Assembly (NCBI GenBank): GCA_035221665.1
Contig: CM069138.1
Location: 50,344,001-50,408,000, forward strand
Reading direction: 5' to 3'
DNA length: 64,000 bases
From: Okamejei kenojei
Lineage: Eukaryota
The position numbers were made by a program, and so were the translations under genes. Shown here one piece after another: positions 1 through 64,000 of this stretch. The number at the start of each line of letters is the position of its first letter. The first letter of the stretch is position 1. The notes below the pieces were generated by a model. The model saw only the letters and a program-made list of their open reading frames with translations. It was not told the DNA's origin and did no database searches.

Positions 1-386
1 GATTTGTTACTAACACCTACGAGAGAGAAGCGAGTGTCACCAAACTTCTGAATTCTCTGGGGTGGAACCCTCTCCAAGACAGACGTGAAGCTCACCGTTT
101 GACCTATTTTTACAAAATGTTAAATGGTCAGCTAGACATAGATCACAAGACCTACACCAACCCCAAACCAATTTGGAGCAGACGAGGGCATTCGATCCAA
201 TTTGTGGTCCCAGCCACAAAGACAGATGTGTACAGCAATTTGTTCTTCCCACGCACAATTAAAGCATGGAATAATCTCCACCAAACCACAGTTGCCCAGC
301 CAGATGCAACTAAATTTAAAGTGGCACTTTCTTCCCAATAACCCTCTCTGGCTAATTTTGGAGGACCAAGTAACCAAGAACCAAGA
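1..386 (+). mobile_element. 3' end of a non-LTR retrotransposon (CR1-group/RTEX-like C-terminus; clade uncertain)
   Basis: ORF 99-341 ends ...RRGHSIQF...YSNLFFPRTIKAWNNL, a typical LINE ORF2 C-terminal motif. It is followed by a short (ACCAAGA)-like tail at ~365-386. Confidence 0.7.
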
Positions 387-897
387 AACCCCTCGCGACA
401 GCCACCACATGCCCCCCGGGGTCAGCGCTGTTTGGCCACAGCCGCCCTCTGCCCACCTTCCCCCTGTGCGGCCGCTCTGTAACAGGCTGTGGGTCAACAG
501 CGCCCACACACGGGGCCAGGTGGAGCGGGGCCGCAGCTCCGGGCAGCAGACAAACGGGGACGAAAACCCAGCAATGTCCCCGTCAGCTACAGCAGAGTTG
601 GGGACAGTCTGGTCCCTCCGCCCACCCAGAGTCACTGACCACGCTGCACTGGCACCCCGACCCCCGTCCCCAGCCGCGGGGATAGACAGCCTGGGGTCCA
701 CGTGTGTGGAACCAGTCAGCGTCGAGTCCGCATGCTGGGACAGAAGAGGTCTGTCTGTACTGGCAGCCATAGTAAGTACTTACCTGACGTCACTGCGTGT
801 ACTCCAGAAGGCATTGCGTGGCATCAGTACGGGTAACCCAAAAACATCCGGCCCGCAGGCGTTTTTTTTTTTTCACTTCGTTTTTGCGACCAGCAAA

Positions 898-1051
898 CTG
901 CAGCCAGTCCCAGGGCATGCAGGCGACCTGGGCGTTACAGCCAGTCCTGGGGCATGCAGCCGACCTGGGAACTGCAGCCAGTTCAGGGGCATGCGAGGGA
1001 TCTGGGAACTGCAGCTAGTCCCGGGGCATGCGAGGGATCTGGGAACTGCAG
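898..1051. repeat. 37-bp minisatellite, about 4.2 copies
   Basis: Units ctgcagccagtcccggggcatgc(a/g)ngggatctgggaa start at 898, 935, 972 and 1009, with a partial unit at 1046. No spacers between units. Confidence 0.9.
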
Positions 1052-1182
1052 AAAACTAATTGAAAAACACATGAAAACTAATGTGAAAAACAACATTGTT
1101 ACACTAATTAGTATGTATTATTACTAATGTATGTATTATTAGTATGTATTATTACTAATTACTAATTTAGTTAGTATGTATT

Positions 1183-1912
1183 ATGGCGGCGCCTCACGGC
1201 AGTGGCCCCTACAGTCCGTCTGTCCTTTTTTAAATTTTTGTCCAGTCAATGTGTAGTTTGTTGTGGTTTTTATATTGTTTTTAACTGTGTATATGTGGGG
1301 GGTGGGGGGGGAAACTTTTAAATCTCTTCCCTGCACTGGAGACCCGACCTTATCCCTGTCGGGTCTCCGTCGTTGGGGCCTAGCACCGTGGAGCGGCCTC
1401 CAGCCGGAACGACCTGGGGGCTCCAGTTGCAGAGCCTGCGGACTTACCGTCGTGGGGCTGGCCAGCCTCAGCTGTGGGGAGCTGTGGTGGCGCGCAGCTG
1501 TGGCCAGACTTAGGGGCTTCGGAGGCTCCAGTCGCAGGCCCGGTGGACAGTGACATCGGGAGCTCGCGACCCTGGTGGGAGACTGCATTTCAGTGCTCCC
1601 GTGGCGGCAGCTTCTCCCGCCTGAGTTGCGGGGCTGAAAACGACCCGGAGCAGGGCCTGACATCGCCCGGCGTGGCTTGAACGGCCGCGGGACCTACCTT
1701 CGCCCACCGGGGTCTTTAACATCGGGAGAGGATGGAGAGCAGGGGAGAGACAAGACTTTGCCTTCCATCACAGTGAGGAGGAGATTCACTGTGATAGATG
1801 TCTGTGTGAATTGAGTTGGTTGTGTATCTTGAATTGTTTCTTGTTGTATGGCTGCAGAAACCAAAGTTCCTAATGGAAAAATAAAGTTCATTGTATTGTA
1901 TTGTATTGTATT
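1183..1912 (+). mobile_element. Non-autonomous, non-coding LINE-mobilised element (copy 1)
   Basis: Colinear with the reverse complement of 11108-11897. Ends in AATAAA plus a (TTGTA)n tail and has internal hairpins. No credible ORF. Confidence 0.8.
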
Positions 1913-3269
1913 ACCTCCATTTATTAAACATGGCGATAGATGTGGTGTACCATGGGACATTCTGGCCAGCATGGACTAGTTGGGCTGAAGGGCCTGTTTC
2001 TGTGCTGTATTACTATGACTCCAACCGCACAACTAATTTGATCTGCATATGATGCCCCCTACTTTTCAACCTATGTTGTGTCAATTTTATTTGTATCTAT
2101 TACAAAATTCCAGTTTGACTTGTATTATGCAAGTGCATAAAAATGTCTGGAATTCTAATCCTTCAAACTATTTGTTCGAGATGAATTTGTGTTCGGAATC
2201 ACACAAAAATGAGAAATATTTTCAGAGAATGAGGGGAGGGTATTGTTCCCCTGTTTCCTTTAATTTAGGAGTTACTGAGTTTAAGAACACAAACGCCCTG
2301 TGTCACAGAGGGTGTGTTCGTCCACTAATGTCTCTCAGTCAGTAACAACAGGATCACGGTGCTATAGAGGGCGCAATAATTCTAGCCTCCCTTCTGCTCT
2401 CTGCACTTCCACATACTTAACCATTGCAACTCTAATGATAATTTATGGAGTAACTCTTCTCAATTATGTCAAAATAAAGAATTTGCTCATAAGACATAGA
2501 ACCATACAGTACAGCACAGGAACAGGCCCTTTGGCCCACAATGTACATGCCAAACATGATGCCAGGTTAAACTAAATCAAACCTGCCCACCGAACTGGGA
2601 AAGAGATTAAATAGCAGGTCCTCACAGCTTGTAATCTCAGACCTAGTCCCGTTAATACTTTCAGAAAAGCAGAAGGATAAAGCCGATACACACACAGCTG
2701 GAAAGATGGCGAATCAAGCAAGATGGCATTGGAGCATAGTGACTCTTTGCATGCTGGGCCAAGAATTGAATCTACTATCATTCGATACATTCGCTCCACT
2801 CTTTTAAATCTCTCCTTATTGTACTTGCGTATGGCTTGATTAAATTAATCTATAATATTATCTGATTTAATTGGATTGCAGGCAAACAGCAGCTTTTCAC
2901 TGAATGTTGGTACACGTGACAATAATATACCAATACCAAAGAAATCTACGGAAGAAAGGGGTTTTGATTTCTGATGAAGTGGAAGCACATTGAGGTCGCT
3001 GCACAGATTCGATGTGTTTTACCTCAGCATGGCTGATATTAATTTATTTGTAGGCACATTTGCTCGCGCTATTAGAGAGGGATTAAACGAGTTCAGTCTG
3101 CCGATGGGGATTGCCTCTTCAGTGAGAATTGAGGAAGGAGAGAGATAAAGCAAGAAGGGGAAGTTAGAAAATCAGCAAGTTGTATCATCACCTCTTTAGG
3201 ACATGATATATTCACTAGTCTTACTTTGATGAGATGTAATTCTGCTGAGGGCTGTTTTCAATAAATGAC

Positions 3270-3560
3270 TGGACATAGACCATAGAAAAGTACAGCACAG
3301 GGACAGGCCCTTTGGTCCACAATGTCTGTGCCGAACATGACGCCAAGTTAAAATAATCACCATTGCCTGCACGTGACCCATATCCCTCCATTTCCTGCAT
3401 ATCCATGTGCCTATCTAAAAGCCTCTTAAATGCCACTATCATAACCACCTCTAACACCACCGCTGGCAGCAGGTTCCAGCACTCGCCACTCTCTGTGTAA
3501 AAAAAACGCGCCCCGCACATCTCCTTTAAACTTTGCGCCTCTCACCTTAAACATGCATTT
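3270..3560 (-). mobile_element. CR1/HER1 LINE 3' fragment
   Basis: Minus-strand translation ...FFYTES..WNLLPAVVLE...FKRLLDRHMD..MEGYG, plus a 3'UTR with the gggcctgt motif and ctatg tail. Confidence 0.8.
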
Positions 3561-3824
3561 ACGGAGGATGATGAACAGTGTATAAGGTAAATAAAGGTTT
3601 TTTTTTACTTCAGACTTGCTCAACCTCTTACAGTTTTGAAATCCAAACTAAACAAGAGTGGTGTTACACCCAGCACACATGATCTGATGTGACATAGCTG
3701 GCCTTTTTAAGAGTTAAATATCACTGTGAATCTCTCCTGTGCTTGGGGCTAGTAGAAGCTATATAAGCATCACAGCCTTGATGCTTCCCCCCTGGTTCAG
3801 AGATAATTACATCTAATTATGAAA

Positions 3825-4182
3825 AGGACACAATGTGCTGGAGTATCTCAGTGGGTCAGGCAGCATCTCTGGAGAACATGGATAGGTGACATCTCGGATC
3901 GGGACCCTTCTTCAGACTGATTATAGCTGTGGGGGAGACAAAGTCTGCCAAGTGAGACATCTATCCATGTCCTCCAGAGATGCGACCTGACTCGCTGAGT
4001 TAATCCAGCACTTTGTGTCTTTTTTGTAAACCAGCATCTACAGTTCCTTGTGTCTAAACCTAATTGAAACTTTGGCTCAGTCAGCTGTCCATTCCCTCTG
4101 TAGACGCTGACTGACCTGCTGAGTTCCTCCAGCACTTTGTGTTTTGCTCCAGATTCCAGCATCTGCAGTTCCTTGTGTCTTC
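3825..4182. mobile_element. Penelope-derived short fold-back plus a second pLTR tail fragment
   Basis: gtgctggagtatctcagtgggtcaggcagcatctctggag ... ctccagagatgcgacctgactcgctgagttaatccagcac is an inverted pair homologous to the pLTR ends of the Penelope copies at 12206 and 28666. Confidence 0.75.
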
Positions 4183-5191
4183 AAACCAAATTGATTATTT
4201 GGCTCGAGTCTTGACGACAAAGATTTGGGAAAGATCAGAATTCCTTTATGACAGATGCCTTTGACTATATTCTCTTGTTTTGCACTGTGGTTAAAACAGT
4301 GCAGAGAGAAAATAATACTTTTATATTTTTGATGAGCTGCTTTCTTGAACCACCAGTCCTCCTAGTGAAGGGACAAGGAATTGCAATTGGCCAGGAAGTT
4401 CCAGGATATCTGGGCTGGCAGGTTTGAATTATAAGAAGTTGGATAGGCTCGGTCTATTTTCTCTAGAACGTAGGAGGCTGAAGGAAGACCTTATCAAGGT
4501 GTAAGACCATGAGGAGCACAGATAAAGTGAACGCTCACAGTCTTTTTCTCCAGGGTGGAAGATTCTAAAATTAGAGGGCTGAAGTGGTTAAAAGTGAGAG
4601 GGGAGAGATATAAGTGGAACCACAGGGAAAATTTACTCAGAGTGTAGTTTGTATTTAGAACAAGCTGCCAGAGGAAGGTAGAACTCCTCCTTAAGTTTGT
4701 TTTTGGCTTCAGATTACAAATACACACACATTTCCTCATTGGCACACGTGCACTTGTGCACCATGCACACTTGTACACACCACCCACACTCACAGCACAC
4801 TCATCCTCCCTCCCCTTTGCTCTATCTAGAGTGATTGAGTTTGACCTGATTATATCTGTTTGGATAACATGCAGAACAAAGAGATGGCACAGGCAGATAC
4901 AATTACTAAATGTGAAAGGTACTTGGATAGAAAATGCTTAAGTATATGAACCTAGTGTAGGGATTAGTACAGATGGGCATTAGGGTTTGCAATGCTGAGA
5001 TGGGCTGAAAGGGCCCGTTTCTGTGCTGCACAATTCTATGACACATTAGGTTTAAGGAGTGTTTGTGAGTTCTGGATTCCTGACTTGGTTTTAATTTGTG
5101 TTGACAAATGCTCGACAGTAAATGGGTGTGGACTGAAGAAATATAAAGGCAGCTCTCAGATTAATATCTTTTGAAGAGACCTACTTGTGAG

Positions 5192-5411
5192 ATAAACATA
5201 AAAAGCTGGAGTAACTCAGCGGGACAGGCAGCATCTCTGGAGAGAAGGAATGGGTGACATTTCAGCTCGAGACCCTTCTTCAGACTCGTCTCGACCGGAA
5301 ACATCACCCATTCCTTCTCTCCAGAGATGCTGCATGTCCCGCTAAGTTACTCCAGCTTTTTGTGTCTATCTTCGGTTTAAACCAGCATCTGCAGATCCGT
5401 CTTACATACTT
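5192..5411. mobile_element. Penelope-derived fold-back with hammerhead-like core
   Basis: Inverted arms surround gagacccttcttcagactcgtctcgaccggaaac. Flanked by a cttgtgag direct repeat (5184-5191 and 5412-5419). Confidence 0.8.
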
Positions 5412-6184
5412 CTTGTGAGTTTTGCTGTGTTCCCCTGTGACTTTATTACTGATAACAACCGCATAAATATTGCTCATGCCAAAATTCCTTCATTATTTTA
5501 GCGTTGATTGGCCTGGTGGTAAGATTTCTGTGGTTGCGATCTCAGGTGACTAAATGTTTAAGGCGTCTCCTTTAGTTACCGGAGAGAACAAAAGCATTTC
5601 TGGCATCCACCAGTGCACCACTCCCAGAAACTCTCTGTGGAATGAGAAACTTTGTAAGAATTGTATCAAATGCCTGACTCACGTTGTCCAAAAATTAAAT
5701 ACCTTACTATCTCATTGGCTCCCCTGAGGGGAGTAAAGGCGGACGGGCGAGGAGAGGACTCGGTTGCTAGGCGACCGTGGAAGGTGACAGCTGAAGCCTG
5801 GGGCTTGCCTGAATCGGGCACCGCTCTCAACAACTGGAGCATGGACTGGACTTGGAAAATGGAGCCAAACATGGCGTCTCTTGTATGTGGGCTCAGTAGA
5901 CAAATTTTTACAACTGCTAATCGGGGGTGGTATGGTGATACTCTTCTTGACTGTTTCTCAGAAAAGAACACATGTGACAAGAAAACATCATTGAACAATC
6001 GGGTCAACTAGCTGGTTTCAGTGACAATGCCTATCTCAAGCCCACTCTAATAAAGATCGCACTAGGGGCTGTAAAAATTGAATAGCTGCTGATTAAAACA
6101 GCAAAGGATTCAGTAGCTGCTACATTGCCCAGATAGTGGCTGGAATGTGCAATTTGTTAACAGTTAGTATATTGTGTTCAGTCA

Positions 6185-7075
6185 CCCTGTTATAGGTGAG
6201 ATTTTGTTAAGATGGAAAGTGTGCAGAGAAGATTTGCGAGGATGTTGCCAGGATTCGAGGGCCTGAGCTACCAGGTGAGGTTGAGCAGTCTGGGACTTTA
6301 TTCCTTGGCGCGCAGGGGGATGAGGGGTGACCTCAATAGGAACTTCTACAGATGCGCCATAGAAACCATTTTGTCGGGATGCATCACAGCATGGTTTGGG
6401 AACAGCTCCATCCAAAACCGCAAGAAATTGCAGAGAATTGTGGACGCAACCCATCACACAAACCAACCTCCCTTCTATTGACTCCATTTATAGTTCACAC
6501 TTCCTCGGCAAGGTCACCAGAATAATCAAGGATGAGTCTCACCCCGTCCACTCCCTCTTCTTCCCGCTCCCATCAGGCAAGAGGTACAGAAGTGTGGAAA
6601 CACACATCTTCCGTTTCTTTCCAGCTTTATCAGGCAAATGAACCATTTTACTAACAACCAGAGAGTGGTCCAGAGCCACTATCTAACTCAATGGAGACCC
6701 CGGACTATCTTTAATCGGACTTAACTGAACTTTATTTTGCACTAAACATCATTCCCTTTATCCTGTGGATAGCTCGATTGTAATCATGCATTGTCTTACT
6801 GGTTAGCATGCAACAAAAGCTTTTCACTGCACCTCAGTACACGTGACAATAAACTAAACTAGCTAACTAAACTGAGGGCAACTCTTTTACACAAAAGGTG
6901 GTAGGCATATGGAACGAGCTGCCAGAGGAGGTAGTTGAGGCAAGCACTATCATAACATTTAAAATACCATTTGGACAGGTACCTGGATTGAAAGGTTAGA
7001 GGGATATGGGCCAAAAACAGGTAGGAGGAGCTCATGCATATGGGACATGTTGGTCAACATAGGCAAGTTGGGGCT
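6185..7075 (+). mobile_element. CR1 fragment interrupted by a Rex1/Babar-type 3' fragment (~6338-6872)
   Basis: ESVQRRFARMLPGFEGLSY (CR1) switches to NFYRCAIETILSGCITAWFG (Rex/Babar), which ends in tgacaataaactaaact. CR1 resumes at ~6875. Confidence 0.75.
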
Positions 7076-7186
7076 GTTCCCACAAGTGAGCAGGGGAGAT
7101 AAAATACTGTAAAGCTCTCTCAGCTAAAATGTTCTAGAGCCCTAGTGAAAGGAGGTTTATATGCAGCAGAGGTGTTGGGACACAAA

Positions 7187-7470
7187 GGGGTGCCAGTAGT
7201 GCAACTGGTAGAGCTTCTGCCTTCCTGTACCAGAGACCTGGGTTCCATCTTGACATCGGATGCTGTCTGTGTGAAGTTTGCACGTTCTCCCTGCGACCGC
7301 ATGGGTTTTCATCAGATGCTCCAAAAGGCATGCGGGTTTGTATTTATTGCCCATCGTGTGTAGGAATTGGATGAGAAAGTGGGATGATATAGAACCAGTG
7401 TGAGTGGATGATCAATGGCCGGCATGATCTGGGTGGGCCGACGTGCCTCTTTGCATGCTCTGCATCTTTT
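7187..7470 (+). mobile_element. HE1/V-SINE (tRNA-derived)
   Basis: tRNA-like head (gtagtgcaactggtagag...ggttccatc) and V-domain (tgtgtgaagtttgcacgttctccctgcgaccgcatgggttt). Confidence 0.75.
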
Positions 7471-7549
7471 AAGCGTTCAAGCAACAACAAACAATGTTGC
7501 TGGGCTGGATGGCTGCTCTCACTGCTCTTATTCCATTTAGTTGCAAGTG

Positions 7550-8602
7550 AGTGGTTTTGCAGCTAGTGAAGATGGTTGCGAAAGATTGCAGCAGGATCTG
7601 GATCGATTGGCCAGGTGGGCGGAGGAATGGTCAATGGAATTTAATACAGAGAAGTGTTAGGTATTGCATTTTGGGACGTTGAACAAGGGCAGGACCTACA
7701 CAGTAAATGGTAGGCCTCTGGGTAGCGTTGTAGAGCAGAGGGACCTAGTGCAGGTGTATGATTCCTTGAAAGTCGAGTTGCAGGTAGATAAGGTGGTCAC
7801 AATGGCTTTTGGCATTTTGGCCTTCATCGGTCAGAATAATGCGTATAGAAGTTGCAGTTTTATAAGACGTTGGTGAGACTGCATTTCGAATATTGTGTTC
7901 AGTTCTGGACACCATGTAATAGGAAAGATATTGTCAAGCTTGAAAGGGTTCAGAAAAGATTTACAAGGATGTTGCCAGGACTAGAGGGTGCGAGCTATAG
8001 GGAGAGATGAGTAGGCTGGGTATCTATTCCATGGAGCGTAGGGGGATGAGGGGGATCTTATAGAGGTGTGCAAAATCATGAGAGGAATAGATCGGGTAGA
8101 TGCACAGAGTCTCTTGCCCAGAGTAGGGGAATCGAGGACCAGAACACATAGGTTCAAGGTGAAGGGGAAACGATTGAGTAGGATTCCGAGGGGTAACATT
8201 TTCACACAAAGGGTGGTGGGTGTATGGAACAAGCTGCCCGAGGAGGTATTGAGGCTGGGACAATCCCATTGTTTAAGAGACAGTTATACAGGTACATGGA
8301 TAGTACAGATTTGGAGGGATATGGACCAAGCACAGGCAAGTGGGACGTGTAGCAGGGACATTGTTGGCCGGTGTGTGCAAGTTGGGCCGAAGGGCCTGTT
8401 TCCACACTGTATTCAAGAGAGAGCTAGATAGGGCTCTTAAAAATAGCGGAGTCAGGGGATATGGTGAGAAGGCAGGAACGGGGTACTGATTGGGGATGAT
8501 CAGCCATGATCACATTGAATGGCGGTGCTGGCTCGAAGGGTCGAATGGCCTACTCCTGCCTATTGTCTATTGTCTATTATCACTCTGTGACTCTATGACT
8601 CT
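7550..8602 (+). mobile_element. CR1/HER1 LINE, 5'-truncated, with a second CR1 3' end (~8412-8577) inserted in its tail
   Basis: ORF2 C-terminal fragments (HFGTLN...LGSVVEQRDL; RGIDRVD...TRTHRFKVKG...FTQRVVGVWN). Two different tails, (TATTGTC)n and (CTATGACT)n. Confidence 0.9.
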
Positions 8603-8875
8603 AAGTAAAAGGGACTGGATTTAGTTCTGCAGATTATCAGGTAGCTGAGCCAAAGAATGCAGTCGGGTTTTTTACGCATGACTCATAATGTATGTGAAAG
8701 ACGGTGGGACTCAGGAGCCTTTAGGGAACACCCATACCCATTAGGCAGGAATTTAGTCGTCCATCTTTGGGCTGCAGCCTCCCATTCCTCAGCAATTCCA
8801 GGGCACGTCGAGATACCCGTCAAACATTGTGAGAATGTCTGCCTTCACCACTTCATCAGACAATTTATTCACGAG

Positions 8876-9330
8876 AGTCAGGAGTGTTTAATTATTACAT
8901 GTACTGGAACAGAACAATGAATTATTACTTGCCGCAGCATAACAGGTTTGCAAACACTGAATAGATAACATAATAAACAAAATAAACCCAATATAGTGCA
9001 AAACAAAACAAAGCTCAAAGTCCCGAGTGCAACCGAGGCAGTTTGTAGTTCGGCCTGTAGTTGGAGTTCATTGTGTTCATTAGCCTGATAGTTGTTGAGA
9101 AGAAGCTGTTCCTGAAGCTGGACATTACAGTTTTCAAACATCTACACCTTCTTCCCGATGGCAGAAGTGAAATGGGAACGTGGCCAGGGTGATGTGGGTC
9201 CTTGATGACGTTGGCTTCCTTTTGAGGCAGCTCCTCCTATAGATCCCTTTGGTGGTGGGGACATCAGTACCCATGGTGGGCTGGGTAGTGTGCACTACAT
9301 TTTCAAATCTTCTTCATTCCTAGACATTTG
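8876..9330 (-). mobile_element. Rex1/Babar-type LINE 3' fragment
   Basis: Minus-strand 3' end (ttcattgttctgttccagtacatgtaataattaaacactc) and a degenerate ORF2 C-terminus. Confidence 0.6.
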
Positions 9331-10029
9331 TATTGCCAACCACTTCCCATAGAACAGCACAGCACAGGTCCAGATCCTTTGGACCACGATGTCTGTACCA
9401 AACATGATGTCAGGTTAAACTAATCTCCTCTGCCTGCACGTGATCCATATCCCTAAGATCATTAGGTTCCATAGAGACAGGTCTTTGGGGTTTAATGCAC
9501 AGGTACTTTTATGAATGCACAGAGTCTATTACCCAGAATAGGGTGGATCAAGAACCAGAGGACAGTAGTTTAAGGTGAAAGGGGAAAGATTTATTAGGAA
9601 ACCAACAGGTAACTTTTTACACCCAGGGTGGTAGGCGTATGGAGTAAGCTGCCAGAGGAGGTAATTGCGGCATATACTATAAAACATGTAAACACCATTT
9701 GGATGGGTACATGGGGATGAAAGGTGTGGAGGAATATGGGCCACATGCGGGCAGGTGGGACTAGCATAGTGAGACATCTTGGTCGGCATGGATGGGCTGA
9801 AGAATCTGTGCTGCATGACTCTATGACTCTAACTCAGCATTTATAACTAAAATTCATTACAAGAAGAAAATCTTACTGTGACTTAGAGGCCCAATCATTC
9901 ATGGTGTTTTTTGGAACTTAAGCATACTTGTTTTGTTTCTTGCACAATCTACCTATGAAAATAAATTGACAATGTCAGGAATGGTTGCACAAAAGTTTTT
10001 ATTAGCAAACTTAAGTCAATAGCACACAC

Positions 10030-10560
10030 TAGTTTCTCGGTCTGAAGAATTTGGGCTCAAGTAGCCCACTAAAGAAATGAGAATAACAATCAAGACTGAT
10101 CAAAATGAAGAGGAGTAGACCATGCCATTTGTTTAGCCAATGCAATTGTTTGCCTTTTGGGCGAATGCTAGGATTATATAGCATTATATATTTTTTTAAA
10201 GGAAAAGAGTTATGGCAAATATTATCCCTGGATCAATACTGCAAAATAAAAATCTAGACATTTTCACTTTGCCTTTCAGATACGGTTTTGTGCAAATTGG
10301 GTTGCTTCCTGCAACAATGACAAACGTTTAAAAGCTACTTCAGGAAACAAGGATGGGTGCTATTTCAGGTCAGGATTCTTCTTCAGACTGAGTCCCAACC
10401 TGAAATGTTGCCTATCTATGTTCTCCAGAGATGCGGCCTGACCCACTGAGTTACTCCAGCAATTTGTTTCTTATTTTGTAAACCAGCATCTGCACTGCAT
10501 TGTGTCTCCATTTAAGAGCTTCTTCATTCACTGAGCATGATTAGGGGTTGCCTCAGAAAG
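10030..10560 (+). mobile_element. Ancient SacSINE1/Deu-SINE-like copy interrupted by a Penelope fold-back (~10345-10510)
   Basis: Degenerate head (gtctgaagaatttgggctcaagtagcccact), Deu-domain remnant (ggcaaatattatccctggatcaatac) and tail (gtgcaaattgggttgcttcctgcaacaatgac). Confidence 0.5.
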
Positions 10561-11107
10561 GCCAGCATCATAATCAAGGACCAGTCTGATATTTCCTTTG
10601 TCCTGTATGTACAGTGATTGATTGTAATCATTTATAGTCATTTTGTTGACTGGATAGCACACAAAAAAAAAGCTTTTCGCTACATCTCAGTACACATGAC
10701 GATAATAAACGAAACTAAACAATCCAAAACTTGGAAAGATTCTGTATATAATAGAATACTTCCTTTGTTTGTTCACAACTCACACTTGAGGTATGTTTGA
10801 CAGTGATTTGAAAGCACATTGGATTCATTCTTGCCCAATTGATTGAAAAATACAGCAGGGAAACATGCCCTTCGGCCAACAAAGTCCATGCCCACCATTG
10901 ATCTCCCGTTCACACGAGTTCAATGTTATCCCACTTTTGCATCTACTCCCTACACACCAGGGGCAATTTCAGATTCAGTTTAGTTTATTGTCACGTGTAT
11001 ACCGAGGTACGGTGCCAGTCTGCGGAAAGACAATACAAGATTACAATCGAGTCATTTACAGTGTATAAATACATGATAAGGCAACGTTTAGTGCAAGATA
11101 AAGCCAG

Positions 11108-11897
11108 TACAATACAATACAATACCGTTTATTTGTCATTTGAATCTCAAATGAAGTTCAAACGAAATTTGGTTCCTGCACTCATTCAACAAGAAAAGAA
11201 CCAAGACATACACCAACACAATTTACACAAACATCCATCACAGTGAATCTCCTCCTCACTGTGATGGAAGGCAAAGTCTTGTCTCTCCCCGCTCTCCATT
11301 CTTCTCCCGATGTCAAAGTCAAAATTAAAGCCCCCCGCGGGCGATGGCAAGACCCGCGGCCATTTAAGGCTGCGCCGGGTGATGTAAGGCCCTGCTCCAG
11401 GTCACTTTCAACCCTGCAATTCGGGCAGCTGCCGTTGCGGGAGCAGCTGCCGTTGCGGGAGCACCGAAAAGCGGTCTCCCACCAGGGACCCGCGAGCTCC
11501 CAATGTCACCGTCCACTGGACCTACAACTGGAGCATCCGAGCTCCGGAGCTGGGCCGCAGCTGCGCGCCACCACAGCTCTCCATGCCAAGCGGCCAGCTA
11601 CATGATGGTAGGTCCGCAGCTCCGCCGGCTCCGTCACTGGAGCCCCTAAGTCGTTCCGGTTGGAGGCCGCTCCACGGTGCTAGGCCCCAATGACATTACG
11701 GGGGCCCGACAGGGAAATGGTCGGGTCCCCGTACAGGGAAGAGATTTAAAAGTTTCCCCCACCCACCACCCCGCCCCCCACACATACACAGTTAAAAGCC
11801 CACTACAAACTATACCCTCAACGGGACAAAAAAATAAGAAAAGACAGACGGTCTGCAGAGGCCGCTGAGACGTCGGTCGTGCCGCCCACCGGAACAT
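11108..11897 (-). mobile_element. Non-autonomous, non-coding LINE-mobilised element (copy 2), inserted in a Rex-type 3' fragment (~10975-12125)
   Basis: Reverse complement is colinear with 1183-1912. Tail (TACAA)n at 11109-11125 and Rex-type 3' stem (aaatttcgtttgaac...ttcaaatgacaaataaa). Confidence 0.8.
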
Positions 11898-12272
11898 AGT
11901 TCAGACAGTAAAGTCTGAACAAAGATAGTCTGTGGGTCATCAATGGGGTAGATAGTAGTTCAGGACTGCTCTCTGGTTATGGTAGGATGATTCAGTTGCC
12001 TGATAACAGCTAGGGAAAAACTGTTCCTGAATCTGCAGGAGTGCGTATTCACATCTATAGCTTTTGCCCGAAAGAAGAGGGGAGAAGAGGGAGTGGCCTG
12101 GGTGCGACTTGATTATGCTGCTGGTGGGTCCCCCTTTGTTCTCGACGGCTCCCCGCCAGGTCTCTAAACTAAACTGAACTAAACTAAACTAAACTGAACT
12201 GAACTGAGGGTACACAAAAAGCTGGAGAAACTCAGCGGGTGCAGCAGCATCTAAGGAGCGAAGGAGATAGGC

Positions 12273-12300
12273 GACGTTTCGGGTCGAGACCCTTCTTCAG
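12273..12300 (-). ncRNA. Minimal hammerhead ribozyme motif in Penelope pLTR
   Basis: Minus strand reads CTGAAGA-a-GGGTC-tc-GACCC-GAAAC-GTC: core boxes, stem II and palindromic ACGT stem III. Stem I is weak. Confidence 0.65.
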
Positions 12301-12536
12301 ACTGGTCAGGGATCAGGGAAACGAGAGATATAGACGGTGATGTGGAGAGATAAGGAACAATGAGTGAAAGATATGCAAAAAAGTATCGGTGATAAAGGGA
12401 ACAAGCCATTGTAAGCTGTTTGTGGTGTGAAAATGAGAAGCTAGTGCGACTGGGGTGGGGGAGGGAGATAGAGAGAGAGGGAATGCCAGGGCCCGAGGGC
12501 TGAGGGAGAGGTGGGAAGGGGAGGAGACAGCAAGGG

Positions 12537-14585
12537 TTAACAGAATTGAGAAAATTCAATATTCAAGCCCAAAGGATGCAGACTCCCCAAGCGGAATATG
12601 AGGTGCTGTTCCTCCAGCTTGCGGTGTTGCTCACTCTGGCCGTGGAGGAGGCCCAGGACCGAGAGATCGGATGTGGAATGGGAGGGGGAGTTGAAGTGCT
12701 GAGCCACCGGGAGGTCGGGTTGGTTATTGCGGACCGAGCGGAGGTGTTCGGCGAAGCGATCGCCAAGCCTCCGCTTGGTTTCACCGATATAGATCATCTG
12801 GCATCTGGAGCAGCGGATGCAGTAGATGAGGTTGGAGGAGGTGCAGGTGAACCTCTGTCGTACCTGGTAGGACTGCTTGGGTCCCTGAAAGGAGTGGAGG
12901 GGGGAGGTGAAGGGACAAGTGTTGCATTTCTTGCGGTTGCAAGGGAAAGTGCCCGGGGAAGGGGTAGAGTGGGAGGGGAGGGAAGAATGGACAAGGGAGT
13001 TGCGGAGGGAGCGGTCTTTGCGGAAGGCAGACAGGGGGGGAGATGGGAAGATGTGGCGGGTGGAGGGGTCACGTTGGAGGTGGCAAAACTGGCGGAGGAC
13101 TATATGTTGTATTTGCCGGCTGGTGGGGTGAAAGGTGAGGACCAGGGGGACTCTGCCCTTGTTGCGAGTGGGGGAATAGGGAGCGAGGGCAGTGTTGCGG
13201 GGTATGGAGGAGACCCTGGTGCGAGCCTCATCAATAGTGGGGGAGGGGAATCCCCGTTCTCTGAAGAATGAGGCCATTTGTGATGACCTGGTGTGGAACA
13301 CCTCATCCTGGGAGCAGATGCGGCGTAGACGGAGGAATTGGGAATAGGGGATGGAGTCCTTACAGGGAGCAGGGTGGGAGGAAGAGTAGTCCAGGTAGCT
13401 GTGGGAGTCAGTAGGTTTGTAGTGGATGTCGGTCAGGAGCGTATCACCTGCAATAGAGATGGTGAGGTCAAGGAATGGTAGGGAAGTGTCGGAAATGGTC
13501 CAAGTGTATTTGAGTGCCGGATGGAAGTTGGTGGTGAAATGAATGAAGTCAGTCAGTTGTGTGTGGGTGCAGGAGGTGACACCAAAGCAGTCGTCGATGT
13601 AACGGAGGTAGAGGTCGGGGATGGGGCCCTGGTACGCCGAGAACAAGGATTGTTCGACGTACCCAACAAAGAGGCAAGCGTAGCTGGGGCCCATGCGTGT
13701 GCCCATAGCTACGCCTTGTGTTTGGAGGAAATGGGAGGAATCAAAAGAGAAGTTATTGAGGGTGAGGACCAACTCTGCTAGGCGGAGGAGGGTGTCAGTG
13801 GACGGGTATGGGTTGCTCCTCTGGTCGAGGAAGAACCGGAGGGCTTTGAGACCGTCCTGGTGGGGGATGGAGGTGTAGAGTGACTGGACGTCCATGGTAA
13901 AGATGAGAGGATGGGGGCCTGGAGAATGGAATGTGCGGAGCCGACGGAGAGTGTCTGAGGTGTCTTGAACATAGGTGGGGAGGGATTTAACAAAGGGGGA
14001 TAGGATGGAGTCAAGGTATGTGGAAATGTGTTCGGTGGGGCACGAACAGGCAGAGACAATGGGTCTGCCAGGGCAGTCGGGTTTGTGGATTTTGGGGAGA
14101 AGGTAAAATCGGGCTGTGCGGGGCTGGGAAACGATGAGGTCGGAGGCTCGGGAGGGTAGGGAGCCCGAGCTGATGAAGTCAGTTATGGTGCTCGAGATGG
14201 TGGCCTGGTGTTCGTCAGTGGGGTCATGGTCCAGGGGTAAGTAGGAGGAGGTGTCCGAGAGTTGGCGCGCGGCCTCCGCTTTGTAGAGATCGACGCGCCA
14301 GACTACCACGGCACCTCCCGTGTCGGCGGGTTTGATAACCCAGTCTGGGTTGTTACGGAGTGAGTCGATGGCAGTACGTTCAGGGCTGGAGAGATTGGAG
14401 TGAGACAGGGGGGTGGAGAAGTCGAGGCGGTTGATGTCCCGACGGCAGTTCTGGATAAATAGTTCTACAGCCGGAAGGCTACGAGGGGGGGTCCAAGTGG
14501 AGGCGGTGCGTGGGAGACAGGAAAAGGGATCATCAGTGGGGGGCGAGGGCTTCTTCCCGTGGAAGAACGCTGTGAGGCGGAGGCA
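12537..14585 (-). CDS. Penelope/Neptune reverse transcriptase-GIY-YIG endonuclease (5'-truncated, uninterrupted frame)
   Basis: Motifs FYLLPKIHK, GRPIVS, MDVQSLYTSI, QGVAMG, LRYIDD, Cys linker CNRKKCNTC (Neptune hallmark) and LIYCIRCSRC..IYIGETKR (GIY-YIG). The frame stays open upstream of 14309 to ~14585, reading ...VIKPADTGGAVV. Confidence 0.95.
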   Translation of the reverse strand, partial: CLRLTAFFHGKKPSPPTDDPFSCLPRTASTWTPPRSLPAVELFIQNCRRDINRLDFSTPLSHSNLSSPERTAIDSLRNNPDWVIKPADTGGAVVVWRVDLYKAEAARQLSDTSSYLPLDHDPTDEHQATISSTITDFISSGSLPSRASDLIVSQPRTARFYLLPKIHKPDCPGRPIVSACSCPTEHISTYLDSILSPFVKSLPTYVQDTSDTLRRLRTFHSPGPHPLIFTMDVQSLYTSIPHQDGLKALRFFLDQRSNPYPSTDTLLRLAELVLTLNNFSFDSSHFLQTQGVAMGTRMGPSYACLFVGYVEQSLFSAYQGPIPDLYLRYIDDCFGVTSCTHTQLTDFIHFTTNFHPALKYTWTISDTSLPFLDLTISIAGDTLLTDIHYKPTDSHSYLDYSSSHPAPCKDSIPYSQFLRLRRICSQDEVFHTRSSQMASFFRERGFPSPTIDEARTRVSSIPRNTALAPYSPTRNKGRVPLVLTFHPTSRQIQHIVLRQFCHLQRDPSTRHIFPSPPLSAFRKDRSLRNSLVHSSLPSHSTPSPGTFPCNRKKCNTCPFTSPLHSFQGPKQSYQVRQRFTCTSSNLIYCIRCSRCQMIYIGETKRRLGDRFAEHLRSVRNNQPDLPVAQHFNSPSHSTSDLSVLGLLHGQSEQHRKLEEQHLIFRLGSLHPLGLNIEFSQFC

Positions 14586-15031
14586 TTGAAACTGAACTGA
14601 ACTGAACTATTGTTCTGCCTTTGACAATTTGGTCAACTGCTTTCCTGTTATAGTGAGAAAGTACCTGCGGATATTTTCTCTCCTTTCAGGGGGACTGGGT
14701 CTTCCAGCCAGGCCTGCTGTCAGGTACGGCCGTGGCTTGCTGGGATCCTCCTTGCCGGGATTCGGCTTGCCGGAGTACAATACCTTGTTTTGCTCCCCCC
14801 TCAGACCGCCTGCACTGTGGCTTTTATCTTTTTTCCCATGACCTCCCTATATCCAAAACCTACATGTAACCTGCTGCCTGTTCAAGTGCCCCTCCCTCCT
14901 CCTGCATTTCGTCACCTTAGCACTGGATGGAACTAAGATCACTACGCAACAAATGGTCAACAGAACTAAGCATGGGAAAAGCTCAGGAATAACACTAAAA
15001 GCTGTAGCACCTATTCCTTTGGATAGAAAGG

Positions 15032-15710
15032 TGATGATACAACTGCTGATGGTAGTAGCATAATGAATTCTGAAGTGTATAGACACATCCTATCTGCTCA
15101 AGTTCACACAAATGCCTCAAAACACATTGGCCAGCAGCTCATTCTACAACAACACAATGATCACAAACATACTGCTAAAGCATCAAAGGAGTTTTTCAAA
15201 ACTAAAAAATGGTAAATTCTTGAGTGGCCAAGTCAATCACTCGATCTGAACCCAATTGAGCATGCCTTTTATATGCTGAAGAGAAAACTGAAGGGGACTA
15301 GCCCCCAAACAAGCATAAGCTAAAGATGGCTGCAATACAGGTCTGGCAGAACATCACCAGGGAAGATTACAATCGAGTCATTTACAATCGAAGACACCCA
15401 GCAACCCGTGATGTCCGTGAATCGCAACCCGTGATGTCCGTGAATGTCATATGCAAAAAAATACTAAATATGACTACATTCATTTACATGACATTGCTGT
15501 GTCCAAAACACTATGTGCCCTGAAATGGGGGAACTATGTATAAACACTGCTGCAATTTCTACATGGTGTAACCAAAATGTCCTTTATTAAAATCTGACAA
15601 TGTGCACTTTAACCACATGTGATTTGTTCTATTACAAATCTCAAATTGTGGAGTACAGAGGCAAATAAATAAATGATGGGTCTTTGTCCCAAACATTATG
15701 AAGGGCATTG
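15032..15710 (+). mobile_element. Tc1 transposon, 5'-truncated (same family as 40070-41712)
   Basis: Colinear with 41050-41712. Contains the EWPSQSLDLNPIEH motif and a right TIR ...cccaaacattatgaagggcattg followed by TA. Confidence 0.9.
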
Positions 15711-15712
15711 TA

Positions 15713-16065
15713 ACCCTTGTTTTCCCTCTCTCTCCACCTCCCCCCCCCCCCTCTAGTTCTCCGACCAATCTTTGACTGTCCCCCTGAATAAATGTTCTCT
15801 CTGTATGCTTCATTGTCTACTTCTGGCTAACAATGATATATTCTACATTTTCCTTGAGCTTCATCCCCTTTGATGTGTCATTTTCACACCTTACACTTCC
15901 TGACCTCTGTATCACCCTCTCCCCTGACTCTCAGTCTGAAGAAGGGTCTCGACCCGAAATGTCACCTATTCCTTTTATCCGGAGATGCTGCCTGTCCCGC
16001 TGAGTTACTTCAGCTTTTTGTGTCTATCTTCGGTGTAAACCAGCATCTGCAGTTCCTTCCTACCC
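15713..16065 (+). mobile_element. Solo Penelope pLTR (older subfamily) with hammerhead core at 15936-15963
   Basis: ctgaagaagggtctcgacccgaaatgtc core followed by the conserved ...ccagcatctgcagttcc tail. Confidence 0.8.
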
Positions 16066-16199
16066 AACACTTATCTGCCTGCACCTAACCCATATTCCAC
16101 CATGCCCTGGATCTCCATGTGCCTATCCAAGGCGAAGCTGGAAGAGGGTCTGGGAAGTGATGGATGGATACAGGTGAGGGGGTGTGGGTGGGGTTGATT

Positions 16200-17010
16200 G
16201 GCAGAGAAATGTGAGGTGTTGCATTTTGGGAAGTCTAACATAGGCTGGACCTACACAGTGAATGGTCAGGCTCTGGGTAGTGTTGTAGAGCAGAGGGATC
16301 TAGGAGTACAGGTACATGGTTCCTTGAAGGTGGACTTGCAGGTAAACAGGGTGGTCAAAAAGGCTTTTGGCACATTGGCCTCCATCAGTCAAAATATTGA
16401 GTATAGAAGTTAGGCGGTCATGTTGCAGTTGTATAAGACGTTGGTAAGGCCGCATTTAGAGTATTGTGCACAGTTCTGGGTAAGATGTTGCCAAGCTGGA
16501 AAGGGGACAGAGAAGACTTAAGAGGATGTTGCCAGAACTAGAGGGTCTGACCTATAGGGAGAGGTTGAGTAGGCTGGGACTCTATTCCTTGGAGCACAGG
16601 TGGATGAGGGGTGATCTTATAGAGGTGTAAAAAATCATGAGCGAAATAAATTGGGTAGATGCACAGAGTCTCTTGCCCAGAGTAGGTGAATCGAGGACCA
16701 GAGGACATTGGTTTAAGGTGAAGGTGAAACTATTTGATAGGAATCTGAGGGGTAACTTTTACATACAAAAGTTGGTGAGTGTATAGAACAAGCTGCCAGA
16801 GGAGGTCATTGAGGCTGGGACTATCCAAACATTTGAAAAAGAGACAGGTACATGGATAGGACAGTTTTGGAGGGATATGGACCAAACGCGGGCAGCTGGG
16901 ACATGTTGGCTGGTGTGTAGCTACATGTGAACATGTAGCTGGGACATGTTGGCTGGTGTGGGCAAGTTGGGCCGAAGTGCCTGTTTCCACACTGTATTAC
17001 TCTATGACTA
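16200..17010 (+). mobile_element. CR1/HER1 LINE, 5'-truncated
   Basis: KCEVLHFGKSN...ALGSVVEQRDLGVQVH; 3'UTR gggccgaag..cctgtttcc with ctatgact tail. Confidence 0.9.
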
Positions 17011-19354
17011 TGAGATGGGAAGACAAGTGTGAGGTAAGGACATAACAAAAAAAAGTTATAACTTTATCGTGTCAGGATTCCAAGTGCCTTTACCAATGCA
17101 GTTTGTTTGTTGTAGTGGAATTCTACTGTCTCAATAGACAATGGACAATAGACAATAGGGGTAGGAGTAAGCCATTCGGCCCTACGAGCCAGCACCGCCA
17201 TTTACTGTGATCATGGCTGATCATCCACAATCCGTTCCTGCCTTCTCCCCATATCCCTTGACTCCGCAATCTTCAAACAGCTTTGGGTAACATTTCTGTC
17301 ATTGCAGATTTGTCATGCAACAATACAACTTAAAATTATCTCTAGGACGAGATGGTGTGTTCAGGATTCTCTATTGAGTTGCTGTTGTTGGGTGTGGCAT
17401 TATTTTGCATTATTATTTACAGTATAGTAACATGATGTGGTTGAAAGAATTTCTGCCCTATTTGTTTTGGAGAATTACAGAAGCTTTTAAGTTAAAGAGT
17501 CAACGAGTCATAGAGTGAAACAGTGTGGAAACAGGCCCTTCGGCCTAACGTGCCCCACACTTGCCAACAATGACCCAGCTACACTAATCCCACTTGCCTG
17601 CGCTTGGTCCATATCCCTCCAAACCTGTCCTATCCATATACGGGCTCTGCATCTATATCAACAAGGACTGGTGCACCAACCACACTGCAGTAGAGAGCTA
17701 CTGTTCCCCAGACCTGGAATACCTACTACTTAAATGTAGGCCGTTTTACCTGCCTTGGGAGTTTACTGTGGTTATCATCATGGCCATATACATCCCACCA
17801 CAGGCTAATGCTAACCTAGCGCTAGCACAGCTGCACTCAGCCATCAGCAAGCAGCAGGATGCTCACCCCGATGGTGCCTTCATTGTTGCAGGGGTCTTTA
17901 ATCAGGTGGACCTACGAGATGCACTCCGCAAATTCCACCAGCATGTGCAGTGCCCTACCAGGGGCTCAAACACGCTGGATAAAGTGTACACCAACATCAA
18001 GGACGCATACAGAGCCCTCCCCTGCCCATCCCTGGGACAATCCGATCACCTCTCACTGTTTCTACTGCCTGCATATAAACCCCTCATCCGCAAGACCAAA
18101 CCTGCAATAAAGACGGTCAAAATATGGCCTGAGGACGCCACCCTACAACTCCAGGACTGCTTTGATCGCACCGACTGGGACCTGTTTGCACAACAGGCTA
18201 CCAGTGGTACAGAGGTAGACTTGGAGGAGTACACACCCACTGTGCTCTCCTACATAAACTGCTGTGTGGAGACTGTCACAGTGGACAAGCAAATAAAGAT
18301 GTTCCCAAACCGGAAACCGTGGATGAACAAGGAGGTTCAGAATCTGCTAAGGGCACGCAACATTGCCTTTACATCCAGGGACACTTCCGCCTACAGTGCT
18401 GCCAGGTCAAACCTGAACAAAGGCATAAAAAAAGGCCAAAGACATCCACAGGCAAAGGGTGGAAGACCACTTCAACACCGCGGACACCAGAAGCATGAGG
18501 CAGGGTGTCAGGGACATCACTGACTACAAGAGCAGCCCCGCCTGCCCCCACAGTGACATCACACTGGCCAATGAATTAAACACCTTCTTTGCCCGCTTCG
18601 AAACTGGCAGCACCACCAGCAGAGGAACAACCCCGGCCAGGGCGGAGGGACAGGCCTTAACACTGAGCACCCAGGAGGTACAGTGAGCTCTGCATAGGAT
18701 CAGTCCACGCAAGGCTGCAGGCCCGGATGGAGTCCAGGGTAGGGTACTAAAGGACTGTGCTGTACAGCTGGCGGAGGTATTTACGAGGATCTTCAACCTG
18801 TCTCTATCTCTGGCAACGGTGCCCATGTGCCTGAAGACAGCTACCATAGTGCCGGTGCCGAAGAGGTCTAAACTCACCAACCTGAATGACTACCGCCCGG
18901 TTGCCCTAACTCCAATATTAATGAAGTGTTTTGAAAGGCTGGTCCTCTCCCACATCAAATCCAGCATCCCTGCATCATTGGACTCTCATCAATTTGCATA
19001 CAGGGCCAATAGATCCACAGAAGATGCCATCTCTGTGGTTCTTCACACTGTCCTGACCCACCTGGAAAGACAGGGCACGTACGTGAGGATGCTCTTCATT
19101 GACTATAGCTCTGCCTTCAATACGGTCATCCCCACCAAGCTCACCACCAAACTCCACCAGCTAGGCCTCAGCTCACTGATATGCGATTGGATCCTGAACT
19201 TTCTGACGGAGCGACCGCAGGCAGTGAGACTGGGGCCGCACCTGTCCTCCACTATCACCCTGAGCACCGGCACACCACAGGGCTGTGTACTGAGCCCCAT
19301 ACTCTACTCCCTCTTCACCCACGACTGTGTCCCTGCATTTGACAACAACACCAT

Positions 19355-20012
19355 ATAACACCATATAACCATATAACAATTACAGCACGGAAACAGGCCC
19401 TCTCGGCCCTTCCAGTCCGTGCCGACCATTTGTTTTCCCCTAGTCCCATCTACCTGCACTCAGACCATACCCCTCCATTCCCTTCACGTCCATATACCTA
19501 TCCACTTTACTCTTAAATGTTAAAATCGATCCTGCCTCCACCACTTCTGCTGGAAGCTCATTCCACACAGCCACCACCCTCTGAGTAAAGAAGTTCCCCC
19601 TCACGTTACCCCAAAACCTCTGTCCCTTAATTCTCATGTCATGCCCTCTTGTTTGAATCTTCCCTACCCTCAATGGGAAAAACGTATCCTCGTCAACTCT
19701 GTCTATCCCTTTCATCATTTTAAAGACCTCAATCAAGTCCCCTCTTAACCTTCTGCGCTCCAAAAGAATAAAGACCTAACTTGTTCAACCTTTCTCTGTA
19801 ACATAGTTGCTGGAACCCTGGCAACATTCTAGTAAATCTCCTCTGTACCCTCTCTATTTTGTTGACATCCTTCCTATAACTAGGCGACCAAAATTGTACA
19901 CCATACTCCAGAATTGGTCTTACCAATGCCTTGTACAATTTTAACATTACTTCCCTACTCCTATATTCAATGCTCTGATTTATAAAGGCCAGCACACCAA
20001 AGGCTTTCTTTA
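19355..20012 (-). mobile_element. Young CR1 LINE 3' part inserted in the Rex RT (same family as 57504-59189)
   Basis: KKAFGVLAFINQSIEYRS...YKALVRPILEYGVQFWSP; (ATATGGTT) tail; ACCAT present at both junctions. Confidence 0.9.
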
Positions 20013-20886
20013 CCATTATCAAGTTTGCAGACGACACAACGGTGATCGGGCTGATCACCAACGGTGATGAAACAAACTATAGAGCGGAGGTGCAGAACCT
20101 GGCGGATTGGTGCTCACGGAACAACTTGTCGCTAAACACCTCCAAGACCAAGGAGCTGATTAACGACAGGTCACAGAATGGGGAATACGCCCCAATCTCC
20201 ATCTACGGAGACAGTGTGGAGAGAGTGTCCAGCTTCAAATTTCTGGGCATTCACATCTCAGAGGACCTCACATGGTCCACCAACACCGCTGCGCTGGTCA
20301 AAAAGGCACAGCAACGACTGTTCTTCATAAGAACATTGAAACGGACAGGTCTTCCCCAACAGCTGCTGACAACCTTCTACCGCTGCACCACAGAGAGCAT
20401 ACTAACGTATGGCATCTCTGTGTGGTATCTCAGCTGCACGGAGGCGGAGAGGAGAGCTCTTCAGCGCGTCGTCCACAGAGCGCAACAGATTATTGGGACA
20501 CCGCTACCAGCCTTGGAGGGCATCTACCACACACGGTGCCTCAGGAAAGCCGTCAGCATCCATAAAGACTCCTCTCACCCTTGTAATGAACTGTTCGAGC
20601 TACTCCCTTCCGGCAGATGTTACAAGGCCTTCTACCACACCACCAGACTCAGGAACAGCTTCATTCCCAGAGCTATAGTGGCTCTGAACCGGCCCTGCTG
20701 AGTACCCCCCCACCGCCATGGACTGTCTCCCCCGGCCTCGCACTTTAGTCTGTATTGATTTTACTGGTCTAATGTTCGTTTTTACAAACCTTGTTCTCGG
20801 GGTATCTAAACCTAAATTTTATTTATGACATCGGATGGAAGTTGCAAACCAAATCTCGTTGCACTTATGTGTAATGACAATAAAAG

Positions 20887-20887
20887 A

Positions 20888-20929
<42 letters not shown>

Positions 20930-20936
20930 TATTATT
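20887..20936. repeat. (ATT)n microsatellite (Rex LINE tail)
   Basis: Seen directly in the sequence. Confidence 0.95.
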
Positions 20937-21689
20937 ATACCTGTCTAACTGTTTCTTAAATGATGGGATAGTCCCAGCCTCATCGACCTCCTCTGGCACC
21001 TTGTTCCATACACCCACCAGCCTTTGTGCGAAAAAGTTATCCCTCGGATTCCTATTCAATCTTTTCCCCTTCACCTTGAACCTATGTCCTCTGGTCCTCG
21101 ATTCCCCTACTCGGGCAAGCGACTCTGTGCATCTACCCGATCTATTCCTCTCATGATTTTGTACACCTCTATAAGATCCCCCCCTCATCCTCCTGTGCTC
21201 CATGGAATAGAGACCCAGCCTACTCAACCACTCCCTGTAGCTCACACCCTCTAGTCCTGGCAACATCCTCGTAAATCTTTTCTAAACCCTTTCAAGCTTG
21301 ACAATATCTTTCCTATAACATGGTGCCCAGAACTGAACACAATATTCTAAATGTGGTCATACAACTGCAACAAGACCGCCCAACTTCTATACTCATACAC
21401 TGACTGATGAAGTTCTCAGGTCTTGGCCCTTATCACATGTGTGCTTCTTGCTGCATAAGTTGGAAGTGTTTTAGAATTGAAGGAATTGCAGCAGATTAAG
21501 GTCACTTGTCCATCACCAGTGCACTAAGTGCTGGAGTAACTCAGCAGGTCAGGCAGCATCTTTGGAGAACATGGATAAGTGACATTTCCCATCGGGAACC
21601 TTCTTGAGTCTGAACCCAAAGCATCACTTATTCATGTTCTCCAGAAATGCTGCCTGACCTGCTGGGTTACTCCAGCAGACTTCAGACTT

Positions 21690-21935
21690 TAGAGATAGTG
21701 TGGAGATAGGCCCTTCATCCCACTGAGTCCGTGCCGACCAGCGATCACCCCGTACACTAGCCCTATCTTACGCACTAATGACAATTTCCATTTTTTTTAC
21801 CAAAGCCAATTAACCAACAAACCTGCACGTCTTTGGAGTGTGGGAGGAAACCGTAGCATCCGGAGAAAACCCACAGTGTCACAGGGAGAATGGACAGACT
21901 CCGTACGACAGCACCCGTAGTCAGGATCAAATCTG
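21690..21935 (-). mobile_element. HE1/V-SINE flanked by Penelope pLTR fragments (21525-21678, 21960-22060)
   Basis: Reverse V-domain (cgtctttggagtgtgggaggaaaccg...cacagggagaatggacagactccgtacg). Confidence 0.85.
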
Positions 21936-22410
21936 GGTGTGCACTTTCAAAGCACTTTGTGTCTTTTTGTGCACAAAGCGTTCTGACCTGAAACATCACC
22001 TCTCCATGACCTCCGGAGATGTTGTGTGACCTGCTAAGTTACTCCAGCACTTTGTGTTGTTCACTGTCTGTTCATCCATTACCAAACTGGCAATACATCA
22101 TTGTGGATGACTGCTAAAGGACAATCTTATCTCATGAATGCTGCCTCATCTCTGAAAGCTATCTCTTTTATCTGCACTCTTGCATTCTTTCTCTCTGTCT
22201 CATCTCATTCCCTCTTTCTTTTTTTGTCCCTCTATAAAGTATTTTCAATGGGTATCTGATTGAAATTTGCAACCTGCAGTGGAATGAAACTTTTTGAGAT
22301 AACGGTCACTCACAGAAGCTCTGTGGTTTTGAGTTGGAAGAAATGGATTTTTTTTTCAATTCTAATTTTTCTCTGAAACTTATGTTTCCAAAACATTACT
22401 ATATGTGCAT

Positions 22411-22423
22411 TATCTATCCATCC

Positions 22424-22478
<55 letters not shown>
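22411..22478. repeat. (TATC)n / GATA microsatellite
   Basis: Seen directly in the sequence. Confidence 0.95.
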
Positions 22479-22481
<3 letters not shown>

Positions 22482-22805
22482 TTTATTTCTAAAGATGTTA
22501 TTTCTATCTTTATTTATTTATCTATGCATTATTTATTTATTTGCCAATTTATTCATCATTTTTTTCATCTGTTTATCCTTTTACTTATTTATTGGTTATG
22601 AATACAAAACAGTTTGTTGCTTTCTATTTATTCATGGTAATAAAAATATTACGAAGTGGTGGTGTAACTCAGCAGGTCAGTTAGCATATCTGGAGAACAT
22701 GGATAGTAACGCTTTGGATTGGGATCCCTTCTCAGACCCTTCACCATCCCTCATTCATTCATGGTGTTGCCAACTCTACTTCGTCGTAGTCATCAAGGAT
22801 AGCGA

Positions 22806-23132
22806 GAATCTGGAGGTGTGCGTTTTCACACTGTGCGTCTTGCCTGATGGGAGAGGGAAGAAGTGGGAGTGACCAGGGTGAGACTGGTCCTTGATTATGC
22901 AGGCGACCTTGCAGAGGCTGCGGGAAGTGTTAATGGTGTCAATGGAAGGGAGGTTGGTTTGCGTGATGGTCTGGGTTGCGCCCACAACTCTCTGCAGTTT
23001 CCTGCAGTCTTGGATGGAGTTTTTCCCAAACCATGCTGTGATGTTTCCTGATAAAATGCTTTCTACGGTACATCTGTAGAAGTTGGTGACGGTTGTCGGG
23101 GACATGCCAAAATTTCCTAAGCCTTCTAAGGA
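22806..23132 (-). mobile_element. Rex1/Babar-type LINE C-terminal fragment
   Basis: TNFYRCTVESILSG.ITAWFG...LQRVV..TQTITQTNLPSI...HPGHSHFFPLPSGK. Confidence 0.85.
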
Positions 23133-23974
23133 ACATGCTCCTGTCAGAGTGAAGGGCAGGAGTCTGGCAGAAGTATGGGAACCTGGTTGAGAAGAGATAT
23201 TGAGGCTCTGGTCCAGAAAAAGGAGGAAAACATCATGTGGAGTCAACAGGGATTGTGAATCTCTTGAGGGATATAGGGGATGTACTCAAGAGAAAAATCT
23301 GGAGTGCAAAAGGGGGACATGAGATACTTTGGATGGAGAAATCCAAGAATAAAATGTTAGATATTAATATATTGCAGCATCTTAAAAACAAAAGAGTTAC
23401 TAGGGAGAGAAAAAAAGCCTCTTAAACATCAATAAGGTTATCTATGTGTGGAGCCACAGGAGTTGGGTGAGGTTTTAAATTTATATTTTTTGTCTATATT
23501 CACCGGAGAGAAATACTTTGATGCTCGGAACTCAGTGAAGCTAGCAGTGATGTCTTGAGGAACGAAAATAGAACATGGAACAGCACAAGTACAGGCCCTT
23601 TGGCCCACAATGTTTGTGCCGAACATGATGTTGAGACCTTCTCTTAACTGCCTGCAAATAATTCATGTCCCTCCATTTCCTGCATATCGTGTGCCTAATC
23701 GGAGAGTCATTGGAGAGATTTTTAGAGATAGGATTTACATGCATTTTGAAAGCTAAGGACTGATTAGGTTTAGTTTAGCTTTGTGTGTGGGAAATCAGGA
23801 CTCATGAATTTGATTGGGTTTTTGGGGATTCTGGTGATGTGAGACAACGGCTCAACCAGCTGCGCAATTATGCCGCCCACCGTACCAATAACTGTCACAC
23901 TCTTTTCCCCAGGGTTGGGTGGTCTAAACCTGGAGGCCACAGGTTTGTGAGGGGAACGACTCAAAAGGGACCTT

Positions 23975-24205
23975 AATCATAGAATCATAGAAAATAGGTG
24001 CAGGAGTAGGCCATTCGGCCCTTCGAGCCTGCACCGCCATTCAATATGATCATGGCTGATCATCCAACTCAGTATCCTGTACCTGCCTTCTCTCCATACC
24101 CCCTGATCCCTTTGGCCACAAGGGACACCTCTTAAATATAATCAATGAACTGGCCTCAACTACCTTCTGTGGCAGAGAATTCCACAGATTCACCACTCTC
24201 TGTGT
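23975..24205 (-). mobile_element. CR1 3' fragment
   Basis: QRVVNLWNSLPQKVVEASSL; 3'UTR ggctcgaagggccgaatggcctactcc. Confidence 0.85.
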
Positions 24206-24604
24206 GTTAAGGGGCATCTTGTGAGAGGGAATGGATGCAAAAGTGGGATAACAGAGAACTAGTGCGAACGGATGATCGATAGTCGGTGTGTAATCGATGG
24301 GCTGAAGGGTCTGTTTCCATGCTGTATCTCTAAAACTAAAACTAGAGCTATGATCTTCATAGCTGTCTTGTGGGCATTGTGTACTTCGAGAAAAGGAAAC
24401 TCCAATGTGGACACGTGGAATATAGAGTTCTTGGAATGTGCAAGAGTCTTCGCTGAGATGTTTATTGGAACTGCTGTCCCAAATTTCTAACAGAACTTGC
24501 AACCTCTACTGATTGGCACCCCTGGGCTGCAGAATGTGCAGAGGGCTCTGAGGGGAGTACAGCAATGGAAGACTGCACACACAACCTATAATTACTGGCG
24601 ATGG

Positions 24605-24820
24605 ACACAAAGTGCTGGAGTAGCTAAGTGGGTCAAGCAGCATTTCTGTAAAAAAGGACGGGTGAAGTTTGGAGTTGGGATCCATCTCTAGTCTGAAGAA
24701 GGGTCCCGATCCAAAACGTCACTCGTCTTTTTTCTCCAAAGATGCGGCCTGACGCGCTGAGTTACTCCAGCATTTTGTGCCTATCATTGGTATAAACCAG
24801 CATCTGCAGTTCTTTGTTTT
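24605..24820. mobile_element. Penelope-derived fold-back with hammerhead-like core (~24693-24720)
   Basis: tagt-CTGAAGA-agggtcccgatcc-aaaac-GTC-act with flanking inverted arms. Confidence 0.75.
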
Positions 24821-25199
24821 TGCAATTACTGGCATTGCCTTCCCAGCTCCCACCCTCTCCCCCAGGAATGCAGTGAGAATACTGCCTGCAATCTGAGATC
24901 TGATCAATGCCTGTTCTCAATTTGTTGCACCACGTCTCTTGTGAAGTGGGCACATTCCACAGCACTGAAACAAACAGGTGGAGCAAGAAGAATGTGGGGG
25001 AGCGGGAGGAGAATGTTGGTAGGATGCAGAGATACTATTTCAGTTGAATCACAACAAAAAACCCAATGTGCTGCAGAACTACAAGGTGTATTTGTTTCAC
25101 CCAAACTAAACATTTTTAATGTTAAAAAATATAAGAATTGCAAAAACTCCTCAGACATTCTCTATGTCTACACATTCAATGGTGTCACACTCAGTAGTT

Positions 25200-25475
25200 C
25201 AGTTTGGTTTGGTTTAGTTTAGAGATACAGCATGGAAACAGGCCCTTCTGTCCACCGAGTCCCCGCCGACCAGCAGTGCCCCATACACTAGTTCTATCCT
25301 ACAGACCAAGGACAGTTTACGGAAGCCAATTAATCTACAAACCTGAATGTCTTTGGAATGTGGGAGGAAACCGAACACCCAGAGAAAGCCCACACGGTCA
25401 AAGGGAAAACATACAAACTCCATGCAGACAGCACGCATAGTCAAAATTTAACTCAGGTCTCTTGCCACTCATGTG
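25200..25475 (-). mobile_element. HE1/V-SINE
   Basis: Reverse V-domain and a CR1-shared 3' tail (tttagagatacagcatggaaacaggccc). Confidence 0.85.
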
Positions 25476-27176
25476 GCCCCCTCAGGTGATGGTCCTTCCC
25501 TGTTTGAGGGGTTACCTCACAATATCAGCAGTGGAAGAACCCAAGACTGTGGTCCTACCCCACAGAGCCTTGGTGTTGGCTGCACCAAGTTTCACTGCGT
25601 CCCTCAGAATGTACTCCTGCAGTCTGGTGTGGGCCAGTCTGTAACATTCCCTGACGGACATTAAGTTTCCAATTTGATTTGGGTTTTAGTAAGATACCTT
25701 TCCAGCATCAAAAACTGTCTGCGTAATTAGGCACAGTTTCCTTTGATCCAAGCTAAAGACAAAAAATAATTTATGCCATTTTCTGATGTAGATTGGTAGA
25801 TGACCAAAGAACACCCAGATTTAACAGAAATAACGGAGGAACTTTTACTCACGTTGAATAATTCTTTAGAGGAAGCCGTGGGTATCAGGGAATTGGCAGG
25901 TGGGTAACGTTATGTGTTGTGGGAACTTTGGAACATAATATTGGTAGAAGCAAAGTCATTGAATCATACCGCAAGGAAACAGGCCCTTCAGCACAAACTG
26001 TCCATGCTGACCAAGATGCCCCATCAAAGCTAGTCCCATTTGCCCGCATTTGCCCTATATCCCTGAAGGCAAGAGTTGGTTTTGACATTGTGTTTGGCAC
26101 AGATATTGTGGGCCGAATGGCCTTGTATTGTGCTGTACTGTTCTATGTTCTATCTCTCTAAACCTTTTCTATCCATGTACCCATCCATGTACCCAGTCTC
26201 TTTTAAATGTTGTTATTATACGTGTCTCAACTCCCTCCTCTGGCAGCTCATTCCTTACACATCCAATATAGAAATTTAAAAAAATCAATAATGAATATCC
26301 TCATGGATTTCAAAAATAAAATTCTTGTTGGAGTACGAAAACATAGCCTGATCATTTCCATCCACAGATGCTGACTGACCCGCTGAGTTACTTCAGCAAT
26401 TTGTGTTTTGCTGTCATTCAATAAGATACTTTCTAATATTTGTCTTCAGCCCACATCGCTGCAATAAGCACCGACCCACTGATTTCAAATATTATTTTTA
26501 ATTTCAAAAATAAAATTCATTCAGATTTAAAAATATACATAAAACAAAATCTCTTCATATGTTCTCTATCAGTTTCAGCAAGATAAAAGATATTGTGATT
26601 GACTTCAGGAAGCAAAACGGTACACACATCCCAGTATACATTGATCACTCCGAACTGGAGGTGGTCAATAGCTTCAAGTATTTTGGAATAAATATCTCCG
26701 GCAATTTGTCTTGGACTAGCCACATTGAAGCAATGGCCAAGAAAGCACGCCAACGCCTCAACTTCCTTAGAAGGCTTAGCGGGTTCAGCATGTCCTCATC
26801 AACCCTCACCAACTTCTACAGATGTGCTGTCGAAAGCATTTTGTCGGGATGTATCACAGCATGGTTTGAGAACAGCTCCATTCAAGACTGTAAGAAATTG
26901 CAGAGTGTTGTGGACGTAGCCCAGACCATCACACATACTAATCACCCTTCCATTGTCTTCATCTATACTTCACGCCAAACAAAGATCTTCTAGCGAGCAA
27001 AATAGTCCACTCGACGAAAAAGACGTAGTATGGTCATGGGCAGATTCACGGGTAATTTAAGGCCCCTTTTCCGTAACCGGCTTCCGTCTCCACACCAAAG
27101 ATCCCATAGGATAATAGTGCGGAGACGGAAGCCGGTTACGGAAACATCCTCGTAAAAATAATTACGAGAAAAAAAA

Positions 27177-28666
27177 ACGCACGGGCCCCAGCTACGCTTG
27201 CCTCTTAGTCGGGTACGTCGAACAATCCTTGTTCTCGGCGTACCAGGGCCCCATCCCCGACCTCTACCTCCGTTACATCGACGACTGCTTTGGTGTCACC
27301 TCCTGCACCCACACACAACTGACTGACTTCATCCATTTCACCACCTACTTCCATCCAGCACTCAAATACACTTGGACCATTTCCGACATTTCCCTACCAT
27401 TCCTTGACCTCACCATCTCTATTGCAGGTGATAGACTCCTGACCGACATCCACTACAAACCAACTGACTCCCACAGCTACCTGGACTACTCTTCCTCCCA
27501 CCCTGCTTCCTGTAAGGACTCCATCCCCTATTCCCAATTCCTCCGTCTACGCCGCATCTGCTCCCAGGATGAGGTGTTCCACACCAGGTCATCACAAATG
27601 GCCTCATTCTTCAGAGAACGGGGATTCCCCTCTCCTACTATAGATGAGGCTCGCACCAGGGTCTCCTCCATACCCCGCAACACTGCCCTCTCTCCCCATT
27701 CCCCCACTCGCAACAAGGGTAGAGTCCCCCTGGTCCTCACCTTTCACCCCACCAGCCGGCAAATACAACACATAGTCCTCCGCCAGTTTCGCCACCTCCA
27801 ACGTGACCCCTCCACTCGCCACATCTTCCCATCTCCCCCCGTCTGCCGTCCGCAAAGACCGCTCCCTCCGCAACTCCCTTGTCAATTCTTCCCTTCCCTC
27901 CCGCTCTACCCCTTCCCCGGGCACTTTCCCTTGCAACCGCAAGAAATGCTACACTTGTCCCTTCACCTCCCTCCTCCACTCCTTTCAGGGACCCAAGCAG
28001 TCCTTCCAGGTCCGACAGAGGTTCACCTGCACCTCCTCCAACCTCATCTACTGCATCCGCTGCTCCAGATGCCAGATGATCTATATCGGTGAGACCAAGC
28101 GGAGGCTTGGCGATCGTTTCGCCGAACACCTCTGCTCGGTCCGCAATAACCAACCCGACCTCCCGGTCGCTCAGCACTTCAACTCCCCCTCCCATTCCGT
28201 ATCCGACCTCTCGGTCCTGGGCCTCCTCCACGGCCAGAGTGAGCAACACTGCAAGTTGGAGGAACAGCACCTCATATTCTGCTTGGGGAGTCTGCATCCT
28301 CTGGGCTTGAACATTGAATTTTCTCAATTCTGTTAACCCTTGCTGTCTCCTCCCCTTCCCACCTCTCCCTCAGCCCTCGGGCCCTGGCATTCCCTCTCTC
28401 TCTATCTCCCTCCCCCACCCTAGTCGCACTAGCTTCTCATTTTCACACTACAAACAGCTTACAACGGCTTGTTCCCTTTATCATCGATACTTTTTTGCAT
28501 ATCTTTCATTCATTGTTCTTTATCTCTCCACATCACCGTCTATATCTCTCGTTTCCCTGATCCCTGACCAGTCTGAAGAAGGGTCTCGACCAGAAACGTC
28601 GCCTATCTCCTTCGCTCCTTAGATGCTGCTGCACCCGCTGAGTTTCTCCAGCCTTTTGTGTACCCT
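27177..28666 (+). mobile_element. Penelope/Neptune element, 5'-truncated (copy 2), one frameshift near 27835
   Basis: Near-identical to the reverse complement of 12206-13700. Contains LRYIDD, CNRKKCYTC and IYIGETKR. Direct repeat cctcgtaaaaataa at both junctions. Confidence 0.95.
28573..28600 (+). ncRNA. Minimal hammerhead ribozyme motif in Penelope pLTR (one stem II mismatch)
   Basis: CTGAAGA-a-gggtctcgacca-GAAAC-GTC. Confidence 0.55.
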
Positions 28667-29141
28667 CGTAAAAATAAAAGTTATTTGGTAAAACTCTTCT
28701 CATTTTCAGAATTTTAGTTTATTAACACAAACTGATCCCCCGCAACGTTGATGACACTGCGAGTCGGGTCGGGTCTGGTTACGGAAATGGATGAGAAAAA
28801 GGCCCATGTTCTTCTGTTCCGTCGCGTACTACACATCAGCCCATTGCATTTAGCAGGAGTGGTCTATCTTGCTCCACTTTAGGATCTTTGCTTTACACTG
28901 CCTTGGCAAGGTCATCAGCATAATCAAGGATTAGTCTCATCCTGGCCACTCCCTCTTCTTCCCTCTCCCATCAGGCAAGACAGAAGTTTGAAAATGCATC
29001 CCTCCAGATTCTTGCAATCCTTGACGAAATACGAAGGAATAGACTTGACAACACCATGAATGAATAAGGGATGATGAAGTTTTAAAAAGCATACCTCCAG
29101 ATTCAGGGACAGTTTTTCCCGGCTGTTATAAGGCAACCTAA

Positions 29142-29481
29142 AGCCCCCTGTCCCACTGTACGAGGTAGTAAAAGAGTTTTCCCCTGATTCGAACTCGGAG
29201 AATGCCCTTAGCGGGTCCGTAGGAGTTTGTGGATGTCTCGTAGCGGCTTGTAATGCTAACGGTAGGTACTCGGGACACCCGGTAATTCGTGACGTTTTTT
29301 CATCCCTGCAAAAAATGTCCATGAGTAAAAAACTTCTTGTGATGAAAAAAATTGTTACTTTTTATTTCTACCGTTAGCATTACCAGTCACTACGAGACTT
29401 CCACGAACTCCTACGGACATTTTCCGAGTTCGAATCAGGGGAAAACTCGGGAGAACTCTTGAATTACCTCGTACAGGGGCT
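29142..29481. mobile_element. PIF/Harbinger-type MITE
   Basis: Ends agcccc...ggggct with long imperfect TIRs (cctgattcgaactcgga / tccgagttcgaatcagg). TAA TSD at 29139-29141 and 29482-29484. Confidence 0.8.
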
Positions 29482-29702
29482 TAATTATTCTGTCAACAAC
29501 TAGAGAGCAGTTCTTACCATCTACCTCATTGGACACTTTTGAACCATCTTTAATCAGATTTTACTGGACTTTATCTTGCACTAAAGGTTATTCCCTTTAT
29601 CGTGTACCTGTACATTGCGGACAGCTTGATTGTAATCATGTATAGTCTTTACTTTGACTGGACAGCATGCAATAGAAAATATTTTGACTACCTTGGTACA
29701 TG

Positions 29703-30594
29703 CAGGGGCGGAAATCCCGGGGGAGGGGGCGGAGGGACACGTGTTCCCCCCCCCCCCCCCCCCCCAGTTTGAGAGGTGGGGGACAATCCCCTCCCCCCTC
29801 TCGTTTTTTGTAATCCGGATTTTAAAACCCAGTGAAATCTCTGATTTCTGCGATACAGTGGGGGTGGGACTGCTGATCGAGGGCGCCAATTTGACGTCGG
29901 TCAGCAGGCAATGGGGCGGGACATGATAATTCAGCGCGATCATTGGAGGAGGGAGGTGTCGGTCAGAGGCGGAAGTGAGGGGGGGGGGGGTGGGAATGAG
30001 GATAGAGCACGGTGATTGGAGTAGGGAGATGTGCCAAAACACTCTCGGCAGCCCTGGACATAGACCTGCGCCTCATCCGCAGCCAGGATCGATCCCGGTG
30101 TCCGGCGCTGCAATCGCTGCCGAACCGCCACTGGACCATCCCCGTCCCCACCCGAGTACCCCCCCCCGGGGGGGGGGGGTCAGACGGGAGTGGTACTCCC
30201 AGGCCCACAGCCAGCGCAGAGAAGCAGTGCTAAACCCAGCTCAACTCTGCATGCCCCGCCAGGTTAACTTACAGCCCTGGCTGGACTTATGGGAATGACA
30301 GCCCAGGTTTACAGCAAGCACGGAGAAGCAGGCTGTAAACTAGCTTCACATCTCCAGGCTGGTGTCCCGTCAGTCCAGGCAGGGCTGTAGGTTAACCCGG
30401 CGAGACAGGCAGAGTTGAGCTGCATTTAGCGCTGGATTGAGCTGAAATTACCATTCACAGGGCCCACGGCTGAAGCCTCCGAAGCCTCGCGTGTGTGTGT
30501 GAGTGAGTGTACGCATGTGCGCGCGGCCGTCAAGAAATTGTGTCCTCCCTGTCCCCCGGTCCCCCCCATATTTTTATAGCGAGATCTGTGCCTG
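29703..30594. mobile_element. Non-autonomous hAT-type DNA transposon (GC/G-run rich)
   Basis: Perfect 8-bp TSD ggtacatg (29695-29702, 30595-30602); termini cagg...cctg. Confidence 0.8.
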
Positions 30595-30649
30595 GGTACA
30601 TGTGACAATAATAACTAAACTGAAACTAATATTCAATAGTCTCATACTC

Positions 30650-31273
30650 AGTACTGTTTACAATTATCTTTAAACAAAATACCCCTGCTACTCACAGTGA
30701 TTTCAAATAATGATCGGGGGAAATGCCCCCATCTGATTCATTCCCCCTATAGAACCTGGAACTGCTCCGGCTTGTGGGGCCCAGTTACCCTAACCGCGAG
30801 GGAGTGTAGAAACAGTTGTTTATTTAAGAATAACAAATGCTTCAAGCCAGAAATATCCCTATCAGGTACTTTGTAAATTAGCCACTTTGGCAATGTTGTT
30901 GCAGAGCTCAATAAGCTTTGCTGATGTGAACTCAGGAAAAAAAAGGAGGGAGTAGGCAAAGTTATGTTGTGTTTCCAGGCTGCCTGTGTTGTGTTGAATT
31001 GCTCAGTGACTAAACCGGTGTATGCGTCCAGGCCCCTCCTCGTGGGGATCTTAAAACACACCTACCCAGTGTACTTTCTGATAAACCTGTCCGATGGCTT
31101 TTGAAGTTGATAGAGACAACGGGTGTAGAGCCGGTACACCTGCTACACTGGGAGAAGCAACACCGTGCTGAGTGGAGAGTGAACTACCGAATGATATCTT
31201 GTTCTTCAGGGGAACGTTGATTCCACGTCAGTCAGTAACTACTAAAGTATCAAGACATAGCTGGCAGGTGAGC
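30650..31273 (+). promoter_or_regulatory. Candidate promoter and non-coding first exon of the AHNAK-like gene (donor after 31267)
   Basis: Repeat-free island in otherwise TE-saturated DNA, ending in a strong donor CAG|GTGAGC on the same strand as the gene. TSS not determinable. Confidence 0.35.
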
Positions 31274-31499
31274 GGTGTTTTCTTGTGAATGTGCAGAAAA
31301 ATAGTTGTTTTAAATCTTAACTTAGGACAGTTTTAGTTCTGGCTTGGGCTTAGTACCAGACTGATTGAACCCCTTGTCATTTGGTGGGATGCCTATGAAC
31401 TTGCAGAGGTTTATCTATCTGATTCCTCTGCCAAAGTTTGGATGGGGATTGAATATTGCAAAATGAAATGGCGATCTGGCTGTACAGAAATTATACAAA

Positions 31500-31712
31500 A
31501 TGTTGGAGTAACTCAGAAGGTCAGGCAGCATCTCTGGAGAACATGGATAGCCGATGTTTCGGATCGGGACCCTTCTTCAGACAGAAATTAGTTAATTGTC
31601 AATCGATTTAGATAGAATGCAAATAATCTTGATAAAGGGTTCCGACCCAAGATGTCACCTGGAGATGCTGCCTGCCCGCTGAGTTACTCCGACACTTTAT
31701 GTCTTTTTTCTC
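31500..31712. mobile_element. Penelope-derived fold-back
   Basis: ggagtaactcagaaggtcaggcagcatctctggag ... ggagatgctgcctgcccgctgagttactcc inverted arms. Confidence 0.75.
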
Positions 31713-32314
31713 TAAATAATCCTGTATGTCTTCACTCAGCAATCAGATTTTTGATCTAGATTGCATTACAAAACTACCAACGACTGTCAAAATTGTATTA
31801 TGGTACGGTAAATTTCACACCAAGAGATCGAGTACTATATTGTTAAACTAACAAGTGATGGTATCACACAGTACAACTGAGTACTTAAGACAAGTACTTG
31901 ATACTTTGTTTGTATTTCCTCTTGAGCCTTCCAATTTGATCCTTGTGCATCCTCATGTAGATGAAAAATGTGATCTCTAGATATCAATGTGTTAGTGACA
32001 CAAAACATCATAAAGAATTTCACTCTTTTCACTTTGATTAAAATCACAAAAGAATACAAAGCTTACAATTTTGACAGAAAATTACTACCTTTGGAAGTAG
32101 TGACACTTTTTATGGCATCGTAAATGCGCACATTGACGGATTCTTGATTAGTACTGTGTCAAAGATTATGGGGAGGAGGCAGGAGAATGGGGTTGAGAGG
32201 GAAAGATAGATGAGCCAGGATTGAACGAAGGAGTAGGCTTGATAGGCCGCATGGCCTAATTCTGCTCCTATAATTTATGAACTTACGAACAATGACCAGA
32301 AGTTTAGACCATAC

Positions 32315-32616
32315 GGCAAACGCGGCGTAGTTGCTTCCTCACAGCGCCGGAGACCCAGGTTCAATCCTGACTACGGATGCTGCTTGTACGGAGTTTGTGT
32401 ATTCTCCCTGTGACCACGTAGGTTTTCCCCGGGTGCTCCAGTTTCCTCCCACATTCCAAAGACGTACAGGCCCGCAGGTTAATTGGCTTCAGTAAAAAAA
32501 TTGTAAAGTTTCCCTAGTGTGTGGTGAGTGCTCATGTAATGGGGATCGCTGGTCGGTGCGGACTCGGTAGGCAGAAGGGCCTGTTTCCGCGCTGTATCTT
32601 TAAACTAAACTAAACT
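32315..32616 (+). mobile_element. HE1/V-SINE
   Basis: B-box ggttcaatcc, V-domain, and tail gggcctgtttccgcgctgtatctttaaactaaact. Confidence 0.85.
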
Positions 32617-32948
32617 CAGCGGATCTGGCAGCATCTCTGGAGAACATGAATAGGTGACGTTACGTTTTGAGACCCCGTTTCTGACTCGCTGAATTACACT
32701 AGCACTTTGTGTCCTCTGCAGTTTCTCATTTCTACATTCTTCTGTACAAATTGGCTAGTTTTGAGACAAAGAAAGATTGAAAAGTTATAGCACCATTAAT
32801 AAAATGAAGTCAAACCAAAAATAACCTGGATATGTATAGGGGTACTTAAAATTCAGACTTCTGAAATAGGCCAGGAAACAATAAAACCAACCTGAGGGTC
32901 AACCAATACATGCCATTCCTTTTAATGTTTAACAATAGCACACCTAAC

Positions 32949-33212
32949 NNNNNNNNNNNNNNNNNNNNNNNNNNNNNNNNNNNNNNNNNNNNNNNNNNNN
33001 NNNNNNNNNNNNNNNNNNNNNNNNNNNNNNNNNNNNNNNNNNNNNNNNNNNNNNNNNNNNNNNNNNNNNNNNNNNNNNNNNNNNNNNNNNNNNNNNNNNN
33101 NNNNNNNNNNNNNNNNNNNNNNNNNNNNNNNNNNNNNNNNNNNNNNNNNNNNNNNNNNNNNNNNNNNNNNNNNNNNNNNNNNNNNNNNNNNNNNNNNNNN
33201 NNNNNNNNNNNN
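32949..33212. other. Assembly gap (N run)
   Basis: 264 N bases, adjacent to a (CA)n repeat. Confidence 1.
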
Positions 33213-33226
33213 TCTCACATACATGT

Positions 33227-33227
<1 letters not shown>

Positions 33228-33272
<45 letters not shown>
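33228..33272. repeat. (CA)n microsatellite
   Basis: Seen directly in the sequence. Confidence 0.95.
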
Positions 33273-33275
<3 letters not shown>

Positions 33276-33703
33276 TTAAATCAAGTATTCCTGTTCCATA
33301 ACCTGGGGCGTACCTTAGCCAGCTGGCCAAGCATGACTGCTTCTTCATCTACATCCATGCTTCTTATACGGAACAGGATATTCAGCATAACCTTTCTGAC
33401 CCCAGTGGATAAAAGCAAAGGGAATTGGACTAAGTGGACTTTGGCCAATTATCTTGATGGATGAGTATTGGAAAGCCCTAGAGCATGCTGATGGACCATA
33501 AATGGATTGATTGTAATCATGTGTTTGTCTTTCTCACTGTACCTCGGTGCACATGACAATAAACTAAATTGAACTCAGCAGGTCAGGCAATATCTGTAGA
33601 GAAAATGGACAGGCGACGTTTCGGGTTTTGACCCATCTTCAGACCCGAAGGGTCTGCCCTGCTACCTGCAAACTGACTTCCCAATGTATATACGTAACTG
33701 TAT

Positions 33704-34307
33704 ATAGGGCACTTTGTGGGACAGATGAAGAATGACTTTGATAATTAAATAGTTTTCTTACTGGTTTGGCAAGTGGCAGCAGTGGTTAGGACACAACCTT
33801 TGCCTGAAGTGCTGAATGCCCTTCTGCAATTTGGTTCCCTTGAATGTTATGAGCAGAGCAAAATGTGCAGCAATTATTAACGTGCATGTTGGAGGCACAA
33901 GGGACTGGAGATGCTGGAAACTTGAGCAAAACACAAAGTACCGGATGAATTTGGCAGGCCAAGCAGCATCTGAGGAGGGAGTGGACCCTTCTGTAGAAGG
34001 GTCCCGACCTGAAACATCGCCTACCTGTTTTCTCCGCAGACGTTCCCTAACCCGCTGAGTTCCTCCAGCACTTTGTTTTTGACTCAAGTTTCCAGCATCT
34101 CCAGTCCCTTGTGCTTCCAACATACAAGTTAATAATAGCTGCATATTCTGCTCTGCTCATAACATTCAAGGGAACCAAATTTTGCGGAAGGACATTCAGC
34201 ACTTCAGGCAAAGGCTGTGTCCTAACCAATGCTGATACTTGTCAAACCAGTAAGAAAATGATTTAATTATCAAAGTCATTCTCCATCTGTCCTACAAAGT
34301 GCCCTAT
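33704..34307. repeat. ~600-bp imperfect inverted repeat centred on a Penelope pLTR remnant
   Basis: atagggcactttgtgggacagatg... pairs with ...catctgtcctacaaagtgccctat. The arms stay colinear inward to the gacccttct/agaagggtc centre at ~33985-34003. Confidence 0.9.
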
Positions 34308-34889
34308 CACACGTATGTCTATAGGTGCACATTGGCTGCTATTGACAACAGTGAAACCTCTTCTCCATATCTTTTATTTCATAACAATTGTAGCCTCCTA
34401 ACGATATTAGCTTTACTAATAACAAAGTCATAATTGGATTTTAATTGGAATTAGTATTGGTTTATTATTCATAGAATCATACGGTGTGGAAACAGGCCCT
34501 TTGGCCCAACTTGTCTACACTGACCAACATGCCCCATCTACACTAGGTCCCATCTGCCTGCATTTGGTCCATATTCCTCTAAACCTGTCTTATCCATGTA
34601 CCTGTCTAAATACTTCTTAAACGTTGCAACAGTCCCTGCCTCAACTACCTACAGCAGCTTGTTCACCGTAATGAGGTAGATTGGGAGGTTAAGAATTCAC
34701 CCTTAGCTTATGAAAGGCCCATTCAAGAGTCTGCTAACAGTGGGAAAGAAGTTGTTCTTGAATCTGAAGGTATGTGTCATCACACTTTTGTATCTTTTGC
34801 CCAATGGGAGAGGGGAGAAGAACCAATGACCAGGATGGGATTGGTTCTTGATTATGTTGCCCGAGGCAAGAGGAAGTCTTACACTTCTT

Positions 34890-35130
34890 ACACTCAGCCC
34901 ATACACTGGCACTCTCCTACACACTAGGGACAATTTACAATGTTACAGGAGCCAAGTAACCTATAAACCTGTACATCTTTGGAGTGTGTGAGGAAACCAG
35001 AGCATGTGGAGAAAACTCACGGGATCACATGGAGAACATACAAACTCCATACAGAGAGCACCCATAGTCAGGATCGAACCCGGGTCTCTGGTGCTGTAAG
35101 GCAGAAACTCTGAAATTGTGCCACTGTGCC
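34890..35130 (-). mobile_element. HE1/V-SINE
   Basis: Reverse tRNA head (ggatcgaacccgggtctctggtgctgtaaggcag) and V-domain. Confidence 0.85.
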
Positions 35131-35957
35131 CTTTGTGCTTAAATAAAAGACTGGAGTAACTCAGCAGGTCAGGAAGCATCCCAGGAGAACATGGATAGGG
35201 GATGTTTCGGTTCGGGACCATTCTGGACGTGGCTGCTTTCACAATTCGTTGGAAATTTCTTGCGATCTTGGACAGTGCTGTACCAAACTGTGGTGTATCC
35301 AGGTTGTTTCCTCTGGTGCATCTGTGGAAATTAGTAGGATTAGTTGGAGACATGCTGAATTTCCTTTGCCTTCTGAGAAAGTAGGCATTGGTGTGGTTTC
35401 TTGGCAGTAAGTGCGGGTAATTTTCAGATGGTTTCTTTTGCAAAAAAATCCATTGACACGATCAATCTACAGAAACTGATGATGCTTTGTCTAATTAGTG
35501 GGAGGGAATATATTGTGTAGAAAGATTTGCTAAAGGCAACCAAAACTGGTTAGAAGGGAAGAAACCGAGTTGGAACAAAGGGCTGTTTTCACTGTCGTTG
35601 GTAATAATATCTAATGGAATCAGGTAATGTCAACATGAGAGTCATTTCTAATTATCTTGAAAGCCAAAGGAAACTGGAAGATGTGAATACGATAATTGTT
35701 AAATGGACAAAAAGTGGCAGATGCCAATCAGATTGGCATCAAAATAGGAAAAACTAATAAGACAAATGTTGTCTGAAATTTGTATTGGTAAAACACATAC
35801 ACATTGGTAAAACAACTTTAAGCAGACAACAGTAGGACATGGCACTCCTTAGTCTCACAGAACTGGAAGGGTGCTCAGATAATAGATTTACTTGGAAGGT
35901 TCCTGGGATAAAGAAACATACAGTTGTGAGGTAGATTCCATAAATCAATAAAAATAA

Positions 35958-36940
35958 GAACATAGAATATCAAACAGTAGAGCACAAGAACGGGTCTTTT
36001 AGTCCACAATATCTGTGCTGAACATGGTGCCAAGACCACTATTATCTGCCTGCACATAACACACCATTCCCTGTATATCCATATACCTATCCAAAAGTCT
36101 CTTAAATATCACTATCGCATCTGTCTCAACCCCAACCTGGGGAATAAAACTGTGACCGTCCACCTTATCTATAGTAACGGTAACTTTATAAATCTCAATA
36201 AGGTCACCTTCACTCCAGGAAAAACAGTTCCAGCCTATCCGGTCTCTCATTATAACTCAAACCCTCCAGTCCACGCAATCTGCTTATGAATATCTTCTGC
36301 ACCCACTCTTGCTTAATCACATCCTTCCAATAATATGGCGACCAGAACTGTATGCAATATTCCAGGTCACACCAACATCTTGTACAGTAGTAACATGACG
36401 TCCCAACTTTTGTACTCAATGCGAGCATGTCATATGCCTTCTTCGTCATTCTGTCTACCTGTGTCACCATTTTCAAGGAACTATTCACTTGTATCCCTTT
36501 CTGCTCTGCAACACTCGCCAGGACCCTATCATTTACTGAGTTTGTCCTGTCCTGGTTTAACTTTCTAAAATTAATCACTTTGCATTTGTCTAAGTTAAAT
36601 TCCATTTGCCAAACCTTGTGCCCATTTCCCAGTTGATTTTGATCCTGTTGTAGGCTTAGACATGTCCACCACACCTCCAATGTTGGTGTCATTCACAAAC
36701 TGACGTCATACGAGCCACGTTCTCTTACAAATCATCAATATATGTCAAAACAACAGTTGATCCAGCACAGATCCCTGCGGCATACCGCTGGTCACAGGCT
36801 GGTCACAATCTGAAAAACTACCCTCCATTAACACCCTCTGTCACCTTCCACCAAGCTAATTTTGTAACCAATTGGTCAGCTCACCCTGGATCCCATGTGA
36901 TCGGGCCTCCCATGCGGGACCTTGCCAAAGGTCTCGCTAA
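35958..36940 (-). mobile_element. Old CR1 LINE fragment
   Basis: WQMEFNLDKCKVI...LEYCIQFWSPY; GDLIEIYK. Confidence 0.85.
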
Positions 36941-38324
36941 GGAATGATGCGGGTGAAGGCATGAAAATAGTGATGAATCTTTTATAGCACTTAACAAGAT
37001 CTTGATCTTGTCACAAGACACTTTACAGCAATTTTGGAAGTGTAGTCATCATTATGGATAGGACAGGTTTAGAGGGATATGGGCCAAACACAGGTAGGTG
37101 GGACTAATGTAGATGGGACACATTGGTGAGTGTGGGCGTTGGGCCGAAGGGCCTGTTTTCACGCTGTATGACGCTATTACTCTATTATAGTAGCCAGTTT
37201 CTAAATTGAAAGGGGTTGCTCATCATTATTCCCTTTTACATCAAATATAGAAAAGAGAAATGGGGAATAGATAAATAGAATAGATCAGTTTATTTGGAAA
37301 GTATGGTTTACATGCTCAATCCATTTAAGTCCGCAGAGAGGAGTATAATGCCAAAATAAAAAGGTTAAAGGATTTGTAGAGTCCATGTACAATACTTACT
37401 TTTTAATTGCGCTTTTTAAAATGTGTTTTTTTTTCCAAGTCATGAATGATACTGTGAACTATTCTACGTATGTTATAACATAATTATCTGTTAATGAAGG
37501 AAATTGAGGATGGATTTTGGAAAGATAATTGTTATGATTAATATGGTAATTTGTGAGTAGTGAGTCAGTTAAATGATGTTTCTTTTTCTCCACCCTTTGT
37601 CCACACCTCAAGGTGGTATGTAGTTTGGATTTGGGGGGGTGGAACAACAGTACAGCTCATAAAACCAACACTGAGCAAGACATGGTCCTGTAATTAATGT
37701 GCAAACTTGCCCTGACCATGGAAACCTTTGGACCTTGGGCTTTCTCGCCTTAATTCTCTGTCTATTGGCTTATGTAAAGGCAGCAAAGTTGAACCTTACC
37801 ACAAGAAGATAAGAAATCAGAGCAAGTGGGCCAATTAGACCTTCGAGTGCTCTCTATTCAATAATACAGTTCAATAAGAATACTTCAATACCACTTCCTG
37901 CAGTTTGCCTATATTAAATCCTACAATATTTGCCTATATTAAATCCTACAATATTAAATACTCGACTATTGATCTTCCTCTTTCCTATGCTCAATGACTA
38001 ACAATTGACAGTGGGGTACAAAGCATTCGAAGGATTCACAATCCTATGAGTTAAGACATTTCTCTTCATCACTATGTATTTGGTACCTTATCCTGACACA
38101 TTCACAGAGTCACAAAATTAGAGCACAAAGTGGTGGAGAAACTCAGCGGGTGTCAGGCAGCATCCGGGGAGGGAACGGACAGGCAACATTTTGGGTCTTC
38201 AGACCTGACCCAAACGTTGACTGTGCATTCCCTCTCCACTGAATTCCTCCAGCACTTTGTGTTTTGCTCAAGATTCCAGCATCTGCAGTCTCTTGTGCCT
38301 TCATAGAAACACAGAATGTTTTTT

Positions 38325-38950
38325 TGTTTTAGAGATACAGCATGGAAACAGGCCATTGAGCCCAACGAGTCCACGCCGACCAGAATCACCCATACACTGG
38401 TTCTATCCTACACACAAGGGGCAATTTACAGAAGCCAATCACCTACAAACCTGCACGTTTTTGGAGTGCGTGAAACATAGAAACATAGAAATTAGGTGCA
38501 GGAGTAGGCCATTCAGCCCTTCGAGCCTGCACCGCCATTCAATATGATCATGGCTGATCATCCAACTCAGTATCCCGTACCTGCCTTCTCTCCATACCCT
38601 CTGATCCCCTTAGCCACAAGGGCCACATCCAACTCACTCTTAAATATAGCCAATGAACTGGCCTCAACTACCCTCTGTGGCAGAGAGTTCCAGAGACTCA
38701 CCACTCTCTGTGTGAAAAAAGTCTTTCTCATCTCGGTCTTAAAGGATTTCCCCCTTATCCTTAAGCTGTGACCCCTTGTCCTGGACTTCCCCAACATCGG
38801 GAACAATCTTCCTGCATCTAGCCTGTCCAACCCCTTAAGAATTTTGTGAAGAAAGCGGAGCACCTGCAGACAGCACTCGTAGTCAGGATCGAACTCAGTT
38901 CTCTGGCGCTGTGAGGCAGCTACTCTATCGCTGTGCCACTGTGCTGCCCC
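38325..38950 (-). mobile_element. HE1/V-SINE split by a CR1 3' fragment (~38474-38845)
   Basis: SINE halves at 38325-38473 and 38846-38950. The insert encodes KILKGLDRLDAGRLFP...FFTQRVVSLWNSLP. Confidence 0.85.
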
Positions 38951-38959
38951 AAAGTTATG

Positions 38960-39480
38960 GCGCAGAAAATCATGTTGGAGCTTCATAGGACTTTGTTTAG
39001 GCCACATTTGGAGTATTGCAAACCGTTCTAGTCGCCTAATTACAGGAAGAAGGTGAAGGCTTCGGAAAGGATGCAGAGAAGGTTTACCAGAATGACGCCT
39101 GGGTGAGCTGCAAGGAGCAGTTAGACAGACTTGGATTGTTGCGGGGAGGCCTGATAGAAGTATATGAAATTATGAGAGATCTCGACAGGGTAGACAGTCA
39201 GAACCTTTATCCCAGGATGGAAAAATGAATTACAAGAGGGCATAGCTTTAAGGTGAGAATGCAAAGTTTAAAGGAGATGCGTGGGGCAAGTTTTTTACAT
39301 AAAGGGTGGCAAATGCCTGGATCACGCTGCCTGGTAGTGATGGAGGCTAATATGATAGCGGCGTTCAAGAGTTTTAGATAGGCACATGGATATGCAGGGA
39401 ATACAGGGACATGGATCACATGCAGGCAGAGGAGATTAATATAACGACCAAGTACAGTATGGACATTGTGCTCTGAATAG
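38960..39480 (+). mobile_element. Old CR1 LINE 3' fragment
   Basis: ttaggccacatttggagtattg...agagaaggtttaccagaatg...agagggcatagctttaaggtgag. Confidence 0.75.
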
Positions 39481-40069
39481 ACTGCTCTGTTTATTAAAGT
39501 TTAGCATGATTTCCCTACATTTATACACCAATGTCCCATAGATAAATTGATACTTTTGCAGTCTTTCCCAACCTGTCCTGCCACTGTATTGGCTGGACAC
39601 CTACCTGCAGGGGTGGTGGTTGATGGCATTGAAGAGATTTTGGATAGGCACATGGATATGCAGGGAATGGAGGAATATGGATTATGTGCAGGCAGATAAG
39701 AGTTGGTCTTAGATCACGTTTGGCACAACTGAACAACATAGAACGGGCCTGTTCTTCTGCTGGACTGTTCTATGTTTTTCACCACTGTTGACTTTACCTA
39801 GTCTTACTTTAACTCACAAAATGTTTCCAGCCTTTAATCTAACACTGACATTTGTGGCCTGTGGCCCTTTGGAAGCGCTCTTTACATTAAAATACCAAAC
39901 CTCCAGCCCTGAGCACGAAGATCTAGATGCCCCTCTGGTGAAAAATAGATTGATTGCCCTTTGGCCCACCAAGATCCCCCAACCTGCGATCACCCCGTAT
40001 ACTAACTTACACACACTAGGGACAATTTATTTTACAATTTACCAAAGCCAATTAAACTACGAATCTGTG

Positions 40070-41712
40070 CAGTGCCCTCCATAATGTTTGGGACAAAGAC
40101 CCTTATTTTATTTATTTGCCTCTGTACTCCACAATTTGAGATTTGTAATTGAAAAAATCACATGTGGTTAAAGTGCACATTGTCAGATTTTATTAAAGGC
40201 CATTTTATTTATTTTGGTTTCGCCATGTAGAAATTACAGCTGTGTTTATACACAGTCCCCCCATTTCAGGGCACCATAATGTTTGGGACACATGGCTTCA
40301 CAGGCGTTTGTAATTGCTCAGGTGCGTTTAATTACTTCCTTAATGCAGGTATAAGAGAGCTCAGCACCTAGTCTTTTCTCCAGTCTTTCCATCACCTTTG
40401 GAAACTTTTATTGCTGTTTATCCACATGAGGACCAAAGTTGTGCCAATGAAAGTCAAATAAGCCATTATGAGACTGAGAAACAAGAATAAAACTGTTAGA
40501 GACATCAGCTAAACCTTCGGCTTACCAAAATAAACTGTTTGGAACATCATTAAGAAGAAAGAGCGCACTGGTGAGCTTACTAATCGTAAAGGGACTGGCA
40601 GGCCAAGGAAGACCTGCACAGCTGATGACAGAAGAATTCTCTCTATAATAAAGGTAAATCCCCAAACACCTGTCTGTCAGATTAGAAACACTCTTCAGGA
40701 GTCAGGTGTGGATTTGACAATGACCACTTTCTGCAGAAGACTTCATGAACAGAAGTACAGAGGCTACACTGCAAGATGCAAACCACTGGTTAGCCGCAAA
40801 AATAGGATGGCCAGGTTACAGTTTGCCAAGAAGTACTCAAAAGAGCAACCACAGTTCTGGAAAAAGGTCTTGTGGACAGATGAGACCAAGATTAACTTAT
40901 ATCAGAGCGATGGCACGTGCAAAGTATGGAGGAGAGAAAGAACTGCCCAAGATCCAAAGCATACCACCTCATCTGTGAAAAACGGTGGTGGGGATGTTAT
41001 GGCCTGGGCATGTATGGCTGCTGAAGGTACTGGCTCACTTATCTTCATTGATGATACAACTGCTGATGGTAGTAGCATAATGAATTCTGAAGTGTATAGA
41101 CACATCCTATCTGTTAAAGATCAAACAAATGCCTCAAAACACATTGGCCGGTGGTTCATACTACAGAAAGACAATGATACCAAACATGCTAAAGCAACAA
41201 AGGAGTTTTTCAAAGCTAAGAAATGGTCAATTCTTGAGTGGCCAAGCCAATCACCCGATCTGAACCCAATTGAGCATGCCTTTTATATGCTGAAGAGAAA
41301 ACTGAAGGGGACTAGCCCCCAAGACAAGCATAAGCTGATGGCTGCAATACAGGTCTGGCAGAGCAATACGAGATAAGACACCCAGCAACTGGTGATATCC
41401 GTGAATCGCAGACTTCAAGCAGTCATTGCACGCAAAGGATATGCAAAAAAATACTAAACATGACTACATTCATTTACATGACATTGCCGTGTCCAAAACA
41501 CTTATGTGCCCTGAAATGGGAGGGACTATGTATAAACACTGCTGTAATTTCTACATGGTGAAACCAAAATGTATAAAAATGGCCTTTATTAAAATCTGAC
41601 AATGTGCACTTTAATCACATGTGATTTTTTTTCTATTACAAATCTCAAATTGTGGAGCAGAGGCAAATAAATAAATGATGGGTCTTTGTCCCAAACATTA
41701 TGGAGGGAACTG
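40070..41712 (+). mobile_element. Tc1 (DD34E, IR/DR-type) transposon, full length, defective; inserted in a V-SINE (~39960-42105, minus strand)
   Basis: ~200-bp TIRs cagtgccctccataatgtttgggacaaagaccc / gggtctttgtcccaaacattatggagggaactg, followed by TA. Internal DR cataatgtttgggaca. Confidence 0.95.
40426..41458 (+). pseudogene. Tc1 transposase pseudogene
   Basis: MRTKVVPMKVK*...GTGRPRKT; VLWTDETK, ILQKDND, WPSQSPDLNPIEH. Several in-frame stops in the N-terminus. Confidence 0.9.
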
Positions 41713-41725
41713 TACATCTTTGGAG

Positions 41726-41948
41726 GGTTACACAAAAAGCTGGAGAAACTCAGCGGGTGCAGCAGCATCTAAGGAGCGAAGGAGATAGGCGACGTTTCTG
41801 GGTCGAGACCCTTCTTCAGACTGAAGAAGGGTCTCGACCCGAAACGTCGCCTATCTCCTTCGCTCCTTAGATGCTGCTGCACCCGCTGAGTTTCTCCAGC
41901 TTTTTGTGTAACCCTCGATTCTCCAGCATCTGCAGTTCCTTCTTTAAC
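41726..41948. mobile_element. Young Penelope fold-back with hammerhead cores on both strands
   Basis: Near-perfect hairpin centred at 41820. 17-bp TSD actgtacatctttggag (41709-41725, 41949-41965). Confidence 0.9.
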
Positions 41949-42104
41949 ACTGTACATCTTTGGAGTATGGGAGGAAACTGGAGCACCCGAAGAAAACCCA
42001 GGCAGTCAAAGGGGGAATGTACAAGCTCTGTGCTGCCAGCACCGGTAGCCAGGATCGAACACGGATCTCTGCGGCTGTAAGGCAGCAACTCTACTGCTGT
42101 GCCG

Positions 42105-42485
42105 CAACATTAAATGAGGTGCTGTTTAATCTCTCAGATCAATGCAAATGATCTTTCACTTGAAGAACAGAGGAGTTGTCTCTGATTAACCCTGTAGGCA
42201 ATATTACAATAATATAATTTGCTTATTATCACAATGTCATTTGCAGGAGCAATTATTTATAGCATTAACATAGATACATGGACAATAAGTGCAGGAGAAG
42301 GCCTTTCAATGTGATCATGGCTGACCATCCACAATCAGTACCCTGTTCCTGTCTTCTCCCCATACCCCTTGATTCCGCTAGCCCTATCTACCTCTCAATG
42401 ATTGCAATCCAGAAGTACCTTATTAGCTGTCAATTCTTTGGGCATCCTAATTGGAATTAGCTGGCCATTTTATAAATTCAAGTAA
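42105..42485 (+). mobile_element. Degenerate Deu-SINE (SacSINE1-like), interrupted by a CR1 3' fragment
   Basis: gaagaacagaggagttgtctctg..ggcaatatt (Deu domain); tail gaagtaccttattagctgt..tataaattcaagt. Confidence 0.5.
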
Positions 42486-43009
42486 TTTTACCTTTCCTCT
42501 GGCCTAACCTGTCTCTTGAGAGGCTGCAATGTTGCTACCTTCCTAGCTGTGGTGATTGTTCAGGTATGTAGGACATCCAGCAGGATCAGAAGTACTCCAT
42601 GAACATTGTTTTGGTTACTTCCTTTAATGAAAACTTGTATGAAGGAATTCCGGTTCAGGGGGGTCTGTGGATTTCAGCCTCATTAACATCTCCAGAATCA
42701 TTTCCTAACCCACACTAATTTCTGTATGTTCCTCATTCTAAGCATATTTTTGGTTCTCCACAAATTCTGGGGTGTTTTTCTGCCTTCTACTATGCAATTA
42801 CCAATCATTACGTTGATCTCTTTATTGGCCATTACAAATTATCTTGCTTCTGCATGTAAGAATCCCAAATTTAATTCTGTTTCATTGCATATATTTATAT
42901 ATATCTTTTGGTGATTTTCCTATCGACGTTATATTTTCTTTTGTTCTCAATATCTTGATCGTCCTCTATGGAATTTAACTGTACGTGCAATGCTCAGCTT
43001 TGCTCTGAG

Positions 43010-43290
43010 ACAGGGTGGCATGGAGGTGCAGCTGGTGGAGACCTCGGTTCGATCCTGACCTTGGGTGCCATCTGTGTGGAGTTTGCAAGTTCTTCCCGTG
43101 ACCGTGTGGGTTTCCTCGGGTCCTCCAGTTTCCTCCCACATCCCAAAGACTTGCGGGTTTGTAGGTTAATCGGCTTCTGCAAATTGCCCCCAGTGTGTTG
43201 GAAGAGGATGAGAAGGTGGGATAATATACAATTAGTGTGAACAGGTGATCCATGGTCGGCATGGACTCACTCAGTGAGCCGAAGGGCCAG
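43010..43290 (+). mobile_element. HE1/V-SINE
   Basis: B-box ggttcgatcc; V-domain tgtgtggagtttgcaagttcttcccgtgaccgtgtgggtttcctcggg. Confidence 0.85.
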
Positions 43291-44432
43291 TTTGTAGTGT
43301 TGAATTTCAGAGAGCAGGTATTTCAAACCTTGGTCTGAACGTATTCTTGAGATGCCCTGGTAAAAATTATACCAATGGGAATTTTGTTGGGGCAGGGTGC
43401 AGGGAATGCAGGAGGGTGGAAACAATGGCCAATACTGTCAAGAAGGCGAGGCAAACCAGCCTTTGCAAAGGTGCACAGGAAATATAACTCTGTAGTAAGT
43501 TGGGTAGGCTCTTGAAGTCAAAAACTTTGCGGTGGTTTTTCTGGTCTCTTGCACAGTCAGCTTGTGCACCAGAGAAATATCCAAAATGGCAACTGCATTC
43601 ACCTATTTCATGCAAAAAGCCACCTTGCTCACTTTCGATATGATACAATGGATCCTTATTTATCCCAGGAGGGTAATTGGTCTGCCAGCAGTCATAAAAC
43701 ACAAGATACATGAAATATGGAATGAAAGTGATGAGTGAAAAGTCCAGGATTAGAGATATACAAAGATTGGGGGGGGGGGTGTAGTCTGCCTACCGCACTA
43801 CAGAAGGGGGAGGAGTTGTACAGCTTAATAGCCATAGGGGAAAAGGATCTCCTGTGGTGTTCTGTGCTGCATATTGGTGGAACCAGTTTGTTGCTGAAGG
43901 TGCTCCTCAGGTTGACCAGTGTATCATGAGGGGGTGGGGTGAGCTGTAGTGTCCAAGATGCTCCGCAGTTTGAGAAGGATCCTCCCCTTCAAGACCACCT
44001 CCAATTAATCCAACCTCCCCCAGGACAGAGCCAGCCTTCCTGACGAACTTATTAATTCTGTTGGCGTCCGCGGCCTTCACCCTGCTATCCCAGCACACAA
44101 CAGTGAATAAGATTACACTGGCTACCACCGATTGGTAGAACATCCGCAGCATCTTACTGCAGATGTTGAAAGAGCAGAGCCTCCTCAGAAAGTACAGCCG
44201 GCTTTGTCCCTTCTTGTACAGTGCCTTAGCAATCCTGGACCACTGTCAGGTTTACTGTCCCGGTAAACTCCAAGGTACTTGTACTCCTTGGTAAACTGCA
44301 CATCCACACGCTTAATGGAGACAGGGGACAGGGGTGCTCCTCTCTTCTTAAAGTCCACCACTAACATCTTAGTCTTGTCGGTGTTGAGCTGCAGGTGATT
44401 CAGCCCACACCACTCAGCAAAGTCGTTGACTA

Positions 44433-44621
44433 TGTTGTGTTTGAAGGCTAATAACTCACAATCGACTCTTATTGTTCCGAGCCTGTCAGTGTGTTTATTT
44501 CAAGACAAAATGGCTACGTTGAAACTAGTCAAGATGGCCCCGGACCCATTCCGAGGAAAACATACATTTCGGGGCAGAGCCCTCTAGTGGTAACTGTAAG
44601 GACAGTTACCCAGACACAACA
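44433..44621 (-). repeat. 3' LTR
   Basis: Direct repeat of 47862-48050 (7 mismatches counted by eye). Confidence 0.95.
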
Positions 44622-47600
44622 TATTTTCCCTTCCTTGTAAATGAAGACGGTCATTTAAGTCCAGTTATCCAATCAAATATAAGTCCATATGAAATCAGTC
44701 CAAAGTCCTTTCAAATTCCATGCCCGCTATTAATAAACGGAAGTCCAAACATATAACGGTTTATGGCTTCACAGCTGAAAATCTTGCAGATACTCAGGTC
44801 TCCTCGTCTGTCGCTGAGAGCGTCGAACAGGATTTGGCTGCTCTGCTCTATGCTGACCGTGATCATTGTCTTGACTGGATATCGGGAAAGGAAAAGCGTC
44901 CTGTTCATCTTCTTCCTGTCCCTGTCTGCTTGCGATGAGACGCCTCACGTTCCATCTGGTGTCATCTTGGAGGAGGTATGCGTTCTTACCGAGTCCCCGT
45001 TTGATCTGGATCGGCTTTGAGAGTGCGCTTGCGAGGTTATGCTGTCTGTTTGGGCGGCTGATTTGTACCTTGAACAGTGGCGCTTGTACTCTGCGTTTGG
45101 CATCACGTACGTTTTCCCTTTCGCTTGTCTGTGTGCTATCGTTTCCGCCCTCGCTTTTGTGTCTGGATTTGGGCGCAATGGTGGTTGAAGAGCATTCAGT
45201 TTCGTTTACAAGTTTCGCCCTGTCATCAACTCTGCTGCCGTTTTCCCAGTCAGCGTGTGCAGTGTGGATCTGTAGGATTGGAGGAGGATATGGATTGACT
45301 GTTCGAATGTTTTCTCCTCCAACATGCTCGCTTTTACGCTTTCTTTGATCACGCGATTGAATCGTTCAACCCGACCGTTTGATTGGGGGTTGTATCGAGA
45401 CGTCCTCTGATGTTGGATGTTGTAGCTCATAAGGAAGGTGGAGAACTGTTCAGATATGAACTGTGGGTCATTGTCTGTCGTTATGACCTCCGGCAGTCCC
45501 CACTTAGTGAACAACTTTTGCAAAGCTACAGAGCTCTAGCTCCGCACTTGTGGAAGCGTTATAATCATGCTTTCTTCAATTTTCATACTGGCTGAATCAT
45601 CGAGAATCGCAATGATCGAGCTTGTTGTGACTGAAGTAGTTGCGATCTCAGGCCACTTGCTGTGGAGATTATGTACTACAAGTAGAAACGTCTGGCTTCT
45701 TGGCGCAGCTTGCACCTCTCCGAAGTTGTCGACTTCCAAGTGTCGACTCTGCTTTCAGCTCTTCCCGCGTTACTAGATTCGCCGTCGCATGCGAAATCAC
45801 CATGAGAACGTAGTCGTCGATGTGGCTTCAAGCGTCACTATCGCGTGTGCGTGCGGGTGCCATCGTTGGAACGCGACTGATCATGTCTGCAATGCGATTG
45901 CGTGAACCTGCGAGGTATTCGACTTTGAAATTGTACTGATGAAGGGGATCGGACCATCTGTAGATCCGGAGCGGACGATGTCCTGAGCCTGATGTGTCCA
46001 GTAACGTAATTAGCTCTTGGTGATCCGTACGGAGAGTGAAAGGTCTCCCGTATAGGTATATGTGCCAGTGTTCACACACGTAAATGCACGCTAATGCTTC
46101 GTGTCCCCCGGTGGACTACTTGCGTTCGGTTGCAGTCAAGGGACGGGATGCGAATGTGATCAGTCGTTCGCTTCCATCGATGCACTGCGATAACACTGCT
46201 CCGATCGCGATACTGGAAGCATCTGTTGTGATGTACATTTCAGCACTTGGGTCGAAGTGCGCAAGAACAGGCGGAGATGCTATTTTGTCTTTCAGCATGT
46301 TGAACGCGATGTCCTGCTCATTTGTTCATTCCCACTGTGTGTCTTTCCGTAGCAGCTTCTGTAGCGGTTCTGCGATTGTGCGTACTGCGACACAAACTTG
46401 CGGTAGAAGTTGGTGGTGCCCAGAAATGAAGCTAACTCTTTTGCGTTTGTTGCGGTGGGGAGCGGTTTGATGGCTTGGACATTGTCCGGACTAGGCTCAA
46501 CTCCAGTCACTGTCACTCTGTACCTGAGAAAATCAATCTTGGAAGCTGCAAATGTACACTTTGCTGCGTTGAGCATCAAGGTGTATTGCGCGAGATGAGC
46601 TAACACTGCATCCAGTCGTAGATCGTGTTCCTCCTTGTCCCTGCTATGGACGACGACATCGTCGACGAGGATGAGGGTTCCGTCAATGCCTGACAGAACC
46701 GATGCCACAATTTTTTAAATGCACTAGGCGCTGAGCACAGTCCATACGGCATCCTAGGGTACTGAAATACTCCTTCATGTGTGATGAATGCTGACAAATG
46801 CCGACTGCGTTCTGCTAGTGGTACCTGAAGGTAGCTTTGGCGCATGTCTAGCTTTGTGAACACTGTTGAACCGTGGAACGACGCGGATAGCTCTTGTATT
46901 GTTGGCAGAGGATATTTGTCCGGACTGATGGCTTTGTTGACCGATTTGAGATCGATGCAAAGTCTGAGTTCACCGTTCTTGTGTCGCTAGCACCTATTGA
47001 CCCAACATCCTGGTCAGCCCTGTCCTTTATGGAGTAAACGTCGTGTACACCTGGAGATTCATCGTCTACATGGCGCTTTCTTCTTCGACGACCGGCAGAC
47101 TTTCGCAGTGATTCTGCTTTGAACGCGCGTTTACCGTTTACCGTAAGTTGGACATTCCTTGGGAGCGTGTGTCCGGCCACAGTTCGGACACTGCTGGTTT
47201 GAGCGATTGTTTTTTGACTGTTTCTGAATGCCTTACACTGGTGCTGTGTTCATCTGGTGAGATGAGTGACTAGATGCTCCCTCAGTGCTTGCCATCGAAT
47301 GTTGTTTGAGCACCTTGACATCGTGCAGCGCACTTACAATTTGCACGGCTAATTCTTGTGCCTTTTCGAGTTTGAGATCATCATCCTCCATTAGAAGGCG
47401 CTCTCTGATCCGTGGGATAGAAATCTTTTCTATCAGCTGGTCTCTCACCAACTCATCAGTCAGTGCCCCAAAATTGCACTTTGCAGCCAGTTCTATTAAT
47501 GGAGAAACAAATTGCTTCACTGGTTCGCCATGTCCCTGAGAACATTGACGAAAACGGTATCTCTCTATCATTATACTTGTCTTTGTGCCAAAATACTTGC

Positions 47601-47861
47601 CAAGTGCAGTAACAGCATTACTGTACACCCGTTGCAGCACTGTCCAACTGCGCGAAGATCCGCTGTCCCTCCGTTCTGAGGCAATGCAGCAGGATCACTC
47701 GGCGGCGAATGTCCGAAATGGCCTCATCGTCCAGGCCGCTTGCGATCGAGTTTGTGGTGAACCTTTCAAACCATCATGTCCATGGTACAGGAGGCTCTCC
47801 TGGACTTTCCAAGAATGGAGATGGGGCAGCGAGAGTTGAACTAGCCATCCTCGTCACCAGA

Positions 47862-48050
47862 TGTTGTGTTTGACAGCTAATAACTCACAATCGACTCTTA
47901 TTGTTCCGAGCCTGTCAGTGTGTCTATTTCAAGACAAAATGGCAGCGTTGAAACTAGTCAAGATGGCCCCGGACCCATTCCGAGGAAAACATACATTTCG
48001 GGGCAGAGCCCTCTAATGGTGACTGTAAGGACAGTTACCCAGACACAACA
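47862..48050 (-). repeat. 5' LTR
   Basis: Direct repeat of 44433-44621; adjacent to the PBS. Confidence 0.95.
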
Positions 48051-48569
48051 GACTACACTTCTGCATTCAGCTTCCCTCCCCTCACTGATGCAGCCCACAA
48101 TTGCAGAATCATCTAAAATGTTCTGCAGGTGGCAGGGGTCTGAGTTATACATATCTGAAGACCCCAGTAAATTAACTTCTACCTGGCAAAAAGCAGTAAA
48201 ACTACATGGATGGTCCTCTAGAACGTCAGAGTTCAGGAATCAAGAGTGTCAAGAGAGTTCAATTGTCATATGCACCGAAATGAAACAATGAAATTCTTAA
48301 TTACAGTAGTAAAATAGATCTGTAAACACAGTTGTGGATAGTTAACATAATAAAGCAAACTAAAAAAGTTCAGTAAATTAAAAAACACACAATATTATTG
48401 CAACACAAAACAAAAGTCCAAAGTCCCTATTGCACCCAGGACAGTTTAGTTGGTTTATGTAGTATTAAATACCTGATGGTTGTTGGGAAGAAGCTGTTTC
48501 TTAACCTGGAGGTCATGGTCTTCGGATTCCTTGAATTAGAATGGATTTAGTAAAAGGATGAAAAAGAGA

Positions 48570-48995
48570 AACTTGTTATTGTATCTGCCCTTTCATATTC
48601 CTTACAGAATGTCCCAGTATTTATGAAAACCAACGATTTGCTTTTTTTTAAATTGCGATGATGGAGACATGGAAAATAATTCAGGAACGTGGTAAACCCT
48701 TGACGAAGGCTCCCACACACAACAATTGATCTGGATTGCTATTTTAATAAGGTTGATTAAGGGATAAATATTGGCTGGAACAGGAAGGAGAACTCCACTG
48801 GCCTTCTTCCAAAATAGTAAATGGGATCTTTACCATCTACTTGAGAGACCAGACAGGACCTCAATTCATTACCGGATCCAAAAGATGACCTCTCGAAAAG
48901 TGCAGCATTCTTTCAGTACTGCTTTGAAATATCACTCCATACCTTTGTCCTCATATCTTTAGAGGGTTTCTGAATCAAGAATCTTCTGACTTGGG
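48570..48995 (-). mobile_element. SacSINE1-like Deu-SINE, near full length, ancient
   Basis: Reverse Deu domain ggttgattaagggataaatattggctggaacaggaaggagaactcc..cttcttccaaaatagtaaatgggatcttt, with head remnant (gtgcagcattctttcagtactgc...cttctgact). Confidence 0.7.
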
Positions 48996-51638
48996 TGGAA
49001 CACCATCAATTAGAGTCGAGAGTGAGATAGTTTTAGTTGAGGTAGTTTTAGTTCCATTTACTTCTTTAGGTTTATTATTGTCACAAGTACTGAGGTACAA
49101 TGAAAAGCCTTGTTTTGCATGCGATCCAAACAGATCAGATATGTCTGAATCAGGTAGATACAATGTTCAAACTCAAGTATAACAGATAAGGTAAAGGGGA
49201 AGATAGAGAATGCAGAATACAGTGCTCAACGCTGTCGCACAATAGGTCCATGGACATAAAGAACCATTGAATCATTAAACTAAACTCCAATGTCCATAAT
49301 AGGTAGAGGTGAATCAGACAGCACCCTACCTTTTGGAAGGACCATTCAGAAGCCTGATAACCAAGGGGTTCCCAAAGAATTATTGGATATTATAAATCCA
49401 TAAGATGAACCCCAATTATTAGTTCCACCTGAAAGTCTGACCAGTGGACACAAGTGGAAATCCAGTAACTGGTTGGTTTACAACTGATGATTGAGAAAAG
49501 GTCTTTACTCAATAAGGACAATAATCTGCCAGTGAAGTAAGCAAAAACATTGATGAAATGCGACGATGGAGAATTAGTGCACTAAACAGGTGACTTTCCA
49601 TGCTTGAATGTCTGCATGAATGTCTGCTTCCTTTATTGGAACTCGGAGGAGAATCAAGTCAAGTAGCAAAGCGCCACTGTGCAGTACAATCAGTTATTTC
49701 AGACTCTGCCATTTGATGATGTCTCCCAACAAAACAAACAAGACTTGCTCTGCATGTTGATGTAGGGCGGGAAAGAATGTTGTAAATCCCATTACACAGG
49801 CCCCATTCTTCTCTTTTAACAAACGATCTCATATCCCTTTCAGCAAAACTGGATTTTGTGCCAATCCTTTTTCTTCTTCTTTATTAGCAGCTGCATAGAA
49901 TTGAGGAGGTCTACAAGTGTGTTTATTGTACTGATTGATAGGTTTTGCAATAGGATAATTATATTTTCTTGATTGGAGCACTATGAAAAATGAAAATTGG
50001 GGAAGGACAGTGTACAGAGGGCATATCATTTTCTAGGTCAATGACATTTTAGCAATCGTTTTCAATTTTCTTTTTCATAGTGCATATTTATGCTAAGTAA
50101 TTGTTCCATTCTGTCTGATACATCATTGTGACAGAGAGTGAGTGAGTCATACAGTGTGGAAACAGGCCCTTCAGCCCAACTTGTACATGCCAAGATAACC
50201 CTGCCTTTCCGATGATTGTTCTTAAATTTATTGAGCCATTGTGAAAATAGAAGCATGAAATAATTTAAATATTTAAGAAGAACAACTGTATTTAAAACTA
50301 TACATTCTTCAATGCCTCAATGAAGATGGATGCATTGACCACTGACTGCAAAAGGTGAATCCTAAGGGTGGGCGTGGCCATGATCCCTGAGAAATCTGCA
50401 GCAACATTTTATGTTGAGTACCCACGTGAAGTATAGAGACTGAGGTTTTGGACATCCCATTCCTTCCACATGCAGCAAGTTCTGCCCTCAATAGTCTGCC
50501 CAATGGCTACATGTGCAACATCCTTTCACAGCATAAAAAAGTGTTTCTCCCTGTTGCTAGCATATTGAAAAATGGATAGTACAGAGAGGGATCCCATGGT
50601 ATGACCTTTGGCCCCTATATTGTTGCTCCTGCAAATCTATCCAAGTGAACAATGGGAGAGAGAACCTGGTGGGAATGGGAACGGAACATCGGGACATTCG
50701 AGACTTAAAATTAGAAAATTGTTCATACCGTATCTATGTCTACCTACGCTATTCCAATTTTCCAGAGAATATTCCAGGAGATGTATATTGAACAGATGAA
50801 AGCTGTTATTGTTTACATTCTAAAATCATTTAAGAGATAAGGATCTATTTGTGTAGTGCAAAATATTTCTAATTTCTAATCTCTAAATATACCGCGAGCC
50901 TGTGTATTTGCATTTAATTGCCAGCAAGCCTTTGTCAGTGTAGGACTGCCTCCCAGTGGACCAATGATGCATAACTGCTTTCCTGGAGCAGAGATGTCCA
51001 AGATGCTATCCATTCTTTCAGGATTCTCTGCTGTTGGCTAAATTAACATTCCCACAACGATTGCTATATTCCAGTGTTAAATTTATTTTCATCAAATGTA
51101 AATTGTTTCTCTCTACAGGCTGTATATGTTGGAATGCATTGTTATCAAAATAGCATGACCTGATTACTAAAAAAACAGCATAACGTTATATGTGGATAGT
51201 TTCATGGAAGTGAAGGTGCATCTCAGATTTCCTTTTGGAAATCCTCAATTATATTTGTGTGTATTGATTAGTAAGGGTGTCGAGCTTTGTGGGGCGAAGG
51301 CAGGAGAATCGGGTTGAGAAGGAAAGTCAGATCAGCCATGAATGAATGGCGGAGAAGGCTCGAGGGCCGAATGGCCTAATTCTGCTCCTATGATTTATGA
51401 ACATGTATTTGGTAGGATTTAAATGATCAATAATGCAGGGAGAATCAAAGTTCTTACTATGCATTGTGGAGCAGACATGAACCAGGACATTGAGAATTAA
51501 ATGATAAAAGGTAGAAGCAAGGAACTGCATATGCTGGTTTACACAAAAGGACACAAAGTGCTGGAGTAACTCAGTGGGTCAGACAGCATCTCTGGAGGCC
51601 ATGATGTTTTTGGGTTGGGACCCTTCCTCAGGCTTCTT

Positions 51639-52966
51639 AGAAGCATAGAAACATAGAAAATAGGGGCAGGAGTAGACCATTCGGCCCTTCGAACTTGCAC
51701 CGCCTTTCAATATGATCATGGCTGATCATCCAACTCAGTATCCTGTACCTGCCTTCTCTCCATACCTCCTGATCCCTTTAGCCACAAGGGCCACATCTAA
51801 CGCCCTCTTAAATATAGCCAATGAAGTGGCCTCAACTACTTTGTGTGGCAGAGAATTCCAGAGATTCACCACTCTGTGTGAAATATGATTTTTCTCATCT
51901 CGGTCCTAAAAGATTTCCCCCTTATCCTTAAACTGTGACCCCTTGTTCTGGACTTCCCCAACATCGGGAAAAATCTTCCTGCATCTAGCCTGTCCAACCC
52001 CTTAAGAATTTTGTAAGTTTCTATAAGATCCCCCCTCAATCTTCTAAATTCTAGCGAGTACAAGCCAAGTCTATCCAGTCTTTCTTCATATGAAAGTCCT
52101 GACATCCCAGGAATCAGTCTGGTGAACCTTCTCTGTACTCCCTCTATGGCAAGAATGTCTTTCCTCAGATTTGGAGACCAAAACTGTACGCAATACTCCA
52201 GGTGTGGTCTCACCAAGACCCTGTACAACTGCAGTAGAACCTCCCTGCTCTTGTACTCAAATCCTTTTGCTATGAATGCCAACATACCATTCGCTTTCTT
52301 CACTGTCTGCTGCACCTGCATGCCTACTTTCAATGACTGGATCACCATGACACCCAGGTCTCGACGCATCTCCCCTTTTCCTAATCGGCCACCATTCAGA
52401 TAATAGTATACTTTCCTGTTTTTGCCACCAACATGGATAACCTCACATTTATCCATATTATACTGCATCTGCCATGCATTTGCCCACTCACCCAGCCTAT
52501 CCAAGTCACCTTGCAACTTCCTAGCATCCTCCCCACAGCTAACACTGCCCCCCAGCTTCGTGTCATCCGCAAACTTGGAGATGTTGCATTCAATTCCCTC
52601 GTCCAAATCATTAATATATATTGTAAATAGCTGGGTCCCAGCACTGAGCCTTGCGGTACCCCACTAGTCACTGCCTGCCATTCTGAAAATGACCCGTTTA
52701 CTCCTACCCTTTGCTTTCTGTCTGCCAGCCAGTTCTCTATCCACATCAATACTGAACCGCCAATACCGTGTGCTTTAAGTTTGTATACTAATCTCTTATG
52801 TGGGACCTTGTCGAAAGCCTTCTGAAAGTCCAGATATAACACTGGTTCTCCCTTATCCACTCTACTAGTTACATCCTCAAAAAATTCAATAAGATTCGTC
52901 AGACATGATTTACCTTTCGTAAATCCGTGCTGACTTTGTCCAATGATTTCACGACTTTCCAAATGT
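51639..52966 (-). mobile_element. Young CR1 LINE, 5'-truncated
   Basis: [66 protein letters not shown] gcttctt (51632-51638, 52967-52973). Confidence 0.95.
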
Positions 52967-53339
52967 GCTTCTTCACTCATAATAATAAAAGGTGTCTTGA
53001 TAGGAACAGTAGATGCAGAACTAAAGTGTGCTGATTTCAAATTAATGTGTTTGCAGGAAATCTAGATTGTTTCATCCAACAGCAATGGATTTACAGCAAA
53101 TACAATGCATCAAACTGCCAGACCATGTTCAGTTCACAAGTGATATCCCCAACAGGCAAATAAACAGCATTTAGACTTTAAAGAAACACCATAAAGTACC
53201 AGAAGGCATCTGGTATTTGTGGAATGGATCAGTGACTTTGGAAACATAAGGAAGTTGATAGCAAAACTAAATAAGATGTAGTGTTAAAAGTTTTAAAATA
53301 ATACGGACAAGATTTTCATTCTGCATTTCTGTTTTCAAG

Positions 53340-53378
53340 GATATATGTTGGAAAAGAAACGACTGAGACAATAAAATG
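53340..53378 (+). CDS. AHNAK-like: AHNAK-family gene: 5'UTR exon ending in the start ATG (53376-53378)
   Basis: Acceptor tttctgttttcaag|, donor ATG|gtatgt, A at -3, in-frame TGA upstream. Splices in frame to the acceptor at 56097. Confidence 0.55.
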
Positions 53379-53759
53379 GTATGTATTGTTTACAAGCACT
53401 ACTAAACTACCAAAATATTATTGATGATATTAGTATGTTATTTGCCCGAAAATTCTGGTACTTTCTATGATTCACACACCCACTCACTGCATATTTCGGT
53501 AAACGTCTCTCTGATTTATATCACCACCTATTTATTAATGATTGAAAAGTGTACCTTACAATAATGAGGGCCCTCCTCCACTGGCATGTTATGGCTGCAT
53601 TGTTTGTTCTATGTATTTAACTGCTGCAGCAACTCCTCAAGGCTGTTTCGACCACAATTCCCACAGTATTGGGGAAGTTGATGCAAGGGTGCTGCACTGC
53701 CTCTGTTTTCAACTGTAAATCACTTACCGTTTCAGATTGAATGTTTATTGTTCCCTCTT

Positions 53760-54576
53760 CATGGTTGATTATTGGTGTATTGCTGTTACAGGCACTAAGG
53801 TACAGTGAAAAGCACTGTTTGCAAGTTATCCAGTCAAATCATACCAGACATGAGTACAATCAAATCATGCACATGTATAATTGGTGGTGCAAAGAGAAAA
53901 ATAACAGAGTGCAGAGTAGAGTGCTTACAGCATTGTAGCTACAGAGAAAGTGTAGATAAAAAAAGTACAAGGCCTGCAATAAAGTTTGGAAGATCAGGAC
54001 TGCACCCTAGCTTATGGGAGGACCATTCAGTCATCTGAGAACAGCATGGGAAGTGGCTGTACCTGAACCTTGTGGCATATGCTTTTAAGCTTTTGTATCT
54101 TCTGCCAAACAGGAGGGGAAAAGGAATGACTGCAGTGAAAATGGACCTTTATTATGTTGGCTGCTTTCCCAAGACGTGGGAAGTGTAGATGGAGTTTATG
54201 ATGGGGAGGGAGTGGGGGGAGGGGTGGAGGGGGAGGACTGCGCAATGGGAAATGGCGCTTTGGCACCACTGATGCTGACTAGAGCATGTACACAACCTCA
54301 CTTCCTGGGTCAATAAGTAGATCCTTCATCTTGCTGAGATTCAAGGCGAGTCTCTTGCCTTGACACTATGTTATTAAGCTCTCTATCTCCTTTCTATACC
54401 TGGTCTCATCGTGGTTCAAGATCAGAACCACTATGTTCATGTCATCTGCAAATGTGTAAGTGGAGTTAGAGCTGTATTTGGCCACAGTTGTGCGTGTGTA
54501 GGGAGTATAGTAAGAGGCTGAGAACGCATCCTTGTGGAGCACCAGTGTGGAGGATGTTCTGTCGCCTATCTTCACT
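53760..54576 (-). mobile_element. Old Rex1/Babar-type LINE fragment (host of the Vingi insertion)
   Basis: SNSTYTFADD.NIVVLI.NHDETRYRKEIESL. Confidence 0.7.
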
Positions 54577-55725
54577 TTTTCTTTGAGGCAGCAGAGGTTA
54601 TGTAACGCCCTCCAGGCGTTGTAGCCAGTTCAATGTGCTGTGTCGAGGGCCTTGAGGTCTACCCCTCCACCATGGAGGCGGAGGACAGCGCAGTCGGAAA
54701 CGACCCGCTGCACTGTTTGCTGGTCTGCTCCACACATGCAGGCTGCTGATGAATGCAGCCCCCAGCGATGCATGTTGGTGTTGAACCGGCCGACCCCTGT
54801 ACGGTTCAGGGCGACCCACTCTTTGCAGGGCAGGTCCGAGCCGGGTGGGGCTGTGGTGTTCGGTGCAACAGTGAATTGCGGAGGTCTTGAAGTCTGTTCC
54901 CAGCTGGTTCTCCATGCTCCTAGTGTGTTGAAACCGGAATCGCTGCGTGACAGGAGAAGGGGCGACGAGATGACAGGCGTTTATGTCCCAGTTGCTGTGA
55001 GTACTGGCGAAGGAGGCCTTGCACACCATGCCTGCGGGTGAAGTACTCTCTGCGAAGCTTGGCGGGTGCGATACCTGCGAGCACCGGCAGAAGATCCGTC
55101 GCAAGTAGGGCGTAGGCAGCCGGTGATGATCCGCATGGTGTTGTTGAGGATGACGTCTAGCTTGCTCGTATGAGCGCTACGGCACCGTGCTGGGGCCGGC
55201 GTACTCAGCGTGTACACGAGTGTCTTGCACTACACGAGTGCAAGGACACTGGTTCGGAGAGTAGATGCCCTGGCGCCCCATGACGATCCAACCAAGCAAC
55301 GCAGGAGGTTGTTCCGCGCCGAGACTTTAGCACGGAGAGCTTCAAGCTGTTGCTTGTAGGTCAGCTGCCGATCTAGTTTCACCCCGAGGTATGTAGGAAA
55401 TGGGTTACAGGCTAGGGGTGACCCATTGAGGGTGACGGTTAGCTGGCGTTGAGCTTCCTTGTTGTTCAGGTGAAAGGCCATTATGGTGGTTTTTGTCACA
55501 CTCAGTTTTAGCCTCCAGGTCTTAAGGTAGCCCGTGACAAGTTCCATATCCACCGTGAGCACATCCTCCACGTTTGACCAACTCCTGTCCAAATGCAGTA
55601 GGGCCAGGTCATCTGCATATCCGTACTGGCGCGAGATCGTGCGTGGCAGATCGCTGATATAGAAATTGAAGAGCAAGAGGATCGCTGATAGATCGCATGC
55701 AGATCGTTGGTATAGAGATGGAAGA
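54577..55725 (-). mobile_element. Vingi/Ingi-group LINE, 5'-truncated
   Basis: LFNFYISDLP...YADDLAL...WRLKLS..KT...FHLNNKEA.RQL...TYLGVKLDRQLTY...SSWGA.ASTLRT; RIITGCLRPT; C-terminal CMCGADQQT..VVSDC. 13-bp TSD gcctatcttcact (54564-54576, 55726-55738). Confidence 0.85.
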
Positions 55726-56096
55726 GCCTATCTTCACTGAATATAGTATATGGTTCAGGGACTCAAGAATCCAGTTGCCATTCAGGAGGCATTGAAAACA
55801 TTGATATCAAATTCACGTTAAACAGAATGAGATGTCAGAATAGAAGTATTCTTTCTATAGGCACAGGTAATGTGAATAGGTAAAGGAGTATGCATTTTGT
55901 ATGTAATTTTCCCCTTCTCATCTCTGTACTCCAAATTATTCACACCAAAGTGAGATTTGAAGTGGGAGTGGGTGGTGGGAGAAAGGGATTGTTTCCCTTT
56001 TGAACTGAAAAAAATATATAATTTTTCTTAAGATGAATGGTTTCACTTTTAAAGGATCATTGCAGGCACTTACATCAATGTTTCCTTTTAAACTAG

Positions 56097-56253
56097 AATT
56101 TCAGCATGCAGAGAGACACGGCAATGGTTCTCCCCAGCAGTGAAACAGCTCTCTCTGATGAACTTACCCTGACTGATTCACCTGGTGGAGGGGTTATCAT
56201 TGAAGACATACAGCAAGACTCCCCAGTTGCAAGAGGTGGCACCCTGAAGAAAG
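56097..56253 (+). CDS. AHNAK-like: AHNAK-family gene exon, PDZ-like domain N-half
   Basis: Translates NFSMQRDTAMVLPSSETALSDELTLTDSPGGGVIIEDIQQDSPVARGGTLKK(G), compare AHNAK GVFVQEVTQNSPAARTGVVKEG. Boundaries tag| and |gtgatt, phase 1. Confidence 0.85.
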
Positions 56254-56396
56254 GTGATTGTTCTTAATTATATATAATCCGGGTGCTCGGTTTCCTCCTT
56301 GAGATGTATTTCAAGACTTTGTTATTTAGAGAAATTTAGTACATGGTAATATCACTCAAATATATTTAACCAAAATGTACCATTATTATTTTGTAG

Positions 56397-56554
56397 GTGA
56401 TCAACTGAATGCAGTAACAATACATTTTGACAACCTAAACAGTAAAGAGGTTGGCAAAATATTGAAATATACAGAACCATACAAAACAAGTCTAAAATTG
56501 AATACAAAAGGTGAACTCAGAAGTCCAACTTATGGATACAAAAGTTCTTACATG
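56397..56554 (+). CDS. AHNAK-like: AHNAK-family gene exon, PDZ-like domain C-half
   Basis: GDQLNAVTIHFDNLNSKEVGKILKYTEPYKTSLKLNTKG, compare AHNAK GDQIVGATIYFDNL and PRX/AHNAK2 EPYK. Boundaries ttgtag| and |gtaaag. Confidence 0.9.
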
Positions 56555-56672
56555 GTAAAGATTCTTATTTACTTTTGATTTATACATATTTTCAGTTGAG
56601 GAATAAATTATTTACATCCTTTAACATGTCAAAGTTCTGTATTTACATTAACATGACTCTCTGTCCTTTCAG

Positions 56673-57195
56673 GGAAGCAGTGATCAAACTTACTTAAAGT
56701 TGTACAACAGCAAGATCAAGCCCCATCTTAAGCTAGCAAAACCAAGTGTGGATGCACGTGGTCTGACTGTTAATGGAATGACACCTTCATTTGATGCAAG
56801 GAGACCCAATATTTCTTCTGAATTTGACATGAACCTAAAGGCTTCGCCAACTATTGGTTTGAACACCCCTAGTTTTGACATCAATGGTCCACATGGTAAA
56901 ATACAAATGCCTGATGTTAAAGCTTCAACACCGAAGATTGGAGGAGGATTGATAACCTCGGATATTAATGTTGAATCACCAAGAGGGGCCATTAAGATGC
57001 CTGGCATGGACTTCAAAGGTGCAAGTTTTGAAATGCCATCAGCACATTTATCTGGGATTGAGACTCCATATCCGAAAGGGGATTTTGATGGCAATCTGCA
57101 TGCACCAAAGTTTAAAATGTCATCACCCGATTTACATGGACCAAATGTTTCAGCATTGGACACAAACCTTAACCTTAAGGCACCTAATATCAAAG
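56673..57195 (+). CDS. AHNAK-like: AHNAK-family gene exon, start of repeat region
   Basis: GSSDQTYLKLYNSKIKPHLK (compare AHNAK YQRIYTTKIKPRLK), then KMP/PDV/APKFKM repeats. Acceptor cctttcag|, donor AAAG|gtaac, phase 1. Confidence 0.88.
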
Positions 57196-57503
57196 GTAAC
57201 AATGAATTTTCTCAAAAATAACAATACATATCCTAACACTCCTATCTTGCATTAAATTCATGTAATGAAGGAATAATAGCTAAATAATTGCAAATAAATT
57301 TGCCACGAGTCACCGTAGCCAAATAGACAATAAATTCAGGAAGGTTGGTTGTACATCTTAAATCTAGTTGCATTGAAGACACCTTCTTCAAGCGCTATTC
57401 AGCAATAAAAGAACATGTGGATTTGGATGGGAATCTTCCAAACATTATTTCTTAATGTATTATAAGTAATGTATTACTACAAAAGGACAAAGAAAGACGC
57501 AGA

Positions 57504-59189
57504 ATTCACCAAGGAGAAGGATATTGAATTATGTGAGGTAAGGGAAACAAGTAGAGTAGCTATGGAAACTATGAGGATCAAAGAAGAGGAAGTACTGACA
57601 CTTTTACAAAATATAAAAGTGGATAAGTCTCTAGGTCCTGGCAGGATATTCCCTAGGACATTGAGGGAAGTTAGTGTAGAAATAGCAGGGGCTATGACAG
57701 AAATATTTCAAATGTCATTAGAAACGGGAATAGTGCCGGAGGATTGGCGTACTGCGCATGTTGTTCCATTGTTTAAAAAGGGTTCGAAGAGTAAACCTAG
57801 CAATTATAGACCTGTTAGTTTGACGTCAGTGGTGGGCAAATTAATGGAAAGGTTACTTAGAGATAATATATATAATCATCTGGATAAACAGGGTCTGATT
57901 AGGAACAGTCAACATGAATTTGTGCCTGGAAGGTCATGTTTGACTAATCTTTTTGAATTTTTTGAAGAGGTTACTAGGGAAATTGATGAGGGTAAAGTGG
58001 TGGATGTTGTCTATATGGACTTCAGTAAGGCCTTTGACAAGGTTCCACTTGGAAGGTTGGTTAAGAGGGTTCAATGGTTGGGTATTAATAGTGGAGTAGC
58101 AAGATGGATTCAACAGTGGCTGAATGGGAGATACCAGAGAGTAATGGTGGATAACTGTTTGTTGGAGGCCGGTGACCAGTGGGGTGCCTCAGGGATCTGT
58201 GTTGGGTCCACTGTTGTTTGTCATATACGTCAATGATCTGGATGATAGTGTGGTAAATTGGATTAGTAAGTATGCAGATGATATAAGATAGGTGGTGTTG
58301 TGGATAATGAAGTAGATTTTCAAGGTCTACAGAGAGATTTAGGCCATTTGGAAGAGTAGGATGAAAGATGGCAGATGGAGTTTAATACTGATAAGTGTGA
58401 AGTGCTACATCTTGGCGGGACAAATCAAAATAGGATGTACATGGTAAATGGTAGCGAATTGAGGAATGCAGTTGAACAGAGGGATCTAGGAATAACTGTG
58501 CATAGTTCCCTGAAGGTGGAATCTCAGGTAGATAGGGTGGTAAAGAAAGCTTTTGGTGTGCTGGCCTTTATAAATCAGAGCATTGAGTATAGAAGGTGGG
58601 ATGTAATGTTAAAAATTGTACAAGGCATTGGTGAGGCCAATTCTGGAGTATGGTGTACAATTTTGGTTGCCAAATTATAGGAAAGATGTCAACAAAATAG
58701 AGAGAGTACAGAGGAGATTTACTAGAATTTTGCCTGGGTTTCAGCACCTAAGTTACAGAGAAAGGTTGAACAAGTTAGGTCTTTATTCTTTGGAGCGCAG
58801 AAGGTTAAGGGGGGACTTGATAGAGGTCTTTAAAATTATTAGAAAGATAGACAGAGTTGACGTGGATAAGCTTTTTCCATTGAGAGTAGGGAAGATTCAA
58901 ATAAGAGGACATGATTTGAGAATTAAGAGACAAAAGTTTAGGGGTAATATGAGGGGGAACTTCTTTACTCAGAGAGTGGTAGCTGTGTGGAATGAGCTTC
59001 CAGTGGAAGTGGTGGAGGCAGGTTCGATTTTATCATTTAAAAATAAATCGGATAGGTATATGGATGGGAAAGGAATGGAGGGTTATGGTCTGAGTGCAGG
59101 TAGATGGGACTAGGTGAGAGTAAGTGTTCGGCATGGACTAGAGGGGCCGAGATGGCCTGTTTCCGTGCTGTAATTGTTATATGGTTATA
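57504..59189 (+). mobile_element. CR1 LINE, 5'-truncated, intronic
   Basis: VPEDWR.AHVVPLFKKG..NYRPVSLTSVVGKLME, YMDFSKAFDKVP, SKYADD, YKALVRPILEYG; tail gttatatggttat. Confidence 0.95.
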
Positions 59190-59434
59190 ATATGATTTAG
59201 ACTTTTAGATTGAAATTGTTGATTTGGAATAGTCAATATTTAAAAGAAAATTCATTTGTATCACCAAGAAACGTAACTACGGTATCATGGGGTTGAGGTA
59301 AATTCTGAAATTCAGCTTGGCATTATGGCCGAAGCTAATTACCAGTTAATGTTAAGAATCCAAATTAATCTTTCCCTCAATGGTTGGTCGTGATACATCA
59401 ATTCCAAAGCCTTTTATTGAACCATAGCTGATCT

Positions 59435-59735
59435 GCGCACAGTGGTGCAACGGTAGAGTTGCTGCCTTACAGCGAATGCAGTGCAGAAGGCCCAGGTTCG
59501 ATCCCGACTACGGGTGCTGCTGTTGTACGGAGTTTGTACGATCTGTCCGGGACCTGTGTGGGTTTTCTCCGAGATCTTTGGTTTCCTCCCACACTCCAAA
59601 GACGTACAGGTAAGTAGGTTAATTGGCTTGGTAAATGTAAAAATTGTCCCGATTTTAAGGATAGTGTTAATGTGTGGGGATCGTTGGTCGGCGCCGAAAG
59701 GGCCAGTTTCCGCGCTGTATCTCTAAACTAAACTA
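59435..59735 (+). mobile_element. HE1/V-SINE
   Basis: A-box tggtgcaacgg, B-box ggttcgatccc, V-domain and (AAACT)n tail. Confidence 0.9.
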
Positions 59736-60460
59736 CACTATCGATCATATAGAAATTCAGGAATGTAAAAATTGTCTACCCATTCAAATGTAGGATCAAG
59801 GGAACATGTAGAACTTCAATACCACACTGAAACTGACTAGCTAATTTATGAGTTCAAATGTTTAAGAGCATGTAAAAAGTCATAAACATAACAGCTATCG
59901 ATAAGATGGGCCTAAGGTACATGTAGCAATTAATACTTGAGATGTTGGACAATTAAATATCATTATACCATCTTCCCATTTAAAAAAATGAGTATTAGCA
60001 GGATGATTTATAAGGGAAGTAATCCGGACCCATGTAATGTGATTGTGCGAGGGATTAACTAGTCTACAAAGCTGCATTCTTCACCATCCAGCAGACAGCT
60101 TAGGGAACATGATCATCAAGATCTTAGTCGTTGCATAAATACACCGATATTAAATTGCTCCAAAATTAAATGTTCCCCTACAAATAAGATTGTGCCTAAT
60201 CGTTATTTTCAGCAGAAGGTGCAATTTGAAGGTTCTAAATTTAACGTCAGGATAAAATGAACACCAAATTAGATACAGTACAAATATCTAATGGCTGATC
60301 CGTAGATGTAGGTGATACAGCAGATAAATTATGTCATTTAAATAACCATGGGTGTGCAAATTGCAAAATAATGGTTTAGAACATGTTTTAACGGCAAAAC
60401 AAAGCCATAATGTTAAAAATGCCCTTCATTAACATGATAAAAAAAATGTTTCCATTTCAG

Positions 60461-63400
60461 ATGTCGGCCTCAATTTATCATCACCAAATATAGATCTTGA
60501 AGCTCCAAACTTTCAAACTTCAAACATTGATGTAAGTGCTCGAAGGTTGGTACAGAAGGAATAAGGATCCCAAAATTTAAAAAAACCTGCATTTTCGCTC
60601 ACTGGAAATGATCCTAAAGGGCCTGAACTGGATGTGTCTATACCAGGGGTGAAAACAGATATAAAGACTTCTGATATGGACCTTAATGGTGGAGTAGATC
60701 TCCCTGACGCTAACGGGAATTGGAAAATGCCGAAAATGCAATTTGCCCTCCTTTGGATTATCTGGATCCAAAGACAGATGTGGATTTTGATGGTTCATTA
60801 AAAGCACCCGGTGTTGGTGTGTCAGGTCCTGATCTTAAGGGGAATTTTGAATCTCCAAATGTTGATTTAAAACTTCCAAAAGGAGAAATAGATGCAAGCT
60901 TGCCAGATGCCAAATTTGAAATGCCAAAATTTAGCATGCCAAGTTCAAATTTGTCCATTCCAGACACCAGCCAGAATTTAAAAGCACCGACAGTGACGGG
61001 CGATTTTGATGCAAAACTGAAGAAACCCAACTTAGACATTTCTGGAATTAAGGGACCTGATGTGAACTTTGGCGGTAATCTTAAAATTCGGATGCTGATA
61101 TTTCATCTCCTGACCTTAAAGCGGGATTCGGATCTGCTGCTGAATAGGTTTTAAAAAGCCAAAAATCAATTGCAGCTTACGATATGCCTGACATGAAGCT
61201 TGATGTTCCCTGAGGTAAATCTGAATGGCAAAGGCATAAAGAAACCTTCACTCAATATGTCTGCAGGAAAGATTTCAGCTCCAGATGTGGACCTCAACCT
61301 GTCAGCACCAAATGTGGACCTCGCTTCCCCAAAATTACAAGGAGATTTCAAAGGGCCAAAAATTGACATAAATGCTCCAAAGGTGGATGGCATTGACACA
61401 GAAGGAAAATTTAAGTTCCCAAAATTTAAAAAGCCTACTTTTTCACTTTCCCGGAAATAAACCAAAAGGACCTGAACTGGATGTATCTGTGCCAAATGTA
61501 AAGGCAGATATAAAGACTCCTGATGTGGACCTTGACGGAGGAGTGGGTCTCCCTGAAGCAAAGGGGAAATGGAAAATGCCAAACTTGCATCTGCCCTCCT
61601 TTGGATTATCTGGACCCAAAGGACCAAATGTGGATTTTGATGGTTCATTAAAAGCACCCGGTGTTGATATGTCAGGTCCAAATCTTAAGGGGAATTTTGA
61701 ATCTCCAAATGTTGACTTGAAAACTTCCAAAAGGAAAAAATAGATGCAAGCTTGCCAGATGCCAAATTTGAAATGCCAAAATTTAACATTGCCAAGTTCA
61801 AATTTGTCCATTCCAGACACCAGCCTGAATTTAAAAGCACCAACAGTGACAGGCGATCTTGATGCAAAACTGAAGAAACCAATTTAGACATTTCTGGAAT
61901 TAAGGGTCCTGATGTGAACTTTGGCGGTAATCTTAAAATTCTCGGATGCTGATATTTCATCTCCTGACCTTTTAAAGCGGGATTCGGATCTGCTGGAATA
62001 GGTTTTTTAAAAAGCCAAAAATCAATGCAGCTTACGATATGCCTGACATGAAGCTTGATGTTCCTGAGGTAAATCTGAATGGCAAAGGCATAAAGAAACC
62101 TTCACTCAATATGTCTGCAGGAAAGATTTCAGCTCCAGATGTGGACCTCAACCTGTCAGCACCAAATGTGGACCTCGCTTCCCCAAAATTACAAGGAGAT
62201 TTCAAAGGGCCAAAAATTGACATTAAATGCTCCAAGGTGGATGGCATTGACACAGAAGGAAAAATTTAAGTTCCCAAAATTTAAAAAGCCTACTTTTTCA
62301 CTTTCCGGAAATAAACCAAAAGGGCCTGAACTGGATGTAACTGTGCCAAATGTAAAGGCAGATATAAAGACTCCTGATGTGGACCTTGACGGAAGAGTGG
62401 ATCTCCCTGAAGCAAAGGGGAAATGGAAAATGCCAAACTTGCATCTGCCCTCCTTTGGATTATCTGGACCCAAAGGACCAAATGTGGATTTTGATGGTTC
62501 ATTAAAAGCACCCGGTGTTGATGTGTCAGGTCCAAATCTTAAGGGGAATTTTGAATCTCCAAATGTTGACTTGAAACTTCCAAAAGGAAAAATAGATGCA
62601 AACTTGCCAGATGCAGAACTAACTGGAGGAAAGTTTAGGTTGCCAGAGGTAAAGTGGCCAGGTCATAATCTGTCATTGTCAGGTCCGGAAAAAGATCTGA
62701 ACCTACCAAAAGGTCAGATAGATCTTTCTGCTCCTGACATTAAGGGGAATCTCAAAGGTCCCGGCCTCGATCTCAAAGGCCCAAATATGGACATCAATGC
62801 TCCAAGTGTTAATATGTCTGATGCAAATGGAACATTCAAAATGCCAAATATAAAGATGCCTTCATTTGGATTTTCTGGACCCAAAGGACCAGGTGTGGAT
62901 TTTGATGGTTCAGTAAAAACACCCAGTGTTGATGTGTCAAGTCCAAATATTAAGGGAAATTTTGAATCTCCTGATATTGATTTGAAACTTCAAAAGGAGA
63001 ATTAGATACAAACTTGCCAGATGCTGACCTTAATGGAGGGAAAGTTTAAGCTGCCAGGAGTAAAATGGCCTGTCAATAAATTGTCATTGTCAGGTCCAGA
63101 TAATGGACTGAAGCTACCAAAAGGTCACGTAGATCTTTCTGCTCCAAACCTTACGGGAGATATCAAAGGTCCCAGCCTCGGTCTCAAAGGACCAAATGTT
63201 GACCTTAATGCTCCAAGTGTTGACATTCCTGATGCAAAGACAAAGTTACAAATGCCAAGTTTACATATGTCTTCCTTTGGTATGTCAGGACCAAAAGCCC
63301 CTGATCTGAATGTTGATGGTTCTGTTAAAGCCCCTGGTATTGACATGTTGGCTCCAAATATTAAAGGAAATTTTGAATCTTCAGATGCGGACATAAAACT

Positions 63401-64000
63401 TCCAAAGGGCGACCTTGATAATCAACATGCCCTATACAGAATTTAAGAAACCAAAATTTAAAATGCCAAAATTTAACATGCCAAGTTCAAATTTGTCCAT
63501 TCCAGACACCAGCCTGAACTTAAAAGCACCGACAGTGACAGGTGATTTTGATGCAAAACTGAAGAAACCCAACTTAGACATTTCTGGAATTAAGGGACCT
63601 GATATGAACTTTGGCGTAATCTTAAATTTCCAGATGATGATATTTCATCTCCTGACCTTAAAGCGGGATTCGGATCTGCTGGAATAGGTTTTAAAAAGCC
63701 CAAAATCAAAGCAGATTACGATATGCCTGACATGAACCTTGAAGTCCCTGACGTAAAACTGAAAGGCAAAGGCATAAAAGAAACCTTCACTCAATATGTC
63801 TGCAGGAAAGATTTCAGTTCCTGATGTGGACCTAAACTTAGCAGCACCCAAATGTAGACCTCGCTTCCCCAAAATTACAAGGAGATTTCAAAGGGCCAAA
63901 CATTGATATAAAATCTCCAAAGATCGATGGCAGTGGTGCAGAAGGAAAATTTAAGTTCCCAAAATTTAAAAAACCTACTTTTACACTCACCAAAAAGAAA
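60461..64000 (+). CDS. AHNAK-like: AHNAK-family giant repeat exon (partial; frameshifted in this assembly)
   Basis: Acceptor tttccatttcag| is phase-compatible with 57195. Repeats read KFKFPKFKKPTFSL, KWKMPNLHLPSFGLSGPKGPNVDFDGSLKAP and PDVDLNLSAPNVDL. Frame breaks coincide with homopolymer indels between near-identical repeat copies. Confidence 0.88.

Follow-up and report, generated by a model that had tools for sequence, protein, structure and literature searches.

Why is the repeat exon of an AHNAK-family gene, undivided in its paralogues, interrupted by an intron in a skate, and from what DNA was that intron made? The question is raised by a 64,000-nt stretch of the Okamejei kenojei genome (hereafter the window; G000:C8:50344001-50408000), in which such a gene occupies position 56097 onward. 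A first-pass annotation of the sequence had proposed that coding repeats were turned into an intron, which then decayed.

Gene structure, splicing and assembly state

All four coding exons lie on the plus strand. The first two (56097..56253 and 56397..56554) encode the first and second halves of a PDZ domain and were delimited by spliced contigs and a boundary check, complemented by tblastn with P0001 for the former and by a match to the AHNAK2 PDZ 4cn0 (E 1e-4) for the latter; a Pfam search of the gene gave no PDZ match at E<=0.01. The 5' part of the split giant exon (56673..57195; spliced contigs and paralogue comparison) begins GSSDQTYLKLYNSKIKPHLK and ends ...APNIK, and its start is homologous to those of the single giant exons of two paralogues on contigs C43 and C9. 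The 3' part, the repeat array (60461..64000, continuing past the window end), was compared with a duplicate copy. The protein closest to the 174-aa exon was from the skate Amblyraja radiata (80%).

The two parts are separated by a GT-AG intron in phase 1 (57196..60460, +; 3265 nt, of which 1281 nt are left once two mobile elements are masked), with GT at 57196-57197, AG at 60459-60460 and K|D at the exon junction. These limits had been predicted in the first-pass annotation and are borne out by the boundary check and the spliced contigs. The 57195-60461 junction, for which confirmation had been called for, is seen in contigs of three of the four runs: X1 and X2, from one study of organism A, and X5, from a second study, of organism B. 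These contigs join 57193 to 60459, which is the same as 57195|60461 because the join is ambiguous by 2 nt. One contig each in X1, X2 and X5 links all four exons, with three introns removed exactly at their GT-AG ends, and the X6 contigs do not cover the upstream exons. No source run is on record as RNA, and X1 and X2 carry the flag 'probably DNA'; the exact skipping of three introns by their contigs fits spliced RNA. The intron is present in both assembly copies and is genuine, and the removal of its GT-AG ends from contigs of three of four runs is that of a U2 spliceosomal intron. The acceptor reads TTTCAG, and TTAAC at 60429-60433, ~28 nt ahead of the AG, is branch-point-like solely by its match to the branch-point consensus. 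Two unique bins of the intron, 57212-57377 and 59868-60365, had zero contig cover, a measure that shows presence and not absence, and a retained-intron form may be compatible with it. Reading on through the donor (57196..57221, +) would finish G-N-N-E-F-S-Q-K-stop at 57221 and yield a short PDZ-plus-linker form, of which there was none among the contigs; such a product would be comparable to the intron-retaining short form of periaxin.

A second copy of the region 47667-68402, in window coordinates, lies 27.9 kb downstream, past a 500-N gap (93.9%, 727 gap columns). Neither copy of this ~21-kb duplicated stretch (window 47667-64000 against G000:C8:50419523-50440153) has every exon in frame. 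Between the window part of the repeat exon and the duplicate there are 28 gap events and 6 substitutions; the second copy, in which the repeat exon has an open frame of 2277 aa, served as the repeat reference for comparisons. The duplication is probably false, with uncorrected indels, and the frameshifts in the window's repeat exon are probably assembly errors. A pseudogene was rejected because the frameshifts are not alike in the two copies, and a true tandem gene duplication was judged unlikely, since the copies abut the 500-N gap and their differences are mostly 1-nt indels.

For the two mobile elements in the intron, the first-pass labels CR1 and SINE were adopted as presumptive. The truncated LINE (57504..59189, +; limits likewise taken over) carries RT-like frames, is 92% and 77% like two nearby copies and is younger than the intron. 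The short interspersed repeat (59435..59735, +) has six other local copies at 73-77% and deep multi-contig cover. Elsewhere in the window, mobile-element frames lie at 12537-14606, 17588-20701, 40534-41376 and 47233-47694, putatively a 689-aa reverse-transcriptase-like frame, endonuclease and RT fragments, a Tc1-like transposase fragment and a gag-like fragment; a second RT-like fragment lies at 27118-28336.

Family relationships of the gene

An N-terminal PDZ domain followed by a repeat array was found, as in the AHNAK family. With AHNAK, AHNAK2 and periaxin, as they are described in the available text of PMC10682155, the gene shares two small PDZ exons, the start of the giant exon, K/P/D-rich repeats and a similar C-terminal KSKGS; it differs from them in having the giant exon in two parts. 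A genome search with the PDZ exons gave four candidates, including two paralogues (C43 and C9). The C43 paralogue has a single 7681-aa exon beginning SGDDEDYQRIF, and the mammalian AHNAK motifs HTVGLKLHRKG and SGDDEDYQRI are present in this gene and in mammal proteins and absent from the window gene. The C9 paralogue groups with AHNAK2 in the tree, in which periaxin is not among the sequences and the groups are not clearly separated; the C9 repeats have no gap >185 nt. The comparison with mammalian AHNAK in the first-pass annotation needs correction: the window gene is a separate AHNAK-family paralogue, and the AHNAK orthologue sits on contig C43. The AHNAK2-like giant exon of C9 (G000:C9:52800001-52860000, L017-L022) is ~31 kb long with many frameshifts, which are probably assembly errors.

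In both paralogues, C43 and C9, the giant exon is uninterrupted by an intron, the distribution that intronisation in the window gene would leave. Human AHNAK and AHNAK2 have one giant exon each (PMC10682155, available text). Taken together, the paralogues and the human genes indicate that the exon split is likely derived.

Genes of the window type were found in sharks, rays, chimaera, ray-finned fish, coelacanth, lungfish and axolotl, where databases name them AHNAK or AHNAK-like, and protein searches gave no amniote match of this type. The window gene has the look of a further, fourth ohnologue in the AHNAK/AHNAK2/periaxin group: paralogues of the C9 members of the PLD, SERTA and aftiphilin families occur on C8, yet 12-48 Mb away. 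The neighbours of human periaxin are PLD3, HIPK4 and SERTAD; on C41, and not on C8, there are a PLD gene, a HIPK-like kinase exon and two SERTA genes. Periaxin, to be expected next to these, was not found in 270 kb of C41 (8890001-9010000 and 9790001-9940000) or among the four candidates of the PDZ search, and may have been lost, moved or lie in DNA outside the C41 stretches searched. A PLD3/4/5-family gene at G000:C43:4617439-4622437, ~70 kb from AHNAK, is the fourth such gene in the genome; mammals have three.

Repeat relics in the intron and the junction in other species

The last ~45 nt of the intron (60416..60460, +) read KMPFINMI-K(K)NVSIS|D, compared with the shark repeat KMPSLNMSGKNVSIP|D/H. 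Against the basking-shark unit K-M-P-S-L-N-M-S-G-K-N-V-S-I-P|H, 10 of 15 residues are identical; the alignment needs a single 1-nt gap, placed in an A run whose length is 8 in the window and 7 in the second copy. Anchored at the acceptor, this end scored 6.2 and 8.7 bits against the host's two repeat classes (0/203 pseudo-acceptors each), and 2.4 bits (1/203) and 3.1 bits (0/203) after removal of the last 16 nt. Anchored profiles of shark and ray repeats (back-translated, 14/15 distinct motifs, anchors set by the downstream exonic motif), which were picked after the likeness had been noticed, gave 14.7 bits against a control maximum of 4.75 (0 of 500 pseudo-acceptors drawn from 590) and still 6.0 bits (0/500) minus the last 16 nt; the other acceptors of the gene scored -0.8, -3.0 (placed one base off) and -2.0 bits. 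Homology to formerly coding sequence, as intronisation entails, was thus found at the acceptor end. Unanchored, this end reached no significance: the pair-HMM score of the 3' piece was -1.4 bits, equal to the control mean, and Smith-Waterman comparison with 60 shuffles was not significant for the sense-strand pieces (36, 23 and 8/60). The entire 3' piece scored 339 against 299 +/- 28 for shuffles and was matched by 8/60, which counts against the reading that we prefer. The repeat-like 3' end described in the first-pass annotation is therefore upheld when anchored (0/203, 0/500) and is not significant otherwise. The host's own units read K-K-P-S-L-N-M-S-A-G-K-I-S-A/V-P, whereas the relic has N-V-S-I as in sharks and sawfish; this difference speaks against recent copying from the exon and gives the relic an older look than the repeats that the host has today.

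A second relic, absent from the earlier annotation, lies inverted in the middle of the intron, ~560 masked bases from the donor (59356..59425, -; 70 nt). It reads GSIKGFGIDVSRPTIEG against GSLKAPGVDVSGPNLKG, with 55 nt gapless at 71%, and scored 19.4 bits on 70 tile profiles (0/142 control chunk-strands), 12.6 bits with a second control set (0/246) and 14.0 bits at the protein level (0/214). Its score was reached by 0/214 controls for each of five elasmobranch profiles and by 9/214 for the chimaera profile, and it is genome-unique except for the duplicate copy. A 68-nt match to the KLKKPNLDISGIKGPDVNFGGNL repeat segment (57370..57437, +) scored 9.6 bits, equalled by 1/142 control chunk-strands, 1/246 in the second set and 27/214 at the protein level, and by 0-19/214 across six species profiles; it is a weak candidate relic. 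Two shorter stretches, 57415-57437 and 60212-60244, had been offered as examples of repeat-like DNA and are at chance level, their scores being reached in 38 of 107 control stretches of AT-rich DNA; the former has value only when extended into the weak match just described. Together, the inverted relic and the weak 5' match suggest that repeat material is spread along the intron. About 190 of the 1281 masked nt (~15%) are recognisably repeat-derived and ~85% are without repeat signal, so that the '~1.3 kb of coding repeats' of the first reading was an extrapolation; the alignment of the masked intron that it had proposed succeeded for the anchored acceptor end and the inverted relic and failed for most of the interior. 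No intron piece gave a signal with the AHNAK (C43) repeats as target, the pieces were unmatched by the chimaera protein profile (best 9/214), and two masked pieces searched in the genome had no further copy.

On the donor side, anchored tests were equivocal. The continuation past the donor was equalled by 6/101 and 0/101 controls against the gene's own K-G-N units and by 65/101 and 44/101 against the other motif class. Shark profiles gave 17/128 and 11/128, and two other target sets 78 and 74/128 and 125 and 124/128. The donor motif N-I-K-G-N-x-E, on which the original proposal had partly relied, finds some likeness in one class of the gene's own units and does not carry the case.

All 16 elasmobranch proteins compared, which represent 13 species (14 found by pattern, plus Amblyraja and C. 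plagiosum), have a first repeat unit that begins abruptly at D without the PSLNMS lead-in, and what is missing is what the last 45 nt of the intron encode. Internal pattern sites have this lead-in in 26 of 35 cases; the other nine comprise five with a different motif and four carpet-shark sites that lost it, apparently through exonic deletion, so that a jump in the protein need not mean an intron. In galeomorph sharks the junction lies ~110-150 aa earlier, and the Pristis isoforms named X1 and X2 show a 416-aa difference inside the repeats. That shark orthologues are continuous coding sequence here, a point that the first-pass annotation had wanted checked, is unlikely, since sharks are not longer at this place and all 16 elasmobranch proteins have the same jump. 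Thirteen shark and ray species share this protein junction, which makes an old event likely and a skate-specific one unlikely. The chimaera protein carries PNIK-G-V-SPK both at the homologous place and, deep in its array, around residue 670. It is approximately collinear with the spliced form and not ~400 aa longer here, which counts against the preferred reading. A scan of metagenome contigs for intron DNA of related species gave 598 pattern matches and no relative. The proteins suggest that the intron would be present in sharks and absent in chimaera. With a chimaera split at 421 Ma and a shark-ray split at 306 Ma (PMC3692497, available text), a gain between the two is the simplest dating and, resting on proteins, a likely one.

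Origin of the intron and comparison with known systems

We consider that the intron was probably gained through latent in-phase splice sites in the coding repeat array. Of the latent sites in the intact exon copy, five of the eight AG|GTRA donors and six of the seven pyrimidine-rich YAG acceptors are in phase 1; they fall at V-T-G, L-Q-G and W-P-G (donors) and at L-S-I-P|D and L-S|G (acceptors). Gly codons in x-G-[N/D] of the present exon yield G|GTRA donors, and I-P-D yields CCAG|AT acceptors. Because donors and acceptors of the repeats are both in phase 1, pairing them drops repeats in frame. A pair of such sites would have been recruited, probably in the common ancestor of sharks and rays, and a repeat block removed in frame, so that the protein would have lost some repeats with its frame kept. 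The removed block would then have decayed, part of it being inverted, and the LINE (92% to its neighbour) and the SINE (73-77% to local copies) would have been inserted later. The acceptor relic would be the best kept part, probably because it serves at once as branch point, pyrimidine tract and acceptor. The original idea of intronised repeats is thus supported by the acceptor end, one internal relic and the intronless paralogues, and not by the donor side, the short examples or the full ~1.3 kb.

The lack of repeat signal in most of the interior, and a chimaera protein little longer at this place, would also be expected if foreign DNA, an old mobile element or another insert, had entered the giant exon and been spliced out via nearby latent sites, in which case only the edges of the intron would be former repeats. 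We regard this as unlikely: the inverted relic lies mid-intron, the visible LINE is far younger than relics of ~70% identity, and the two masked pieces searched have no other copy in the genome. A still less probable course is that an older intron existed and its acceptor alone slid downstream into the exon, the internal relics being stray copies. The confinement of strong sense-strand signal to the 3' end and a donor side without clear repeat signal (shark profiles 17 and 11/128) agree with such a slide; against it, the giant exon is intronless in both paralogues examined, the chimaera PNIK-G-V unit recurs within its array, and the internal relics would need separate events. A recent event in the skate lineage, with the shark junction due to an independent or earlier deletion, is very improbable, given the shark-type and not host-type motif of the relic and the jump common to all 16 proteins, even though the other species are known as proteins alone and carpet sharks show exonic loss of the lead-in motif. 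Chance likeness of A-rich intron DNA or splice signals to K/P/N-rich repeats, or an assembly artefact, would suit the chance-level short examples, the near-chance donor side and the duplicated, error-rich region, and is hardly credible and largely refuted by the spliced contigs of two studies, the intron in both assembly copies and two main relics reached by 0/500, 0/203, 0/246, 0/142 and 0/214 controls.

A bolder and doubtful course of events may be put forward. An inversion in the giant exon of a stem shark-ray would have disrupted the reading frame, and the gene would have been rescued in one step by donor, branch and acceptor signals that lie in phase in the repeat codons, lesion and signals being still readable after 300 million years. 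If this were true, AHNAK-type arrays would be pre-loaded intron sources.

The literature covered, with subscription journals and supplements outside its scope, held no paper on this gene or intron. Intronisation and gain by tandem duplication are both established, and most gained introns lack a traceable source, according to the available text of PMC3443670. In the parts available of two other sources, within-exon indels are seldom put down to intronisation (2.0% of deletions; PMC12457776), and the elephant shark shows a smaller number of intron changes than each of the bony vertebrates in the comparison and the lowest intron turnover of the jawed vertebrates included (PMC3964593). This intron reveals no new mechanism or function; worked examples are rare of an intron whose source can still be read after ~300 million years and for which intronless paralogues serve as controls.

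The phase-1 intron of ATP2A1, which arose at a Gly codon >420 My ago, is a case of the Rogers model of tandem AG|GT duplication, and the same source cites gains in teleosts with sequence resembling the flanking exons (PMC3265369, available text). The present intron shares with ATP2A1 the phase, the Gly codon and the restriction to one paralogue. Precise duplication places the same AG|GT at both ends and leaves the peptide unchanged, whereas here the donor AAAG|GT (K-G) and the acceptor TCAG|AT (I-P-D) come from different motifs, K|D joins the two, and the peptide was therefore changed. Only the 'imprecise' form of tandem duplication (PMC3443670, available text) fits, and in a tandem array it is indistinguishable from intronisation. 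With intronisation (PMC3443670; human retrogenes, PMC3565874) the intron has in common that a former exon was turned into an intron via cryptic sites, usually without frameshift. The retrogene cases, as far as the text of PMC3565874 is available, used cryptic sites, mostly kept the frame and are generally young. Published cases in these sources are generally young and outside repeat arrays, whereas this one is likely >300 My old, contains an inverted relic and has its in-phase sites supplied by the codons of a tandem protein repeat, which suggests a general route by which repeat proteins with same-phase splice sites in their codons can shed repeats by splicing.
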